The translations under genes were made by a program, and so were the position numbers. This document shows positions 1 through 64,000 of a stretch of DNA of 64,000 nucleotides, piece by piece (position 1 is the first letter of the stretch; every line of letters starts with the position of its first letter). The notes beneath the pieces were generated by a model. The model was given only the letters and a program-made list of their open reading frames with translations. It was not told the DNA's origin and searched no databases. The stretch covers positions 3,263 to 67,262 of the forward strand of contig JAEZLJ010000164.1 of NCBI GenBank assembly GCA_023415275.1, read 5' to 3'. This DNA comes from Bacteroidota bacterium (lineage in GTDB: Bacteria; Bacteroidota; Bacteroidia; Chitinophagales; Chitinophagaceae).

Positions 1-1
1 A

Positions 2-673
2 GAAGTGAGAGCGCTGCAATGGTCGCACAGGAATTACTATTTTGCTTTTTTTGGCAAGCCCGGAGACAGTACCTGGGGTTATAAATTAGAAGGGCACCAC
101 CTATCTGTCAACTTTACTTTTACAGGACAGAAAATTTCTGTGACTCCATTGTTTGTGGGTACAGACCCTGCAGAGTATGACATTTCTGAATACGCAGGAT
201 GGCGCATATTAGGACAGGAAGAAGATTTGGGCATGCAGCTTATCAATATGCTTTCTCCTTCACAACAGAAGAAAGCTACACTGAGCCAGAAAGTGCCGGA
301 AGACGTTATTACCAGTGCAGAAAGTGGTAAACGCTTAGTAGATTATTGGGGGATCAAAGCTGCAGAACTGACAAAGCAACAGAAAGATTTACTGCAATCC
401 ATTATCCGTGAATTTGTTTTCAACCTTGAGTATGAAAAAGCTATGACTGAATATGAAAAAATAATCAAGGCTGGCATTGATAATATATATTTTGGCTGGA
501 TCGGATCTTATAAGGAACACGAGAATTACTATTACATTGTAAATGGTCCCGGTTTTCTGATTGAATTTGACAACAGGAACAAGGGTAACCATGTACATGC
601 CATATGGAGAGAAAAGGGAAATGAATTTGGCGAAGACGTATTAAAACAGCATTATCTAAAAGAAAAGCACTAA
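2..673 (+). CDS. DUF3500 domain-containing protein, 5' end truncated by the window edge
   Basis: The reading frame is open from the first bases of the window. The motif WGYKLEGHHLSVNFTF and the C-terminal IEFDN...GNHVHAIWRE are typical of DUF3500 proteins as I remember them. Confidence 0.7.
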   Translation, partial: EVRALQWSHRNYYFAFFGKPGDSTWGYKLEGHHLSVNFTFTGQKISVTPLFVGTDPAEYDISEYAGWRILGQEEDLGMQLINMLSPSQQKKATLSQKVPEDVITSAESGKRLVDYWGIKAAELTKQQKDLLQSIIREFVFNLEYEKAMTEYEKIIKAGIDNIYFGWIGSYKEHENYYYIVNGPGFLIEFDNRNKGNHVHAIWREKGNEFGEDVLKQHYLKEKH

Positions 674-831
674 AGCACAACTTAAGCTACTTATCTATGC
701 TGATTTTATTAATGTTATCTCAATAATAGTTTGAACTTGAGTTATATAATTAAAGGTGCGAAATACTAAAATGCCTATAATCTCAAACCCTGTGAAATAT
801 TGATATCAATTGTAAACCAAAACGAGGTGAC

Positions 832-1377
832 ATGAAAAAAATGAGCCTGCTTATTATTGTGGCAACCGCACTATTCTCTTGTAACAATAAAATTGCCACT
901 CGTAAAGTAAATTATCCTTCATTTGATATCAATGGTGAAATCAATAAGAATAAAGTGGGTGCTGTAACTTATTATAGAAATATTCAGATAGACTCTATAA
1001 TCAATGCATTAATAAAAATTGATTCAATAGGAACCAGTTTAGGGAAAAGCAATGATAATGCGCCATACTTAATAACTGTGCGTACAAAAACCGGCTTTGT
1101 AGAGATCCATGAACAAATGGACGATATAGCCATCATCCGCTCGGGACATGGAACTCTTAAAACCAGTTACCTGGTGTCAGGAGATATCAGGACATCGGGT
1201 GAGGAACCATGGCGGAATTGGTATTGTGATAGAATAGAAAGCGCCCATGAACAAAAACTATCACCCGGCGACTTTATTATTATTCCGGCTATGACAGCAC
1301 ACCAATATATACCTGAGGGCAACGATACGTTAACATATTGGACCATAAAAGTAAAACGTTTGAAAAACAATAAGTAA
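832..1377 (+). CDS. Lipoprotein with a C-terminal cupin-like domain
   Basis: The N-terminus MKKMSLLIIVATALFSC is a lipobox-type signal. The C-terminal GDFIIIPAMTAHQYIPEG resembles cupin motif 2. The region is AT-rich. Confidence 0.55.
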   Translation: MKKMSLLIIVATALFSCNNKIATRKVNYPSFDINGEINKNKVGAVTYYRNIQIDSIINALIKIDSIGTSLGKSNDNAPYLITVRTKTGFVEIHEQMDDIAIIRSGHGTLKTSYLVSGDIRTSGEEPWRNWYCDRIESAHEQKLSPGDFIIIPAMTAHQYIPEGNDTLTYWTIKVKRLKNNK

Positions 1378-1785
1378 CCCTGTACTATGCTTCTGCATAA
1401 TTAGTTTTTTATAATGCGTTGAAAACCGGAGTCTGTTAATCCACTAAAAATAAAAGAAAAGGAAGTACTTACAGAAGTGATTGTTGCAAGTGGGGCTGAT
1501 AGCATTTGCTTATCTTCTTCTATTAGTATACTTTAAGGCCGAAGCAGTTAAGTCAAAAAGGCTTTTAGCTAATTTATTAAGTGAAGTTTCAAGTTCTTCT
1601 TACACACATGGACTCATTCGTTAAATATCTGACTGAACTATAAAGCATTCACAGAAAATGGATAGAAGTTATGTCTTTACAATTTAACTTTAATAAGCAT
1701 CATGTAGTAAATGATATAGTTGTTTTTTGCAAATCTTTATTGGTAAAAAATTAGAAAACATTACAGTCCGGTTCTAGTAGAGATC

Positions 1786-2499
1786 ATGAAGATTATAACA
1801 TGGAATTGCAATATGGCTTTCAGAAGAAAAGCTCATGCTATTTTGGCTCATAAGCCAGACATCCTTGTTATTCCAGAATGTGAGCATCCGGACAAACTTA
1901 TATTCAAAGACGATATTATAAAACCCTCCAATACTTTATGGTTTGGAAAGAATAGAAATAAAGGACTCGCTATATTATCATTTTCGGATCTAACATTCAA
2001 AGTATTGGATAATTACAATGTGAACTTAAGGATGATCATTCCAATACAGGTTACAGGCGAGGGCGTTGACTTTAACTTATTTGCAGTATGGGCTTATAAC
2101 CCGGACGATAAGGATGGACGATATATTGAGCAGGTGCACAAAGCAATTATTCATTACGAGGACTTGTTATCAAATAAGCCAACTATACTGATTGGTGATT
2201 TTAACAGCAACTCAATCTGGGATAAAAAGCATAGATCCAGCAATCACTCTAACGTAGTAAAGCTTCTTGAGGAAAAAGGTATTTTTAGCATGTATCATTT
2301 ATATAAAAAACAGGCACAGGGAAAAGAACTACATCCCACTTATTACATGTACAGGCATTTAGATAGACCATACCATATAGATTACTGCTTTGCATCTGCC
2401 AACTTTGTTTCGAGATTAAAGTCTGTAGAAATAGGAGACTTTGGCTATTGGAAAAACTATAGTGATCATACTCCTTTGATAGTTGAATTCAATAATTAA
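1786..2499 (+). CDS. Endonuclease/exonuclease/phosphatase (EEP) family protein
   Basis: It starts MKIITWNCN, has PDILVIPE and GDFN motifs, and ends with SDHTPLIVEF. These are the hallmark EEP catalytic motifs. There is no signal peptide. Confidence 0.8.
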   Translation: MKIITWNCNMAFRRKAHAILAHKPDILVIPECEHPDKLIFKDDIIKPSNTLWFGKNRNKGLAILSFSDLTFKVLDNYNVNLRMIIPIQVTGEGVDFNLFAVWAYNPDDKDGRYIEQVHKAIIHYEDLLSNKPTILIGDFNSNSIWDKKHRSSNHSNVVKLLEEKGIFSMYHLYKKQAQGKELHPTYYMYRHLDRPYHIDYCFASANFVSRLKSVEIGDFGYWKNYSDHTPLIVEFNN

Positions 2500-2529
2500 G
2501 TTGTGTAGTCATCATGTCAAAATAATATT

Positions 2530-3024
2530 ATGAAACCGTTTGTAACAATATTTCTCCAGGTGGTCATTGTGCTTATAGCCATTGCAGCATTGGTCCTGAT
2601 GATAAGGCTGCCTATGACTGAAGGAAGGGCCAAAAACCTGGACTGGGTAGATATATATCTTGATCCATTCCTCTTATATGGATACGCAGCTTCTATCGCC
2701 CTATTTGTGGGGCTGTATAAAGCGTTTAAATTGCTTGGCCACATCAGGCAAAACCAGGTGTTCTCACAACACTCTGTGAATGCCATAAGAAGCATTGAAC
2801 AGTGTGCTATCGCATTTAGTATCCTGATTATAGCGGCAGGAATATACATCAGGATTTTTCATGCAAAAGATGATGACCCCGCAGGTTTCCTGGCCATATG
2901 CATGGTGATAGTACTCCTTTCTATGGTAGTGGCTGCAGCTGCTGAAGTATTTAAAGCAACCTTACAAAAAGGTCTCGATCTAAAATCAGAAAACGAAACA
3001 CTCACTGCGCAGCTAAAGAAATGA
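2530..3024 (+). CDS. DUF2975-like four-TM membrane protein
   Basis: It has four hydrophobic segments. The N-terminal layout (TM, then RLPMTEG...LDPFLLYGY) resembles DUF2975. It lies 30 nt downstream of the EEP gene. Confidence 0.55.
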   Translation: MKPFVTIFLQVVIVLIAIAALVLMIRLPMTEGRAKNLDWVDIYLDPFLLYGYAASIALFVGLYKAFKLLGHIRQNQVFSQHSVNAIRSIEQCAIAFSILIIAAGIYIRIFHAKDDDPAGFLAICMVIVLLSMVVAAAAEVFKATLQKGLDLKSENETLTAQLKK

Positions 3025-3215
3025 ATTGGTTTTGCAACGCCATGATATTGTAATGTATGCATAGGTTGAATAAAACCTGGTGCAACTCATGTATTATTAT
3101 AACTCACCCATTTTACCAGGGTTCCACTAACTTTAGGTAGCCTATTCCCCTACTGTAAGACATGCAAGCCTCCCTTGCAAAACTCTATTAATTGTCAACT
3201 CTTAAACAGTTTACA

Positions 3216-4136
3216 ATGAAAAAGCAGTTCTTACAACAAAACCTGTTTTGGCTATTGCTTTTATCTTATGGCTGCCACGACAGCTATACAGGCAAAACCT
3301 CAATCATTACCCCGACTGGTGATCCTGGAGTAAAGTCTATTTTCATTAATGGCGACAGCCTGCATTATATTGACATTGGGAAGGGTGAACCTGTGGTATT
3401 TGTTCATGGCGCACTGGGCGACTACCGCACCTGGCGATCGCAAGTGGACCAGTTTGCCAGAAATCACCGGGTCATTGCCTACAGCCGCCGCTATGCATGG
3501 CCTAATCAGAAAACCATGATGGATGATTCCAAACACAGCTTTGTTTCTCATGGTAAGGATCTAACGGAATTTCTAAAAAAGCTTCGTCTTCCACCAGTGC
3601 ACCTGGTGGGACATTCCTCAGGTGCTTTTATTGCTTTGCTGGCAGCAATAGATCATCCTGAACTGGTTCGAAGTCTCACCCTTGGTGAGCCGCCGGTCAT
3701 GTCTCTGTTGCCTCCACCTTCCCCATCGGATGTCAATCCATTTGCCAGGGCCGTAGTAGCATTTTCAAATAATGAACAGCAAAAAGCCGTGCAGGAATTT
3801 GTTTCCGTTGTTACAGGCGACAGCACTTACTTTTCCAAATTACCGCAAATGGACCGGGAAGTAATGATGATGAATACCCAGGAAGCCAGGGCGAATGCTA
3901 CACTGCAAAATATAATGCCCCTCACTAGTTGCGATGATCTGAAAAGGATCACATGCCCTGTATTATTGGTGGGAGGAGATCAATCCCCATCCTTTTTTCC
4001 AGCCATCTTAAATAAGATGGAACCTTGCTTACGTAACAAAGAAAGAGTCACCCTGCAGCGTACTTCCCATGGGCTTGAATATGAAAGTCCATTTGAGTTT
4101 AATAAAGTAGTACTAAGCTTCATTGATAAACATTAG
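3216..4136 (+). CDS. Alpha/beta hydrolase lipoprotein
   Basis: It has the VVFVHGALGD oxyanion region and a GHSSG nucleophile elbow. The signal LLLLSYGC is a lipobox. The ATG at 3216 is preferred over the TTG at 3192. Confidence 0.85.
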   Translation: MKKQFLQQNLFWLLLLSYGCHDSYTGKTSIITPTGDPGVKSIFINGDSLHYIDIGKGEPVVFVHGALGDYRTWRSQVDQFARNHRVIAYSRRYAWPNQKTMMDDSKHSFVSHGKDLTEFLKKLRLPPVHLVGHSSGAFIALLAAIDHPELVRSLTLGEPPVMSLLPPPSPSDVNPFARAVVAFSNNEQQKAVQEFVSVVTGDSTYFSKLPQMDREVMMMNTQEARANATLQNIMPLTSCDDLKRITCPVLLVGGDQSPSFFPAILNKMEPCLRNKERVTLQRTSHGLEYESPFEFNKVVLSFIDKH

Positions 4137-4419
4137 TATGTAATCATTATGGATGTATAAGAAGATCGATGCCTATCCTTTGGTCTTTCCTGGTACCAGT
4201 TAGGTGCAAAACAAGCCAGGCCAGGGATGGCAGGTATGTACTTTAGAAATGATAGGTACATATAAAGCATCTCTAGCACTATGCTCGACTGAGACACAAA
4301 CACCAGTACACAATACAAAGAAAAAGCCAGCGTTCCATATGCAGGATAAAGGCCTCTTCGTATCTTACAGGGAGTGTTCTTTCTATGCAATGATGCTCTT
4401 AACCTAAAAATCAAAACCA

Positions 4420-5094
4420 ATGATCTTGCCTGACCTTCACCAGCTTGCGTTATGTAAGCAGCTTTTATTGGCTGCGGCATTATTTACCGGCACAATGTTT
4501 ACCAATGCCCAGACAACTATTGCAGTATCTCCAAACAAAATGAATGTACTGTATATAGGTGTTGACAACCCTGTTTCGGTGGCAGCATCCGGAGGCGCCG
4601 ATTCAAAACTCACCGTTAGCATCAATGGTGGGGCTGGCACTATTTCGAAAACCGGTGCAGGCCTTTACAATGTGCACGTGGAAGAAGTGACCGATGATTG
4701 TGTGATCAGCGTGTATGTGGATGAAAAAATTGCAGGCACTACCACCTTCAGGGTGCGGCGTTTACCCACTCCTTTCGGCACCATTGGTGGATACAAATCC
4801 GGCGATAACATATCATCGGCTGTATTCCAGGGCCAGGCTGGAGTAGGTGTCTATCTTATAGATTTCCCCTTTGATGTTCACTACCAGGTGGCCGGGTACA
4901 CATTCACTGTTGATACTGATAAAGGCGATGTGATGACGGTTGATTGCGAAGGTGCTTCATTTTCTCCAAGGGCAAAAGAAGTGATCGCACAACAAGTAAA
5001 GCCCGGAAGAACTGTCACCATTGACAAGATCCGCGTAAAAGATGCAGGTGGCAAAGAATTAAAGGTGCCATCATTGGTTTATTTTATCAAATAG
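4420..5094 (+). CDS. Secreted protein made of GldM C-terminal-type domains
   Basis: A signal peptide is followed by SPNKMNVLYIGVDNPVSV. Later come FRVRRLPTP...IDFPFDVHYQVAGYTFTV...IDKIRVKDAGG, which match the repeated C-terminal Ig-like modules of gliding/T9SS protein GldM. Confidence 0.6.
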   Translation: MILPDLHQLALCKQLLLAAALFTGTMFTNAQTTIAVSPNKMNVLYIGVDNPVSVAASGGADSKLTVSINGGAGTISKTGAGLYNVHVEEVTDDCVISVYVDEKIAGTTTFRVRRLPTPFGTIGGYKSGDNISSAVFQGQAGVGVYLIDFPFDVHYQVAGYTFTVDTDKGDVMTVDCEGASFSPRAKEVIAQQVKPGRTVTIDKIRVKDAGGKELKVPSLVYFIK

Positions 5095-5103
5095 TCATCG
5101 CCC

Positions 5104-5706
5104 ATGAGAAAAATAACGGTATTATCAATGATCACTCTGGATGGAGTGATGCAAGCACCAGGGGCTCCAGGGGAAGACACTTCAGGTGGTTTCAAGTATG
5201 GCGGCTGGGTGGCACCGTATGGCGACGAGGTGATTGGAAAAGTCATGCAAAAAGTAATGAGGCCATCAGATCTTCTGTTGGGCAGGAAGACCTTCGAGAT
5301 CTGGGAGAATTACTGGCCACAACATGAGGCAGGATGGCCGGGCATCAATGACGTGACCAAATATGTTCTTTCCACTACCAGGAAAAGCTCGGATTGGAAA
5401 AACTCGGTTTTTCTTGATAACCTGGAATCTATTCGAAAGCTTAAGGATTCAACCGCTGACGGCACTTCCGATCTGCAGGTTTGGGGCAGCAGCCAACTGG
5501 TACAATTGTTACTTCGGCATGACCTGGTTGACGAACTTTGGCTCAAGATCCATCCGCTGACTCTTGGCACAGGAAAGAAGCTGTTCCAGGATGGACCGAT
5601 TCCCGCAGCCTTTACATTATTAGATAGCGTGGTTACACCCAGTGGAGTGATCGTTGCCAGCTATAAGCGTGACGGTGATGTAAAAACAGGTACGGTTGGC
5701 AGTTAG
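5104..5706 (+). CDS. Dihydrofolate reductase family protein (RibD C-terminal domain type)
   Basis: The N-terminus MRKITVLSMITLDGVMQAPG...GGFKYGGW and the C-terminal LKIHPLTLGTGKKLF are typical of this family. Confidence 0.85.
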   Translation: MRKITVLSMITLDGVMQAPGAPGEDTSGGFKYGGWVAPYGDEVIGKVMQKVMRPSDLLLGRKTFEIWENYWPQHEAGWPGINDVTKYVLSTTRKSSDWKNSVFLDNLESIRKLKDSTADGTSDLQVWGSSQLVQLLLRHDLVDELWLKIHPLTLGTGKKLFQDGPIPAAFTLLDSVVTPSGVIVASYKRDGDVKTGTVGS

Positions 5707-5939
5707 TAATTTATGTTATGCTCATGTTTAATAAGGATGTGCGCAAGATGAGTTAAAAGTAAACTTCCCCAGCTGGGTTAGTACTAAGAATTTTATTTAG
5801 AACATAATGGTATCCCAGAAATCAGACACAGAAGAATGTGTGAACTGCTGCTGGTTAATGGTTACATAACATATTGTATTATACATTCGTTGGACATTTG
5901 TTTTCTTTTTAAACAATACAACCTAATTAACAAGAGAAG

Positions 5940-6617
5940 ATGAAAATTCCGGCGGCGTGGTCAACATCTCACCTCGTGAACTGTTTAGTTTTATTTCTAT
6001 TTTATATTACAGCGTCCTGTCACCTGGCTGATAAGGCTGATGAAATGCCTCAAATGGAAGCTTCAGTAACCGATTCGCTGCTTACCACTATTACTCCTGG
6101 TATAGGGAAAAAATATGCAATGGATGAAATATATAGTCAGTACATCAGCCCAGAACTTCTTTCCTATTTAGAAAAAGCACACCCCTACTGGTCTATACCT
6201 GATCACAACCAATGGTATCCACAATTATTCAACAAATACAAGACCGATCATTCCCTGGTTAATTATATAACGGGTGATTTTGATTGTAATGGAAAGAAAG
6301 ACCATGCATTGATAGTAGATAAGGGAAAAACCGGATTAGCTGCAGTGGCTTTTCTTGGCCAAAATGATAGTTTTACCACCGTAGAGTTAACAGAGCTTAC
6401 GCAACATGATCGTGAAAAAATTGATTATCTCCTTTCCCTATACAAACCTGGTCGCTATGATATAGATGATCCTGACTTAAAACCATCTGACCCGGCTTTT
6501 GTGAAACTCAAATGCAATAGTATAGGCATTGGACCATTCAAGGAATTATATGAAGGAGGTGATGAGGTGTATTACTGGGAACAAAACGAATTGCGCTCAT
6601 GCGTGATCGGAAAGTAA
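5940..6617 (+). CDS. Hypothetical lipoprotein
   Basis: This is a long ORF with a hydrophobic N-terminus ending in ITASC. I recognise no family. Confidence 0.5.
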   Translation: MKIPAAWSTSHLVNCLVLFLFYITASCHLADKADEMPQMEASVTDSLLTTITPGIGKKYAMDEIYSQYISPELLSYLEKAHPYWSIPDHNQWYPQLFNKYKTDHSLVNYITGDFDCNGKKDHALIVDKGKTGLAAVAFLGQNDSFTTVELTELTQHDREKIDYLLSLYKPGRYDIDDPDLKPSDPAFVKLKCNSIGIGPFKELYEGGDEVYYWEQNELRSCVIGK

Positions 6618-6730
6618 TACCAGGAAAATGTTTATTGGATCTGTGACTCGAATTGTAGTTCCCGGGAATGTATAAGACAGCCAGTATTCAAGTTCCACAT
6701 TTTTACTTTTTACTTTTAAATGTTGACTTC

Positions 6731-7699
6731 TCAAACTCTCCCGATCATCATCTTCGTATAGATCTTTGCCGCATTGATCAGCATAGTAGCATCTGTATGC
6801 ATTTTTAGGGCTTCACATATTTGAAGGTGTGTGCTTCGTTTATTCTGGGTGCGGTGCCAGATCAGGTTGGCAATGGTCAATGCATAATGTGCATAGTGCT
6901 TGCTGGCAGCCCTGTACACCTGCTTTCTTTGTTCACGGGGTACCAGGTTTTGAATGGCATTAATGACCCATCGTATGTCGCGTATGTTATGAGCATTAGT
7001 AAAGGAGGCACTGGAAATGGAGTCTGTATGCATGCGGTACTCTGCCAGTATCTCCGGCGTATAAGCCACCTGGTAATGAGCGGCAATACGGGCCCACATT
7101 TCCCAATCTTCTCCATAATTCACACCATAATAACCCCCCAGCTTTTCATATACTTCCCGCTTCACCGTGATGGTGCAGAATTGGAGCCGTTGTTTGCTGG
7201 CGATCTTGAACAGCCAGTTTTCCAGCACCCCATCATGATCCATTTCCTGTGTATGTGTCCATAATATGTTTCCATTTTCATCTATGGTATCATAACGGCA
7301 AAAGGCAGCGCCTATCTGTGGGTATTGACGGAACAAGGATCCCATCTTTTCATAATATCCCTTCCTTACACGGTCGTCTCCATGTAGTAAATGCACCAGC
7401 CGTCCATACGACAAATTAATACAGGTTTCAAAATTCTTAAGGCTGCCCACGTTGCGTGGCTGACGATGGTACTTCACCCTGCCTTTGCCCAATTGCTGAA
7501 CCAGCTCTTCTACATTGGTATCGGTGCTGGCATCATCAACTACCATTATTTGCATTTGATCCTGCCCAGGGTCTTGTTGTAAGATGCTATCCAGTGTGGA
7601 GGGAAGCAGGTGGGAACTGTTATATACAGGTATCATCACGGACCATAGGGGTCGTCCGGGCATGTCAGGGTATGGCTTTATAATGGGTGGTGACTTCAT
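6731..7699 (-). CDS. Glycosyltransferase family 2
   Basis: VMIPVYNSSHLLPSTLDSILQQ...VVDDASTD is the classic GT2 N-terminal signature. Confidence 0.85.
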   Translation of the reverse strand: MKSPPIIKPYPDMPGRPLWSVMIPVYNSSHLLPSTLDSILQQDPGQDQMQIMVVDDASTDTNVEELVQQLGKGRVKYHRQPRNVGSLKNFETCINLSYGRLVHLLHGDDRVRKGYYEKMGSLFRQYPQIGAAFCRYDTIDENGNILWTHTQEMDHDGVLENWLFKIASKQRLQFCTITVKREVYEKLGGYYGVNYGEDWEMWARIAAHYQVAYTPEILAEYRMHTDSISSASFTNAHNIRDIRWVINAIQNLVPREQRKQVYRAASKHYAHYALTIANLIWHRTQNKRSTHLQICEALKMHTDATMLINAAKIYTKMMIGRV

Positions 7700-7849
7700 T
7701 TTATCTCACAGTAGCAGTAGCGACCACAAGAATAGAAAAAATAATTAAGAAATTATAACATATGTCAAAAGACTTTGGGTGTTACTCCCAATATGGTATC
7801 ACGGCCTTTATAAACGAAAGAAATGCTAATAGAGTATATTGTATCAGGG

Positions 7850-8989
7850 ATGGCGAAGTCCAATTACATAAAACCACTGGATGGCGTGAGGGCTATAGCA
7901 GTTATCCTGGTGCTCATTTGGCACTGGCTACCAAAGGACAGCTACCTGAATGCTGTCCGGACAGGGCCCTTTGGTGTGACGGTGTTTTTTGTGCTGAGTG
8001 GCTTTTTGATTACGCGGATCTTGCTGGAGAACCGCAATGAAGCAGAAGCACTATCCCATTCCACTTCTTCTATCCTTAAGAACTTTTACATACGCCGGGT
8101 ATTGCGCATATTTCCAGCTTATTATTTTACTCTTTTTTTGGTGGAGATCTTTCACCATAGACTGAATCTTCCCTTTCCGCGGCAGGAGCTTTTGGCCAAC
8201 CTGAGTTATACTTCTAACTTCTATGTATTCAACATTCATTCATGGCCTGCCCTGACACCACATTTCTGGTCACTGGCTGTGGAGGAACAGTTTTACCTGG
8301 TATGGCCATTGGCCATGCTGTTCATTCCAAAGAAATTCCTGCTGCACCTGGTGGGCTTATTCATTGGCATAGGCATCATCAGCCAGTTCTTAGCTAGTGA
8401 TCCCGAATTCAGTTATGTATTGCCTCAAACCTGCCTGGATGCTTTGGGATTGGGAGGCTTGCTGGCCTGGATCATGGTTTTCAAACCACATTGGTTGAGA
8501 AAGACCTACCGGTTGATGAACATTGCTGCGCTAGCCGGTTTGCTGATCATGATACTGGATTGGTGCGGATGGCAGTTTTACCACCAATGGAGAATACTGT
8601 ATTCCATTTTTGGCTGCTGGATGATCTGTTATATACTGGTGCATCAACACCAGCGAACAGTAATCCTGAGGTTATTGAACAATCCTTTATTGATAAGGGT
8701 AGGCAAGGTAAGTTATGGCATGTACCTCTATCATGTGTTGTACTTCTATTTGTTGTGGTATAAAACCATGGAACTGTTCAACCGGCTGATCCCTTTCATT
8801 CCGGCTAACTACTACCCTTACCTGTTTTTTGCCATTCATACCTGTGTGCTGTACTTCTGTTGCTGGCTGTCATGGACTTTTATGGGAAAGCCTATACTGA
8901 ACCTGAAGCAGCTGTTCACCTATCAACACAAATCGTCTTCAAATCAAAAGTTGCCACTTACAATAGAAGGAGCCGGCTCACGAACGTAA
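7850..8989 (+). CDS. Acyltransferase family 3 membrane protein
   Basis: It has LDGVRAIAVILVLIWH, FFVLSGFLIT and WSLAVEEQFY motifs and about 10 TM segments. The ATG at 7850 is preferred over the one at 7823. Confidence 0.85.
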   Translation: MAKSNYIKPLDGVRAIAVILVLIWHWLPKDSYLNAVRTGPFGVTVFFVLSGFLITRILLENRNEAEALSHSTSSILKNFYIRRVLRIFPAYYFTLFLVEIFHHRLNLPFPRQELLANLSYTSNFYVFNIHSWPALTPHFWSLAVEEQFYLVWPLAMLFIPKKFLLHLVGLFIGIGIISQFLASDPEFSYVLPQTCLDALGLGGLLAWIMVFKPHWLRKTYRLMNIAALAGLLIMILDWCGWQFYHQWRILYSIFGCWMICYILVHQHQRTVILRLLNNPLLIRVGKVSYGMYLYHVLYFYLLWYKTMELFNRLIPFIPANYYPYLFFAIHTCVLYFCCWLSWTFMGKPILNLKQLFTYQHKSSSNQKLPLTIEGAGSRT

Positions 8990-9011
8990 GCCAGCTCTTT
9001 GAATAGTAATA

Positions 9012-11561
9012 TTATTTGATAGTGTACCTGAAGCCTGAATAGAACAACCTTCCTGAGAGAGGTCCCCACACAAGGGAAGCGTCAAAATAATCACCAAAAG
9101 GCTCAGAAGCCGAGATGATGGCATTCTTTTGAAAATAGTTGGTAAGGTTCTCTCCACCTACATAAAAATCAAACTGCTTTTTCTTTCCTATGCTTTTACT
9201 CAACTGGGCGTTCATGGTGACATAGGAAGGCGATCTTTCTTCCAGCTTGAAAGCATCCGGATTTATATATGTGGAGGGCAGCCTTTTCTGACCTGTGAAG
9301 TTTACGGTGTAATCTATCTTCCAGCCCTTAAGGTCATAAGCCAGGTTGGCAAAGGCCCTGTGTTTGGCCGTAAACGGTTTTTCTAGAAGCTGGCCGCTAT
9401 AGGTGGTGTTCACATCAAAATAGCGATACGCCAGGCGAAGCTCCAGCTTATTAACGGGTACCAGGTTCATTTCGGCCTGGAAGCTATTGGAATAAGACTT
9501 GCCGGCAAGGTTGTAAAACCTTACCTCCCTGGCATTCTCCAGGTCAACCACAACCTGGTTGGTGAAATCATTGCGGTAGAAATCTACACCTATAGATGCG
9601 TCCCTGCTGAAAAGGTGAAACTTCTGATCCAAACTAATGCCTTTATTCCAGGCCACTTCAGGTTGCAGGCCATAGGCCTTACCAGCAACAGGATTCAGGA
9701 TATTAATCATCCTGGAACTAACCAGAACACCAATATTCTCAGCAAAGATGTCTGCCGTCCTCTGGCCCCTACCAGCACTCAACCTGATGGTGGTATTGCT
9801 TGCGGGCGAATACCTGATATTTAGGCGCGGTGTGGCAAACCATCCATACAGGCTGTTATGATCTGCCCTTATGCCGGCCACCAGATCCAGCTTGTCACCG
9901 GGTGCATAGGTATATTCTCCAAAAGCACCTGGAATCACTTCCTTCCTGTCGTAAGGCGTAGCCTGCAGTTGTTCCTTGTACTGGTCATACAAAAAGCTGA
10001 GGCCTGCCTTGAACTTGTGTACATCGGAATTGATCCTTGATTGGTAAATAAGATTGGAATAGAAATTCTTCTGGCGTGCATCATATTGTGTAAGGCCAAA
10101 ATAAGCGTCCTGCTTATGATCAAAAGCAGACAATTGAAGTCCTATGCTTTTATGCATCTTTTCCGGGAACACGTATCCTATCTTTCCAAACACTTCGTAA
10201 CGGTTGGTTTTGATACCCAGCCCGTAATTGTTAGTAGACAACTTATCTTTTGAAGCTTGATAATCGAGCTCCCCCCCTGTTTTATCATCAACCAATGCCT
10301 TTACTCCAAAATGTGCCATCAATCCATTCTCTCCCAGGTATTGCCAGCGGTGTACACCATTGAACTGGTTGCCTGTGGGCAGATCTTTGAAGCCGTCCTT
10401 ATTAAAATCCTGTTTGCTGTTTAAGAAATCATCATGCAGTAAAAAGCCGGTGGACCACTTGCTGTTGATCTTATGTGCCCAGTTCAGATTGACATCGGTT
10501 TTACCCATACTGTTGATATAACCATTGAGGTACAGCTTTTCGCTGGTTTGTGGCTTTTTCAATTCTACATTGATCTGCCCTGCAATGCTTTCAAATCCAT
10601 TGACTACAGAACCGGTTCCCTTGATCAATTGAATGGATTCAACCCATGGTCCCGCAATACTGTTCAATCCCAGGGGCGTGGCTATGCCTCTTGGACCGGG
10701 CAGATTCTCTACTGTGAGCTGCGTGTAGATGCCTGCCAATCCTAATAACTGGATCTGCTTTGATCCTGTAGCTGCATCACTGTATGAAACATCCACCGAG
10801 GGATTGGTTTCAAAGCTTTCACTGAGGTTACAGCAGGCTGCTTTCAAGAGTTCCTTTTTTGTGATGATAGCAGTACGAAAAGGGTTATTGGCATCTATAT
10901 AACTCGTGCGTTGCCTGGCTGTGATGACCACACCAGTGAGGTTTTCTTTTTTATCAAGGCTTACCTGTATATCATTCAATGTTCCAATGGAGACTGTATC
11001 TGTGGCAAAGCCTGCATAGCTCACCACCATCCTGTCGGTCTTTTCATTGCGCCTGAGCAGGAATTCACCATGGGGATTGGTAATGGTACTTGTGGAAGTA
11101 CCCGCCCAGGTAAGTGTGGCACCGGCCAGGGGATTAACCTGTCCATTTGAAGTTTCCACCACGATGCCCCTGATCATGGTACTATCTGCAATGTCTGCCT
11201 GGGCGATGGCTTCTTCAGCCGCCATTTCGCGATAATGACAGCATTCAGGAAGTGAATGATAAACATCATCCTTTGCCTTCTCCAATGGAGTGTCATGGCC
11301 CACTTCAGCCAGTTTATGGTGAATCTGTTCAAGACCGATCACTGAAGGTTGATATGTTAAAGAAAGGGTATTAGAAGGGATATCCCATTTCGCATCTTGT
11401 ATGCCCTTGAGTTTTAAAGCCTTTTCAATTCTGTGTTTACATTGTATGCAAACTCCCGACACTTTGAAACTGGTGTTCACGGAAGCAGCTTCCTGTGCAT
11501 ATGTAAACAGGCAACTTATTAATAACAGTACAATTAATGTACTACGCTTTATGACTAACAT
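9012..11561 (-). CDS. TonB-dependent receptor with N-terminal HMA (heavy-metal-associated) and CarboxypepD_reg-like domains
   Basis: A signal peptide is followed by the HMA-like FKVSGVCIQCKHRIEKAL (CxxC) and a PECCHY motif. Next come IRGIVVE...G (CarboxypepD_reg), a plug region with AACCNLSESFETNPSVDV, and a long beta-barrel ending in a terminal aromatic residue. Confidence 0.85.
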   Translation of the reverse strand: MLVIKRSTLIVLLLISCLFTYAQEAASVNTSFKVSGVCIQCKHRIEKALKLKGIQDAKWDIPSNTLSLTYQPSVIGLEQIHHKLAEVGHDTPLEKAKDDVYHSLPECCHYREMAAEEAIAQADIADSTMIRGIVVETSNGQVNPLAGATLTWAGTSTSTITNPHGEFLLRRNEKTDRMVVSYAGFATDTVSIGTLNDIQVSLDKKENLTGVVITARQRTSYIDANNPFRTAIITKKELLKAACCNLSESFETNPSVDVSYSDAATGSKQIQLLGLAGIYTQLTVENLPGPRGIATPLGLNSIAGPWVESIQLIKGTGSVVNGFESIAGQINVELKKPQTSEKLYLNGYINSMGKTDVNLNWAHKINSKWSTGFLLHDDFLNSKQDFNKDGFKDLPTGNQFNGVHRWQYLGENGLMAHFGVKALVDDKTGGELDYQASKDKLSTNNYGLGIKTNRYEVFGKIGYVFPEKMHKSIGLQLSAFDHKQDAYFGLTQYDARQKNFYSNLIYQSRINSDVHKFKAGLSFLYDQYKEQLQATPYDRKEVIPGAFGEYTYAPGDKLDLVAGIRADHNSLYGWFATPRLNIRYSPASNTTIRLSAGRGQRTADIFAENIGVLVSSRMINILNPVAGKAYGLQPEVAWNKGISLDQKFHLFSRDASIGVDFYRNDFTNQVVVDLENAREVRFYNLAGKSYSNSFQAEMNLVPVNKLELRLAYRYFDVNTTYSGQLLEKPFTAKHRAFANLAYDLKGWKIDYTVNFTGQKRLPSTYINPDAFKLEERSPSYVTMNAQLSKSIGKKKQFDFYVGGENLTNYFQKNAIISASEPFGDYFDASLVWGPLSGRLFYSGFRYTIK

Positions 11562-11622
11562 TCTGGTATTTTTTGAATCAACAATAATTACGCTTAGCAG
11601 TGTACGCTGGTGTAATTATGTA

Positions 11623-12009
11623 TCAGATCCGGAATACCCTGTTCAAAAGAAATAGAGAGCGGGAATGTACTGGCGGTGAATCATACCAATGGTGAGCCGT
11701 TGACAGTTCATCAGGTGTCATCACGATAGCTGCAACTGGCGAAGGCCATGGGATAGCAGCAACAGGATTTAAAACCTTGTAAACAAGTTGGGTGCTGACC
11801 TGGTCTGATTTGCTTTTTGAGTTGATGTTCTTTGTTTCGCAGCAGGGTTTTGAACCCATTTTATGCTTATTACCACAGCCAGGGTCTTTTACAGGTGCCA
11901 GTTCAACTGACTTTAATTTACCACAGCAGTAATGCAACTGGAGAGTCATTCCCGTAGAGGAAAACCCGTACACCAGCATGAGCATTATGACAAGTAGTTT
12001 TTTCATCAA
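11623..12009 (-). CDS. HYC_CC_PP family small secreted protein
   Basis: A signal peptide is followed by LQLHYCCGK and later KPCCE. This matches my memory of the family named for the HYC, CC and PP motifs. It lies directly upstream of the TonB-dependent receptor. Confidence 0.6.
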   Translation of the reverse strand: MMKKLLVIMLMLVYGFSSTGMTLQLHYCCGKLKSVELAPVKDPGCGNKHKMGSKPCCETKNINSKSKSDQVSTQLVYKVLNPVAAIPWPSPVAAIVMTPDELSTAHHWYDSPPVHSRSLFLLNRVFRI

Positions 12010-12210
12010 AGCATAAAGTTAATGAACCTGTTTGATGCACCGCATGACGGTGGTCAGAGATTCAAAAGTACACCATGGAAATACTTTCCTGATTTATATT
12101 CCAGCCAGATTTAACTATTTATATGATTTTATAGAACGGCAATGGAGCTATTTAAAAAAACTAACCTTCCGGGAAAGGATAAAAAATGAGCCTACACTTA
12201 ACCAGGTGCA

Positions 12211-12234
12211 ATAAAAAACCCCTCATCAGAGGGG
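12211..12234 (-). terminator. Rho-independent terminator (minus strand)
   Basis: The stem is CCCCTC (12219-12224) paired with GAGGGG (12229-12234) around a 4-nt loop. On the minus strand it is followed by the U-run from the A6 tract at 12213-12218. Confidence 0.6.
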
Positions 12235-12503
12235 CAATACAGTTTTCCGGCTACAATACTAATCTTCATCAATCGGATAAGACTTACAGCTTTTCATAAA
12301 GGAATATAGGATACTTAATAAACCAATGAAGGTGCAAAGCACATTATTTATTACAATGAACTGAATGATATGTATCATGCCACGTCATGATTTTGATCCG
12401 AGTAAGCAATTAATCAATCCCATAGTAACATATCATGATTGGCAATGACCACAATCATACTTTACCTGCTACTTAGTGGGTTAGATTAGATTACCGGTTA
12501 ACA

Positions 12504-12746
12504 ATGAATTTCTTGGTATTATCAAATGAACCCGAGGCCACCAGCTTATACATGGTGGATACTACCGATTGGCATTGGTACATCCTGGTGCATAAAAAAG
12601 GTATGAAAGGTTCTAATAACCGTCCAGAAAGGATCATCATGGTAAAAGAAGGTGAAGGTTGGCTATGCAGCGATAACCGCTATCCCGAATTAAATAAAAA
12701 CCTGCAACGGGAGATAGAATGGTATTATAGAGCCTATACCTGCTAA
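12504..12746 (+). CDS. Hypothetical protein (80 aa)
   Basis: The only support is an ORF in a region otherwise free of genes. No homology is recognised. Confidence 0.3.
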   Translation: MNFLVLSNEPEATSLYMVDTTDWHWYILVHKKGMKGSNNRPERIIMVKEGEGWLCSDNRYPELNKNLQREIEWYYRAYTC

Positions 12747-12762
12747 TATATATATCCAATGC

Positions 12763-13182
12763 CTATTCCAACCTGAACGCTACCTTTTGGGATTTGGTGT
12801 GCAGCTCATGGTCGAGGTAAACAGTGATCATTGCTTCCAGGTTGGCCGCATCATGCAAATTGCCTTTCCATTTCTTGTCTATGTCTAAAGTATCGCCTTC
12901 ATGTTCATGAAAGTGTGCAAACAGGTAAGTGGTGGTATCATTTGCCTTCCTGATCACAAGATCGTACCCATGCAAGGGGGCAGTGGATATAGCCTGTGCC
13001 TGTATGGACACTGAATCATTTAATGATAGAACAGCCCCATTTGAAGGGCTTATGAAAGTAATGGTTGCTTCTGGTATTTTTTCCTCTTCTAATAATTGTT
13101 CCTTTGAATGCATACAACTGAGCATTAGAAAAGGCATGATTCCCGTTTTAAACCAAAAGCTATACAGTTTCATTCTTATCAT
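12763..13182 (-). CDS. Small lipoprotein with a His/Glu-rich patch
   Basis: It has the lipobox LMLSC and the patch FAHFHEHEGD. It sits between the cupredoxin gene and the receptor genes. Confidence 0.55.
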   Translation of the reverse strand: MIRMKLYSFWFKTGIMPFLMLSCMHSKEQLLEEEKIPEATITFISPSNGAVLSLNDSVSIQAQAISTAPLHGYDLVIRKANDTTTYLFAHFHEHEGDTLDIDKKWKGNLHDAANLEAMITVYLDHELHTKSQKVAFRLE

Positions 13183-13287
13183 TTAATACCTACCTGTTAT
13201 AAAACACCTGTTTATTTAGAATTTTTCACAGGGCACGGTTGATTGCTGTGTACAATTATTTCCAGGAAAAAATAATCTTCATTTTAT

Positions 13288-13677
13288 TCAGTTGGCTACC
13301 ACACTGGCTTTCATTGCCGGATGATAATTGCAATGATAAGGATAGGTACCTGCCGCACTAAAAGTGTGGCTGTAGCTGCTTCCATAATTCATATCACCAC
13401 TTGAAAAGCTGGCATCATCGGCAGTGACGGTATGCAACATATTGTCATTATTGGTCCAGGTGACAGTGGTTCCGGCTTTAACAGTGATACTGCCTGGAGA
13501 AAAGCTCATACCTGATATTGATACTGTATTACCACTGGCCGAAGGTTGTGGATTTGTATTGTTATTGGTATTGTTGCCATAAAGACTGGTGGTATTATCG
13601 CCTCCCTTGCTGCAAGACAAAAGAAAGCTTCCTGCCAGGATCACCAGCAATCCTTTTGGAATAAATTGGATCTTCAT
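13288..13677 (-). CDS. Cupredoxin (plastocyanin/azurin family, amicyanin-like ligand spacing) lipoprotein
   Basis: It has the lipobox LLSC and an N/T-rich linker. The ligand pattern is H (MLHTV) ... C-x2-H-x2-M (HCNYHPAM), the type-1 copper set with amicyanin-like spacing. Confidence 0.85.
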   Translation of the reverse strand: MKIQFIPKGLLVILAGSFLLSCSKGGDNTTSLYGNNTNNNTNPQPSASGNTVSISGMSFSPGSITVKAGTTVTWTNNDNMLHTVTADDASFSSGDMNYGSSYSHTFSAAGTYPYHCNYHPAMKASVVAN

Positions 13678-13843
13678 TGTCTTTTTTTAGTAGATACGGC
13701 TACCTGGCTGTTTGAGTTGCCTGCCTGCCCATTCAAAAGGGCAATGCCCTTTATTTTAATGCGTACACCTGCACCAGGGAGCAATGGTTATTTCCCTTTG
13801 GGATAAGTGTATAGATAACATTAATGTGGGAGTAATGAGGTAA

Positions 13844-14890
13844 TTATAGACTGAGTATCAAGGATTGTATCTGCTTATCTTTTTCCCAAACACAAAGTAA
13901 TTGCTGATCATTAATAGCTTTTAATTGAGGCAGGGCACCTTTTCCAATAATTCTCCTGGAACCCCCCGGTAGTGTTATGATCATTTCCCCATTCTGGGTC
14001 CAGGCATATACTGGTTTGCCATTGATCAATTCCATAGTACAATTCCGGCCCTCACCCTTTGCCTTTTCTACTTGCCCCGGAGCTGCAGCATATACCTGTG
14101 CTTCTCTTCTCCATACGGTGAATACCGTACCAGCCTTACTTACCACCAGGCCTCCGCCATCCATGGGACAACCGGAAAGTTTCCAGCTTCCCATTCCCAG
14201 CTTCTGAGCCTTTTGAAATGCCTGGCCACTGTTAGTTGAAGTAGTAAGATACAGGTCGCGGTTTCCATTCAGCCAGTTACGAAACATTACATATACTTTA
14301 TTTCCCCTGACCACAGTTGATGGCTTACAACATTCGCAAATAGATTTATCGGGCGAGGAATATACTAGCTGATTATTACTCCAGGTTTTACCACCATCAG
14401 TAGAACGGATGCCCATCAGCTTCTGGCCTTTAGGATCATTGACACTTAACCAGGTGGCAAATACATGATTGCCATCAGCGCTCAAGGCCATCAATCCTTC
14501 CTTAGCAGAGGAAGGCTGGGAATTGAGCCTTACCGTCCTGGCCCATGAACGATTCGGGGTCTTCGAATACGCATATATGTTACCTTCCTTTGTGCAGGCA
14601 GTGATAATAATACCACTAGAAGATACAGCCACCTGGGGGCCACGCATGGCAAAAGAGAATAATCCCGGTAATACAGCCACCAGCGAAGGTGAAGAAAAAG
14701 AAATACCGTCCTTTGAGAAGACATACATGATACTATCACCGTAACCATAGGCTATGTGAATCCGGTTGGCCTTATCTTTTACCACTGATGGCACCTGTCC
14801 TGAACCTATGGTGTTGACGTTTTCCTTTTCCTGTGCAGGAAGAGAAAGTTGGAAAAAGCAAATGAGTATAAGCAGAGCAACGGATTTCAT
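13844..14890 (-). CDS. BNR/Asp-box (sialidase-like) beta-propeller protein
   Basis: It has a signal peptide, the Asp-box STDGGKTWS, and degenerate copies SKDGISFS and STNSGQAF. It also has an unusual CECCKPS motif. Confidence 0.7.
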   Translation of the reverse strand: MKSVALLILICFFQLSLPAQEKENVNTIGSGQVPSVVKDKANRIHIAYGYGDSIMYVFSKDGISFSSPSLVAVLPGLFSFAMRGPQVAVSSSGIIITACTKEGNIYAYSKTPNRSWARTVRLNSQPSSAKEGLMALSADGNHVFATWLSVNDPKGQKLMGIRSTDGGKTWSNNQLVYSSPDKSICECCKPSTVVRGNKVYVMFRNWLNGNRDLYLTTSTNSGQAFQKAQKLGMGSWKLSGCPMDGGGLVVSKAGTVFTVWRREAQVYAAAPGQVEKAKGEGRNCTMELINGKPVYAWTQNGEMIITLPGGSRRIIGKGALPQLKAINDQQLLCVWEKDKQIQSLILSL

Positions 14891-14973
14891 ATAAGTCTGA
14901 TTCTAATTACCAGGTTAAATAATGGATTGTAATGCCAGGCAATTTATGCAAGTTTTTCAACTTTAGTTTTGCA

Positions 14974-16557
14974 CTAATTGACTTTTAATTTTAATAAGCG
15001 CGCTTCATCAAGATCCAGTTCATTCTGCAGCTCAAGAAACAATTCATGATCAACATCTTCTTCCTGTCTTAGTTCATGCAGCTTTTTCCTTTTTGCCTTT
15101 ACCGCTTCCATCATCAGCCGCCTCGAAACTTTTCTTTGTTCTATTTCATCCTCTGTGTTGCAGTCGCTATACTGGTTGATGGTCCTGGTATATATATCCC
15201 TGACATGGTTGGCAGCTTCTGTATCCAGGTTTTCTTCTTTGATTATGTTCTCAATACGATCCAATGCGGCCTGTGACAGTGAAGCAAGAATAAAGTTCGC
15301 CTCCTGCCTGGAGGAAATGAAACTGGAAAAGTCAAGCTTACGGATGATCCATGGCAAGGTCAATCCCTGGAGGACGAGGGTAAAAATGATGACACAAAAG
15401 ACAATAAAGAGGATCAGGTTCCTTTGAGGAAAAGGACTTCCATTTTGCAGGAACAATGGAATGGAAAAAGCAGCAGCTACAGAAACCACACCCCTCATGC
15501 CTGAATAGGCCACCACAAAATCATGTTTCCAGGACGGGAATATAGCCTCGATCTTCAGCATTCTCCTGATCCTGCCGGTGAGGAAGTTCATGGCAAAAAC
15601 AAAAGTGAAACGTATGATAATAGCGGCGGCACTGATCAAGGCGCCCATTATCACCAGGTGAACAATAGACTGGTTTTTGATACCGGCTGCAATAAAGGGT
15701 AATTGCAGGCCTATCAATATAAAGATGAGTCCTTGCACCATCGTAACAGTAAAATTCCACACTGCAATAGATTGCAGGCGCATTTTGGCACTATGGATTT
15801 TGGCCTGGCGGTTGCCAACAACCAATCCTGCGGCTACAACACTTAACACACCGCTGAAATGGAGTTCCTCTGCTAATACATATGATCCATAAGCTGTAAT
15901 AAATGTGAGCCCGGTAGCAATAGGAGTGTCCATCTTCCATTTTTTATGCATTAACAACGACAGGTAACCTGCCAGGCAGCCTATGCCCACTCCACCGCCG
16001 GAAACCATGAAGAATTGACTAATAGCATTGGAAAGTGAAAAGGACCCAATAAAGATAGAGGTCAAGGCAAACTGGAAGGTAATTAGTGCACTGGCATCAT
16101 TCACCAGGCTTTCACCTTCCAGTACGGCCACGATCCTTTTAGGGATCCTGATATATTTAAAAACAGAAGTAGCAGCCACGGCATCTGGAGGCGAGATGAT
16201 AGCGCCTAGCAGAAATCCCATACCCAATGTAAAACCTGGTAATAATGCTTTGGCCACAAAACCGATAACTATGGTGGTAATGATAACAAGACCAATAGCC
16301 AGTGTGGAAATGGGTTCAATATTCCTTTTAAAATCTACCCAATTGGTATTCCAGGCAGCTGAATATAAGATGGGTGGTAAAAAAACCAGGAGTACGATAG
16401 AAGGATCCAGGAATAATTTGGGAAAGCCGGGAATCAGGCTTAGCAACAATCCTGTAACGGTTAGCAATATGGGAAAAATAATGTTGAGCCGGCGGGCAAA
16501 TATAGAGCACACCACAATGATCAACATGAGCAGGATCAACGTCTCGATAGCACTCAT
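14974..16557 (-). CDS. Na+/H+ antiporter (CPA1/NhaP type)
   Basis: It has about 12 TM segments, the motifs SPPDAVAATS and LEGESLVNDA, and a charged cytoplasmic C-terminal tail. Confidence 0.9.
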   Translation of the reverse strand: MSAIETLILLMLIIVVCSIFARRLNIIFPILLTVTGLLLSLIPGFPKLFLDPSIVLLVFLPPILYSAAWNTNWVDFKRNIEPISTLAIGLVIITTIVIGFVAKALLPGFTLGMGFLLGAIISPPDAVAATSVFKYIRIPKRIVAVLEGESLVNDASALITFQFALTSIFIGSFSLSNAISQFFMVSGGGVGIGCLAGYLSLLMHKKWKMDTPIATGLTFITAYGSYVLAEELHFSGVLSVVAAGLVVGNRQAKIHSAKMRLQSIAVWNFTVTMVQGLIFILIGLQLPFIAAGIKNQSIVHLVIMGALISAAAIIIRFTFVFAMNFLTGRIRRMLKIEAIFPSWKHDFVVAYSGMRGVVSVAAAFSIPLFLQNGSPFPQRNLILFIVFCVIIFTLVLQGLTLPWIIRKLDFSSFISSRQEANFILASLSQAALDRIENIIKEENLDTEAANHVRDIYTRTINQYSDCNTEDEIEQRKVSRRLMMEAVKAKRKKLHELRQEEDVDHELFLELQNELDLDEARLLKLKVN

Positions 16558-16563
16558 GTAACC

Positions 16564-17127
16564 TTATTTATTTGCCATTTTTTTACCCGCTTCTACACAC
16601 CAAAGCAATTCGTCTATAAACACTTTGGCTCTTTTGTTCACGGCCTCTTCATCCTGTGGCTTTCCATTTTCATCATACACTTCCTGCACCTTAGGACCAG
16701 GAAACATGGAAGGCACTACCCAAGCTCCTATCTTCCATAAAGAAAACACCAGCGATGTCATTACTTGTGTGCCACCAAACTGTCCATTAGAGGCGGTGAC
16801 AATAGCAATTGGCTTTCTTTTCCATTCCACATATAAGAGATCGATCACATTCTTCAGGCTGGCAGGATACCCGCCATTATATTCTGGTGTCACTATGATC
16901 ACTCCATCGGCCCTTGTGATGCGCTCTGCAAAATCCAGCACTTCCGGTGAAGGGTCTTTCATTAAACGCAACCTTTCATCAAACACAGGGAAGTCATATA
17001 AATATAGATCCAGCAGGTCCACCATGGCCAGGTTATGTTGCTGTAAATAGTTTTGAAAAAATAAGGCTACCCGGTGGCTATTCCGCCCTATCCGGACGCT
17101 TGAGGATATAATGGCTATATTGGGCAT
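16564..17127 (-). CDS. NADPH-dependent FMN reductase family protein
   Basis: MPNIAIISSSVRIGRNS ... IIVTPEYNGGYPASLKN is the standard signature of this family. Confidence 0.85.
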   Translation of the reverse strand: MPNIAIISSSVRIGRNSHRVALFFQNYLQQHNLAMVDLLDLYLYDFPVFDERLRLMKDPSPEVLDFAERITRADGVIIVTPEYNGGYPASLKNVIDLLYVEWKRKPIAIVTASNGQFGGTQVMTSLVFSLWKIGAWVVPSMFPGPKVQEVYDENGKPQDEEAVNKRAKVFIDELLWCVEAGKKMANK

Positions 17128-17226
17128 GAGAACATTTTTATAAGTAAGCAGGATGGCAATTTGTTGCCAGGTTGCTCATCCTTGCTCACCTTATTAAAAA
17201 TTAATACTTTTTTATTAAAGTAACGG

Positions 17227-18513
17227 TCATTGCGCCACTGGTTCTTTTTCTTCCTGTCGCGGACGGAAGATCAATCTTAAGGTAGGATCATTAGTGATAA
17301 AGGACCAGAACCAATTAAAGGCTAACCAAACCTTATTACGGAATCCCGCAATTGGCATAATATGAATAAACAACCATACCACCCAGGCAAAGAAGCCTTT
17401 GAAGAACAGTTTGGGCAGATCTGCCACTGCTTTATACTTGGCAATGATGGCCATGCTTCCCTTGTCATTGTATATAAATGGTTTTGGCGCCTGGCCGGCA
17501 TTTATCTTCCTGATGTTTTCTGCAAATAATACTCCCTGTTGAATGGCAACCTGTGCCAATTGCGGATGGCCATTTGGAAATGCCTTGTCTGTTGTCTGTA
17601 AGCATATATCACCCAGGGCAAAAATATTATTGCTTCCCTTCACCCGGTTGTATTCATCTACCATGATCCTTTTACCACGGCCGATCACATCGGCTGGAAG
17701 GCCCGGCACAGCTCTGCCTGTAACACCGGATGCCCATATTAATACAGTAGTATCAATAGTTTGCCCATTAGCCAATATCACTTTTTCATCCACATAATCT
17801 TTCACCGCCGTATTCAGTATGATATGTACGCCCAGGTCACTTAGCACCTTAGTGGCCTCCTCTTGCGATTTTTTACTCATAGGCCCCAGCAAAACGGGAC
17901 CGGCATCTACTACGTAAATATGCTGCTGAAGATCTTTGATCTCCGGATATTCCTTCCGCCCAATGTTATGCCCCATCTCTGCCAACATTCCTGCAATTTC
18001 CACACCTGTTGGACCTCCGCCCGCAATGACGATATTAAGATGCTTTTCTCTTTCAGCACGGTCATTAGACCTCACCGCATTTTCCATATTCAGCAATATA
18101 TGATTGCGCAGGTTCAGGGCATCATCAATGGACTTCATTGGCAAGCCGTATTCCTTCACATTCTCCATACCAAAATAATTGGTCTCGGTACCCACCGCCA
18201 GCACCAGGTAATCATAATCCAATGTACCCGTATCGGTCTCTATTGTATTGGCATCTGGGTTGACCTTTACCAGGGAACCCATATGGAACCTTAGATTTTC
18301 TTTTTCCTGGAACATGCGGCGAAAAGGATAACTAATATTGGAAGGCTCAATAAAGCCTGTGGCCACCTGGTATAACAACGGGGGGAAAAAATGATAATTA
18401 TTCTTATCTACCAGGGTAACATGAAAATGATTATTTTTTGTAAGGTGCTTGATGAGGTTGATACCGGCAAATCCTCCACCAACTACTACGATCTTTTTAT
18501 ATTCTTTGGTCAT
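17227..18513 (-). CDS. ndh: Type II NADH:quinone oxidoreductase (NDH-2)
   Basis: It has two dinucleotide folds (VVVGGGFAG and VIAGGGPTGVE), a GDIC motif, and a C-terminal amphipathic/membrane segment. Confidence 0.85.
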   Translation of the reverse strand: MTKEYKKIVVVGGGFAGINLIKHLTKNNHFHVTLVDKNNYHFFPPLLYQVATGFIEPSNISYPFRRMFQEKENLRFHMGSLVKVNPDANTIETDTGTLDYDYLVLAVGTETNYFGMENVKEYGLPMKSIDDALNLRNHILLNMENAVRSNDRAEREKHLNIVIAGGGPTGVEIAGMLAEMGHNIGRKEYPEIKDLQQHIYVVDAGPVLLGPMSKKSQEEATKVLSDLGVHIILNTAVKDYVDEKVILANGQTIDTTVLIWASGVTGRAVPGLPADVIGRGKRIMVDEYNRVKGSNNIFALGDICLQTTDKAFPNGHPQLAQVAIQQGVLFAENIRKINAGQAPKPFIYNDKGSMAIIAKYKAVADLPKLFFKGFFAWVVWLFIHIMPIAGFRNKVWLAFNWFWSFITNDPTLRLIFRPRQEEKEPVAQ

Positions 18514-18685
18514 AACACTACTTTGATCTTAAAATAAATCCTTGCGCATACTATTCAGTAATCCTGCTCTTCAGATCATACAAAAATCAATCCTGCATAT
18601 TATCTCATCACTGTTACCACTGATAACAATGGCCATGTGTAAAAGATCAAAGAGCAGTAGTTGAACTAATCATCCGGATAACAAC

Positions 18686-18976
18686 TTATGGCTTCCAGAT
18701 GTCAGCATACTCATCAGGATGACGCCTGAACTGTGCATGCACATATGGGCATAAAGGGATAACCTGTAGTTGATGTTGCCGGGCATAGTCTACCATAGCA
18801 GATAACAACTTTTTCGCCAGCCCTTTTCCTTCGGCTTCAGGCACCACCTCGGTATGATAAACAGTAAGTTTTTCATGTGCTAACAGCACCTCCATTTCAC
18901 CCAACTGTTTTCCCTGCTCGCTGATAAAAAAAGACCCATGGCCTTTATCATCCAATTCTAGTTGAACATCATTCAT
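18686..18976 (-). CDS. GNAT family N-acetyltransferase (short YjdJ-like type)
   Basis: HTEVVPEAEGKGLAKKL...VIPLCPYV is typical of the roughly 95-aa GNAT_CG class. The internal ATG (MNDVQ) is preferred, because the upstream extension looks like non-coding sequence. Confidence 0.7.
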   Translation of the reverse strand: MNDVQLELDDKGHGSFFISEQGKQLGEMEVLLAHEKLTVYHTEVVPEAEGKGLAKKLLSAMVDYARQHQLQVIPLCPYVHAQFRRHPDEYADIWKP

Positions 18977-19151
18977 AACAAATAGTATGTACAGAGCTAA
19001 AGTTACAACATCAAAGCTGCACCATACAGGTTTACAAAAGGATTTCCCTTTTGCGAAAACAGTATAAAACACCCTGGCTAATTAAAGAGAATTATAGCAG
19101 CAAATTATTGTAGATAAAACAGGTTACCCATGGCCGGGAGTTGGCGATTTA

Positions 19152-21584
19152 CTATTGCACAGGTAAATAAATATCGAATTGTGCCCCTTCATTTTCTTTT
19201 CCTTGGGCCTTAATACAACCGTGGTGATTCTGGACGATCCTCTTACAAATGGCCAAACCTATACCCGTGCCTTTATAAGTAGATTTATTATTCAGCCTTT
19301 GAAAAATCTCAAAGATCTTTTTGGCATACTGTGGCTCAAATCCAAGACCATTATCCTTTACAGAGATCTTGTAATAAGTTATGCCTGGCTCTACATCCGA
19401 AGCATTGATCTCTTCTCCTCTAACCTTACTGCTGAAAATATGAATCACGCTTTTCCTTTCCGGATGCTTGTATTTGATGGCATTGTTGATCAGGTTGTCC
19501 ATCAATTGTTTAAACTGGAAAGGGATCACTTTTACCACAGGCAAGGGATCCACCCTGATCTGCACTTCTTTTTGTTCAATAAGGTCTTTTTGAGAAAGGA
19601 TGATCTCTTCCACTATTTCGTTAAGATCTGTTTCTTCAAATGATTCATCTCGGGAATTGGCCCTCGAGTATGCCAGCAGGTCGTCTATCAACAGGGACAT
19701 TCTTTTTACTGCCTGCAATGACCTGTTCAGGTATTCCCTGGATTTTTCGTCTAGTTGATTATTTACATCATCCACCACGTAATTATTATAAAAGCTGATC
19801 TTTCTTAGTGGCTCTTTCATATCATGAGAAGCGGCATAGGCAAACTGCTCCAACTCTTTATTTTGAAACTCCAATTGTGTAGCATAATCTCTCATTCTGT
19901 CTTCAGCAATCTTTCTTTCCGTCAGGTCGCGTGTAACCTTTGAGAATCCGATAATATTATTCTCAGCATCATGCAGCGCTGTAATAACAATGCTGCCCCA
20001 AAAAAGAGTACCGTCTTTTCTTCTTCTCCAGCCCTCGTGCACAGCCTTGCCATATTCCCTGGCTCTTTGCAACAATCTTTCGGGAAGCATTTCCATGCGG
20101 TCCACTTCCCTGTAAAAAATGCTGAAGCTCCTTCCCAATATATCCTCCTCGGAGTAGCCCTTTATTTTCTCAGCTCCCTTATTCCAGTTTTGGATGATGC
20201 CATTTTTATCAAGTAACACAATGGCATAATCTTCCACCTCCTCAATCATCTTGTGATACCTTTCTTCACTTTTTTTCAGCTCCTCGTTCTTCTTAAATAG
20301 TTCGCTAGTCCTTTCTTCCACTCTTTTCTCCAGCAATAAAGTGACCTGGCGAAGCTTTTGCTCGCTCTCTTTTAAAGCATCTTCTGAGTGCTTACGATCT
20401 GTAATGTCAACCTGTATATTCACTGCACCAGTCACTTTTTTTTCATCGCTTAATAACGGCACGGCATATATTGCCAGGTTTCTCATAGTTCCATCATTCC
20501 TTAGGATTTCAACTTCCTGTCTTCCCGCTGATAAGCCTTTTTTTAGGGCAATGTTCATAGGCCATTGGTCAAGGTCTAATTCTTTTCCATCTTTATAAAT
20601 CTTATAGCACTGCCACCATTTATCTTTCCCTGCTTCTGGCATATAGCCCCACAATTCAGTGGCAGCTTTATTATAAAACAAAATAGTGCCTTCTGCATCG
20701 GTAGTATAGATGGCAATCTCCACATTTTCCAACAATTGCCTGTACCGCGATTCGCTGGCTTTTAACTGATCGAAAATCTTTTTTTGCTCAGTAACATCTA
20801 TGGTAAAACACCGGGTATGAATGAACTTTCCGCCTTCCCTGAAAACATTTGAGCTGATGTGCACGGTCTTGATCGTACCATCTTTACTCCGAAGCGTGGT
20901 TTCATAACTTTTAAGGGTGTGGTCTGATTTTAATCTTGTAAGAATATCAGTGATGTTTTCCTGGCTGGCATGGAATTCGGAAATATGATGCCCGATATAT
21001 TCCTCGGGTGCATAGCCTAACATATCCATTTCAGCCTTATTGGCCCATTTAATAATGCCATTGGCATCAACCCAATGCAGTCCGACCACAGCATTATCTA
21101 TGTAATCACTGAGCTCCAGCGTTTTCCTTTGCAGCTGATGTTGCATCTGCCTTTGCTCTGTAATATCATTGATATAATATACCAGGGACTTTGATGCACC
21201 CGTAGCATCGCTAAAGGCTTTTACAGAAACAGAAATTATTTTATCTGTAGTGCCTGGGGCAGATAAACGCAACTCTACCTCACCTGTAAGCAATTCCTTG
21301 TTGGCAGCATGAAATGGAAGTTGCTGAAAATCCAACCTATGGCCATTCACATCATAAAAGATATAGTCATTCCAAATCTCCCTGGCTGTCATGCCAGGTT
21401 CAGGCTTTGTATTCCATAAATCAACAGCCTTGTTATTGTAAAAAATGATCCTATCTGAAAGATCCGTTATATAAATAACCATTGGAAGATGCTCCAACAA
21501 TTGCAGCCCATGAAGATAAGCGGGCAGGTGATTATCTGACCTGGGAATAATAATATTCTCCCCAAGGGGCTGTTTTTGTTTCAT
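19152..21584 (-). CDS. Soluble multi-PAS sensor histidine kinase
   Basis: Four or five PAS/PAC-like repeats and coiled coils are followed by the H-box FAYAASHDMKEPLRKI and a HATPase_c domain (NLINNAIKY, DNGLGFE, GTGIGLAICKRIV). There is no TM segment and no receiver domain. Confidence 0.9.
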   Translation of the reverse strand: MKQKQPLGENIIIPRSDNHLPAYLHGLQLLEHLPMVIYITDLSDRIIFYNNKAVDLWNTKPEPGMTAREIWNDYIFYDVNGHRLDFQQLPFHAANKELLTGEVELRLSAPGTTDKIISVSVKAFSDATGASKSLVYYINDITEQRQMQHQLQRKTLELSDYIDNAVVGLHWVDANGIIKWANKAEMDMLGYAPEEYIGHHISEFHASQENITDILTRLKSDHTLKSYETTLRSKDGTIKTVHISSNVFREGGKFIHTRCFTIDVTEQKKIFDQLKASESRYRQLLENVEIAIYTTDAEGTILFYNKAATELWGYMPEAGKDKWWQCYKIYKDGKELDLDQWPMNIALKKGLSAGRQEVEILRNDGTMRNLAIYAVPLLSDEKKVTGAVNIQVDITDRKHSEDALKESEQKLRQVTLLLEKRVEERTSELFKKNEELKKSEERYHKMIEEVEDYAIVLLDKNGIIQNWNKGAEKIKGYSEEDILGRSFSIFYREVDRMEMLPERLLQRAREYGKAVHEGWRRRKDGTLFWGSIVITALHDAENNIIGFSKVTRDLTERKIAEDRMRDYATQLEFQNKELEQFAYAASHDMKEPLRKISFYNNYVVDDVNNQLDEKSREYLNRSLQAVKRMSLLIDDLLAYSRANSRDESFEETDLNEIVEEIILSQKDLIEQKEVQIRVDPLPVVKVIPFQFKQLMDNLINNAIKYKHPERKSVIHIFSSKVRGEEINASDVEPGITYYKISVKDNGLGFEPQYAKKIFEIFQRLNNKSTYKGTGIGLAICKRIVQNHHGCIKAQGKENEGAQFDIYLPVQ

Positions 21585-21739
21585 GTATGGTTAACTAAGG
21601 GGCGACTAAAATAAACAATAATCAAAATATGGGTACCAATCTTATCAGCAGGAAAGTTATAGTTAATCAACCTCAGTATAAGGTTAAATACTGTTATAAA
21701 TATTAAATGCAATGCTTAATCCTGATCCTTATCAATTAT

Positions 21740-24106
21740 TTACACAGGTAAATAGAGTTTAAAGATAGATCCTTCCCCAGGACGACCCTCCGCTTCTATC
21801 CTGCCATTATGGTTCTCTGCCACTTTTTTGACAATAGACAACCCCACTCCCGTGCCACTGTACTCAGTATTACCATGCAACCGCTGGAACATCTGGAAAA
21901 TTCTTTCCGATTCCGCAGGGTCAAAGCCAATGCCGTTATCAGTCACTTCAATGAGATGGTACTTTACCGCAGCCTCATCTTCACTCCTGCCAGATCCATC
22001 TCCGTTCACCAACCTGGCACTAATGGTAATATGGGGGGCCACACCGGGCTTGTTATATTTCAATGCATTAGCTACCAGGTTTTGAAATAATTGCTGCAAT
22101 TGCCTGCGGTAGCCTTTTACCCTGGGCAGATTACCTATCGATATGACTGCATTTTTTTCCTGCAACTCCAGGTCAAGGTCTTCCAGCACCTTGATAATCT
22201 TCTGGTTCAGGTCGATTTCTTCCATTTCCAATGGTCTATGGCTAATGTGGGAGTACAGTAACAGATCATCTATCAGGGCACCCATTCTTTCACTCGCTTT
22301 GTCTATGCGCTTGAATGTTTCCTTTTCTTCTGTAGAAATGCGTTCTGCCAGCTGGTCTTTCAGTCGGTCCGTAAAAAACCTGATCTTTCTGATAGGTTCT
22401 TTCAGGTCATGTGAGGCAGCATGTGCAAATTCTTCCAGGTTCTCATTGGACCGCTGCAGCTCGCGGTTCTTGCTTTCCAATTCCAGTGTCCTTTGCCTAA
22501 CTTCCCGGCTCAACTCCTGCTCATATTCTTTTTGCCTGGTAATGTCCTGCACCACACCAAAGATCTTTGACACTTCCAGTGACTGGTTCTGGTAGGTCTT
22601 TCCCCTGCTCCTTATCCATCGCAGCTTATTATCTTTCAGCAATACCCTGAACTCATATTCGAATAAATTATCTGAAGCAGATTTATTAGTCACCATTTTG
22701 CGGTTAGGAACATCATCCGGATGGATCACTGACATATATTTCTCTAGCGTCAGGGGCGGTTCTATTCCTAATAATTGGTTGCATCTTTCGTCTGCTATGA
22801 CCTCCCTGGTACCCAGGTCGATTTCGAAAAGACCCATTTCTCCCAGATCTATAGCCAGCTTCTTTCTTTCAGTTTCTTCCTGCAGTTTATTGGCAGACAA
22901 TACTTCCTTGGTCACGTCAATGGCCATGTGGTGAATACCATAAACCTCTCCCTGTTCATTGCGCAAGGGTTTACAGGTATGATCAAAATAAAATGTCCGG
23001 GGCTTGCCATCTATTACCAGTTCTGCTTTTTGTTTAAATCCCTGGTATATATTTCCTGATGTGTACACCCTTTCCAAGGCTTCTCCAAAAGGTTGGGCAA
23101 GTAGTTCCGGAACAGCCTCTCTAAATGGCCTGCCTATCACGGTAGCATCCTTACCCAGATATTCCAGCATGATGTCATTGGCATACTGAATGCAAAGCTC
23201 GGGGCCTGTGTATAATGCCGTGGCTACAGAAGATTCTTCTATCAGTGCCCTGTAACGGCGTTCACTTTCTTTGACCTTGTTCCTGGCATCTACCTGCTCT
23301 GTCACATTGTGCGCCACGCAAAAAATACTACCTGGCACCTGCTCTTCGGCATCCTGGTAGTAAGGTTTGAACACCAGGTCGAAATAGCGCAACTCCCGCA
23401 CTTCATTGATCAATAGCACGGCTGGAAATGTAGAAACATAATAGGGCTTACCCGATGTTCGCACCTGGTCTAAAATACTGATCAATCCCTGTTCCCTGGC
23501 TTCCGGCAAAACCTCAAGTATCGGTTTACCTACAATGGCGGGTGTCCTGCCTAAAAATTCCAACATATCATCATTTGCCAACTCCACTATATAGTCTGCG
23601 CCACGAACAATACAAATGGCTACGGGCGCCTCCATAAAATGGAAATAGGTTTTCTGAATATGATCCATGTGCTCTAACTCCTGCTGTCTGGGAGGCGCCA
23701 TATATTCAGAGAAAGACAGGATGATGTATTGGATGTCATTGCCTTTAAAAACTGGTTTGCTAATTACCTTCCATTCATCCTGGCTGCCTGTTACCCGTTG
23801 GCCGGGACCGACAATCCTCGAAAGGATGCTTTCAGCCTGTTGCCTGGATTGTAGGGTCTCTGTCAAAAGGTCCTTCAATGCAGTAAACCTGGAACCAGAT
23901 ATCAATGTAAAAACTTCTTCTAAGGGCCGGCCTGTCAATTCATGGGATTTCCTGCCTGCTAGTGTTGCCAGTTCATCGCTGATCAACGCTATGGTATAAC
24001 CAGGCGACAGGGCTGAAACCACCAGGAAAGATCCTGGCATTTGAGCGAAGATCTGTTCCAAAGCCAAAGGGGACTGAGAACCAGTTAAAGAAAAACGTTC
24101 CTGCAT
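21740..24106 (-). CDS. Soluble multi-PAS sensor histidine kinase
   Basis: PAS repeats are followed by the H-box FAHAASHDLKEPIRKI and a HATPase_c domain (NLVANALKY, DNGIGFD, GTGVGLSIVKKV). There is no TM segment and no receiver domain. Confidence 0.9.
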   Translation of the reverse strand: MQERFSLTGSQSPLALEQIFAQMPGSFLVVSALSPGYTIALISDELATLAGRKSHELTGRPLEEVFTLISGSRFTALKDLLTETLQSRQQAESILSRIVGPGQRVTGSQDEWKVISKPVFKGNDIQYIILSFSEYMAPPRQQELEHMDHIQKTYFHFMEAPVAICIVRGADYIVELANDDMLEFLGRTPAIVGKPILEVLPEAREQGLISILDQVRTSGKPYYVSTFPAVLLINEVRELRYFDLVFKPYYQDAEEQVPGSIFCVAHNVTEQVDARNKVKESERRYRALIEESSVATALYTGPELCIQYANDIMLEYLGKDATVIGRPFREAVPELLAQPFGEALERVYTSGNIYQGFKQKAELVIDGKPRTFYFDHTCKPLRNEQGEVYGIHHMAIDVTKEVLSANKLQEETERKKLAIDLGEMGLFEIDLGTREVIADERCNQLLGIEPPLTLEKYMSVIHPDDVPNRKMVTNKSASDNLFEYEFRVLLKDNKLRWIRSRGKTYQNQSLEVSKIFGVVQDITRQKEYEQELSREVRQRTLELESKNRELQRSNENLEEFAHAASHDLKEPIRKIRFFTDRLKDQLAERISTEEKETFKRIDKASERMGALIDDLLLYSHISHRPLEMEEIDLNQKIIKVLEDLDLELQEKNAVISIGNLPRVKGYRRQLQQLFQNLVANALKYNKPGVAPHITISARLVNGDGSGRSEDEAAVKYHLIEVTDNGIGFDPAESERIFQMFQRLHGNTEYSGTGVGLSIVKKVAENHNGRIEAEGRPGEGSIFKLYLPV

Positions 24107-24320
24107 GATGATAAGGGCATTGAAGATAGGTATTAAGGCATGAACCGCTTGATTATTTATATAGAAGGTATATTGTTGGCCATCTCTTATTTAAAACTTT
24201 GATTCACTCCTGCCCTCGCCTTGCCAGGATAACTTGGACAGAAGACTAACGATAAGTAAATTCACTGTGAAACCGGACATAAATCAAAGCAGTTGATCAT
24301 TATAGCCGGGGAAAAGAAAA

Positions 24321-24908
24321 ATGGCAATACAGCTGGCATATTTGTTTTTACTATTTTCTGGGTTCATACCTCCTGGCCATACTGCCATCACCCGGTGGGT
24401 CATTGTCAATGGCTGCTCGTTGAAAGTGGATGGCAGCACCAATGTCAATTCATTCAGTTGCGCCATCTCCAATTACAACAAACCTGATACTATTTGGGTG
24501 AACAGGAATGTAAGCCCTGTTCAGCTCAATGGCAACATTCAACTTGATGTTCAACACTTTGATTGCCATAATGGGATCATGACCGCCGACCTGAGAAAAA
24601 CCTTAAAAGCAAAAGAATTTCCAAAGCTGGTCATAAGGTTCTTAAACATTTCCAGGTATCCTGATGGTGACATCAAACAGGGGCTCACCAAAGGAAGCGT
24701 ATTTATAGAGCTGGCAGGCGTGTCGCACCGTTTTGATGTGGATTATAAAGTAGTATCGGCCGACAACAACTATATCAATCTTGTGGGCACAAGAGTGGTC
24801 AACTTCTCAGATTTCAACCTGACGCCTCCGCGTAAACTGGGAGGCATGATCCGTACCAAAAATGAATTGAATGTAGAATTCAACCTGCGGCTGAAAGTGC
24901 TGAATTAA
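24321..24908 (+). CDS. Hypothetical secreted protein, possibly YceI-like
   Basis: It has an N-terminal hydrophobic signal. The segment GSVFIELAGVSHRFDVDYKV loosely resembles the YceI lipid-binding fold. The assignment is weak. Confidence 0.45.
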   Translation: MAIQLAYLFLLFSGFIPPGHTAITRWVIVNGCSLKVDGSTNVNSFSCAISNYNKPDTIWVNRNVSPVQLNGNIQLDVQHFDCHNGIMTADLRKTLKAKEFPKLVIRFLNISRYPDGDIKQGLTKGSVFIELAGVSHRFDVDYKVVSADNNYINLVGTRVVNFSDFNLTPPRKLGGMIRTKNELNVEFNLRLKVLN

Positions 24909-24915
24909 GTAGGCT

Positions 24916-25323
24916 TCAGGGATTGATCTTTGCAAATAAAATACCGGCTACCACTGCCTGGAACAGGCCATAAAAATACCAGCTTAATACCATCACCAAT
25001 GTAATATCCAGCGAGCTGAATGTGATCCACATCACAGGGAGTAAGGCCACCAGCGAATACACTAAGCCAAATTCCAGGCCCCTCAGGATAAATGACCCAT
25101 GAAACAGTCCTTTGAACCTTTCCCAGAACCAGGCAAGCGCAAAGCTGATGATAAAGGCATGCATATAAAACAAGAGGTCACGGCTGCCATCCGACTCAAA
25201 CAATGGATTGTTATACATGACAAACAGCTCAGGGATGTACCTGATAGTTAAGTATAAGCCTCCATAGCTTACAATAAACAATACAACTCCTACAATAAGC
25301 CCTGATTTCAATACCCTTTTCAT
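24916..25323 (-). CDS. Small four-TM membrane protein
   Basis: The support is hydrophobic segments only. No family is recognised. Confidence 0.5.
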   Translation of the reverse strand: MKRVLKSGLIVGVVLFIVSYGGLYLTIRYIPELFVMYNNPLFESDGSRDLLFYMHAFIISFALAWFWERFKGLFHGSFILRGLEFGLVYSLVALLPVMWITFSSLDITLVMVLSWYFYGLFQAVVAGILFAKINP

Positions 25324-25486
25324 ACGTGATGGTGCTTAAAGATACCATCCTTCTTTTAGAACTTCAACCGTTACTACCAGTTAGGCCATTCAAAAAATGT
25401 GGGCATAGCATCATGAATGGTTATAAGCAAGTATCCTACCATTTGTAAGTTCCCTATCCAAATGAACAAGAAGTGGATCAAAAGGT

Positions 25487-27817
25487 TCAATAAACCAGGG
25501 GTTTTGATTCATTAATGGATACATTGGGTTGCAACACTTTATTTACTGTTTGCGTGACCAACTCCCTGGCTATTGTGAAATCAGCGGTTTGCCTGATATC
25601 CTCCGAAGAAGCACCAATTTTAAGTGTGTACCTTCCTGCATCTGTGATCCATGCCGAACGGGCTGTTTGAAATGAGGCCAGGTCGTTGGCAAGTATGGTA
25701 AAATAAATGACCTGTGATTGACCTGGTTGCAGCAACTTTGTTTTAGCAAATCCTTTTAACTCCAATGAAGGCTTATCCAACTTTCCTTTTGGGGCAGATA
25801 TATATAATTGCACCACTTCTTTACCGGCCACAGGCCCATTGTTGGTAACTGTAACGGAAGCTGTCAGCTTGCCGTTAAATTGTGGCTGGCTTAATTTCAA
25901 GCCGCTGTAATTAAAACTGGTATAACTAAGACCATAACCAAATGCATACGCTGGCTGAACGCCAAAACTGCTATAATACCGATATCCCACATAGATGCCT
26001 TCATCATAAGTCACTTCAGCAGGTATCTGTTTCATGCCCATCATGCCCGCTTCTGCTTTTTCAGGAAACTCTTTACCCGGAAAGCTTTTAGAAGATGCTA
26101 CATCCGAATACTTCTCCGGGAAGCTGGTAGCCAGGCGTCCTGATGGATTTACCTTACCCCCTAATACATCGGCCACTGCGTTACCAGCTTCCAGGCCAGG
26201 CTGCCAGGAGAGCAATACAGCATCCACCTTATCCTGCCAGCTGCTTACTTCTATTACACCACCACTGTTGATAATCACCACTACTTTTTTTCCCTTTGCA
26301 TGGAACGCATTGGAAACCGCATCGATAAGGGCCAGTTCTGAGGTCTTGAGATTAAAATCATTTTCTACTTTCCGGTCGCTGCCCTCCCCGGCATTTCTCC
26401 CAATGGTGATCAGGGCCATTGTCGACGCATTGGCTTTTCTTTCCAGTAGTTGCTGGTCGATATTGAATTCAGGAATACGGGGTGTGGGGTTCATGAACTC
26501 CTCGAAAAAAGTTTTCTTTGGCTGCTTTGCCTTCTCGGTAGTGACATAACCTGTATACAAAGCCGATAGTTCCGGATCAATAGTGAATCCGGCATTAGAC
26601 AATCCATCTACCAGTGAAATGGTATAAGCTTCGTTGACATCACCACTACCCGTGCCGCCAGATACAAAATCATAGGATGTATTTCCAAACGCGGCAATAG
26701 ACCCTCCAGAAGATGAAAGAGGCAATGCAGCATTATTTTTCAATAACACCATTCCATCTGCAGCAGCCCGCCTGGCCAGCAACGCATGTTCCTTAAGGTT
26801 AGGCTTGTTACTGAATGCATAAGCTTTTTTGGCCTGGCTATTCAGTATATAATCCACAATCCTGGCAGCTGATTCATTTAACACGCTTATATCAAGGGAG
26901 CCATTGGCCAATGCTTCAGTGATGGCTTTCTTTTGATTGGGAGTGCCGGGCATTAAAAGATCATTGCCCGCTTTTAATTGTGCCACTGCATCTTTTCCTC
27001 CAAACCAATCGGTCATCACCAAACCCCGAAAGCCCCATTCTTTCCGCAGAATGGTAGTCAGCAGGTCCCTGCTTTCTGAAGCATAGGTACCGTTAATGAG
27101 GTTATACGAACTCATAACCGTCCAGGGTTGCGACTCTTTCACAGCGATCTCGAAAGGCTTCAGGTAGATCTCCCTCAAGGTCCTTTCGCTAACGATGGTG
27201 TTCACAGAGTTTCTATGCGTTTCCTGGTTATTGGCCGCAAAATGTTTAATGGAGGTACCTACTCCATTGGATTCGATCCCGTTCACCATGGCAGCGGCCA
27301 TTTTACCCGTCACCAGCGGGTCCTCAGAATAGTATTCAAAATTCCGTCCACCCAAAGGATTGCGGTGAATATTCATGCCCGGCCCAAGCAATACATCCAC
27401 ACCATATTCTTTTACTTCATTGCCCATGGCTTTACCTACCTGCTTCACCAGCTCCGTATCCCATGTACTGGCCAGTAAGGACGCTATGGGCCAGGCGGTA
27501 GCATAATAGGTGTTCGGATCGTTTTTTCTACTGGGATCAATGCGCAGGCCCGCAGGACCATCAGCCACTACAGTATTGGGCAGTCCCAGACGGGGAATGG
27601 CATAGGTTTCGCCGGCCGCCCCTGGCACTTTATCACCGATCTGGCCCACACCTGTACCATTTTCCACTTTGCCAGGCAGGTTCATACCCATGCCCACCAC
27701 CAGGTTTACTTTTTCTTCCTGTGTCATCTTACTTACAAGAGCTTTTGCTTTAGAAGACTGGCCGAACGCTGTGGAAAAGATCATGAGGCCAGTTGTGAGC
27801 AGGGAAACATATTTCAT
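25487..27817 (-). CDS. Glycoside hydrolase family 3 beta-glucosidase (BglX-like)
   Basis: The motifs are GPAGLR, NPLGGRNFEYYSEDP and GLVMTDW (nucleophile Asp region). The C-terminal half is a Fn3-like domain. The start is set at MKYVSLL (signal peptide) rather than the upstream ATG at 27871. Confidence 0.9.
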   Translation of the reverse strand: MKYVSLLTTGLMIFSTAFGQSSKAKALVSKMTQEEKVNLVVGMGMNLPGKVENGTGVGQIGDKVPGAAGETYAIPRLGLPNTVVADGPAGLRIDPSRKNDPNTYYATAWPIASLLASTWDTELVKQVGKAMGNEVKEYGVDVLLGPGMNIHRNPLGGRNFEYYSEDPLVTGKMAAAMVNGIESNGVGTSIKHFAANNQETHRNSVNTIVSERTLREIYLKPFEIAVKESQPWTVMSSYNLINGTYASESRDLLTTILRKEWGFRGLVMTDWFGGKDAVAQLKAGNDLLMPGTPNQKKAITEALANGSLDISVLNESAARIVDYILNSQAKKAYAFSNKPNLKEHALLARRAAADGMVLLKNNAALPLSSSGGSIAAFGNTSYDFVSGGTGSGDVNEAYTISLVDGLSNAGFTIDPELSALYTGYVTTEKAKQPKKTFFEEFMNPTPRIPEFNIDQQLLERKANASTMALITIGRNAGEGSDRKVENDFNLKTSELALIDAVSNAFHAKGKKVVVIINSGGVIEVSSWQDKVDAVLLSWQPGLEAGNAVADVLGGKVNPSGRLATSFPEKYSDVASSKSFPGKEFPEKAEAGMMGMKQIPAEVTYDEGIYVGYRYYSSFGVQPAYAFGYGLSYTSFNYSGLKLSQPQFNGKLTASVTVTNNGPVAGKEVVQLYISAPKGKLDKPSLELKGFAKTKLLQPGQSQVIYFTILANDLASFQTARSAWITDAGRYTLKIGASSEDIRQTADFTIARELVTQTVNKVLQPNVSINESKPLVY

Positions 27818-27892
27818 ATAGCTGATTGAGAACCTAAAGCTGGTACAAAAAGCAGCGCCTTCATTTGACAATTGTCAAAAAAGGAGATCCCT

Positions 27893-28522
27893 TTATTTCT
27901 GTGCCCTGATGCGGCTGAGGGTTTCCAGGGTAATGCCCAGGAAAGAAGCGATATAGGAAAGCGGCACCTGCTGGATGATCTGCGGCGAATGTTGCAGCAG
28001 CTTTTGATAGCGTTGCTGCGCGGTCTCAAACTGGATGGACATCATGCGTTCCTGGGAAAGTATAAGAGAAGAAGTGACCATCCTGCGAAGCAGCCGTTCC
28101 ACATCATGGTACTGGTTCGCGAGCTTCATGAATTGGTCATGATGTATGCCATATACCATAGAAGGCTGCAGGGTTTGAATGACCAGGTGGCTGGGCGTAC
28201 GGTTGAAGAAAGAAGTGATAGATAAAAAAAACTGGTCTTCAAGTGCTATCCATTCTGTCACCTCTTTATCATGCTTGATATAGTAGATCCTGGCTACACC
28301 TTTTTCTATGTAATAAATATAATCGCTGATTGTATGTTGGCGAAGCAAGACCTGGTCTTTAGGTACCTGCCACAGCTTCCAGGCAGCTAAAAAGTCTGAA
28401 CGGCTTTCCGCTTCCAGCGGCGATATCCTTTCAATGGCTTGCGCTAACTTTTCCACAAAGGGAAGATAAGATAAATGACCTCTCGAAGATGTTCGTGGAA
28501 ACACATTGTTGAACATATACAT
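27893..28522 (-). CDS. Crp/Fnr family transcriptional regulator
   Basis: A cNMP-binding beta-roll (YIYYIEKGVARIYY) is followed by a C-terminal HTH (IASFLGITLETLSRIR). Confidence 0.85.
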   Translation of the reverse strand: MYMFNNVFPRTSSRGHLSYLPFVEKLAQAIERISPLEAESRSDFLAAWKLWQVPKDQVLLRQHTISDYIYYIEKGVARIYYIKHDKEVTEWIALEDQFFLSITSFFNRTPSHLVIQTLQPSMVYGIHHDQFMKLANQYHDVERLLRRMVTSSLILSQERMMSIQFETAQQRYQKLLQHSPQIIQQVPLSYIASFLGITLETLSRIRAQK

Positions 28523-28676
28523 AGTAAACAGGTCTTACCCATTCTTTGCAACATCAATGAACATGCATGGTTCATGTATTACATCAAAATGGTAGAAATA
28601 TTGAACAACGGTTTACTTCCTCAAACTTCCTTGTTCACTTCTAATGGAGTTCAATCGGAATGTAAAACTTTACTGA

Positions 28677-29594
28677 TCATTGCCTCATTGCTTCTTTACC
28701 AACTGCAGGAGTTTCTACCAGCATGGCATATGGCTTTGGACGGATGCCATGACTAAAACGATTGGCATAAGCTTTTGTAAACTCAGCTCCGAAATAAAGG
28801 ATCAGCGAAGAATAATACACCCATACCAGCAGCACTACCAGGGACCCTGCTGCTCCATAAGTGCTGCCGAAATCGGAAGTGCTGATATAAAAAGAGATCA
28901 GGAACCTGCCGATCATAAATAATATGGCAGTAGCAATGGCGCCAGGCCAGGCCTCGCGCCAGGAGATATCTGCCGAAGGAAGGATCTTAAAGATCACGGC
29001 AAAAAGAAAGGCTGCCACAAATAAGGTAAATGCCTGGCTCACCACATACATCACCCAGACGCCAACGCCGGGTACCAGGTCGGCCAGCTTTTGGCCCAGG
29101 CCCTCAATAATAGCCGAGGCAGCTAATGAAACCAGCAATAAAAACCCCAGGCCTGCTATAACGCCAAAAGACAGCAGGCGGCTGAGCAGCATGGTATGCA
29201 GGCCCCTGCCTGGCTTCATTTTAAGGTGCCAGATGGTATTGATGGAATCCTGTATCTCTGTAAATACTGAAGTAGCTCCAATGAGCAGGGTAACAAAGCC
29301 TATAATAGCTGCAATTCCACCCCCGCTTTGAGAGGCGCTTTTAATTAGCTTCTGCACCTGCTCTGCTGCATCGGCACCCACAAGTTGATGTATCTGCCCA
29401 TATAATGACCCTTCCACGGCCTCCTTGCCCAGTATAAGACCAGCCAGGAAAATGACCACCAGCAGCATAGGTCCTAATGAAAATATGGTAAAGTAAGCCA
29501 GCGCACCTCCCAGCTTAGGCAGCTTGTCTTCCGTAAAACCCTGGTATGCATCCTTGAGTAATAACCCAATGCCTTTAAATGAAAATGCTTTCAT
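28677..29594 (-). CDS. YihY/BrkB family membrane protein
   Basis: LGGALAYFTIFSLGPMLLV and the C-terminal YYSSLILYFGAEFTKAY are typical of the family. The start is set at MKAFSFKG. Confidence 0.85.
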   Translation of the reverse strand: MKAFSFKGIGLLLKDAYQGFTEDKLPKLGGALAYFTIFSLGPMLLVVIFLAGLILGKEAVEGSLYGQIHQLVGADAAEQVQKLIKSASQSGGGIAAIIGFVTLLIGATSVFTEIQDSINTIWHLKMKPGRGLHTMLLSRLLSFGVIAGLGFLLLVSLAASAIIEGLGQKLADLVPGVGVWVMYVVSQAFTLFVAAFLFAVIFKILPSADISWREAWPGAIATAILFMIGRFLISFYISTSDFGSTYGAAGSLVVLLVWVYYSSLILYFGAEFTKAYANRFSHGIRPKPYAMLVETPAVGKEAMRQ

Positions 29595-29802
29595 TGTAAG
29601 ATTTAAGGTACAGGCATCAATTACCATGCACAATGTCGCATCCTTTTTATTTTAAGAACCAACAATATCCTCGCCCAGTTTTCAACATCCTCCGCCGGGT
29701 GAATGATGTCTACTCTCTCCATGGCCGCGTTTCCATGTGATATCTGTCACAGGTACCACCATCGGGATTGTAGAAATTTGGACTATAAAGAATCGCTATC
29801 AT

Positions 29803-31032
29803 ATGCAGGGATTAAAAGAAAACCGTGGACAGTTTTATTTATTGGTGTTGATCAATGCCTTTGTAGGAAGTATGGTAGGATTGGAAAGAGCTGTCCTGCC
29901 AGGGCTCGCCCAAAGCTTTCATCTAAATGGCTACATGGCCATGCTGTCTTTCCTCGTTGCCTTTGGTAGCAGCAAGGCCATCTTCAATTTACTGACTGGC
30001 AAACTGACCAACCTGTTAACCAGTAAGAAAGTATTATTGCTCGGCTGGATAGCGGCCCTTCCTGTGCCTTATCTTTTAATGTATGCTCCTAATTGGAACT
30101 GGATCATAGTGGCCAATATCTTCCTCGGCATCAACCAGGGACTTGCCTGGTCTTCTACCGTGATCATGAAGATTGACCTGGTAGGTGAAAAGAACCGTGG
30201 CTTTGCCATGGGCATCAATGAATTTGCCGGCTATCTTTCAGTGGGCTTAGCCGCTTACCTGGCCAGTGCCATTGCTGCAGCAAAAGGTGTGGCTTTCTTC
30301 CCTTTCCTCCCTGGAATATTATTTTCCATGGCAGGCCTGTTGCTAACCATTTTCCTGGTAAAGGACACCTTGCCACATGTGCAATATGAAGCGGGGATCA
30401 GTAAGCTTCCGTTATTAAAAAATCTTTGGCGTGAAACTTCTTTCCACCACCATAATATTGGCAGCGTAACCATCAACGGCTTTGTCAACAACCTGAATGA
30501 TGGTGTGATCTGGGGCTTGTTGCCGGTGTTGCTGTTACAGCAACATTTTTCACTTTCACAAACAGGCCTGGTGGCAGGTGTCTATCCCGCTGTATGGGGA
30601 CTTGCCCAGGTAGTTACGGGTAAGCTGGGCGACCGCTTCTGTAAAAAGCAACTGATAGTCTCCGGTATGCTGATCCAGGCCATTGGCCTCGTACTGCTTA
30701 CCTTTCCATTGAATTTTTTTATGGCCATCCTGGCTATGGTGCTACTGGGTGGCGGCACCGCACTGGTGTATCCCAACTTCCTGACCGTGGTTGCAGAAAA
30801 TACACACCCTTATCAACGGGCCCAAAGCCTAAGCCAGTTCAGGTTCTGGCGAGACAGCGGCTACGTGGTTGGAGCGTTGATAGCAGGCATACTGGCAGAT
30901 GCCATAGGTGTTACACACACGCTGCTCTTCATAGCCATGGTGACAGCAGGTGCAGGTTTGCTGGCTCAACTAAGAATGTGCTGCACAGCCAGGCTCTTAT
31001 GGAAAAGCAAGGTCTGTACAGAGCTCTACTAA
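29803..31032 (+). CDS. MFS transporter
   Basis: It has twelve TM segments and a GKLGDRF-type loop motif. The start is set at MQGLKENRG. Confidence 0.85.
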   Translation: MQGLKENRGQFYLLVLINAFVGSMVGLERAVLPGLAQSFHLNGYMAMLSFLVAFGSSKAIFNLLTGKLTNLLTSKKVLLLGWIAALPVPYLLMYAPNWNWIIVANIFLGINQGLAWSSTVIMKIDLVGEKNRGFAMGINEFAGYLSVGLAAYLASAIAAAKGVAFFPFLPGILFSMAGLLLTIFLVKDTLPHVQYEAGISKLPLLKNLWRETSFHHHNIGSVTINGFVNNLNDGVIWGLLPVLLLQQHFSLSQTGLVAGVYPAVWGLAQVVTGKLGDRFCKKQLIVSGMLIQAIGLVLLTFPLNFFMAILAMVLLGGGTALVYPNFLTVVAENTHPYQRAQSLSQFRFWRDSGYVVGALIAGILADAIGVTHTLLFIAMVTAGAGLLAQLRMCCTARLLWKSKVCTELY

Positions 31033-31130
31033 AAGTGAAGTGGAAAGCCGGTAGAAAAAAATTGTGCAGCCTATAGTTCAAACACAGTGAAGAAGGGATA
31101 CAATTTCAATGCTGTTGCCTGTTACTTAGG

Positions 31131-31724
31131 TTACAATAATGCTTTTAGCTGCGCAATAAATTCACTGTTGTCATAATTGGCAAAGCCTTCATGTTTAAAA
31201 ACCACCTTGCCTGTTTTATCAAGCACCACTGTAGTGGGTAAGGTGCCGGAATAGATGCCCGAAGGGGCATTGCCCGCACGGGTAAACAAAGGCATTACAA
31301 ATCCCTTTTTTTGCAAAAACTCTTTTGCCTTTTCAGGATCTTCATCTTCATTGATAAAAAGAAAAACAAACCGCTCATCTCCACGTAACTGCTTGTACAT
31401 GGCATTCATACCTGGCATCTCCGCCACGCAGGGCGGGCACCAGGTAGCCCAAAAATTAATGAATACAACCTTGCCTTCCAGTTCGGCGGTGGAGCTGGCC
31501 ACACCATTCACATCACGAAACACAAAATGCTGAGCAGGCGCCTGGTTTTGATTCACCACTGCTTCTTTTTTCATTCCCGCTTTAAACAGTCCCACGTTCA
31601 TGAACTGCCTTAACAGCCATGCTTTAGCTGCAGGATTAAAAACCAGGAGCAAAAGCAATCCAATGAATAGATAATTGCCTACTTTTTTTACAATAGGTTT
31701 ATTGAACTTTTGCATGAATGACAT
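31131..31724 (-). CDS. TlpA family thiol:disulfide oxidoreductase
   Basis: An N-terminal anchor is followed by the thioredoxin fold motif FWATWCPPCVAEMP. Confidence 0.85.
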   Translation of the reverse strand: MSFMQKFNKPIVKKVGNYLFIGLLLLLVFNPAAKAWLLRQFMNVGLFKAGMKKEAVVNQNQAPAQHFVFRDVNGVASSTAELEGKVVFINFWATWCPPCVAEMPGMNAMYKQLRGDERFVFLFINEDEDPEKAKEFLQKKGFVMPLFTRAGNAPSGIYSGTLPTTVVLDKTGKVVFKHEGFANYDNSEFIAQLKALL

Positions 31725-31786
31725 ATTGGTATTGAATGGCCAGGGGAAAATATAACCCTGGTGCTTATAATAAAATGCAAACTTTC

Positions 31787-32092
31787 CTAGCCTGTTTGTA
31801 AGGCATTCCAGGCACCACCATTATACACTTCAATCCCTGCAGATTTTAAAATAGTTTTGGCCATAGCGCTTCGGCTACCGCTACGGCATACCGTTACCAC
31901 TGGCTTATTCCATTGGCGGATGATGTCGGCTTTCAATTTGATCTCATTCAAAGGAATATTCTTAGACCCGGCAATATGGCCTTGCTGGTATTCAGCCTTT
32001 GTACGCACATCCAGTATTACGGCACCCTGCTGCAGCGCTTCGGAAAGACCTGCATTACCAGTTGAAAACAGGCGTTTGATAAATGAAAACAT
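31787..32092 (-). CDS. Single-domain rhodanese sulfurtransferase
   Basis: It has the active-site loop CRSGSRS and GHIAGSKNIP. The start is set at MFSFIKRL. Confidence 0.85.
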   Translation of the reverse strand: MFSFIKRLFSTGNAGLSEALQQGAVILDVRTKAEYQQGHIAGSKNIPLNEIKLKADIIRQWNKPVVTVCRSGSRSAMAKTILKSAGIEVYNGGAWNALQTG

Positions 32093-32166
32093 CAGTAATA
32101 ATTTTTTAAGTATAAGAACCATGCAAGGGCAGGTTACACGTCATTTTCTTACCTGCCCATGAACCA

Positions 32167-33585
32167 TTATTGAACTAAAGTGGTAGGACATACATAATCA
32201 GTGACAGGAAGTGCGCCTGATTCCTTTATGGCCTTAAATCCACCCTTTACATCCACCAGTTGATCAAATCCCCTGGCTTTTAATATAGAAGCGAAGATCA
32301 TGGAGCGGTAGCCACCGGCACAATGCACATAATAAGGCTGGCCCTTATCCAGCGAAGACAATTGTTCATTGATATTGTCCAATGGTGTATTGATAGCTCC
32401 TTCCATATGCTCTGCCTTGTATTCTGAAGGTTTACGTACGTCCAGTACCGTTACTTTGTCTTTTGAAAGGTTTTTAGCCAATTCTTCTGCCGTGATGGAC
32501 ACAATATGATCTACTTGCTTACCGGCGGCTTTCCAGGATTCAAATCCACCTTTCAAAAAACCTATGGTATGATCATATCCTACTCTCGCCAGGCGGGTGA
32601 TCACTTCTTCCTCCCTGCCGTCATCAGCCACAATCAGTATTTGTTGTTTGATATCCGGGATCAGTGCTCCCACCCAGGGTGCAAAGGATCCATCAATACC
32701 AATGTTGATAGAATTGGGAATAAAGCCCCTGGCAAATGTTTGAGGATCCCTGGTGTCTAGTACCAGAGCGCCTGTTTCGTTAGCGGCTGTTTCAAAAGCT
32801 TCGGGTGAAAGCGCATGGTTTCCTCTTTCCATGACTTCTGCAATGCTTTCGTAACCTTCTTTGTTCAACATTACATTCAAAGGAAAATAAGCCGGGGGAG
32901 TGGTTAATCCTTCAGTCACCTCTTTGATAAACGCATCCCTGCTCATATCGGCACGCAAAGCATAGTTGGTTTTTTTCTGGTGGCCCAGCGTGTCCGAGGT
33001 TTCTTTGCTCATATTCTTGCCGCAGGCGCTTCCTGCCCCGTGGGCAGGATACACAATGATATCGTCTGAAAGAGGCATGACCTTGTTGCGCAGCGAATCG
33101 AAAAGCAACCCTGCCAGTTCATCCTGCGAAAGGTGGGCAGCCTTCTGCGCCAGGTCCGGACGGCCTACATCCCCAATGAACAGGGTATCGCCTGAGAACA
33201 AGGCCACATCTTTACCCTTTTCATCACGCAGCAGGTAGCAGGTGCTTTCCATGGTATGCCCGGGGGTATGCAACACCTTGAAGCTTACGTGGCCTACTTG
33301 GAATTCCTCGCCGTCTTTGGCAATATGGGCTTTGAACGATGGCTCCGCAGTTGGCCCATACACTATGGGTGCACCGGTTTGTTTGGAAAGATCCAGGTGG
33401 CCGGAAACAAAGTCCGCATGAAAATGGGTTTCAAACACATATTTGATTTGAGCTCCATTGGCCTTAGCCTTTTGCACATAGGACTCAACCTCTCTCAATG
33501 GATCAATCACTACTGCTTCTCCTTCACTTTCTATATAATAGGCACCTTGTGCCAGGCAACCGGTATATATCTGTTCTATTTTCAT
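32167..33585 (-). CDS. MBL-fold persulfide-dioxygenase-like protein fused to two rhodanese domains (CstB/Blh-like)
   Basis: The N-terminal metallo-beta-lactamase motif is THFHADFVSGH. The middle rhodanese-like domain has no catalytic Cys. The C-terminal rhodanese domain has the active loop HCAGGYRS. Confidence 0.9.
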   Translation of the reverse strand: MKIEQIYTGCLAQGAYYIESEGEAVVIDPLREVESYVQKAKANGAQIKYVFETHFHADFVSGHLDLSKQTGAPIVYGPTAEPSFKAHIAKDGEEFQVGHVSFKVLHTPGHTMESTCYLLRDEKGKDVALFSGDTLFIGDVGRPDLAQKAAHLSQDELAGLLFDSLRNKVMPLSDDIIVYPAHGAGSACGKNMSKETSDTLGHQKKTNYALRADMSRDAFIKEVTEGLTTPPAYFPLNVMLNKEGYESIAEVMERGNHALSPEAFETAANETGALVLDTRDPQTFARGFIPNSINIGIDGSFAPWVGALIPDIKQQILIVADDGREEEVITRLARVGYDHTIGFLKGGFESWKAAGKQVDHIVSITAEELAKNLSKDKVTVLDVRKPSEYKAEHMEGAINTPLDNINEQLSSLDKGQPYYVHCAGGYRSMIFASILKARGFDQLVDVKGGFKAIKESGALPVTDYVCPTTLVQ

Positions 33586-33668
33586 ATCAATAGGTTTTTA
33601 ATTTTCCTGAACAAAATTCGCTTTCCCCATGCTTACCTTCCGTGACACCGATCACAGTTGGAAATCCA

Positions 33669-34472
33669 TTATTTCAGCAGGGTTTCTTTTATAATAATGT
33701 AGATGCCCATCACCAGCACAAACCAGCCAAAGCCCTTCCTGAGCTTATTGCCCGGGATCTTTTTTCCCATGGAGCCGCCAATAAAAATACCGGCAATGGC
33801 TATAGCACTTACTTTAGCCAGGAATATCCAGTCGATGGTAAAATGCCCGAGATCGCCGGTGAACCCGATCAGCGAATTCAGGGCAATGATCATCAGTGAA
33901 GTACCTATAGCTTTTTTCATGGGCAGCCTTAACAAAAACACGAGTGCCGGTATCAGCAAAAAGCCACCTCCAGCACCCAAAAAACCCGTTACCAGGCCAA
34001 TGGCAATACCATAGGCCACCAACTTGCCAAAACGGATGCTATCCATAGATTCGTTATCCGCCACTACCTGTTTTCTTTTTGAGCTACGTATCATGCTGAT
34101 AGAAGCCAGGAGCATGAGAAGCGCAAAGAGAACCATTGTAAGTAAAGATTCGGTAATGGTAAAGCTGCCAATGGTGGCTATTTGTTTGGGAATGGCAGGC
34201 ACCAGGAACTTGCGGGTAAGAAATACCGTGACAATAGAGGAAGCTCCAAACAGCAGGGCCGCCTTCACATTTACCATTCCTTTCCGAAGATTGTTCAGCG
34301 CACCGACCAGGCTGGTAGATCCCACAACAAACAGGGAATAGGAAGTGGCCAGCAGGGGTTGCAGTCCAAACAGGTACACCATTACAGGCACCGTAAGTAT
34401 TGAACCACCGCCACCGATCAGTCCCAGCGAAATGCCAATGAGTAAGGATGCTATATAACCAATTAATTCCAT
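33669..34472 (-). CDS. TauE/SafE family sulfite exporter
   Basis: It is a membrane protein with the repeated GGGGSILTVP and GAGGGFLLIPAL motifs. The start is set at MELIGYIASL, because the upstream 45 codons look non-coding. Confidence 0.85.
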   Translation of the reverse strand: MELIGYIASLLIGISLGLIGGGGSILTVPVMVYLFGLQPLLATSYSLFVVGSTSLVGALNNLRKGMVNVKAALLFGASSIVTVFLTRKFLVPAIPKQIATIGSFTITESLLTMVLFALLMLLASISMIRSSKRKQVVADNESMDSIRFGKLVAYGIAIGLVTGFLGAGGGFLLIPALVFLLRLPMKKAIGTSLMIIALNSLIGFTGDLGHFTIDWIFLAKVSAIAIAGIFIGGSMGKKIPGNKLRKGFGWFVLVMGIYIIIKETLLK

Positions 34473-34520
34473 TAGTATTATTATGATTGTGCAAAGCTGG
34501 AAAAAGGTATCGTCGTTTAC

Positions 34521-34536
34521 CGTGATACTGATCACG
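34521..34536. promoter_or_regulatory. Perfect 16-bp palindrome CGTGATACTGATCACG, a candidate Crp/Fnr-family operator
   Basis: The core GTGAT-N4... reads as GTGA-N6-TCAC (CRP-like) and also as TGAT-N4-ATCA (FNR-like). It lies about 50-65 nt upstream of the TauE start and downstream of the adjacent Crp/Fnr gene. Confidence 0.45.
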
Positions 34537-34746
34537 CATGAACCTTTAAACTTATTCCCGGCTACAAGATTAATATTTAATTTTCCAAGACATAGCCTGC
34601 TACCCAATTCAGGAATGAAAGAGGATAATTAAGAAAGAAAGGTTTGCCCGTCCATGTTAAGAATTTCTCCGGTAACTCCGGGCAGGCGAGAGGCATTTAA
34701 AATAAAGAAATGGGAAAAAAGCAGGTGTTGAACGGCGTGCGCTTCA

Positions 34747-35391
34747 TTATAAGGCTTTATCCAGGTCCAGCAGCTCCACGTGTGAACCATGCAATTTGAT
34801 CACGCCTTTTTCTGAGAGCTTTTTCATCAGCCTGGAGATCACCTCCCGTGAGGAATTCAGATCCTGGGCTATTTCCCTGTTTGATAAGGTCATGATATTG
34901 CTGTTGAACTGTTGCTGGTGACGGCGCATATAAAAAACCAGGCGTTCATCCATGTTCCGGAAGGCAATATGATCGATGGTTTGCAATAACTCTTCAAAGC
35001 GTTCGCGGTAGGTGCTTACCGCAAACTGCGCCCAGCTTTTATACCTGCCCATCCATTCATTCACCACGTCCACAGGCACACTCAATATGGTAGATGGCTT
35101 AATGGCCCTGGCCATCACTTCACTGCGTTCCTGGCCCAGTGCACAGACCAGGGATATAGCACAGGCTTTCCCTCCATCGAGGTAGTACATAAAGAACTCA
35201 TTGCCATCATCATCCTCCCGGTAGATCTTGATCAGACCATCCAACACCAGCAGGGTAGAGCGGATGTTTTGGCCTGAACGCACCAGCAATTCGCCCGGTT
35301 GTATTGTCCTGATGTCTGCAGCATTAATCATTTCCTGAATGAGTTCTTTTTCCAGCGTCGGGAAATGCTGCATCAATTCCTTTTCGGTCAT
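34747..35391 (-). CDS. Crp/Fnr family transcriptional regulator
   Basis: A cNMP-binding-like domain is followed by a C-terminal HTH (NREIAQDLNSSREVISRLMKKL). Confidence 0.85.
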   Translation of the reverse strand: MTEKELMQHFPTLEKELIQEMINAADIRTIQPGELLVRSGQNIRSTLLVLDGLIKIYREDDDGNEFFMYYLDGGKACAISLVCALGQERSEVMARAIKPSTILSVPVDVVNEWMGRYKSWAQFAVSTYRERFEELLQTIDHIAFRNMDERLVFYMRRHQQQFNSNIMTLSNREIAQDLNSSREVISRLMKKLSEKGVIKLHGSHVELLDLDKAL

Positions 35392-35506
35392 AACCCAAAG
35401 TTAACAGCAACTATACATACTCCGAAGCACCGATGATACCGCCCCCCTAACCCAGGATAGGTCAGCTACAGATACTTAATAGGGTAAGCCAGTAAGATTG
35501 TACTAC

Positions 35507-35654
35507 CCGTTACAGATATAGCTGAGCCCAGGCTCCTCCCTATCTACTAGCTATCTACGCCCGGGATACTCCGTGCGGGCCCGTTACAGATATAGCTGAG
35601 CCCAGGCTCCTCCCTATCTACTAGCTATCTACGCCCGGGATACTCCGTGCGGGC
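35507..35654. repeat. Perfect tandem duplication of a 74-nt unit
   Basis: Bases 35507-35580 and 35581-35654 are identical when read base by base (ccgttacagatatagctgagcccaggctcctccctatctactagctatctacgcccgggatactccgtgcgggc). Confidence 0.95.
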
Positions 35655-35713
35655 ACGGAGTATCCATACCTTTCATAGGGAGTAGATAGGGCGAAAGTGG
35701 GAAGGAACCTGGG
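35601..35713. repeat. Long imperfect inverted repeat (hairpin) whose left arm is the second tandem copy
   Basis: The core stem pairs GGATACTCCGTG (35638-35649) with CACGGAGTATCC (35654-35665). The outer pairings are CCCTATCTACT (35612-35622) with AGTAGATAGGG (35681-35691), and CCCAGG (35601-35606) with CCTGGG (35708-35713). Confidence 0.7.
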
Positions 35714-35929
35714 GGAAGTCCCCATAAGGAATGGGGATAAATAAGGTAATGGACAGGCTTTGTTATTACTAATATTTTTAGTATTTTAGTGTTTGAAATC
35801 CTGCTGGATTACTCCGGTCTTATGCATTGGATTCCTTCATGAAATAGATGGAGCGGAATGATACAGGCAAGGCATTGGTGACGATCGCGGTTTGGTTCAG
35901 CAGGTGCATTTTTGATATCTTCATACCTT

Positions 35930-37651
35930 ATGAGAAAACCCTTCTTTGCAACCTTATTGTTTTCTTTAGCCAGACTTTTTCTGTTGGCACAGGATACCAT
36001 TCCACACGTTCAGGGCAAGGTGGTCATTTCAGTGAAAAAGGGAACCATGGAGTGCGACCTGACCTTATCGAATATGCCGAAGCTTAGTGATTACTACCTT
36101 AGGCTGAATGCAGGTATGAATGTCAGGTATATCAAAAATGCAGAAGGTAACCTACCGCCCCTCTCCTACGAAAGATCAATGCAGGACACGCTGTCTTCCG
36201 GGGAATCACTGGCCTACTATATACCTTCCTGGACCCAAAACGGCAAATACCTCCCGCATGCCATCCGTTTCAATTATGTAGGTATGTATCCTGTGATCAG
36301 TGATAGCTCAAGCGCCCAGGACTGGAGAGGCAATATTGCTTTTAATGGCACCACCTTGCGTGCCGATGGTATTCAAAGTGCCTGGTGCCCGATATTGTAC
36401 GATGTGAAAACGGATACCAGGTATGAAAAAGTAACCTATGACCTCGATGTGACCTGTAAAGATTGCAAGGTGATCTATATCAATGGCAGTACACCTGTTG
36501 TGGGCACGTATGCGAAATTAAAAAGCTCTAATGCGCAAGACCTCACTTTATTCGCCGGTGATTTCAGATCGGTAGCCATTAACGGGAATTACTTTTTGAA
36601 TGCCGATGCCACTGACCAGCAACTCAGGGAACTGGAAAAGGCACTTCATAACTACCAGGGCTACCTGGAGCAAAAAATAGCTATTCCCTATAAAGGCAAG
36701 GCAGTGTACATTCAAACCACCCCGGTATCAAAAAATAACTCCTGGCTATTTGCCTCTTATCCTACCATAGTGAAAGTGGGTTGGGAAGAAGGCATGAAAG
36801 CATTTGCGAACAAAAAGGAAGGAGCGGGATTCATGCAGTATATGGCCCATGAATTGTCACACTATTATTTTGGAACCTACCGAAACTTCAATTCCCCACT
36901 AGGCGATATGATTTCGGAAGGCTTTGCTGAATTCCTGGCACTGCATATGACCAGAACCCAGGTCAGTGACAGCCTGTACCAAGAGAAGCTTCGGTCAAAA
37001 GCACAAGCACTGCGCAATTTCAAACCCCTGCCAATGTCCAGGATCAGTTCAAAGAACGACTACGCCAACCGGGAGCTGTATGTATATTATTATGCGCCAC
37101 TCATTTTTTCAGCTATTGAAAAAGAGATCGGGCAAGAGCACATGTGGAAATGGATAAAAGAACTGTTACAATCTCCCACCGTATTTACCAACTACCATTT
37201 TATTGAGCAGACTTTGAACAAAGTAGTTACGGACAACAAACAATTCAGGCAATTGGTTGACAAGTATTTGGAAGCTGAATCCTCCCTTCAAAATGCGCTT
37301 TCTATTCTGAATATTGCTCCTAATGAAACGACCGCCTCCACCACTGGTAAGCCTAAAGCCCAAACCTATTATTACTTCTTTTTTTCAAGGCCGGTGACGG
37401 ATGCCGGTTCCACTCAAAACAGGGTGATCAAGCACTCCGAAATTTTGCAGGCCACAGCCACCTGGGATGAATTATCTGTGATGGCACAGCCTTATTTTAA
37501 ACAGATCACCGATGAATGTGAAAATGAAGGAGGTTGCACGAGTGACCTGAACACCTATGATTCGGAGGGAAAAGCTAAAGCCGCCTTGCAGCGTTGGCTG
37601 TCAAGGTATAATAAGGATGGGACCCTGCAGGTGAAAATACTGAAGCCATAA
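35930..37651 (+). CDS. M1-like (gluzincin) zinc metallopeptidase, secreted
   Basis: It has a signal peptide and the pattern HELSH followed 18 residues later by E (MISEGFAEF), which is the HEXXH-X18-E signature. Confidence 0.75.
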   Translation: MRKPFFATLLFSLARLFLLAQDTIPHVQGKVVISVKKGTMECDLTLSNMPKLSDYYLRLNAGMNVRYIKNAEGNLPPLSYERSMQDTLSSGESLAYYIPSWTQNGKYLPHAIRFNYVGMYPVISDSSSAQDWRGNIAFNGTTLRADGIQSAWCPILYDVKTDTRYEKVTYDLDVTCKDCKVIYINGSTPVVGTYAKLKSSNAQDLTLFAGDFRSVAINGNYFLNADATDQQLRELEKALHNYQGYLEQKIAIPYKGKAVYIQTTPVSKNNSWLFASYPTIVKVGWEEGMKAFANKKEGAGFMQYMAHELSHYYFGTYRNFNSPLGDMISEGFAEFLALHMTRTQVSDSLYQEKLRSKAQALRNFKPLPMSRISSKNDYANRELYVYYYAPLIFSAIEKEIGQEHMWKWIKELLQSPTVFTNYHFIEQTLNKVVTDNKQFRQLVDKYLEAESSLQNALSILNIAPNETTASTTGKPKAQTYYYFFFSRPVTDAGSTQNRVIKHSEILQATATWDELSVMAQPYFKQITDECENEGGCTSDLNTYDSEGKAKAALQRWLSRYNKDGTLQVKILKP

Positions 37652-37821
37652 AATAATATGACCAGGAAAAGGCATGCCATGTTATGGAATTCACCCGATG
37701 CCTTGTTTGTAACAATTTAATCCTTTACGGCTTTAATACATGAAGGCGCTGCCTGTCTTTATTCATTTCATAAATATGATCAATGAATTTGCCATTGACA
37801 ACAGCTATTCCTGATTACGCT

Positions 37822-38223
37822 TTATTTTGATCTTTGATATTGCTCTTCTGTCACTTTTTCCATCCAGTCCACCACCTTGCCTTCCAGGTTTTCCTGTATG
37901 GCAATATGCGACATGCCATTTGTGGGTGAAGCACCATGCCAATGCTTTTCGTTGGGCCCGAACCATACCACATCACCCGGGTGTACTTCTTCAATGCTTT
38001 CTCCATCTTTTTGCACCCAACCAATCCCGGAAACAATGATCAACGTTTGACCCAGGGGATGAGTGTGCCAGGCTGTCCTTGCACCAGGTTCAAAGGTTAC
38101 CGTGGCAGCAGCGCCCCGCCTGGTCTCATTGGCATCAAATAAAGGATCAATTCTAACAGCACCAGTGAACCAGTCTGCAGGACCCTTGATAGAATGTTTT
38201 GTACCTGTCCTGGTAATTTCCAT
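37822..38223 (-). CDS. Cupin domain-containing protein
   Basis: It has [19 protein letters not shown] and [16 protein letters not shown]. Confidence 0.8.
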
Positions 38224-38316
38224 TGTTTATTCTTTTTTGAATGTAAAGGGTTTTGATGTATCCAGTGAAGCCATGTTCCGACATTTTATCATTCTTATGT
38301 TGATGGTGCATGTTTA

Positions 38317-38706
38317 TCATTCTTTACGAAAAATTAAAGACATCGCTTCAGGATCTATCGCATCCATATCCACCAACCTTAATGACCTGACCATTTCCAA
38401 TGTGGTAGATTTATATTTTTTAAAATGTGTCGATTTTATATGCGATTCATAGGCCTCCCTGTTTTTGTATATCTCTAAAATTCTTACCTGTGCAGGATGA
38501 TCCTTCTGGTACATGGGATAGATAGCTATCACACCAGGTTCCAGTTCTACCGATGCCCTGGATTCTTCTTTTAGGATGCGCTTATATTGTTGCAGGTAAT
38601 TTGAATCAATTTCTATTTCAGAAATGCGGATCATCATATCATGGTGCTGAGCAAAAACAGTGCAACAAAACAAAAGCACCGGCAAGAGAATAATGGAATA
38701 TTTCAT
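38317..38706 (-). CDS. Antibiotic-biosynthesis-monooxygenase (ABM) domain protein with signal peptide
   Basis: A signal peptide is followed by an ABM-like ferredoxin fold (ILEIYKNREAYESHIKSTHFKKY). Confidence 0.7.
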   Translation of the reverse strand: MKYSIILLPVLLFCCTVFAQHHDMMIRISEIEIDSNYLQQYKRILKEESRASVELEPGVIAIYPMYQKDHPAQVRILEIYKNREAYESHIKSTHFKKYKSTTLEMVRSLRLVDMDAIDPEAMSLIFRKE

Positions 38707-38797
38707 TTTTATATTTTGTTATTAACCATTACTGCAGCTTGAAATGAATGGTAAAATTGAATATTCAATCTTATTCCTTTAAGGGCATTAAATCAAA

Positions 38798-40417
38798 TTA
38801 TAAGGCTGACCTTTCTTCCAACAGCTTTTCCCTGGTCTTAAATTCTTCCATATCTACCAGGGCCAGGTATTTCCTAATCAGTTCTTCATCAAATTCATAA
38901 TGATGGTTCATGTCGTTCAACAATCTTCTTTGGCGATCCAACAGCTCAAGATAAATATGCTGGTAATTGCTCAATCCATTTTCATTTCCATTTGTCAATT
39001 TTTCTACATCCTGCTGAAAAAAGTTTAGTTCCAACTGAAACCTGTCTAAAAGATTGTTCAGGTGTTTGTTTTTACTTCCTTCATCACTATAGTTTTCCTG
39101 CAAGTGTTGAAGGGAGATCTTAGCTATCTTCTTTTGAATTACAATCTCCTGTTCCTTCTCTGTCAATTGGCTGTACCGGTCACTTAATTTTACCTTACGT
39201 ATGACCCATGGTAGTGTTAATCCTTGTACAACAAGTGTAACCAGAATAACAACAAAAGTGATAAAGAGAATGAGGTTCCTGTAGGGAAAAGGATTTGAAC
39301 CATCAATAAATAAAGGGATTGACAAGGCAGCTGCCAATGAGACTACACCCCGCATTCCGGCCCACCCAATTATGATGGGACCTTTAAAACCTGGATTGGG
39401 ATCTGCAACCGTAATGAAATGGCTCATAAACCTGGTGAATAAAGAGGCACCAAATGTGCAAAGAAACCGGCTGACAATAAGTATGGCAGAAACTGCCAAA
39501 CCATACCCGATGGCAGTACCCAAACTAATGTCGCCTAATTGGGCAATAATATTGGGTAGCTGCAACCCTATTAGCAGAAATACAATGCCATTGAGCACAA
39601 ACACAATGTTTGTCCAAACGTTGACACCTTCCAGGCGGCTGCGATACGTCAGCATGCTTTGACGTTTGTTAGATAACAGAAGACCCCCGCTAACCACGGA
39701 AAGCACCCCTGAAAAATGAAAGTGCTCAGCTGCGTAGTACATGCAATAAGGTGCCACAAAAGTCAGGACTATTTCAATGCTTGGTGTTGTTGGCAGTAAA
39801 CGGTTAATGCCGTAAAATATTAAACCAACCAATAAACCGATAGCAATACCCAAGAGTACCACCAATAAAAAATTAGACGCTGCCTGTCCCAAATGAAACT
39901 GGCCTGTTACAATGGCTGCTAAAGCAAAACGAAATACGATCAAAGAAGATGCATCGTTCAATAAACTCTCTCCTTCCACAATACTCAAATACGATCTTGG
40001 AACTTTTACATTCCTCATAATTGTTGTGGCCGAAATAGCATCCGGAGGAGAAACAATGCCGCCCAAAAGAAACCCCAGGGCTATTGTGAAATTAGGAATA
40101 ATAGCCACGGAAGTGAATGCTACCACACAGGAAGTAATGATGACAATGGGAAAGGCAAAACTGGTAATTACTCTTCTCCACTTCCAAAACTCTTTCCAGG
40201 ATATTTGCCAGGCAGCCTCATATAATAAAGGTGGCAAAAAGATAAAAAACACGGCTTCCGGATCAATTGTAATGTCAGCAAAAGCCGACGTGAAACTAAG
40301 TAGCAAACCGCCTAACACAAGTACAATAGGATAGGCTATCCTGACCTTGTTAGCTAACATGACCAGTGCCACAATGACAAGGATCAAGAAAATATATTGA
40401 ATAAAAATGATTTGCAT
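38798..40417 (-). CDS. Na+/H+ antiporter (CPA1/NhaP type), paralog of 14974-16557
   Basis: It shares the motif set of the first copy (SPPDAISATT, VEGESLLNDAS) and the same overall architecture. Confidence 0.9.
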   Translation of the reverse strand: MQIIFIQYIFLILVIVALVMLANKVRIAYPIVLVLGGLLLSFTSAFADITIDPEAVFFIFLPPLLYEAAWQISWKEFWKWRRVITSFAFPIVIITSCVVAFTSVAIIPNFTIALGFLLGGIVSPPDAISATTIMRNVKVPRSYLSIVEGESLLNDASSLIVFRFALAAIVTGQFHLGQAASNFLLVVLLGIAIGLLVGLIFYGINRLLPTTPSIEIVLTFVAPYCMYYAAEHFHFSGVLSVVSGGLLLSNKRQSMLTYRSRLEGVNVWTNIVFVLNGIVFLLIGLQLPNIIAQLGDISLGTAIGYGLAVSAILIVSRFLCTFGASLFTRFMSHFITVADPNPGFKGPIIIGWAGMRGVVSLAAALSIPLFIDGSNPFPYRNLILFITFVVILVTLVVQGLTLPWVIRKVKLSDRYSQLTEKEQEIVIQKKIAKISLQHLQENYSDEGSKNKHLNNLLDRFQLELNFFQQDVEKLTNGNENGLSNYQHIYLELLDRQRRLLNDMNHHYEFDEELIRKYLALVDMEEFKTREKLLEERSAL

Positions 40418-40816
40418 ATGATTAGTTGGTATATAAAAATAACGAAAGCTGATAAGGGGCTAATTGCAAAGTTTTTGAAATCAATGCCTGAGTATTTTTT
40501 GTAACATTAACCAGGTTTATTTTCTTTATTGATCATAATCAAATAAGCCAGACAGTTACTACATCCGCCATTGACTTGAAAGTTAATTACAATACTTCCC
40601 AATAAATGATACTTACTATGTCAACTTATAGCATCTGAAATTTGAATGATGGTTTATAATTATATCTATTAATTAACTGCAATTGCTGCAAGGTTTTGCA
40701 ATGAATTTTCCAGATTAGCAAACTCTGCACTTTGAATATTTTTTGCAAAAGTTTTTAATCTGACCAGTCAATAAAGCTTATGTTTACAACTTGCCCTAAA
40801 GGCATATCCAATCTGC

Positions 40817-41122
40817 ATGCCCAAGCTTTTATTTCAAATTTTTATTGCTGGTAAATCCAACCGAAACAATCAATTGGTTCGGAATTACAAGGAAGCTTGT
40901 CAGGCACGTCTTGCTACTAACTCATATGAACTTACTGTAATTGATCTTGCCAGCAATCATCCACTTGCCGAACACTATAAAATCCTGGCAACACCCACCA
41001 TCTTACGCAGCCGCCCGGCGCCCGAAAGAAGAGTGATTGGCAACCTTACACCAGAAGGAGCGCAGCAAGCGCTTAATTTTTTAATAGAAGATCTAAACCA
41101 TACAAAATATGAAAAAAGCTAA
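40817..41122 (+). CDS. kaiB: Circadian clock protein KaiB homolog
   Basis: It aligns by eye along its full length to cyanobacterial KaiB, through LFQIFIAGKS, VIDLASNHPLAEHYKILATPT and RRVIGNL. It overlaps the kaiC start by 14 nt. Confidence 0.9.
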   Translation: MPKLLFQIFIAGKSNRNNQLVRNYKEACQARLATNSYELTVIDLASNHPLAEHYKILATPTILRSRPAPERRVIGNLTPEGAQQALNFLIEDLNHTKYEKS

Positions 41123-42632
41123 TGGCATCGAAAAGCTGCAACGAGTAAGAACTCCGCAGTTGCCCAAGGTTAAAACGGGGATAGAAGGATTCGATGACAT
41201 AAGCTTCGGAGGCTTGCCCAGGGGACGCTCCACACTTATTTCAGGCAGCTCGGGCAGCGGCAAAACTATATTTGCCACGCAATTCCTGTTTGAAGGTATT
41301 ACCCAGTTTGGTGAACATGGCGTTTTTGTCACATTTGAAGAAAATACAGCGGATCTAAAGCGCAACGTTCAATCCTTTGGTTGGACTCTTGATAAATTAG
41401 AAGAGAATAACCAGTGGCGTTTTATTGATGCGTCCATTGCTTCGGAAAATGAGACCAGGGTGGTTGGTGAATATGATCTTGATGGCCTCATGATCCGCAT
41501 TTTAGATGCCGTGAAGGAAATTAAAGCCAAACGGATCGTGCTTGACTCTATAGGCTCCTTATTTCACTACTTTGAGGACCCTTCCTCTATACGCCGCGAA
41601 TTGTACAAAATTCTTAACACGCTCAAAAAGAAAAACCTCATTATTCTGATTACGAGTGAGCGCCTGGAGGAATATGGATCTGTATCACGTTTTGGCGTAG
41701 AAGAATATATAGCCGACAATGTGCTTCTGCTTCGTAACGTGTTAGAAAACGAGAAGCGTCGGCGTACCATCGAGATTCTTAAATACCGGGGTTCTCTGCA
41801 TAGTGCCGGTGAGCAATCTTTTGTTATTAATCCCACTACAGGTATTCATATTATCCCGCTTACCCGCCTGCAATTAACGCAGAGCTCTTCTGAAACGAGA
41901 GTTTCGTCGGGCAATCAACCACTTGATGAAATGTGCGGCGGTGGATTTTTTAAGGACTCCATTATCCTGGTATCGGGTGCCACCGGAACTGGCAAAACCC
42001 TGATGGTAACTGAATTCATTAAGGGAGGCTTTGAGAACAAGGAAAAGGTGCTTTTCATGGCTTATGAAGAAAGTCGTGAACAATTGATTCGCAACGCATC
42101 AGGTTGGGGAGTGGATTTCCCAAGGATGGAGAAATCCGGGAAATTGAGGATTGAGGCTGTTTATCCCGAAACAGCATGCCTTGAAGAACATTTGCTTCAT
42201 ATACAAAAGCTTATAAAAGAATACAAACCAACCCGCTTTGCCCTGGACAGCCTCTCTGCTATTGAAAGGGGAAGCTCAAAGAAAAACTTCAGGGAGTTTT
42301 TAATAGCCCTTACTTCCTTTTTAAAAAAGAATGAAATAATGGCTGTTTTTACATCTACCAGTACCAATATTGTGGGTGGCACTTCTGTTACCGATAGCCA
42401 TATATCAACCATTACTGATACTATTATTCTTCTCCGCTACGCCGAGGTATTCGGAAATGTTCACCGCGTGGTTACAGTCCTGAAAATGCGTGGGTCAAAA
42501 CATACCAAGGGGATCTTTGAATTTGATATTGATCACGAGGGTATGAAGATCAGCCAAACAGAATTTGACAGGATGAGTGGGATCTTAGGGGGCATGCCCC
42601 TGCTAACTGGGAAAGATCATTCTCAGGACTAA
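41109..42632 (+). CDS. kaiC: Circadian clock protein KaiC homolog (double RecA/P-loop ATPase)
   Basis: It has IEGFDDISFGGLPRGRSTLISGSSGSGKT (CI Walker A), VTFEE (CI catalytic Glu pair), LDEMCGGGFFKDSIILVSGATGTGKT (CII Walker A), AYEES, and DSHISTITDTIILL (phospho-site segment). Confidence 0.95.
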   Translation: MKKANGIEKLQRVRTPQLPKVKTGIEGFDDISFGGLPRGRSTLISGSSGSGKTIFATQFLFEGITQFGEHGVFVTFEENTADLKRNVQSFGWTLDKLEENNQWRFIDASIASENETRVVGEYDLDGLMIRILDAVKEIKAKRIVLDSIGSLFHYFEDPSSIRRELYKILNTLKKKNLIILITSERLEEYGSVSRFGVEEYIADNVLLLRNVLENEKRRRTIEILKYRGSLHSAGEQSFVINPTTGIHIIPLTRLQLTQSSSETRVSSGNQPLDEMCGGGFFKDSIILVSGATGTGKTLMVTEFIKGGFENKEKVLFMAYEESREQLIRNASGWGVDFPRMEKSGKLRIEAVYPETACLEEHLLHIQKLIKEYKPTRFALDSLSAIERGSSKKNFREFLIALTSFLKKNEIMAVFTSTSTNIVGGTSVTDSHISTITDTIILLRYAEVFGNVHRVVTVLKMRGSKHTKGIFEFDIDHEGMKISQTEFDRMSGILGGMPLLTGKDHSQD

Positions 42633-42655
42633 TTATAATATTCACCAAATGGGTA

Positions 42656-43705
42656 GTGAGCATGAAAATTGAAATAGAGAACAGTGCAAGATTGATGCAG
42701 GCGACGGATACCATACTGGAAAATCTATTAGATGCCGTACTCGTTGTAAACAACGATGGCAATATCATTTATGCCAACCGGTCGGCCCAGGACCTGTTTT
42801 CCCGATCGGCCCATGAATTAACTGGCCAGCCTTTTGGATTTCCAATCATTCCGCATGAAGTGCAGGAAATAGAGGTTTTAAAACATGGGTTGATACTCAC
42901 TGTGCAAATGTTAGCCTCTCATATATCCTGGGACGGGCAAACTGCCTCCCTGCTTTCGCTGAGGGACATTACCGCACAAAAGCAGGTGCAGGAAGAGTTG
43001 ATACGCCAACAAAAGCTGTTGGAAAAAACCAATGAGGAAAACGCACAATATGCTTCACTGGCTTCGCATGATCTGAAAGAACCGATCCGCAAGATTTTAT
43101 TCTTTTCAGATCAGCTACTTCATAGTAATTCTTTGCCGGAAAATGACCGTGTCCAGGTTAAAAAAATACAATCATCAGCCAAACGCATGCAATCTTTAAT
43201 TAAGGGGATCGCTGAATTATCTAATATTACTTATATACGACATACGTTTGTACCGGTAAAATTAAAAGAAGTAATAGAGGATGTAGTGGAAGACCTGGAA
43301 TTGCAAATTCAGGATAAGTGTGCCAGTGTGGAAATTGCCGAATTGCCTACGATTGATGCCATCCCTGGTGAAATGTATCAATTGTTCCTCAACCTGATCG
43401 CCAATTCTTTAAAGTATAGTAAGGAGCACGTAGCACCGCATATTCTCATACAGCAAAAGGAAGCAGATGAAGGTTTTGTTTGCATTGAATGCACGGACAA
43501 CGGGATAGGCTTTGACGATAGCGCCGCAAAAAAATTGTTTCAACCTTTCCAACGGCTACATACCGCTAAATATGACGGTATGGGCATCGGGCTTACGCTT
43601 TGCCAAAAGATCGTGGATGTGCATCATGGAAAAATAACTGCCCAGGGTATGTTGAATAATGGCGCCACCTTCCGTATACTGTTGCCCGAAAAGCAAATGA
43701 ATTGA
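42656..43705 (+). CDS. Soluble PAS sensor histidine kinase linked to kaiBC
   Basis: One PAS domain and a coiled coil are followed by the H-box LASHDLKEPIRKI and a HATPase_c domain (NLIANSLKYS, DNGIGFD, GMGIGLTLCQKIV). It starts 23 nt after the kaiC stop (GTG at 42656 or ATG at 42662). Confidence 0.9.
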   Translation: MSMKIEIENSARLMQATDTILENLLDAVLVVNNDGNIIYANRSAQDLFSRSAHELTGQPFGFPIIPHEVQEIEVLKHGLILTVQMLASHISWDGQTASLLSLRDITAQKQVQEELIRQQKLLEKTNEENAQYASLASHDLKEPIRKILFFSDQLLHSNSLPENDRVQVKKIQSSAKRMQSLIKGIAELSNITYIRHTFVPVKLKEVIEDVVEDLELQIQDKCASVEIAELPTIDAIPGEMYQLFLNLIANSLKYSKEHVAPHILIQQKEADEGFVCIECTDNGIGFDDSAAKKLFQPFQRLHTAKYDGMGIGLTLCQKIVDVHHGKITAQGMLNNGATFRILLPEKQMN

Positions 43706-43816
43706 TTAGCCAGGTAAATAGTTTAGGTTTAAAGAATTTGGTCCCTTATTGGAGAAACTAGTTCATAAAAAGTTCGAAATTTTCGAAGTCTATGTTACTT
43801 CTGACAAAAGCTATGT

Positions 43817-44416
43817 TTATTTAATTAGCTTGATGCGTTTTAACCATTCCTTTACTGCCGCTTCTGCCTCCTTCCTCTTTTCATCTTTGATGTTGAGATA
43901 GATGCCATCTCTTTCAATTCCGCCTTTAATTGAGAAACCTTCCAAAACTTTACTATTCGGGCAAAGTTCTTCCACTGATTGGAAACCACTTCCGACACCA
44001 TAGCCTGCGTTCGTATTGAATGGAATAACTGTTTTGCCACGTAAGTTATACTGATTTAAAAAACTCTTCATCGGTGGCGGCATCTTCATATCCCAGGTTG
44101 GAAAGCCAATGAAAACAACATCATACTTCTCAATGCTGTCAATCTTTGTTTTTAGTAGCGGCAGGTATCCTGTTTCATTCTCATGCACGACTTGTTGTAC
44201 CGTTTGCTTATAATTCTCTGGATACGGCTTTTCCAATTCCAGCGCTACCAACGTTCCGCCTACTTTCCCTTGAATGATTTCAGCGATTGCTTTTGTATTA
44301 TTGGTGCGGGACAAATACACAATCAGTATTTTTATCGATGCCACTGATTGTGCATTTGAACATCCAGATGATATACAGAAGACAATAATAAATAATAGAA
44401 ATAGTACGGCTCTCAT
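43817..44416 (-). CDS. Flavodoxin-like lipoprotein
   Basis: It has the lipobox CISSGC followed by ILIVYLSRTNNTKAIAE and FIGFPTW, a flavodoxin-type FMN loop. Confidence 0.7.
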   Translation of the reverse strand: MRAVLFLLFIIVFCISSGCSNAQSVASIKILIVYLSRTNNTKAIAEIIQGKVGGTLVALELEKPYPENYKQTVQQVVHENETGYLPLLKTKIDSIEKYDVVFIGFPTWDMKMPPPMKSFLNQYNLRGKTVIPFNTNAGYGVGSGFQSVEELCPNSKVLEGFSIKGGIERDGIYLNIKDEKRKEAEAAVKEWLKRIKLIK

Positions 44417-44418
44417 TT

Positions 44419-45576
<1,158 letters not shown>

Positions 45577-45645
45577 ATACTGTGTTTGATAGAATGTTTA
45601 CTTTTTGTTAGAGGTAAAGCATAGTTTGCCTATTTAGGGTAATGC

Positions 45646-46875
45646 TTATTTTACCTTGTAGGCAATGATTTGACTTGTTGAAAAGGAAGGAACGTAAAGA
45701 GTTTTTGTTTTGCTGTCGTAACCAATGTCATTGGACATAACGCCGGCCGCACGGGTGTCCAGTAAAACTTGTTTTGTTCCATCAGCCTTTACACACCATA
45801 AAATGCCTTTGTAGTTGCTAAGGATAAATTCATTTTCTCCGATCATTACGATGCCGTCAAGCCCACTTTCAAAGCCGTCCGCAATTTTTGTTACTACCTT
45901 GTTGGCATCAACTTTCTGGAAGATGGTTGACGTTAATACAAACAAATCTGTATTCACCGTTAACAGGCCGTTGGCGCCGGGCATGTTTTCCAGGTAAACA
46001 GTGGGCTTGTCGCCTTCTATTCTGTACACTTTCCCCGCTCTTGTATCGCTGACATAAATAACGCCTTTTTCATCTATCGCAAGGTCATTCAACATTACCG
46101 CGCCTTCTACAGGGATGCGTTTTACAATGGTTCCTTTCGCAACATCAATGACTGCAATCGCTGTTGTTTTTGCCGTGTAAAAGAAGCCGTTAAACAAAGC
46201 CGAGCCCTTGTTTGAGTTAAGGCCTGTTACCCAGTCTTTCTTGATGGCCTTCCCTTTCGCATCCATCCGAACAACAGAGCCGGAACCCATGCTGGATACA
46301 TACAGAGAATTTGATGTTGCATCATAAAGTACTGACTCAGGATTTCTTATTGCAATGGAATCGGATTCCCATATTTTCTCCAGGCTGTGTTGTGCGTTAT
46401 TGTTCATTTTAACAGGCCGTAGCAGTGTTGAGAACGTAAGTGAACCCATCTTCCATTTGCCCCCTTTTTTGATGTAAACCTCTGTCACCATAAAAGCATG
46501 GGTGACCTCGTTTCCGCCAACCACTGCCAGCAGGTCTATATCATTTAAAAGAATAGCCGTGTTACCAAAGATGTTTACTGACGCTCCGTAAACTTCAGCT
46601 TTCTTGTACCAAATGCCGCCACCTTTGATGGTATTCAGTTCTTGGGTTTTCCCCCAACTTCCCCCCATGTGAACAAAGACACACTTCTCTGCAAACAGGC
46701 CGCTTAACGCCTCCACGTTTTTATCGGCCATCCATGCCCATTTCGTTTTGGAAAGGTCGAGTAGTTCTTGTTCTTCTTTGATTGCGCTTGTAGATGTCGT
46801 ACTTGGCAATTTGGCCTGTGCCTGTAAACTTTGCAGACTGACAAGACAGAACAATGCGAGAATAAGTTTTTTCAT
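45646..46875 (-). CDS. Secreted protein with an N-terminal DUF4440/SnoaL-like domain and a C-terminal lactonase-like beta-propeller
   Basis: It has a signal peptide, then WAWMADKNVEALSGLFAEKCVFVHMGG (NTF2-like). The C-terminal repeats (YVSDTRAGKVYRI, ANGLL) resemble the SMP-30/gluconolactonase fold. Confidence 0.65.
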   Translation of the reverse strand: MKKLILALFCLVSLQSLQAQAKLPSTTSTSAIKEEQELLDLSKTKWAWMADKNVEALSGLFAEKCVFVHMGGSWGKTQELNTIKGGGIWYKKAEVYGASVNIFGNTAILLNDIDLLAVVGGNEVTHAFMVTEVYIKKGGKWKMGSLTFSTLLRPVKMNNNAQHSLEKIWESDSIAIRNPESVLYDATSNSLYVSSMGSGSVVRMDAKGKAIKKDWVTGLNSNKGSALFNGFFYTAKTTAIAVIDVAKGTIVKRIPVEGAVMLNDLAIDEKGVIYVSDTRAGKVYRIEGDKPTVYLENMPGANGLLTVNTDLFVLTSTIFQKVDANKVVTKIADGFESGLDGIVMIGENEFILSNYKGILWCVKADGTKQVLLDTRAAGVMSNDIGYDSKTKTLYVPSFSTSQIIAYKVK

Positions 46876-46900
46876 GATAAGCTTTCGTTTTTGTATGGTG

Positions 46901-47362
46901 TTAGTTCTTGATGCTATTATATTCCTCGGTGGTTACTCTCTTTCCCCAGATTGTTCTGCCTTTTGTAACAGGTGTTACCGCCACATAAGCAAAGCTGCTA
47001 TTTGGTGCCGCACCATGCCAATGCTCCACACCGGGTTCGCATTTAATGATGTCGCCTTTGTGCACAACCTTTCCGGGTTTGCCCTTTTCCTGATAAAAAC
47101 CGGTGCCTTCTGTGATGAGCAGGTATTGCCCTCCGAGATGAATATGCCAGTCCAATTTTGAACCGGGTGCGTACACTGCCTGCGCCAAGCCGAAGGTGAA
47201 GTTGCTATCCGGTTGATTTAATTCACTCAGCCAAATGGTGCCCGAGTAATTACTGGTGTTCTTACCGATTTCACCTTTTGGAAAAAGCGTAGAGTCCTGG
47301 GCATTTGCCTGATTAAACACTGCTGTAACTGCGAACAGCAGAACAAAAAATAGTTTTTTCAT
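46901..47362 (-). CDS. Secreted cupin domain protein, paralog of 37822-38223
   Basis: It has a signal peptide, then DWHIHLGGQYLLITEG and GDIIKCEPGVEHWHGA. Confidence 0.8.
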   Translation of the reverse strand: MKKLFFVLLFAVTAVFNQANAQDSTLFPKGEIGKNTSNYSGTIWLSELNQPDSNFTFGLAQAVYAPGSKLDWHIHLGGQYLLITEGTGFYQEKGKPGKVVHKGDIIKCEPGVEHWHGAAPNSSFAYVAVTPVTKGRTIWGKRVTTEEYNSIKN

Positions 47363-47402
47363 TTGATGTCTATTGTTGATGATTTGAAGAGAATATTAGG
47401 GT

Positions 47403-49261
<1,859 letters not shown>

Positions 49262-49414
49262 TTATTTCTCTTTAACCATGCAAAGGTCACGGCTTCTTTT
49301 TACCGGGATGGTATACAGATTCCGGATTTATCTACCAATATTGCTGATTTGGGCCTGCCGGGTAATGAAGGGGTGAAGAATGCGGTAATTTTGACTTTGT
49401 TAAACAGAAGTGAT

Positions 49415-50311
49415 ATGGAAAACATGCGACGGTTTGAGACAGTTAACGATTACAATGTATTTAACCAATATGAAACCCGACATCCGCTGATTACGGTGAT
49501 TGATATGTCAAAGGCGGCACCGCGGAAGGCCACCAATATGTATTATGGCCTTTATACCGTCTTTTTAAAAGAGGTGAAATGCGGTGATTTGCGTTATGGC
49601 CGGGCTACCTATGACTATCAGGAAGGAACATTGGTATTCATTGCACCGGGTCAGGTAGTGAGTGTGGAAAACGCCGGAGAGACGTATCAACCTAAAGGCT
49701 ATGCCTTGGCTTTTCATCCGGATTTGATACATGGCACCTCATTGGGCCGGCACATGCAGGAGTATACTTTCTTTTCTTACCAATCCAATGAAGCCTTGCA
49801 TTTGTCAGAACGGGAACGGAAAATTGTCCTGGACCTGTTTTCCAAGATTGAATACGAATTGGAACATGCCATTGATAAGCACAGCAAACGGTTGATCGTC
49901 TCTAATATTGAAATGCTGCTCAACTATTGTGTTCGCTTTTATGACCGCCAGTTCCTTACCCGTGAGAATGTAAATAAAGGCAATTTGGAAAGGTTTGAGC
50001 AGTTATTGAATGACTATTTTATTTCAGGTAAACCACAAACCATTGGTTTGCCTTCCGTAGCCTGGTGTGCCAGTGAATTAAATTTATCGGCCGGTTATTT
50101 TGGAGATCTAATCAAAAAAGAAACGGGGAAAACAGCACAAGATTATATACAAGAGAAGGTGATTGAGGTGGCTAAAGAGCGAATATTTGACCAAAGTAAA
50201 TCAGTTAGTCAAATTGCTTATGAACTTGGATTCAAGTACCCACAACATTTTACCCGTTTATTTAAACAGCGGGTTGGCCAGTCACCAAATGAATACAGGA
50301 TGCTTAATTAA
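49415..50311 (+). CDS. AraC family transcriptional regulator
   Basis: The C-terminal double HTH reads SVAWCASELNLSAGYFGDLIKKETG ... IAYELGFKYPQHFTRLFKQRVGQSPNEYR. The ORF-track start at 48845 is an artefactual extension antisense to the AKR gene. ATG 49415 (or 49424) is preferred. It is divergent from the AKR operon. Confidence 0.85.
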   Translation: MENMRRFETVNDYNVFNQYETRHPLITVIDMSKAAPRKATNMYYGLYTVFLKEVKCGDLRYGRATYDYQEGTLVFIAPGQVVSVENAGETYQPKGYALAFHPDLIHGTSLGRHMQEYTFFSYQSNEALHLSERERKIVLDLFSKIEYELEHAIDKHSKRLIVSNIEMLLNYCVRFYDRQFLTRENVNKGNLERFEQLLNDYFISGKPQTIGLPSVAWCASELNLSAGYFGDLIKKETGKTAQDYIQEKVIEVAKERIFDQSKSVSQIAYELGFKYPQHFTRLFKQRVGQSPNEYRMLN

Positions 50312-50415
50312 ACCGGTAAGATTTTGCTAAAGCTCGGATCAAATTGTAATCAATAATTACCCTAACCAGCCCCAAACTGCTTAAACTCCCAATTTGCCTA
50401 TAAAGAACAATTTTG

Positions 50416-50487
50416 TAGCCCGGACAAGAATCGAACTTGTATCTAAAGTTTAGGAAACTTCTATTCTATCCATTGAACTACCGGGCC
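50416..50487 (-). tRNA. tRNA-Arg (anticodon CCT)
   Basis: The hand-folded cloverleaf is GGCCCGG/CCGGGCT acceptor (first pair G-U), GTTC/GAAT D-stem, GAAGT/ACTTT anticodon stem with loop TTCCTAA, and ACAAG/CTTGT T-stem with loop TTCGATT. The discriminator is A, and CCA is not encoded. Confidence 0.9.
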
Positions 50488-50572
50488 AAAGAAGCGCAAA
50501 AATAATGGTTCAAACCCTTACAAATCAAAACTATCCTTGTAAAAACTTATTTTACAGGTTCAAGAACCAATT

Positions 50573-51007
50573 ATGAAAAAGATCATCCTCTTACTCACCT
50601 TTCTTTTTACCCTGTTCATTAGCCCATCCATAGCTCAAAAGCCTGCATTGAATCATATTGCTCATTATATATACGACCTGCAAAGAAGCACTGCTTTTTA
50701 TACCCAGGTGATAGGACTGGATACCATTCCTGAACCATTTCATGACGGCAAACATACCTGGCTCTCTATCGGCGACAAGACGCACCTGCACCTGATCCAG
50801 GGAGCCGGTAAGCCCGAAACCCATGATAAGAACAGCCATATTTGCTTTACAGTAGCTTCCGTGGAGCAGTTCATTAAAACCTTAAAGCATGAAGGGATAG
50901 CTTTTGAAGACTGGGCAGGCACACCAGGTGCCATCACTCATAGGGTGGATGGGGTGCTGCAGATCTACTTTAAGGATCCGGACGGCTATTTGGATAGAAG
51001 TAAATGA
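50573..51007 (+). CDS. VOC (glyoxalase/bleomycin-resistance/dioxygenase) family protein with signal peptide
   Basis: It has LNHIAHYIYDLQRSTAFY, HLHLIQG, HICF and YFKDPDGY. Confidence 0.8.
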   Translation: MKKIILLLTFLFTLFISPSIAQKPALNHIAHYIYDLQRSTAFYTQVIGLDTIPEPFHDGKHTWLSIGDKTHLHLIQGAGKPETHDKNSHICFTVASVEQFIKTLKHEGIAFEDWAGTPGAITHRVDGVLQIYFKDPDGYLDRSK

Positions 51008-51073
51008 CGCCAGACAATAAGGATTCTTCTCTTTACGCTTTCCTCTTATCTTTGCAGCCCTCAATAATGATCT

Positions 51074-51727
51074 ATGAAATTTTATAATATACTGATAAAA
51101 TACCGCCTGTACATTGGACTGGTGCTGATAGTGGCGGGACTGGCTATGAACCTGACCATCAGTGGCTTCTGGCCCGTATTTCCCTTATACCTGGTAGGAT
51201 TGATTCTGATTGCCGGGCATTTTTTCTTTGGCCCGTTGCGCCTGATACAGGAGCATATGGAAAGCGGGAATATGGAAGAAGCAGAAAAAGTGATCAACTC
51301 CATCCAGTTTCCCAACCTGCTTTATAAGCCCATTCGGTCGGTGTATTATACCCTGAAAGGAAATATTGCCATGATGAAGCAGGACTTCGATTCGGCAGAA
51401 ACCAATATGAAGAAAGGCCTTGACCTGGGCATGCCCATGAAGGAGGCTGAAGGCGCCAGCATGCTGCAAATGGGAATGCTGGCCATGCAAAAGAATGATA
51501 TGAGAGGCGCGGAAAGTTATATTCGCCAGGCGCTTCGTAAAGGCCTGCCCGATAAAGAGAACCATGCTGCCGCCTACCTGCAGATGTGCAGCCTGATGAT
51601 GAATAAAAGGGAATTCAGGGCAGCTAAAGACTTTTTCAGGAAAGCCAAGGCCCTGAAGCCTACGACCCCTCAGATCGTTGACCAGATCAAGCAAATAGAA
51701 AAGTACATATCAAGGATTCCGGGATAA
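51074..51727 (+). CDS. Membrane-anchored TPR-like protein
   Basis: Two N-terminal TM segments are followed by helical repeats with TPR-like A/G/Y spacing. Confidence 0.6.
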   Translation: MKFYNILIKYRLYIGLVLIVAGLAMNLTISGFWPVFPLYLVGLILIAGHFFFGPLRLIQEHMESGNMEEAEKVINSIQFPNLLYKPIRSVYYTLKGNIAMMKQDFDSAETNMKKGLDLGMPMKEAEGASMLQMGMLAMQKNDMRGAESYIRQALRKGLPDKENHAAAYLQMCSLMMNKREFRAAKDFFRKAKALKPTTPQIVDQIKQIEKYISRIPG

Positions 51728-52347
51728 TGAGTCAGCCCACAGGAAAAATAGATACTATAATATTCGACCTGGGAAATGTTTTAGTGGACTGGAGCCCCAC
51801 TTATCTCTTTGATAAACTGTTTCATAAGAAAGAAGAACGAGACTATTTTCTTGAAAACATATGCACGCCCGAATGGCATAATGCACAAGATGCAGGTCGT
51901 TCGCCGGCTGAAGCCACTGAAGAGAAAGTAAAGGAACACCCGGAATGGGAGCATGCCATTAAGGCTTTTTATGCAAGATGGAAAGAAATGTTCATGGGCC
52001 CCATTGAGGGGTCTGTACAAATTCTGCAGGAATTAAAAATGAAAGGCTATCAACTGTATGCCCTTACCAACTGGAATGCTGAACTGTTCAATCAATCACT
52101 GGATGATTTTCCCTTCCTGCAATGGTTTGATGGAAAGATAGTGAGCGGGGCCGTGAAAAAGACCAAGCCTGGAAAAGATATTTACCTGCATCTGTTGGAT
52201 AAATACCATATCATTCCCTCCCAGGCATTATTCATAGATGATAAAAAAGAAAACATTGAAACAGCCGAAAAGCTGGGCATCAAAGGAATTCATTTCATCG
52301 ATCCTGTACAACTAAGAAAAGAACTGGAACAACTCGGTATTTTATAA
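51727..52347 (+). CDS. HAD family hydrolase (subfamily IA-like)
   Basis: It has the DxG nucleophile motif IIFDLGNV, plus LTNW, K-P and FIDD motifs. Its ATG overlaps the preceding TAA by 1 nt. Confidence 0.85.
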   Translation: MSQPTGKIDTIIFDLGNVLVDWSPTYLFDKLFHKKEERDYFLENICTPEWHNAQDAGRSPAEATEEKVKEHPEWEHAIKAFYARWKEMFMGPIEGSVQILQELKMKGYQLYALTNWNAELFNQSLDDFPFLQWFDGKIVSGAVKKTKPGKDIYLHLLDKYHIIPSQALFIDDKKENIETAEKLGIKGIHFIDPVQLRKELEQLGIL

Positions 52348-52358
52348 ACTTGATAAGC

Positions 52359-52970
52359 ATGCAAAGAACTGAAGCTATTGTGTTTGACCTGGGTGGCGTA
52401 TTAATAGACTGGAATCCTTCTTACTTGTTTGACAGGTTATTTGATGATGAAAGCCAGAAGAAGCATTTCTTTGAGCATATCTGCACTTCAGCATGGAACG
52501 AGGAACAGGATGCAGGAAGACCTTTACAGGAAGCAACGAACTTACTGGTAAGCCAACATCCCGAATGGCGACCTTATATAGAAGCTTATTATGGGAGGTG
52601 GGAAGAAATGCTGGGAGGGCCCATACAGGAAACGGTTGACATTTTCAGGGACCTGAAACAATCAGGAAAGTTCCGTTTATATGCATTGACCAACTGGAGC
52701 GGGGAACTGTTTCCTATTGCCCTGGAGAAATACGATTTTCTTCACTGGTTTGATGGCCGGCTGGTGAGTGGAGATGAAAAAATGCGCAAGCCATTTCCCG
52801 AATTCTACCAACTGATGCTTTCGCGGTTTGACCTTCAACCTGAAAACACCTTATTCATAGACGACAATATGCGCAATGTAAAAGCTGCAGAGGATATGGG
52901 CATTAAGGCCTTGCGTTTTGAAGGTCCTCACCAGTTAAGAAAAGAGCTGGAAACACTTGGGTTACTATAA
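52359..52970 (+). CDS. HAD family hydrolase, tandem paralog
   Basis: It has the same motif set and nearly the same length as the preceding gene (IVFDLGGV, LTNW, FIDD). Confidence 0.85.
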   Translation: MQRTEAIVFDLGGVLIDWNPSYLFDRLFDDESQKKHFFEHICTSAWNEEQDAGRPLQEATNLLVSQHPEWRPYIEAYYGRWEEMLGGPIQETVDIFRDLKQSGKFRLYALTNWSGELFPIALEKYDFLHWFDGRLVSGDEKMRKPFPEFYQLMLSRFDLQPENTLFIDDNMRNVKAAEDMGIKALRFEGPHQLRKELETLGLL

Positions 52971-53000
52971 AGAACCTAATATCTTACGCGAAAGTTTAGT

Positions 53001-54197
53001 ATGACCAGGATCTTGTGCCTGCTGCTGTTGCTTAATTGCACTTCCTGCTATATGATTCGCGCCTATAAGGTGCGGAAGTTCCAGTTGACAGACCCGCAAC
53101 GCATGCCCTATGTAAGTATACCTGCCTCCACCATTCCTTATCGATTTAAAAATGACTCTACTGATGACAGGTATAAGGACATCAAAAGCTACCTCGATTC
53201 CACACTACCCAGGTCATTAACAGCAGCCTTCCTGGTAATAAAGAATGACAGTATCATTTATGAACGATATTTTAACGGTTTTACACAGGACTCAAAACTG
53301 CCTTCTTTTTCAGTAGCCAAATCATTTGTAAGTACACTGATCTCTGTGGCACTGATGGAAGGAAAGATCAGTTCTTTGCAGGATCCCATTACAAAATATC
53401 TACCCGAGCTTATTGAGACCGACAGCCGTTATGAAAGAATTACGCTGCAGCACCTGCTGGATATGAAAAGCGGCCTGCATTTCAATGAAGGCTCCTATGG
53501 ATTGCATGATGATGCTATCAAGCTGGGTTTTAGGCCCAACCTATACAAGCATGTATTAAAAGTAAAAATTGAAAAGGAGCCGGGAAAGGAATTCAAGTAC
53601 CAAAGTATCAATACGGAACTGCTGGCATTGGCCCTGGAAAAAGCAACCGGTAAAAAGATCTCCACCTACCTGCAGGAAAAGATCTGGCAGCCCCTGGGTG
53701 CTGAATTTGAAGCCAACTGGAATGTGGACAGTAAAAAGCATAAGCAGGAAATAGCTTTTGCAGGATTGAATGCTGCTGCCAGGGATTTTGCCAAGCTGGG
53801 GCAATTATATTTAAACAAAGGCACCTGGCGGGGAAAGCAGGTACTGACTCCTGCCTGGGTAAGCACAGTAAACAATGTGGATAGCATGGAAAAGGCCGCA
53901 GGATATAAGAATCAATGGTGGAGCGAATTAATCAACGTTTACTTCCAGGATTCTTTGTCTGCTGACCGTTTTCGCAGGATAACTCCACATTCAGACCAGG
54001 TAAACAAAACAGCAAGAGGCTACCAGGTTCGCTACCGCACCGATGCTTTTAATGCTGAAGGCATTCTCAACCAATTCATTTATATCAAACCTAAAAGCAA
54101 TATAGTGATCGTAAGACTGGGAAGGAATTGGTACCATCCCAACATGTACGCCAGTCAATATATTTACAACCTTGGAGAAAGACTATCCTCATTCTAA
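53001..54197 (+). CDS. Serine hydrolase (beta-lactamase/PBP4-like family)
   Basis: It has the SxxK motif SVAKSF and a beta-lactamase-fold context ([19 protein letters not shown]). Confidence 0.85.
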
Positions 54198-56894
54198 CAC
54201 AGGACGCAACCATCTTTCAGCTTCTTCCAGGCTCATGCTTTTACGATTGGCATAGTCTTCCAGTTGGTCCCTGCCAATCTTGCCCAATCCAAAATAATGG
54301 CTTTGGGGGTGTGCAAAATACCAACCGCAAACAGAAGCCGGTGGATCCATAGCCAGGCTTTCTGTCAATGTGATACCTGCATTTTCGGTAGCATTCAGTA
54401 GTTCAAACAGTTTCCACTTCTCTGTATGATCTGGGCATGCAGGGTAACCAGGTGCAGGTCTGATGCCTTTATATTGCTCTTTGATCAGCTGCTCACTGGT
54501 CAGTGCTTCATTTTTTTCATATCCCCAATATTCCTTGCGCACCTGCTCATGCAGGCATTCTGCAAAGGCTTCCACGAAACGGTCGGCCAATATCTGCACC
54601 AGGATCTTATTGTACTCATCGTGCTGGGATATGAAACGGTCAATATGCTTTTTGGCGCCATGAATAGAGACGGCAAAGGCTCCCATGTAATCATCACCTT
54701 TGGGAGAAACAAAATCTGCCAGTGAATAACTGGGTTGGCCAGCCGCTTTTTTAGATTGCTGCCGAAGCGATTCCAGATTTACTGTGCCCTTATCAGTATG
54801 CAGTGTAATGGTATCCCTGTTATTGCTGGAAGCAGGCCAAAAGCCTATTACGCCATTAGCTGTAAACCATTTCTCTGCAATGATCTGGTCTACCATTTTC
54901 AATGCATCATTGTACAACCGGGTAGCTTCCTTTCCATATCTTTCATCCGATAATACTTCGGGAAATCTTCCAGGCATTTCCCAACCAATAAAGAATGGCC
55001 CCCAGTCAATGTACCGTGCAATGGAGGCAAGATCATAATCCTGCAACACCTTAACGCCTTCTACTTCAGGTTTCACAGGCTGGTAATTATCCCAGTCCAG
55101 TATTTCCTTATTGGCTACTGACTGTTCATAAGGTATCAATACCTTATTCTTTTGCTTATTCAAAAACTGCTGGCGCAATGCATCATATTCAATACCTGTC
55201 TGCTGAAGGAAGCCTTCCTTATTTTCTTTGCTGAGCAGGTTACTGACCACGGTCACACTTCTTGATGCATCCAGCACATATACCACACCCTGCTCATACT
55301 CAGGTGCGATCTTCACAGCGGTATGCGTACGGGAGGTAGTGGCACCGCCAATGAGCAATGGCTGCTTCATATTCCGGCGCTTCATTTCCCTGGCCACATG
55401 CACCATTTCATCCAGCGAAGGCGTAATCAATCCACTTAGTCCTATCACATCCACATTTTCCTTTTCTGCGGTATCCAGTATTTTATCTGCAGGCACCATT
55501 ACACCCATGTCAATGACATCGTAGCCATTGCACCCCAATACCACTCCCACAATATTTTTTCCAATGTCATGCACATCACCTTTCACAGTGGCCATCAGCA
55601 CTTTGGCTGCACCGGCAGTTTCCATTGCACTGGTGCCGGCAGCTTGATGCGCTTTCATCCTTTCTTCTTTTTCTGCTTCGATATAAGGCGTGAGTATGGC
55701 CACAGATTTTTTCATAACCCTGGCACTTTTCACTACCTGCGGGAGGAACATTTTACCACTGCCAAACAGATCACCTACTACGTCCATACCAGCCATCAGG
55801 GGACCTTCGATCACATCCAGTGGCTTTGGATATTTGGTTCTTGCTTCTTCTGTATCAGCATCTATATAATCGGTGATACCATTCACCAGGGCATGCTTCA
55901 GTCGTTCTTCCACCGTAGTATTTCGCCAACTCTCATCTTTTGCTTCTCCTTCCCTGCCTTTGGCTTTTACTGTCTCGGCAAAGTTTACAAGTCTTTCGGT
56001 AGCATCCGGCCTGCGGTTCAGGATCACATCTTCACACAATTCCCTCAACTGTGGTTCTATTTCATCATACACCACCAGCTGCCCGGCATTGACAATTCCC
56101 ATATCCAGACCAGCCCTGATGGCATGATACAGGAATACAGCATGAATAGCTTCCCGCACATGATCGTTGCCCCTGAATGAAAAAGACACATTGCTTACGC
56201 CCCCACTCACCTTAACCAAGGGCATACGTTGCTTGATGATACGTGTGGCCTCTATAAAATCAACTGCGTAATTATTATGTTCTTCTATGCCGGTGGCAAT
56301 GGCAAAGATGTTGGGATCAAAGATGATATCCTGAGGCTCAAACCCCACCTGCTCTGTCAGGATCTTATAGGCTTTCTCACAAATAGATACTCTCCTTTCC
56401 AGGGTATCGGCCTGGCCCTGCTCATCAAAAGCCATCACCACTACAGCCGCACCATAGGCCTGGCAAATAAAAGCCTGTTCAATGAACTTAGCCTCCCCTT
56501 CCTTCATGGAAATGGAGTTAACAATACATTTTCCCTGCACGCATTTCAAGCCTGCTTCAATGATCTCAAACTTGGAAGAATCGATCATGATAGGGATCTT
56601 AGCGATATCCGGCTCTGCCTGCAACAGGTTGAGGAAAGTGGTCATGGCCTTTACTCCATCCAGTAAGGCATCATCCATGTTCACATCCAGCACCTGGGCC
56701 CCGTTCTCCACCTGCTGTCGGGCCACGCTGAGCGCCTCCTCATATTTATTTTCACGTACCAGCCGGGCAAACTTTTTAGATCCCGTTACATTAGTGCGCT
56801 CACCTACATTGATAAAATTGGATTCTGGGCGGATGGTCAACGGCTCCAACCCGGATAGTTTCAGATAAGGCTTGATCGTATTTCGTTCAGTCAT
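54189..56894 (-). CDS. metH: Methionine synthase, C-terminal part (pterin-binding, B12-binding and AdoMet-activation domains)
   Basis: It has LKLSGLEPL...[11 protein letters not shown] (start of the pterin domain), [10 protein letters not shown] (the DxHxxG B12 motif), and the activation domain [12 protein letters not shown]. The ATG at 56894 is preferred over the GTG at 56912. Confidence 0.9.
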
Positions 56895-56905
56895 ATTAAT
56901 AAATT

Positions 56906-57370
56906 GAACCACGGAGGCACAAAGGCACAGAGTGGCACAGCGATTATAAAATCATTCGTTTAATACCATTCTTTATTAATGGTACATGGAAATTTATAAG
57001 ATATCCCAGTCGTTTGTTAGTTAATTTAAGATAACTGAGCATTTGAGCTTGCCAAACATGATGAGTATCTTCCTGGGCTTTTAATTCAAGTATGATAAGA
57101 TCCTCAACCATTATGTCAATTCTCAATCCATCAGCAATGACAAGATTATTATATTTAATTTCTACAGATTGTTGCCTGGTGTAAGCAATATTTCTTACAT
57201 CCAATTCATGGCAAAAACATTTTTCATAGATACTCTCTAACAACCCTGGTCCTAATGCTTTATGAATATGAAAAGCAATATCAACAACCTGCTCTGCCAG
57301 CCATTGTTCTCTTGTTGTTAGAGGATCAAAATGCTCTGTGTAAATCTGTGTCATTGTGTCTCTGTGGTTC
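56906..57370 (-). mobile_element. Putative inverted-repeat-flanked GxxExxY cassette between the metH halves
   Basis: Arms of 37/38 nt at 56906-42 and 57333-70 are inverted copies with 29 of 37 positions identical. They bracket a single ORF. Mobility itself is not demonstrated. Confidence 0.4.
56944..57354 (-). CDS. GxxExxY protein (PDDEXK_3 nuclease-fold family)
   Basis: It has [17 protein letters not shown] (the G-x-x-E-x-x-Y motif), then [14 protein letters not shown] (D...E-x-K nuclease-like core) and GYLINF. It starts at ATG 57354 or TTG 57372. Confidence 0.8.
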
Positions 57371-57375
57371 AAAAT

Positions 57376-58383
57376 TTACGATAGTTCCTTTTCGAGCATA
57401 GGTAAGGGACGGGGTTGGATTTGGCGCACGTGTTCCGCGATGTGCCTGATATGGTCGGGGGTGGTGCCGCAGCACCCACCTACAATGTTTACAAATCCGG
57501 CTTCGGCCCAGTCTTCAATGAAGTGAGCCGTTTCCTCAGGTTGCTCATCATATTCACCCATGGCATTGGGAAGTCCTGCATTCGGGTACGCCGAAGTATA
57601 ACATTCAGCTAACTGGCTCAATTCCTCTATATGGGGCCGCATTTCTTTGGCACCCAGGGCACAATTCAATCCTACGCTTAATGGGTGGGCATGCCTAATA
57701 GAAGCATAGAAAGCTTCCAAAGTTTGTCCACTCAGTGTTCTGCCTGAAGCATCGGTAATAGTGCCACTGATCATGATAGGCAGCTCCTTTTGATTGACAT
57801 CCCTGAAGTATTTTTTGATGGCAAAGATGGCAGCCTTGGCATTCAGCGTATCGAAAATGGTCTCTATCAATAACAGATCCACGCCACCATCCACTAAACC
57901 TTTTACCTGTTCATAATAAGCCTCTGCGGCTTCATCAAAGGTCAATGCCCTGTATCCGGGATTGTTTACATCAGGAGACAGCGATAATGTTTTATTTAAG
58001 GGACCAATGGCACCTGCCACGAATTTTTCCTCACCCGAACCTACCAGCAGGGTGGCTTCCTTGGCAATCTTCGCTGCGGCCACATTGATCTCATAGGCCA
58101 GGTCCTGCATGCCATAATCGGCAAGCGACACCTTGTTGGCATTGAAGGTATTGGTCTCTATGATATCGGCTCCGGCCTCCAGATAATGCCCATGGATCTC
58201 CCGGATAATATGAGGTTGGGTAAGACAAAGCAGGTCATTATTACCTTTCACATCACTAGGCCAGTTTTTAAAACGCTCTCCCCGGTAGTCTTCTTCCTTG
58301 AGATGATAGCGTTGTATCATGGTGCCCATGGCGCCGTCAATGATCAGAATGCGATGATTCAAAAGCTCACGGATATCTTTCAT
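57376..58383 (-). CDS. metH: Homocysteine S-methyltransferase domain protein (N-terminal module of split MetH)
   Basis: It has [10 protein letters not shown], the zinc-ligand contexts LNCALG and [10 protein letters not shown], and about 335 aa matching the MetH Hcy-binding module. Confidence 0.9.
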
Positions 58384-58591
58384 AATAATTCGTTTAGACA
58401 AAATAGCGAACCTGGATATGGCTGAAGGCTGGTGATGCTAATAAACGAGGAATCCCTGGAGTGTGAGTTTCTACGTTTATTAGTTCTGTTGAGGCCGAAC
58501 AATAAACAAATCCGCCTGCGAGGCACAAATGTAAAAAATATAAACGGGAATGGTAAAAAGATTACAACTGGCAACCTATCAATAAGGAAAA

Positions 58592-59209
58592 TCAACGGCT
58601 GGAAACATAGCTGTCCACTGGCAACCTGTTTTGAAGGCTGCGTGCCAGTGTCATTTCATCGGCATATTCCAGTTCTCCGCCAAAGGCAATACCCCGGGCG
58701 ATGGTAGTGACCCTGGTAGAAGCCGGCAGTTTCTTTTGAATGTAATAAATAGTAGTGTCGCCCTGGATGGTAGGACTAAGTGCAAATATGACTTCAAGAG
58801 TTTCTTCCTTATGCACCCTGTTCACCAGTGTTTCAATATTCAACTGGTTAGGGCCCACACCATCAAGCGGGGAAATGACACCACCCAACACATGGTAGGT
58901 GCCGCTGAATTGCTGGGTACTTTCCAGGGCTATCACATCCCTGATGTTCTCTACCACGCAAATCACATCCTGTTTGCGCATGCTGTTGGCACAGATGGAA
59001 CAGATATCTGCATCTGCCACATTATGACAACGCTGGCAAAACCTGATCTCTGTACGCATCCGGCTCATGACCTCACTGAAATGCTGCACATCTTCTGCAT
59101 CTTCCTTCAACAAATGCAGCACTAAACGCAGTGCTGTTTTTTTGCCAATACCGGGAAGTTTTGAAAACTCATTGACCGCATTTTCTAAGAGAGCAGAAGA
59201 GAATTGCAT
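58592..59209 (-). CDS. recR: Recombination protein RecR
   Basis: It has LPGIGKKTALRL (HhH), the zinc finger CQRCHN...CSIC, and a Toprim domain (VVENIRDV). Confidence 0.95.
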   Translation of the reverse strand: MQFSSALLENAVNEFSKLPGIGKKTALRLVLHLLKEDAEDVQHFSEVMSRMRTEIRFCQRCHNVADADICSICANSMRKQDVICVVENIRDVIALESTQQFSGTYHVLGGVISPLDGVGPNQLNIETLVNRVHKEETLEVIFALSPTIQGDTTIYYIQKKLPASTRVTTIARGIAFGGELEYADEMTLARSLQNRLPVDSYVSSR

Positions 59210-59308
59210 AAGTGATAAAGGTACAAAAAAGGCTGCTGCGGAGGGGTAAAAAATGACTTTCGACCCTTCAAATTGTTGTTAAGAAATTGGCTATCCAATG
59301 CCTTGAAA

Positions 59309-60706
59309 TCACAGCCCGGGCCCGCGTTCAAATTCATTATCCCAGTTGGGTTTGATGGTTACTTTCTGACCTGCGGGTATTACCAGTTCTGGCTGCTTTT
59401 TGGTTCCGAAGAACTGCCCTGGATCCCATTTGCCATTGTCATTGGTATCATACAATATTCTTAGCTCGTAATCGCCGGGTACAAACTGGTTTTTACTAAA
59501 GTTGCCTGATTTTACGGAAGCGGAGTATATCACCTGGTCGTTCTGTACAAAGAGCAAAACAGGATTGCGGGCCAGGTCAATATTGCGCAACCGTATGCTG
59601 ACATTGCCGTAATCCGCCTGTGATTTGGTGAGGAAGGTAAGTGTATCTGTTTTTAATAGCTTTTTACCTGCCGAGTCGGCAGCAAAGTCTTTATCCAGCA
59701 CCAGGTTGTAGCGGGTGGCTTGCTTCCAGGGAGTATGAATGGTTAGCACTTTAGCCGAGCTATCGAGTTTTGCAGTATAAGAAACGGGATTGAAGCTGCT
59801 ATCTATAGTCAAAGCCATTTTGGTGCTGTCAAAGCTTTTCAATGCCGTACCAAAATTGATCACAAGGTCTTTATTCAGGTCCTGTTGTCCACCCGAAACT
59901 TCGGAAGTGAATATAAGGCGGTTCTCAGCCCTGGCCCGGGCCAGTGGATTGGCAGTAGTGGCTGTGGCCGGGGTCACCTCCCTGTATGCGTAAAGGGTCA
60001 GTGCTGTATCAATGGTACCAGTATGAACCGGGGAATCCGCAAAAGCAAATAACTGGGTCTTATTAATATATTTTCTCCCAGACCCGGCATCTCCTAGCGC
60101 ATAAATAGCGAATGTACCCTGGGGGAGATTATGAAAACGGAAGTTGCCCGAGGCATCCACTTTTGTTGCATACATAGGCCTTTGTTTCATAACGGCTGAA
60201 TCCTGCAGGTTTTTATGCAACACCACAATGAGGGTAGAGTCTGTCTTACCAGTTTGTGCCAGGATCACTTTACCCTTCAATTCCAAAGAATCCAATACAG
60301 GGCCTGTGGAAAATGTATAGGTAAAGTTCTTTAATACATTCCCTTCATTATAATCCCTGATGGCATTACCGAAATTGAAAATGTAAGTAGTATTGGGATC
60401 CAGTGTATCCCTGAAATGAACAGTGATGGTCTTGCCCTTGACATCTACTCTGGGGTTGTTTTGAAACAATGGGGTAAATAAGAGGTTGTTCTGCACATCC
60501 TGCAGATCCACATATTCATCAAAAGTAAAATTGATCCTGTCACCACGAAAGTTCAATGTGGAATCACGTGGGGTAGCATTTAGCAACTGGGGCGGAATAG
60601 AATCCCTGGGCCCACCCTTCGGGGGAATAATATTGGCACAGGAACCGCCAAACAAACTAGCAACGACCAGGCAAAACAATATAGCTACCGGAAATACTGA
60701 CCTCAT
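59309..60706 (-). CDS. Ig-like domain lipoprotein
   Basis: It has the lipobox GGSC, an SbsA-type Ig-like N-terminal region (PPKGGPRDSIPP) and beta-rich repeats. Confidence 0.65.
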   Translation of the reverse strand: MRSVFPVAILFCLVVASLFGGSCANIIPPKGGPRDSIPPQLLNATPRDSTLNFRGDRINFTFDEYVDLQDVQNNLLFTPLFQNNPRVDVKGKTITVHFRDTLDPNTTYIFNFGNAIRDYNEGNVLKNFTYTFSTGPVLDSLELKGKVILAQTGKTDSTLIVVLHKNLQDSAVMKQRPMYATKVDASGNFRFHNLPQGTFAIYALGDAGSGRKYINKTQLFAFADSPVHTGTIDTALTLYAYREVTPATATTANPLARARAENRLIFTSEVSGGQQDLNKDLVINFGTALKSFDSTKMALTIDSSFNPVSYTAKLDSSAKVLTIHTPWKQATRYNLVLDKDFAADSAGKKLLKTDTLTFLTKSQADYGNVSIRLRNIDLARNPVLLFVQNDQVIYSASVKSGNFSKNQFVPGDYELRILYDTNDNGKWDPGQFFGTKKQPELVIPAGQKVTIKPNWDNEFERGPGL

Positions 60707-60793
60707 TGGTAAGCAAACATAAAACCTTTCCCATGAATCATTGACTGGCTGGTACTAATAAAGCCTTAAAAGCGATCAATAAGAAGCCTGATG

Positions 60794-63700
60794 CTACATT
60801 ACCCTGAATTCAGAAAGCTCCTCTTCCTGGTCCACCTCATGCAGGGATGCATACAGCTTGTGTTCTTTCACAAAATTGCACCAGTGACAATCAGGCTTAC
60901 CACAACCCTTATAAAAATCGTGTGCCTGAATGCGCTCCCAACTCTGTTGCACCTGGTCCATCACTATTTCTTCATGATCTGGCCTGATCACTATTTTCAT
61001 GCGGTCGAACTCATCCTTATCATTGGGTTCTATGAACAGGAACTCAATACCCCTCAATTCTTTGTTCTTTGCTTTCTGATGGTCAAACAGGATCTTATAA
61101 AACACTGCCTGCCTCCAGTAATTACCACCTTCAGGCTTTTTAGGATGGCCTGGCTCTACAAATTCGCATCGCCTGTTGCTTTTTTCCAGGCTGCCTGTTT
61201 TAAAATCGGTGATCATTACCTCATTACCCCAGTATTGCAGCTTGTCTGCAAAACCTTTTAATGGCACATGGTCCACTACAGCTTCCATGGGAACCTCTGT
61301 ACGTACAAACTCTTCGCCTGCACCGGCAAAGAATTGGTCATAGAATGAAGACAAACACCTGGAGCCATAGTCGGTAAAGCGTACCAGGCTTTCCCTGGTA
61401 AATACTTCCCGGTTGGCCTGTAAATGCCATTGAAAACGGTTGATCAATACTTCCTTTGCAGGGTACTGGCGACCAGCCTCCATCATTTTGATATAAAAGA
61501 AATTCAGGGCATCGTGCATGCTGCTACCGAATTGTGCACTTTCACTGATGGCAGAAGGTATTCTAATGAGATTGTTATAATAGAACTTGATCGGGCACTC
61601 GAGGTAGTTATTGAGTGCCGTCACATTCATTTTAAAATTTGACAACAGGTTATCTATAAAATCCTTTTCAGCCTTCTCCAATTCCGGCTGTTGTATCAAT
61701 CCATATCGAAGGGTTGAGTACAGTAACCTGGTATCCTCGGACAGGGTCACGGGTTGAACTTTCAGGTCAAGCGCATTCATTTCGGCAATGAAGCGAGAGG
61801 CTTCCAACGCCTTGCCTTCATTGGAAAAAGAAGGAAAAGAAATATATAAGTGCTTTTCAGCCCTTGTGGCCGCTACAAAAAATAATCTCCTGAGTTCCTC
61901 TTCCTTTTCTTCAGGTGACTCGCTGGTAAACACATTAGGTGGCAGCTTATAGCCCTGGCTCACCTTCCTTTTTCCTTCCCACACACTGGAATAGCATCCG
62001 ATAAAGAATACATATTCATATTCCAGGCCTTTGCTTCCATGGCAGGTAAGCAGGTTGACACCCTTTTCATTTCCGCTGGTCTGCACCAGGGGTACTGCAA
62101 TGCCATTCTCTTCCAGCAACTTGATCTGCCTGTTCAATCCCTCCATATCCAGGTCAGGATTACGCCGGCATTCATCCTGCAGAAAATCGAAAAACCCATT
62201 CAGTAATTTCATTAGCCAGGCCTTATCCGGCTGCTTCATAATATAGGAAAGAATACCTGCCTCGTTGAATAATAGTTCAAACCATTTCAATAAGGGTAGA
62301 TTCTCCGCTTCTGTAATCAACTTTTCCAATACCTGGTGAATGCGTATGAACTTATCCGTGGTCTCATCATCACTGAACAGCTTTTGCTGGTTGGCCGCGG
62401 CTAATCTTCCCAGGTAGTCTCTCAGTGATACGGGCTCTTTTTTGGTTCTCTTATTATGGTTTATTTCATTGCATATGGTAGCGATCTTCAGTGAAGGCAG
62501 TGAATGAAAATTATGATGCAGTATCTCAAAAAGTAAAGATTCCCCACTGAAAGGTATCTCCTTTTCTTCCAGGATGTATTGAGGATACAAGAGGATCTTT
62601 TTTACAAGGGTCTCCTTCAGGAGGTTCAACGATTTACGGGTGTAATAAGGGATGTTTTGCAACTGCAGGAACTTCTGTAGTTCTTCGCCTGTTTTATGTT
62701 CTTTATAGATCACGGCTATGCGGCCAGGCTCCACGCCATCTGCAATCAATTGCCTGATCTCTTCGGCTATCATGATATTTTCCTCAAATTCATTGTTCAC
62801 ACTCCTGATCACAGGAGCTATCTGGAGGTTCTTGTGCGCTTCATTGGCTGAGGTAAGAATCTTCTCCAGGTCTTTATATTCATTCACCAGGCGCTGCACA
62901 TTGTTTTGAATAAGTGAATGAGCAGCATCCAAAATGGGTTGCACACTCCTGTAGTTTTGTGTGAGCACTACGCGCAGCAGATCCTTTTCATACTTGCGCG
63001 CCAACTGCATCATGTTCTCCATATTGGCACCCTGGAAACGGTATATACTCTGGTCGTCATCGCCCACCACGAAAAGATTAGGGCTTTCTTCCTGCCAGTA
63101 GCTGACCAGCAACTCTACAAGCTTATTCTGCGCACCACTGGTATCCTGGTATTCATCCACCAAAAAAAACTGGTACTGTTCCTGGAAAGAGGCAAGCAAC
63201 TCCGGATCTGATTGAAAAGCATCAATGACCCAGTTGATCATATCGTCAAAATCGTAACGTTGCTTTTCCCTGAGTATCTGCTGGTACTGTGGGAAGGTCT
63301 GCACAGCAGCCCTGAGACGGGACATTTTCTCAATCTCCCGTTTACCATCCACTGTCAGTTCCACAATGCCCTTTTTAAACTTTATCTTATTGTAAAAGGT
63401 CTCGGGAATAATGTGCTCCACATAATCATCTATCTTTTGCAGCAGGAACTCCGGGGTCCAACCTTCCCTTTTCATGCTGCCAAAAAGATCTTTCAGGTAA
63501 TTGGCTTCAAAATAAGCATCAGATTTGAACCGCTTTAGAGGATTATCATTATCAAAAGAATCGATCAATTCCATGAGGCATTGCACCTGCTCCAGTTCAT
63601 TAATCGGCTGCAGATCCTTTTTATGAAACAGGTGCCTGTTCTGCTGGATCACCATATTGCAGAAAGAATGAAAAGAATGGATCTGTACTGTATAGGCATC

Positions 63701-63967
63701 TGGACCGATCAGGGAAAGTAACCGCTTTCGCATGGCCAAAACCCCGGCGTCGGTATAGGTGAGACAAAGTATATTGGAGGGCAACACATCTGTTTCCAGT
63801 AATATTTTCCCGATGCGCACACTTAGGATCTGTGTTTTTCCCGTACCTGGACCAGCAACAACCATCACAGGACCATAGATCTTATCCACTGCCTGTTTCT
63901 GTTGCTCGTTCAGCTTATTATATTCAGCATTGAAGTTTTGGAGGAGCTTATCTTTCAGTAAGGACAT
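60794..63967 (-). CDS. UvrD/AddA-like superfamily-1 helicase fused to a C-terminal PD-(D/E)XK nuclease with a Cys cluster
   Basis: It has the Walker A motif AGPGTGKT, then DEYQDT, the helicase motifs VGDDDQSIYRFQGA and LTCHGSKGLEYEYVF, and a C-terminal ITDFKTG nuclease core. Four cysteines are present: one in LECPIKF and three in CGKPDCHWC. Confidence 0.9.
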   Translation of the reverse strand: MSLLKDKLLQNFNAEYNKLNEQQKQAVDKIYGPVMVVAGPGTGKTQILSVRIGKILLETDVLPSNILCLTYTDAGVLAMRKRLLSLIGPDAYTVQIHSFHSFCNMVIQQNRHLFHKKDLQPINELEQVQCLMELIDSFDNDNPLKRFKSDAYFEANYLKDLFGSMKREGWTPEFLLQKIDDYVEHIIPETFYNKIKFKKGIVELTVDGKREIEKMSRLRAAVQTFPQYQQILREKQRYDFDDMINWVIDAFQSDPELLASFQEQYQFFLVDEYQDTSGAQNKLVELLVSYWQEESPNLFVVGDDDQSIYRFQGANMENMMQLARKYEKDLLRVVLTQNYRSVQPILDAAHSLIQNNVQRLVNEYKDLEKILTSANEAHKNLQIAPVIRSVNNEFEENIMIAEEIRQLIADGVEPGRIAVIYKEHKTGEELQKFLQLQNIPYYTRKSLNLLKETLVKKILLYPQYILEEKEIPFSGESLLFEILHHNFHSLPSLKIATICNEINHNKRTKKEPVSLRDYLGRLAAANQQKLFSDDETTDKFIRIHQVLEKLITEAENLPLLKWFELLFNEAGILSYIMKQPDKAWLMKLLNGFFDFLQDECRRNPDLDMEGLNRQIKLLEENGIAVPLVQTSGNEKGVNLLTCHGSKGLEYEYVFFIGCYSSVWEGKRKVSQGYKLPPNVFTSESPEEKEEELRRLFFVAATRAEKHLYISFPSFSNEGKALEASRFIAEMNALDLKVQPVTLSEDTRLLYSTLRYGLIQQPELEKAEKDFIDNLLSNFKMNVTALNNYLECPIKFYYNNLIRIPSAISESAQFGSSMHDALNFFYIKMMEAGRQYPAKEVLINRFQWHLQANREVFTRESLVRFTDYGSRCLSSFYDQFFAGAGEEFVRTEVPMEAVVDHVPLKGFADKLQYWGNEVMITDFKTGSLEKSNRRCEFVEPGHPKKPEGGNYWRQAVFYKILFDHQKAKNKELRGIEFLFIEPNDKDEFDRMKIVIRPDHEEIVMDQVQQSWERIQAHDFYKGCGKPDCHWCNFVKEHKLYASLHEVDQEEELSEFRVM

Positions 63968-64000
63968 ATTTCAAAGGTAGAGGGGATTTACTATAATTTT

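Follow-up and report, generated by a model that had tools for sequence, protein, structure and literature searches.

A conserved kaiB-kaiC-histidine kinase unit in Chitinophagaceae, a probable KaiA-independent KaiBC switch

We analyzed a 64-kb stretch of Bacteroidota DNA (hereafter the window) and found a kaiB-kaiC-histidine kinase unit that is maintained across the family Chitinophagaceae. The three genes probably constitute a functional, vertically maintained operon, whose products would form a KaiA-independent KaiBC nucleotide/phosphorylation switch, with the kinase of the same operon relaying its state, and would act as an hourglass or an energy/stress sensor. The initial annotation proposed a candidate timing or stress-signalling module; the unit is indeed real and under selection, but that proposal missed the sequence evidence pointing away from a free-running clock, namely the beta-like residues of KaiC, its missing C-terminal tail and a KaiB that is predicted to be fold-switched.

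Results

Organization of the kaiB-kaiC-kinase unit

ORF and Pfam analyses confirmed that a 101-aa KaiB homolog overlaps a 507-aa two-domain KaiC homolog by 14 nt (Table 1). The soluble PAS-HisKA-HATPase kinase initially placed 23 nt after kaiC was verified in domain composition and in its lack of a membrane segment; the 23-nt spacer applies to an ORF beginning at GTG 42656 (349 aa), whereas gene callers and the protein database start the protein at ATG 42662, leaving 29 nt. The description of one self-contained three-gene unit, with an AT-rich region of ~400 bp upstream and a convergent gene downstream, was also supported. The spacer preceding kaiB has a GC content of 0.30 (0.435 for the window) and contains no ORF of at least 50 aa. 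A divergent Na+/H+ exchanger gene lies on its far side, and the convergent gene downstream of the kinase encodes a flavodoxin (43817–44416, minus strand). The host is, as annotated, a Bacteroidota heterotroph (Chitinophagaceae, Flavisolibacter-like).

Among conspecific metagenome variants, the spacer, with 17 variable sites in 399 nt, is about three times as variable as the coding sequence, and a gap free of ORFs of at least 90 aa precedes kaiB in the six Chitinophagaceae loci that include this region. A putative promoter element, TAnnTTT[G/A], precedes the kaiB start by 15–40 nt in the window and in loci L007 (TAAGTTTG), L008 (TACGTTTG), L010 and L011 (TACCTTTA). A sigma-70 scan revealed no enrichment (9 sites found, 9.0 expected), and no promoter or terminator of the unit had statistical support; we therefore infer co-transcription of kaiB, kaiC and the kinase gene from their spacing and conservation.

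Table 1 Features of the kaiB-kaiC-kinase unit in window coordinates
Feature	Position	Strand	Description
AT-rich non-coding spacer	40418..40816	+	399 bp; presumed promoter region of the unit
Candidate Bacteroidota-type -7 promoter box, TATGTTTA	40779..40786	+	Putative; consensus TAnnTTTG
kaiB	40817..41122	+	101 aa; divergent KaiB
KaiB C-terminal motif EDLNHTKYEKS	41087..41119	+	Clade-specific; in place of the end of the canonical fold-switch segment
kaiC	41109..42632	+	507 aa; double-domain KaiC, KaiC1/KaiC3 grade
KaiC CI B-loop region	41430..41480	+	aa 108-124; KaiB docking loop in known complexes
KaiC CI nucleotide-enclosure loop	41823..41843	+	aa 239-245; one-residue insertion containing Pro (VINPTTG)
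KaiC CII phosphorylation segment TDSHISTITD, then ILLRYA	42390..42443	+	T428, S433, T434
KaiC A-loop equivalent (SGILGGMPLLT) and C-terminal end	42576..42629	+	Uncharged; truncated seven-residue end without KaiA-binding tail
PAS-HisKA-HATPase_c histidine kinase	42662..43705	+	347 aa; cytoplasmic; PAS aa 18-104; phospho-acceptor His136

KaiC is of KaiC1/KaiC3 grade and carries beta-like residues

KaiC contains the Pfam KaiC ATPase domain twice (392 bits) and exceeds both curated NCBIfam KaiC equivalog cut-offs (657 over 408 and 587 over 546). We confirmed the initial observation that both Walker A loops (GSSGSGKT, aa 46–53; GATGTGKT, aa 290–297) and both catalytic Glu pairs (E77/E78 and E320/E321) are intact, as are both Arg fingers. 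The phosphorylation segment of CII is identical to that of S. elongatus, with T428, S433 and T434 at the positions equivalent to T426, S431 and T432. The CI B-loop has one additional residue and a clade-specific sequence; by analogy with the known KaiB–CI structures (5JWO, 8FWJ), it would bind KaiB. The protein is of KaiC1/KaiC3 grade and differs in this from the KaiC2 type reported earlier for Bacteroidetes.

Among solved structures, the highest bit score was obtained with ancestral KaiC-beta (8ZN5, 601), followed by S. elongatus KaiC (532) and R. sphaeroides KaiC (325). Five residues separating KaiC-beta from rhythmic KaiCs have been tied to loss of rhythmicity by Mukaiyama et al. (PMC12081879). 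Four of them are beta-like in the window protein (S201A, the Pro insertion, Q394E and Q441R), and the fifth, S48, is of the rhythmic type. The inserted Pro matches P235 of ancestral KaiC-beta, which does not oscillate; rhythmic KaiC-gamma and S. elongatus KaiC lack the insertion (PMC12081879). Similarly, the Arg within ILLRYA, at the position of S. elongatus Q441, is as in KaiC-beta.

In the uncharged A-loop equivalent, S stands in place of E487 and G in place of R488. An uncharged A-loop has been tied to KaiA-independent kinase activity, which was shown experimentally for KaiC3 proteins (Schmelling et al., PMC5520375). The tail motif [ED]xxR[LIVM]xx[LIVMF] is present in none of 60 clade members, compared with 52 of 57 sister-group KaiCs.

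No KaiA was found in the window or in related loci

The initial statement that the window holds no kaiA-like ORF was upheld by called genes, an ORF scan and a profile search. The called genes covering ~1–52 kb of the window include no recorded KaiA family and no recorded response-regulator receiver gene, and a scan of eight ORFs at 52–64 kb found neither. A profile of the KaiA3-like C-terminal domain had no match in the six frames of the window, and no KaiA or KaiA3-like domain was present in any frame of 13 related loci. In the sampled non-cyanobacterial sister loci, by comparison, a KaiA3-like gene lies directly upstream of kaiB (6/6). Judged from these sequences, KaiBC most likely works independently of KaiA.

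KaiB is predicted to be fold-switched

KaiB was recognized by Pfam (58.5 bits, cut-off 27), scores far under the NCBIfam KaiB cut-offs, and is 35–41% identical to KaiA-associated KaiBs over residues 1–78 only. The eight closest KaiB homologues share its C-terminal consensus FLxEDLNxxKxEKS, which canonical KaiBs lack; the overlap of the last kaiB codons with the kaiC start may add to the constraint on this motif. An AF2 model built with the 13 closest sequences assumes the fold-switched topology (pLDDT 88). Its top PDB fold matches include fold-switched KaiB (5JYT), Legionella KaiB (4KUN, second) and KaiC-bound KaiB (8FWJ); the SasA–CI complex 6X61 also appears, and the top 50 matches contain no ground-state KaiB. 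Models built from the ten closest sequences followed the favoured state in a published benchmark (PMC10808063), and AF2 assignments of KaiB fold state are contested (PMC11344769, PMC10836070). The model predicts KaiB in the fold-switched, KaiC-binding form. In the KaiABC clock, slow interconversion between the KaiB folds contributes delay.

Discussion

A proposed KaiA-independent switch and the alternatives

We infer autophosphorylation, KaiB binding and kinase coupling as follows. KaiC hexamers would autophosphorylate on S433/T434 without KaiA, as suggested by the uncharged A-loop equivalent and the absence of a KaiA-binding tail. The CI ATPase would, as in ancestral KaiC-beta, run slowly, depend on temperature and favour the ADP-bound state. 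KaiB, which the model predicts to be permanently thioredoxin-like and binding-competent, would bind the CI B-loop and move KaiC towards dephosphorylation upon a change in ATP/ADP ratio or temperature. The PAS kinase would read or gate the KaiBC state and phosphorylate an unlinked response regulator. Such a system would behave as an environmentally reset hourglass or energy/stress sensor, not as a self-sustained, temperature-compensated oscillator.

The module might instead serve a non-temporal stress response like the one suggested for Legionella pneumophila and environmental Pseudomonas, in which KaiB together with the ATPase and phosphorylation state of KaiC would modulate stress resistance via the kinase; we regard this as possible but rather unlikely. 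It would suit a non-phototrophic soil bacterium whose KaiB is nearest in sequence to that of Legionella, which is also the second-best fold match and crystallized in the fold-switched form (PMC10808063). The beta-like residues point to an ATPase that is slow and ADP-biased rather than to a clock, and stress roles of KaiBC homologues are cited in PMC11372060. This reading, however, overlaps with an hourglass, from which sequence alone does not separate it. Moreover, T426 and both residues of the dual phosphosite show strict conservation in all 63 clade members, which speaks for an ordered phosphorylation cycle over a simple ATPase.

The KaiA-independent switch that we favour assigns the kinase to its output. 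Pfam identified PAS, HisKA and HATPase_c domains, and the set of H, N, G1, F and G2 boxes is complete. No membrane segment was detected in the kinase (maximum Kyte-Doolittle 19-mer 1.19, compared with 3.12 for the neighbouring antiporter). The gene lies immediately 3' of kaiC in all seven Chitinophagaceae loci. Kai-linked PAS kinases of other phyla are homologues of the window kinase, which aligns full-length with that of locus L023 (27% identity, E = 6e-46) and in the PAS region with L021 (32% identity). An improbable alternative makes the kinase the input, with PAS sensing a ligand or redox, the kinase adjusting KaiBC or a shared regulator, and KaiBC being effector or integrator. PAS domains are typical sensor modules; the partners at sister loci vary in output (hybrid kinase, GGDEF, SpoIIE phosphatase), all with PAS; and Pfam detected neither a KaiB-like (SasA-type) nor a pseudo-receiver (CikA-type) docking domain in the kinase. 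Yet the Kai-linked SasA and CikA are output kinases of the one Kai system that is well understood, and the window kinase has no receiver domain or other obvious path back to KaiC. This alternative concerns how the module is wired and leaves its identity unchanged.

A bona fide self-sustained circadian oscillator, intrinsic to KaiBC or with an unlinked or unrecognized KaiA-like activator, appears highly improbable. The KaiC1/KaiC3 grade, the S/T phosphosites, the two ATPase sites and a Ser at position 48, as in rhythmic KaiCs, would be compatible with it, and the search for KaiA covered the 64-kb window and related loci. However, the KaiA-binding tail is absent clade-wide, the surroundings of eight loci contain no KaiA or KaiA3-like domain, and KaiB lacks the canonical fold-switch segment. 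Q394E alone renders S. elongatus KaiC arrhythmic when introduced there (PMC12081879), and Q441R, S201A and the Pro insertion are as in non-oscillating KaiC-beta.

The trio, with its tight spacing, is kept in 7/7 other Chitinophagaceae genomes with differing flanks, and it is under strong purifying selection. Conspecific soil-metagenome variants contain 23 synonymous and no non-synonymous changes in kaiC, 2 and 0 in kaiB, and 14 and 3 in the kinase gene; between genera, pN is ~0.10 for kaiC and 0.21–0.23 for kaiB and the kinase gene, at a pS of ~0.8. In a neighbour-joining tree, 63 KaiC clusters make up a monophyletic clade at family level within a three-way split that has no branching order, so the tree does not distinguish loss of KaiA3 from its original absence in this lineage. 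A gene set that was transferred recently, is decaying or is not expressed, an outcome raised in the initial annotation, is effectively refuted: KaiBC genes are patchy among bacteria and flanks differ between genera, and downstream of the kinase between conspecific strains, but the three ORFs are intact in 8/8 genomes (bar one probable frameshift in L012, a metagenome-assembled genome), natural variants show no non-synonymous change in kaiB or kaiC, GC and GC3 are host-like and equal the window average, and conservation is clade-wide.

Comparison with known systems

The novelty implied initially for this arrangement is not supported. A kaiBC pair beside a PAS histidine kinase is usual outside cyanobacteria. 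A 2011 paper described it (PMC3164672), a 2016 paper did so for R. palustris and R. sphaeroides (PMC4794148), and public pipelines already annotate the proteins as KaiB and KaiC. Consistent with the initial annotation, no functional study of a Bacteroidota KaiBC was found in the literature searched; the unit is a known kind of arrangement, uncharacterized in Bacteroidota.

The closest comparison, initially missed, is with kaiA3-kaiB3-kaiC3 type clusters, here KaiA3B3C3 of Synechocystis sp. PCC 6803 (Koebler et al. 2024, PMC11372060) and loci L014 and L019–L023. The nearest sampled outside relatives are kaiA3-like-kaiB-kaiC-PAS-transducer clusters (6/6 non-cyanobacterial loci). The window unit and these clusters have kaiB before kaiC and a KaiC of ~500–510 aa (55–56% identity between them) that combines S/T phosphosites with an uncharged A-loop, the Pro insertion, Q394E and Q441R. 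At the non-cyanobacterial loci, as in the window, kaiC is followed by a PAS-containing transducer, and the kinases among these are homologues of the window kinase. Unlike these clusters, the window has the 399-bp non-coding spacer and no KaiA3-like gene upstream of kaiB, and its KaiC clade lacks the tail motif common among the sisters. Its KaiB is 38–41% identical to theirs, compared with 60–72% among them, and lacks the DLSDxEKVLxGLD segment. The window KaiC has a canonical CI Walker A (GxxxxGKT); in 46 of 57 sister KaiCs, Ala or Ser occupies the position of that Gly.

In Rhodopseudomonas palustris and Rhodobacter sphaeroides, the kaiC-kaiB-PAS/HK operon (KaiC2 subgroup; PMC4794148, PMC10076222) resembles the window unit as a KaiA-less KaiBC of a non-cyanobacterium with a co-located PAS histidine kinase. 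Its KaiB binds in the thioredoxin-like fold, with 8FWJ among the best fold matches of the window KaiB. It is the best available mechanistic template, the R. sphaeroides KaiBC being an hourglass reset by the ATP/ADP ratio (PMC10076222). In contrast to the window, however, kaiC precedes kaiB there, the phosphosites are S-S instead of S-T, KaiC has a C-terminal coiled-coil extension of ~50 aa that the window KaiC lacks, and R. sphaeroides KaiC scores far below S. elongatus KaiC. The window KaiC must therefore reach KaiA-independent autophosphorylation in another way.

Ancestral KaiC-beta (8ZN5; Mukaiyama et al. 2025, PMC12081879) is the best solved-structure match (57% identity) and shares S201A, the Pro insertion, Q394E and Q441R, which are tied to an ADP-locked CI, a destabilized A-loop and loss of rhythmicity. 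It is a computed reconstruction, with Pro instead of Ser at position 48 and a longer C-terminal tail. Legionella pneumophila is a heterotroph with a fold-switched KaiB (PMC10808063), but its KaiC is of KaiC2 type (PMC5520375). Its KaiB Lpp1115 (4KUN) is the top sequence match of the window KaiB (48 bits), at an identity of ~31–34%. KaiBC of Prochlorococcus MED4 acts through SasA/RpaA, and differs from the window system in having a cyanobacterial KaiC1 orthologue and no PAS kinase operon. Having lost KaiA, it resembles the window system in a KaiA-free KaiC that works through a modified A-loop, and it is an hourglass, a timer that is not self-sustained (PMC5520375, PMC3164672).

A kaiB–kaiC–kinase unit conserved in Chitinophagaceae

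The ORF list reproduced the kaiB and kaiC genes of the initial annotation, including their overlap. The kinase ORF that it had placed 23 nt after kaiC was also found; this distance fits the GTG at which the ORF opens, whereas the annotated ATG leaves a gap of 29 nt. Pfam profiles recognized KaiB (58.5 bits against a PF07689 gathering score of 27), two KaiC ATPase domains (392 bits) and, in the kinase, PAS, HisKA and HATPase_c domains. The 3′ neighbour of the kinase is a convergent flavodoxin gene, and the GC and GC3 of the kai genes equal those of the window. The host is a member of the Bacteroidota, with a GldM gliding-motility homologue and SusC-like TonB receptors encoded within the window, and the closest named KaiC homologues come from Flavisolibacter and other Chitinophagaceae. 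Away from the unit, the window carries a redox/detoxification run, a sulfur cluster and an apparently split methionine synthase.

Features of the kai unit, its surroundings and related loci (window positions unless a locus is named)
Feature	Position	Strand	Length	Remark
kaiB	40817–41122	+	101 aa	From the ORF list
kaiC	41109–42632	+	507 aa	14-nt overlap with kaiB
Kinase ORF	42662–43705	+	347 aa	ATG start of gene callers and protein database; ORF opens at GTG 42656 (349 aa)
Spacer 5′ of kaiB			399 bp	GC 30% against 43.5% for the window
Hairpin	41058–41074			Inside the kaiB 3′ end
KaiB terminal EDLNHTKxEKS	41087–41122			Alignment A1
Region with the flavodoxin gene	43706–44420			Downstream of the kinase; also in conspecific strain L001
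Short-chain dehydrogenase, then another aldo-keto reductase	L003:5730–6750; L005:3900–4920			In the flavodoxin's place in these conspecific strains
Redox/detoxification run	43800–50320			3′ of the kai unit; flavodoxin, three aldo-keto reductases, cupin, DUF4440/SGL protein, AraC-type regulator, glyoxalase
tRNA gene	50416–50487	−
Sulfur cluster	31100–35400			TauE exporter, rhodanese, metallo-beta-lactamase-rhodanese fusion, redoxin; Crp-type regulator adjoins
Methionine synthase, apparently split	54189–58401	−
Homocysteine S-methyltransferase domain gene	57376–58401	−		Methionine synthase part
Small PD-(D/E)XK_3 family gene	56944–57372			Between the two methionine synthase parts
Pterin-binding/B12/activation-domain gene	54189–56912	−		Methionine synthase part
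Multi-PAS histidine kinase	19152–21584	−	810 aa	Adjoins the next
Multi-PAS histidine kinase	21740–24106	−	788 aa	Pair is ~17 kb 5′ of the kai genes
Receiver-like ORF and second histidine kinase	L013:9192–11323		165 aa (receiver-like ORF)	After the kai unit of an uncultured clade member; receiver similarity by tblastn only

The window KaiC protein was found identical on 13 metagenome contigs, among them one from a farmland soil sample. Query-specific peptides scanned against genome contigs returned eight loci. The same kaiB–kaiC–kinase order, with gaps of ~65 nt or less and varying flanks, occurs in seven other Chitinophagaceae genomes (among them Flavisolibacter, Pollutibacter, Flaviaesturariibacter, Flavitalea and metagenome-assembled genomes); the clade below is the Chitinophagaceae KaiC group to which they belong. 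Amino-acid identity to the window in the related genomes is 72–86% for KaiC, 37–70% for KaiB and 44–68% for the kinase. Pollutibacter soli JS81 and Flaviaesturariibacter aridisoli 17J68-15 are cultured carriers of the module, and Pseudocnuella soli has at least a clade-type KaiB.

Five conspecific variants with ~99% nucleotide identity differed by 23 synonymous and no non-synonymous changes in kaiC, 2 and none in kaiB, and 14 and 3 in the kinase; 17 of the 399 nt of the spacer 5′ of kaiB were variable. Across genera, synonymous positions have reached saturation (pS ~0.8), and pN is ~0.10 for kaiC and 0.21–0.23 for kaiB and the kinase. A very recent, non-expressed transfer, which the initial annotation had named as fatal to its proposal, is excluded by this selection together with the host-like GC and GC3 and the conservation across the clade; the same evidence rules out a pseudogene. 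The kai module is genuine and probably active.

The gene directly 3′ of the kinase varies among conspecific strains in which the operon DNA is ~99% identical and the KaiC protein identical. This strain-level gene replacement starts directly past the kinase stop codon.

KaiC resembles a reconstructed non-oscillating ancestor

KaiC scored above both NCBIfam KaiC equivalog cut-offs (NF006799 / TIGR02655; 657 against 408 and 587.1 against 546.25). Alignment to S. elongatus KaiC (reference identical to PDB 1U9I) bore out the intact Walker A loops and Glu pairs reported in the initial annotation. CI has GSSGSGKT, E77/E78 and the Arg finger R227, CII has GATGTGKT, E320/E321 and R461, and these positions are invariant or near-invariant in 63 clade members. 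The phosphosegment TDSHISTITD is the same as in S. elongatus KaiC, with T428, S433 and T434 corresponding to T426, S431 and T432. The canonical CI Walker A Gly is kept in 63/63 Chitinophagaceae KaiCs; among 57 sister-group KaiCs (P0064–P0120, for example those of loci L017, L019 and L020), which are KaiA3-linked or KaiC3-like, the conserved second Gly of GxxxxGKT is replaced by Ala or Ser (GTAGSAKT) in 46.

The window KaiC lacks the C-terminal coiled-coil extension of ~50 aa (507 aa against 568 aa in KaiC-RS), and its phosphosite pair is Ser-Thr, not the Ser-Ser that serves as the KaiC2-type criterion (PMC5520375, PMC10076222). Against solved structures it reached 601 bits with 8ZN5, 532 with S. 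elongatus KaiC and 325 with the KaiC2-type protein of R. sphaeroides. Extension, phosphosites and scores together rule out a KaiC2-type system. Unlike the Bacteroidetes of a 2017 survey, which had KaiB2/KaiC2-like proteins only (PMC5520375), the Chitinophagaceae clade has a KaiC of KaiC1/KaiC3 grade. Identity of the window KaiC is 55–56% to KaiA3-linked KaiCs versus 50% to S. elongatus KaiC. A phylogeny had been proposed with the initial annotation; our neighbour-joining tree, built without an authenticated Synechocystis KaiC3, gave an unresolved three-way split of the clade, the KaiA3-linked group and the KaiC1 lineage.

The highest-scoring structure, 8ZN5, is the reconstructed ancestral KaiC-β of Mukaiyama et al. 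2025 (PMC12081879), which has a temperature-dependent ATPase and oscillates with none of the KaiA/KaiB sets. Five differences set this non-rhythmic protein apart from the rhythmic KaiC-γ and from S. elongatus KaiC (PMC12081879). The window KaiC has the rhythmic type solely at S48 (S. elongatus numbering), which is Ser. It is β-like at S201 (Ala, A202), in the nucleotide-enclosure loop (Pro insertion), at Q394 (Glu, E396) and at Q441 (Arg, R443), and E394 and R441 are essentially invariant across clade KaiCs.

No KaiA or KaiA3 near kaiBC, and no KaiC tail

Neither the records of the window's called genes nor the scanned ORFs contain a KaiA-family protein; kaiA is missing from the 64 kb of the window, and in seven related genomes none lies within ~6 kb of kaiBC. 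Gene records, ORF scan and profile search agree with the initial annotation that the window has no kaiA-like ORF.

KaiC matches below 67% identity fall to a band of 55–59% comprising Chloroflexota, Acidobacteriota, Verrucomicrobiota, Bacillota and Cyanobacteria. We sampled seven outside loci with KaiCs at 52–58% identity. One cyanobacterial KaiC stands without partner genes; the other six loci share the layout of a 210–305 aa gene, kaiB, kaiC and a PAS-containing transducer, which is a kinase, hybrid kinase, kinase-GGDEF protein or SpoIIE phosphatase. The upstream proteins have a common C-terminal domain of ~105 aa, most with an N-terminal receiver domain, and the eight best PDB matches of a profile of this domain are KaiA C-terminal domains (best E 0.0015). 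The domain arrangement is that of KaiA3 as described by Koebler et al. 2024, with a receiver-like N-terminus and a KaiA-like C-terminus (PMC11372060). Such a kaiA3-like gene lies directly upstream of kaiB in 6/6 sampled sister loci, and a non-coding spacer occupies its position in the window. Searched with this KaiA3-like domain profile, neither the window nor the Chitinophagaceae loci gave a match in any reading frame. A hidden kaiA3 remnant in the spacer was rejected, as neither tblastn nor the profile search found similarity. An occurrence of KaiA3 in Bacteroidota was also considered and is contradicted by the paper.

Of 57 sister-group KaiCs, 52 have the C-terminal tail motif [ED]xxR[LIVM]xx[LIVMF], as against none of 60 clade members. 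Clade KaiCs stop ~12 residues past the GILGG anchor of the A-loop equivalent; the window KaiC terminates seven residues beyond this A-loop equivalent, which is uncharged (E487 to S, R488 to G). An uncharged A-loop has been tied to KaiA-independent kinase activity, demonstrated in KaiC3 proteins (Schmelling et al., PMC5520375). By analogy with S. elongatus and Thermosynechococcus (PMC5520375), we infer that the tail would bind KaiA or KaiA3. What the sequence shows directly is that the catalytic and phosphorylation residues are kept, that a KaiA-type gene is absent nearby and that the tail is absent. KaiA3 may have been lost in the clade or may be primitively absent; the three-way split in the tree is compatible with either.

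KaiB is remodelled in its fold-switch segment

KaiB lies far below the NCBIfam clock-KaiB equivalog cut-offs (TIGR02654 / NF006798; 42.5 against 110 and 38.4 against 145.3), and on profile scores we class it as a KaiB-family member, not a clock KaiB equivalog. KaiBs encoded beside a KaiA-type gene (five sister loci and S. elongatus) have 55–72% mutual identity across phyla, and all keep IGDLSDxEKVLxGLD. The window KaiB is 35–41% identical to them over residues 1–78 only, and its canonical fold-switch segment DLSDxEKVLxGLD, the C-terminal stretch behind the change between ground-state and thioredoxin-like folds, is replaced by NLTPEGAQQALNFLIEDLN. Clade KaiBs have a conserved terminal EDLNHTKxEKS with no counterpart in other KaiBs. 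Because its codons run partly into the region of the kaiC start codon, the motif could be constrained as protein, through translational coupling, or in both ways.

AF2 predicted only the fold-switched topology for the window KaiB. The best PDB fold matches of the model were 5JYT (fold-switch-stabilised KaiB), 4KUN (Legionella KaiB) and 8FWJ (KaiB on R. sphaeroides KaiC), together with KaiB–CI complexes and the SasA thioredoxin-like domain; the top 50 held no ground-state KaiB. AF-Cluster predictions from the ten closest sequences fit the favoured state of characterised KaiBs, including the fold-switched Legionella KaiB (PMC10808063). The window KaiB is predicted to be permanently fold-switched; we treat this as a lead, because such predictions are disputed.

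The kinase is an orphan

As the initial annotation had it, the kinase is a soluble PAS-HisKA-HATPase protein. HisKA (33.1 bits) and HATPase_c (74.2 bits) exceed their Pfam cut-offs, the H, N, G1, F and G2 boxes were located, and no membrane segment was found. The protein is of class I, with a single PAS domain (aa 18–104) and His136; receiver, KaiB-like and pseudo-receiver domains are lacking. The records of called genes and the ORF scan gave no receiver-domain gene in the window; with no response regulator next to it, the kinase is an orphan. Along its whole length it is homologous to a Kai-linked kinase at sister locus L023 (27% identity, E 6e-46), and its PAS region matches that of sister locus L021 (32%, E 1.5e-20); the kaiC–kinase linkage therefore appears to predate the clade.

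Two other adjoining kinases of the window are multi-PAS proteins with no response regulator nearby; the core of the 788-aa one is 38% identical to the Kai-linked kinase. L013 is the only clade locus with a nearby candidate partner regulator; its kai unit is also followed by another histidine kinase, with 36% identity to the Kai-linked one.

Regulatory signals

Scans for sigma-70 promoters and intrinsic terminators gave no excess over shuffled sequence, and the hairpin in kaiB is within chance expectation. A TAnnTTT[G/A] box lies 15–40 nt 5′ of the kaiB start at five loci as the only candidate promoter element; the spacer 5′ of kaiB has relaxed matches only and no strict TAnnTTTG. No 8-mer recurs in five or more of the eight upstream regions. 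The 3′ spacer RNA folds with no greater stability than its shuffled versions (z = +1.1), and Rfam has no RNA elements near the operon.

Discussion

The module represents a known class in a lineage-specific form; its KaiB and KaiC already carry these names in annotation pipelines, and by itself it reveals neither a new mechanism nor a new system type. It adds modestly to the range in which Kai systems are known, through a family-wide clade of Bacteroidetes whose KaiC is of KaiC1/KaiC3 grade. Two points are new: KaiA3 and the KaiC tail are jointly absent while the KaiB fold-switch segment is remodelled, and the KaiC resembles a reconstructed pre-oscillator KaiC.

The KaiC has β-like residues and is encoded in a conserved operon. 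In the mechanism we propose, KaiC would autophosphorylate constitutively, and an always binding-competent KaiB would dock on the ADP-biased CI ring. Docked KaiB would promote dephosphorylation on a change of ATP/ADP or temperature, as in R. sphaeroides KaiBC (PMC10076222), and the PAS kinase would turn the KaiBC state into phosphorylation of an unlinked regulator. Such a module would be expected to behave as an externally reset hourglass, or as an energy and stress sensor. We consider it unlikely that the unit is a genuine daily timer of Chitinophagaceae soil heterotrophs, that is, an hourglass or damped oscillator reset by temperature or energy, with a KaiC-β-grade KaiC and a permanently fold-switched KaiB, working without KaiA or coiled coil. 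In that case Bacteroidota would have their first timekeeping device, and the unit would serve as a natural model for what came before the cyanobacterial clock.

The clade offers a compact comparison set for the role of KaiB when there is no KaiA to sequester, and could show a KaiC resembling the reconstructed non-oscillating ancestor at work in a living cell. These questions are experimentally approachable because cultured relatives carry the module. Our literature searches found no functional study of a Bacteroidota KaiBC, in line with the initial annotation.

De Luca et al. 2011 (PMC3164672) found a histidine kinase or GGDEF/EAL gene beside nearly all kaiBC genes outside cyanobacteria, and R. 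palustris and R. sphaeroides have a kaiC–kaiB–PAS/HK operon (PMC4794148). As in their KaiC2-type hourglass, the window operon includes a PAS histidine kinase, and this gene is conserved across the clade. However, the gene order is kaiB–kaiC in the window and kaiC–kaiB in these species, and the window KaiC has neither the coiled-coil extension nor the Ser-Ser phosphosites of the KaiC2 type. The KaiA3–KaiB3–KaiC3 type has kaiA3 directly upstream of kaiB, where the window has a spacer. S. elongatus KaiABC has kaiA, a KaiA-responsive tail and a charged A-loop, all three of which are missing at the window locus. With KaiC-β the window KaiC has in common Ala at the S201 position, the Pro insertion, Glu394 and Arg441.

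Follow-up and report, generated by a model that had tools for sequence, protein, structure and literature searches.

A small gene of the GxxExxY family lies between the two parts of a cobalamin-dependent methionine synthase (MetH) in the stretch of DNA analyzed here (the window; 64,000 nucleotides from a member of the Chitinophagaceae), and its position raises the questions of whether its arrival divided the enzyme or followed that division, and of what kind of element it represents. The ORF listing placed three co-oriented genes on the minus strand, metH-N, the GxxExxY/PDDEXK_3 ORF, and metH-C (Table 1), with a gap of exactly 481 bp between the two metH genes (positions 56895 to 57375). metH-N matched Pfam S-methyl_trans, and its orthologue is called as a protein of 335 aa; its ATG lies at 58383, and an in-frame TTG upstream, at 58401, is the mechanical start of the ORF (57376 to 58401). 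metH-C carries the Pfam domains Pterin_bind, B12-binding_2, B12-binding, and Met_synt_B12. On the MetH profile PRK09490 (1234 positions), metH-N covers positions 8 to 343 and metH-C covers positions 338 to 1229 (1507.9 bits for metH-C); because this coverage is contiguous, the two genes together make up one full-length MetH, and by both Pfam and PRK09490 the module order is canonical (homocysteine, pterin, B12-cap, B12, activation). The MetH of Escherichia coli is one polypeptide with the same module order. The MetH of the window resembles it in having all four or five modules in canonical order over the whole, contiguous profile but differs in being encoded by two ORFs that have separate stop and start codons, the break falling between the homocysteine module and the pterin module. 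These results agree with the sequence-only reading of this locus, which had proposed a split MetH whose halves add up to full length; the N-terminal residues of metH-C are likewise as that reading described them, placing the junction ahead of the conserved start of the pterin domain.

Table 1. Features of the split metH locus and of the cassette that it contains (positions in the window)
Feature	Position	Strand	Basis
metH-N (homocysteine S-methyltransferase module of split cobalamin-dependent methionine synthase)	57376-58383	-	PF02574, 3.4e-103
Spacer, 3 nt (ATT), from metH-N stop codon TAA to outer end of 5' arm	57373-57375	-	Sequence
Whole cassette (arm-ORF-arm), 469 bp	56904-57372	-	Inverted repeat and GC content
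5' arm TTGAACCACAGAGACACAATGACACAGATTTACACAG, tandem CACNNAGN-type units	57336-57372	-	Inverted repeat; pairs with 3' arm in MFE fold
GxxExxY/PDDEXK_3 ORF, 136 aa, ATG start; stop codon TAA at 56944-56946	56944-57354	-	ORF, Pfam, NCBIfam
3' arm CTGTGCCACTCTGTGCCTTTGTGCCTCCGTGGTTCAA, complementary to 5' arm, begins 3 nt past the stop codon	56904-56940	-	Inverted repeat, folds
Spacer, 9 nt, A/T-rich TTTATTAAT, from 3' arm to metH-C ATG	56895-56903	-	Sequence
metH-C (pterin-binding, B12-cap, B12-binding, and activation modules), 901 aa, ATG start	54189-56894	-	ORF, Pfam, PRK09490

Comparison with related genomes dates the split relative to the small gene. Among the Chitinophagaceae loci that contained both halves, metH was split in all 79 informative cases, each half having its own stop codon and ATG, and was fused in none. 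In most of these relatives the metH spacer measures between -13 and about 125 nt, and many have a spacer of only 0 to 30 nt or a stop/start overlap (TAATG) with no arm traces; empty-site junctions are in the majority, the GxxExxY gene being missing from the metH loci of most relatives. Since metH is split in all 79 relatives, with or without a cassette, the split is older than the cassette. Judged from these loci, the split gene is the ancestral state in the Chitinophagaceae, and the cassette of the window landed in an already split metH and was not the cause of the split. The sequence-only reading had left room for either a landing in a pre-split gene or an insertion that created or fixed the split; the former stands, and the latter fails on the count of 79 split genes and no fused one. 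The argument for an insertion that divided a once fused metH is positional, in that the cassette sits exactly at the interdomain linker, but the universal split and the many short or overlapping spacers make this explanation scarcely credible. The further proposal that the gene in the middle came in by insertion, looks selfish, and is not a part of MetH has held up, since its distribution is patchy, most relatives carry empty-site alleles, and additional copies occur at other loci.

The product of the middle gene matched Pfam PF13366 (PDDEXK_3; 6e-36, with 123.8 bits where the cut-off is 22, over profile positions 3 to 117 of 117) and the NCBIfam model TIGR04256 (GxxExxY; 1.1e-37, 129 bits against a cut-off of 35, positions 3 to 116 of 116), as expected from the earlier description of a 136- to 142-aa GxxExxY ORF with a D...ExK core. 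The longer product would begin at an alternative TTG start (56944 to 57372, 142 aa); 136-aa homologues match the ORF over its full length. The residues G37-L-L-E40-S-I-Y43 (GLLESIY), D80, and E90-L-K92 are invariant or nearly so in homologue alignments. An AlphaFold2 model (pLDDT 88) has the order of helices and strands expected for the alpha-beta-beta-beta-alpha-beta core of PD-(D/E)XK proteins. The top Foldseek matches in the PDB were lambda exonuclease, Cas4 SSO0001, Hjc, and EndA, all of them weak (E values of at least 8e-3, TM-scores of at most 0.5), and a sequence search of the PDB with this protein gave no match. These structural matches are weak and generic to the PD-(D/E)XK fold and so did not lead to any specific nuclease subfamily. 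We know of no GxxExxY family member for which nuclease activity has been established. The function of GxxExxY/PDDEXK_3 proteins has been entered as "Unknown" (PMC3424549).

The ORF is embedded in a cassette with a GC content of 35%, versus 47% in the flanking metH sequence. Its arms, made up of 8-nt CACNNAGN units, are the two halves of an imperfect inverted repeat of 37 nt whose complementarity is 81%, and the start codon of the ORF (57352 to 57354) falls within the 5' arm; in the cassettes as a class it lies within or beside that arm, and the 3' arm follows the stop codon directly. The units CACAGAG, ACACAATG, and ACACAGAT surround the ATG of the window ORF, and such tandem repeats are general across loci. 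The AACCAC terminus of the 5' arm is conserved, and the cassettes share the terminal consensus TT(A/G)AACCAC...GTGGTT(A/C)AA. Compared with shuffled sequence, the window cassette has the better fold (z = -3.7), and the arms pair in the minimum-free-energy (MFE) fold of all six of the metH-gap cassettes, with 22 to 49 long-range base pairs. No further cassette copies or arms were found in the 64-kb window, and the cassette had no Rfam match. Among 36 cassettes, there was no consistent direct repeat that would indicate a target-site duplication and no defined target sequence; the flanks of the window cassette, TTGAA and TTCAA, are inverted, not direct. The bracketing arms, the low GC content of the cassette, the general class of element, and the role of the junction as a hotspot had not been part of the sequence-only reading.

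Copies elsewhere indicate that the unit in the window is one copy of a widespread cassette that settles between the genes of bacterial operons. About 50 different genomic contexts were found for GxxExxY cassettes. In Flavisolibacter nicotianae, for example, the same lineage occupies the pxpA-mntH junction (69% amino acid identity, same arm design), and the metH gap of that organism holds a solo 3' arm only. Like that pxpA-mntH copy, further cassettes of this design lie in sense orientation at trpG-trpD, galT-galK, and asnS-rpoN and, in Sphingomonas, at fabD-fabG; cyanophycin genes are another context. Both neighbors were co-oriented with the cassette at 42 of 52 junctions (p = 2e-4). In a neighbor-joining tree without bootstrap support, metH-gap copies were interleaved with non-metH copies, and the L068 copy fell in a distant clade. 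Some close relatives carry the metH-gap cassette and others do not. Furthermore, ORF-less hairpins exist, with near-identical copies amplified inside single contigs; at a minority of loci the ORF sits between hairpins rather than within one, and tandem arrays of cassettes occur occasionally. Patchy presence, copies at other junctions, a second lineage, hairpin derivatives, and scars together indicate that, over evolutionary time, the cassette moves. Our search of the literature on the GxxExxY family, S23p, and the arm sequences found no description of such cassettes.

The metH-N/metH-C junction itself is a hotspot, a recurrent landing pad. GxxExxY cassettes from two lineages that are unrelated to each other occur there, and cassettes are also present at the metH gap of Flavisolibacter tropicus (CP011390, at 3.13 Mb) and of L163. 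In other genomes the junction is occupied by genes of IS200-like, YhcG, ORF6N, or Barstar type, by a micro-ORF of 30 aa that is conserved, or by hairpins left as scars, and a solo arm orthologous to the 3' arm is found there at L007, L011, L014, and L016. Within about 867 kb comprising the metH loci and the window, GxxExxY genes were confined to the metH gap. The true Y1_Tnp genes with GGCTCCGCAGGAGCC hairpins at the metH junction of L011 and L013 are a different element. A putative 1.1-kb cassette without GxxExxY at L067 was resolved as two separate ORF-less hairpins.

Arm sequences differ between cassettes, and complementarity within each cassette is kept; the two arms covary. Across the arms, 82% of cells were paired, compared with 72% in shuffles and 35 to 44% with slid partners; changes occurred on both sides in 20 of 24 pairs, and when all arms were ranked, a cassette's own arm came out first in 12 of 78 cases, where about 1 was expected. 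The cells that departed from Watson-Crick pairing on the sense strand were A:C in 41 cases versus G:U in 15. If selection acted on a sense-RNA stem, the reverse of this excess of A:C would be expected, and the excess fits a role at the DNA level or of the bottom strand at least as well; the reversal of the expected result lowers our confidence in a model based on RNA alone. The more continuous helix is formed by the antisense strand, in which the A:C mismatches become G:T wobbles. In addition, the left and right ends differ consistently at unit junctions, A against G.

The architecture of the cassette matches that of the ORF-bearing intervening sequences (IVSs) of 23S rRNA genes, found in Coxiella, Leptospira, and Brucella, which encode S23p. 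The Coxiella IVS measures 428 to 444 nt, has a 28-bp terminal stem that is cut in its middle by RNase III, and carries three tandem heptamers (GACAGAT) just upstream of the ORF start codon (PMC4990558). The cassette, at 469 nt, is similar in size; in both, a small ORF of about 120 to 140 aa lies in a loop closed by a stem of about 28 to 37 bp between complementary termini, and tandem repeats of 7 to 8 nt directly precede the start codon (GACAGAT in Coxiella, CACAGAG type in the cassette). Both are in sense orientation within the host transcript, which for the cassette is a presumed transcript, and both have a patchy, selfish-looking distribution (PMC4990558). They differ in location and content: the IVS lies in helix 25 or 45 of 23S rRNA and encodes the four-helix-bundle protein S23p, whereas the cassette lies at an mRNA operon junction and encodes a putative PD-(D/E)XK protein of the GxxExxY family. 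RNase III cuts out the IVS, whereas the cassette stem is, by analogy, only a putative substrate of that enzyme. The Rfam scan of the 64-kb window found one tRNA only and no rRNA, and there was no rRNA context among 20 GxxExxY loci scanned with Rfam, so that this sample yielded no direct link to the 23S IVS.

Other mobile systems share parts of this design. Like REPIN/RAYT and MITE/parent pairs, the cassette is a small gene flanked by hairpin-forming repeats, is chromosomal and intergenic, and has ORF-less repeat copies dispersed or amplified in the same genomes. RAYTs, however, are Y1 HUH transposases that occur as a single domesticated copy, whereas the cassette gene encodes a putative PD-(D/E)XK fold (PDDEXK_3) and is found at many sites and in many lineages; REPs are GTAG tagged, whereas the arms are tandem 8-nt units; and no target-site duplication was detected for the cassette. 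Of the features that define transposons with terminal inverted repeats and MITEs, inverted repeats with conserved tips and copies at different sites, including internally deleted ones, are present, and the target-site duplication was not found. Integron cassettes, likewise, are co-oriented ORFs without a recognizable promoter that are expressed from an upstream host promoter (as we presume here), occur now and then in tandem arrays, and have attC sites in which structure is conserved through covariation, not sequence, and one strand folds better. They differ in depending on an integrase, attI, and a Pc platform, none of which is seen here; the neighbors of the GxxExxY cassettes are housekeeping genes, they sit at operon junctions of an ordinary kind throughout the chromosome, and their arms bracket the ORF, in contrast to the 3' hairpin of attC. 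Free-standing homing endonuclease genes are also small nuclease-fold genes between conserved, cotranscribed genes and show presence/absence polymorphism; the cassettes differ from them in having bracketing arms, no match in the phage collection, and no common target sequence across about 50 junctions.

We postulate that the window contains a mobile GxxExxY cassette that landed in a pre-split metH, is expressed by read-through, forms paired arms in RNA, and encodes a nuclease that acts on those arms; we put the probability of this reading at roughly one-half. No own promoter was recognizable in the cassette and no terminator-like site was found in the 481-bp gap, in scans that assume a sigma-70 consensus, which is not the one used by the Bacteroidota. 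The lack of a terminator-like site and the strong sense bias of the cassettes make cotranscription with metH plausible. The cassette would be transcribed by read-through from the metH promoter, and the arms of the transcript would then pair into a stem of roughly 30 bp, which would set the metH-N stop codon within about 12 nt of the metH-C start codon. By analogy with the ORF-bearing 23S rRNA IVSs, the stem would be a likely substrate for RNase III, and if the enzyme cuts it, the insertion may cost little in MetH expression. Such a cut would deprive the cassette of its own start codon, since that codon lies within the arm. It can further be supposed that the structure formed by the arms is what the small nuclease works on to spread or maintain the element, as RAYTs do with REPINs or transposases with MITEs.

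Several features of the arms could equally reflect events in DNA. If the cassette is a transposable element that works purely at the level of DNA, its PD-(D/E)XK nuclease serves as the transposase and binds the arms, in double-stranded form, as terminal inverted repeats; the ORF-less hairpins are then MITEs, and pairing in RNA is incidental. The conservation of AACCAC...GTGGTT across unrelated sites and phyla, the near-identical ORF-less copies within single contigs, the A-versus-G difference between left and right ends, which is of a kind common in transposon ends, and the A:C excess, which speaks against selection on a sense-RNA stem, all favor such an element. PD-(D/E)XK enzymes take part in transposition elsewhere, an example being TnsA of Tn7. 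PDDEXK_2 has been given as a putative transposase (PMC3424549). We nevertheless consider this explanation unlikely: the inverted TTGAA/TTCAA flanks and the missing target-site duplication do not fit it, a single-domain protein of ~125 aa is very small for a transposase, the sense orientation of 81 to 90% needs an additional cause, such as selection for expression, and variable arms with preserved complementarity are unusual for repeats read by a protein unless protein and arms coevolve. A single-strand route like that of integrons or IS200, in which recombination acts on the bottom (antisense) strand in its folded form and strand selectivity fixes the orientation, would account for the more perfect antisense helix, for promoterless cassettes that are co-oriented with their neighbors and sometimes in tandem, and for arms that, like attC sites, conserve structure and not sequence. 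This route is improbable, however, since no integrase or HUH gene lies beside the cassettes at the metH, pxpA-mntH, or fab loci, the arms enclose the ORF in a 400-nt loop instead of forming a local 3' hairpin, and the processes that usually generate single-stranded DNA leave the sense strand exposed in co-directional genes.

The remaining explanation is that the protein is a domesticated host factor that serves the cell, in RNA processing, in defense, or in aid of MetH, and is merely encoded in the operon. The ORF has a dN/dS of 0.08 to 0.09 over saturated synonymous divergence and is held by purifying selection, its site is conserved within Flavisolibacter, and the family, with 14,257 clusters at 50% identity, is both ancient and very large. 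Family members gave no match in the phage collection and only 7 in the plasmid collection; the element is not among the usual cargo of phages or plasmids. Weighing against a host function, the metH loci of most relatives lack the gene, which is hence not needed for MetH, and the same gene occurs in functionally unrelated operons, with a patchy distribution, scars, and a GC content foreign to the locus. A reading as a defense system or phage gene was rejected, PADLOC giving only a weak Cas4-fold match (E = 0.002) and PHROGs none. We therefore give little credence to a domesticated host gene and return to the mobile cassette in a pre-split metH as the preferred reading.

A broader version of that reading can be envisioned, which we offer tentatively and hold to be somewhat unlikely in its entirety. 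GxxExxY cassettes may be phylum-spanning "operon introns," selfish units of a nuclease and a hairpin that are designed like rRNA IVSs and colonize cotranscribed junctions, including those of essential genes such as metH, fabD-fabG, and trpG-trpD. Their covarying arms would neutralize the insertion at the RNA level, through a stem and RNase III excision or through the proximity of stop and start codons, and these arms, in the folded form of one DNA strand, would let the minimal PD-(D/E)XK nuclease mobilize both full elements and ORF-less hairpins, as a PD-(D/E)XK counterpart of RAYT/REPIN.

In conclusion, these results suggest that the more than 14,000 clusters of the GxxExxY family are carried as cargo by a small element that resides within operons and is bracketed by a hairpin. 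Should this hold, the 30-year-old puzzle of the rRNA IVSs would extend to mRNAs, and many spurious annotated N-terminal extensions ("HRDT," "TQRHR," and "HKGTK") and shadow ORFs of the "LCVSVV" type would be accounted for. It would also provide a testable model for how bacteria tolerate insertions in essential operons and, possibly, a new class of enzyme in hairpin-repeat mobilization.

The three co-oriented minus-strand ORFs described by the sequence-only reading are real, and their families were confirmed by both Pfam and NCBIfam; the latter identifies the middle ORF as a GxxExxY protein (TIGR04256, 1.1e-37). The interval given for this gene coincides to the base with the 481 bp that separate the metH halves in the sequence. 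Against the NCBIfam MetH profile (1234 positions), metH-N, the homocysteine module, covers positions 8 to 343 and metH-C, with the pterin, B12 and activation modules, covers 338 to 1229; therefore, the two ORFs are contiguous halves of one canonical MetH. The earlier claims that they add up to a full-length enzyme, and that the junction lies just ahead of LSGLEPL, where the pterin module starts, were thus sound. What had been overlooked is a 37-nt imperfect inverted repeat, 81% complementary, that brackets the GxxExxY ORF. Read along the coding strand, the 5' arm has the sequence TTGAACCACAGAGACACAATGACACAGATTTACACAG; units of the CACNNAGN type are repeated in tandem along it, and it contains the ATG of the ORF. 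A further 3 nt separate the stop codon from the 3' arm, whose terminal sequence is GTGGTTCAA and which leaves 9 nt before the metH-C ATG. The cassette so defined is 469 bp long, with a GC content of 35% versus 47% in both metH genes, and no second such unit was found elsewhere in the 64-kb window. In the predicted RNA fold of the region, the two arms pair around the entire ORF (z = -3.7). Beside the metH locus are two paralogous, mutually similar 206-aa ORFs, 2 nt apart, which look like a tandem duplication; in related loci, annotation assigns their orthologues to the HAD-family hydrolases.

Coordinates of features in the window and in the comparison loci (L-numbers, fetched loci)
Feature	Location	Strand	Remarks
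metH-N ORF	57376-58401, ATG at 58383	minus	S-methyl_trans, Pfam 3.4e-103
5' arm	57336-57372		
Middle ORF	56944-57372, ATG at 57354	minus	136 aa; PDDEXK_3, Pfam 6e-36
3' arm	56904-56940		
metH-C ORF	54189-56894	minus	Pterin_bind, B12-binding_2, B12-binding, Met_synt_B12 (Pfam)
Adjacent 206-aa ORFs	51727-52347, 52350-52970	plus	
metH gap: GxxExxY cassette	L004, L020, L027, L041, L046, L068		80-locus set
metH gap: IS200-like Y1 transposase	L011:7033-8228, L013:7036-7722		own GGCTCCGCAGGAGCC hairpins
metH gap: YhcG/DUF1016 PDDEXK nuclease	L024:7015-8098, L036:4113-5192		
metH gap: ORF6N protein	L044:7030-7636		
metH gap: Barstar homologue	L069:1178-1466		
metH gap: scars	L007, L014, L016, about 7020-7110; L011:8180-8228		
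metH gap: micro-ORF	L031, L033, L035, L043, L047, L049-L051, L056, L057, L061, L064, L066, L077-L079, mostly about 7000-7130		
fabD/fabG copy	L166:2449-2914		Sphingomonas parapaucimobilis NZ_CP155749
ade/guanylyltransferase gene copy	L167:2481-2970		Bernardetia
pxpA/mntH copy	L161:3985-4470		Flavisolibacter nicotianae RBCI01000001
GxxExxY ORFs in hairpin arrays	L131:60-1200, L113:2960-3815, L130:2480-3345		
Rfam matches	L113:4114-4159; L097:1336-1370, 2107-2141		Acido-Lenti-1 RNA and DUF805b RNA

Two histories had been proposed for the locus: either insertion of the cassette created or fixed the split, or an already split metH served as a landing site. The suggested comparison with relatives was made by retrieving, from species-representative genomes, the 80 loci nearest to the window's metH-N; every one is from the Chitinophagaceae (best match, 91% identity). 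Every locus containing both halves (79/79) has its own metH-N stop codon and its own metH-C ATG, with or without a cassette, and a fused metH was found in none of the 79. Spacers mostly range from -13 to about 125 nt; several consist merely of TAATG, or of TAA, a few bases and ATG, with no arm traces. Because all 79 loci are split and many spacers are short and free of arm traces, the two-gene form is ancestral in the Chitinophagaceae. The first history is therefore wrong and the second is borne out: the cassette was inserted into the pre-existing intergenic spacer of an ancestrally split metH.

The same junction is a hotspot, a general landing pad for unrelated small selfish-type genes. In the approximately 867 kb of metH loci and the window, an HMM scan placed GxxExxY genes in the metH gap only. 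In three Flavisolibacter loci without the ORF, the 3' arm (...GTGGTTCAA) survives alone, as far from the metH-C ATG as in the window, and at that orthologous position another gap (L007) has a mini hairpin, AACCACC...GGTGGTT; both kinds of scar mark the loss of a cassette. In one of the solo-arm loci (L011), the IS200-like element lies upstream of the scar. In at least 16 of the 79 genomes, a 92- to 122-nt spacer is filled by a conserved hydrophobic micro-ORF of 30 to 32 aa (consensus roughly MTTPQLLIxxSILILIVNNFSxIKKLFVKKNx); often, its start and the stop codon of metH-N overlap (ATGA). It may encode an unannotated small membrane protein cotranslated with MetH.

With the aligned metH-gap proteins as query, a metagenome scan gave another 80 loci. 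Nearly all have arms: 8-nt units in tandem, AACCACAAAGGCACGAAGACACAAAG for example, precede the start codon, and their complement follows directly past the stop codon. A simple arm detector counted 126 arms in the 310 kb that these loci span versus 10 in 867 kb of metH loci. Upstream neighbors were co-oriented in 57/63 cases, downstream neighbors in 53/60 and both in 42/52 (P = 2e-4 versus a 56% expectation), with only tens of nucleotides between the cassette genes and their neighbors. The cassettes occupy approximately 50 distinct contexts, including asnS/rpoN, galT/galK, trpG/trpD, cyanophycinase/cyanophycin synthetase and a LigT-like/radical-SAM gene pair. In annotated records, a Bernardetia copy lies between ade and a guanylyltransferase gene, and in the alphaproteobacterium S. 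parapaucimobilis, one lies between fabD and fabG of the essential fatty acid operon, with arms GC-adapted to the host (CGCGAAG type; CACGCGAAGGCGCGAGGACGCGAAG and CGCGTCTTCGCGGCTTCGCGTG); the annotated coding sequence of this copy reads on through the 3' arm.

Copies also appear to have moved between junctions. Flavisolibacter tropicus and an 82%-identical metagenome relative carry the cassette in the metH gap, with synteny as in the window. In F. nicotianae, the metH gap is scarred and a copy of the window's lineage (69% protein identity; start codon in CACAATGACACA, 3' end CCGTGGTTCAA) lies between pxpA (LamB_YcsF) and mntH (Nramp transporter), directly abutting the upstream stop codon (CAATAA/AGCCAC), which suggests relocation within Flavisolibacter. 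In a neighbor-joining tree without bootstraps, copies from the metH gap and from other operons are intermixed, and one metH-gap copy (L068; 42% identity, different arms) falls in a distant clade, suggesting at least two independent arrivals at the metH junction as well as movement between junctions. ORF-less hairpins of the same units (arm, 16- to 50-nt loop, arm) occur beside cassettes and in tandem arrays and behave like MITE-type derivatives. Some GxxExxY ORFs lie inside tandem arrays of near-identical, approximately 124-nt hairpin units; at some loci, the ORF sits between hairpins (3'-type arm, ORF, 5'-type arm) rather than within one. Several family proteins (P0122, P0127, P0128, P0131, P0138 and others) are 260 to 295 aa long with two tandem GxxExxY domains, and may be fused neighboring cassettes. 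Rfam gathering-level matches were also seen near cassettes.

The GxxExxY family comprises 14,257 clusters at 50% identity (E ≤ 1e-3); it is rare in the plasmid collection and absent from the phage collection. The sole family-level statement in the literature searched lists it as "function unknown" (PMC3424549). The GxxExxY motif and the D80/E90-x-K92 core are invariant among aligned homologues, and dN/dS against orthologous metH-gap copies is 0.08 to 0.09, with dS saturated; therefore, selection maintains the protein. AlphaFold2 models it with confidence (pLDDT 88), and the model's closest solved structures, all weak matches (E ≥ 8e-3), are all PD-(D/E)XK nucleases: lambda exonuclease, Cas4, Hjc and tRNA-splicing endonuclease. 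A PDB sequence search found no relative of the 136-aa protein, which fits no defense or phage family model searched.

The arms covary and are predicted to pair. Predicted folds of all six metH-gap cassettes examined contain arm-arm helices of 22 to 49 bp. The mean energy of a 5' arm with its own 3' arm was -29.2 kcal/mol versus -20.6 kcal/mol with foreign arms, and the own arm ranked first in 12 of 78 cases (approximately 1 expected). For 24 arm pairs, aligned without gaps from their termini and chosen by a pattern that demanded the terminal motif on both sides and left variable positions free to mismatch, 82% of cells were paired versus 72% after shuffling (0/500 shuffles reached the observed value) and 35 to 44% with slid partners. 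Changes occurred on both sides in 20 of the 24 pairs, for example, A-U to G-C at terminal positions (ACCAC/GTGGT, GCCAC/GTGGC, ACCGC/GCGGT).

Most unpaired cells were A(5'):C(3'), located directly after AAG (41 A:C or C:A versus 15 G:U), periodic at every second unit junction in the window arms, the alignment and the ORF-less hairpins; single-nucleotide loops in the hairpins were 20 A:C and 0 C:A (L039, L089, L113, L128, L130, L131, L149, L067). Read from the opposite strand, the mismatches turn into G:U or G:T wobbles; therefore, the antisense strand folds into the more perfect helix, and that of the window gives a more continuous helix than the sense strand. Selection for a sense-RNA stem predicts the opposite asymmetry, which speaks against an RNA model in its simplest form. 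The asymmetry could mean that the substrate is bottom-strand DNA, that the sense stem is weakened deliberately or that the left and right ends differ in function. A target-site duplication was looked for and not found; the outermost TTGAA and TTCAA in the window are inverted, not direct.

The closest known system is the 23S rRNA intervening sequence (IVS) found in Coxiella burnetii, which is 428 to 444 nt long, has complementary termini forming a 28-bp stem and is cleaved mid-stem by RNase III (PMC4990558). The two share a blueprint but differ in cargo protein and host transcript, which for the metH cassette is an mRNA. Because two defining features, the rRNA location and the four-helix-bundle S23p ORF, both fail here, we term the cassette IVS-like rather than an IVS. 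RAYT/REPIN and MITE-parent pairs likewise combine a gene with hairpin derivatives, and integron cassettes are likewise co-oriented, lack a recognizable promoter of their own and have sites conserved in structure; however, the metH cassette lacks the enzymes of these systems.

These data describe a cassette that was inserted, in sense orientation, into a metH spacer already in place and that is mobile over evolutionary time; its arms covary and its nuclease-fold ORF is under selection (probability, about 0.9). Its transcription would occur by read-through from the metH promoter; no terminator-like site was found in the 481-bp gap by a scan whose promoter models are not of the Bacteroidota type. 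Pairing of the arms in the transcript would bring the stop codon of metH-N within approximately 12 nt of the metH-C start codon and, as in the IVS, may create an RNase III substrate, thereby keeping the insertion harmless; the arm structure may also be what the nuclease works on in spreading or maintaining the element. Description and mechanism taken as one package stand at roughly even odds. RNA processing by itself is rated lower, at somewhat less than even odds, given the strand asymmetry and the loss of the cassette's own start codon that cleavage would entail.

In conclusion, the literature searched, coverage of which was incomplete, yielded no account of GxxExxY cassettes, of their arms or of their habit of occupying operon junctions; we regard them as elements of the IVS or MITE type in which both cargo and niche are new. 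The finding goes beyond one odd locus, to a general class of mobile cassettes at operon junctions.
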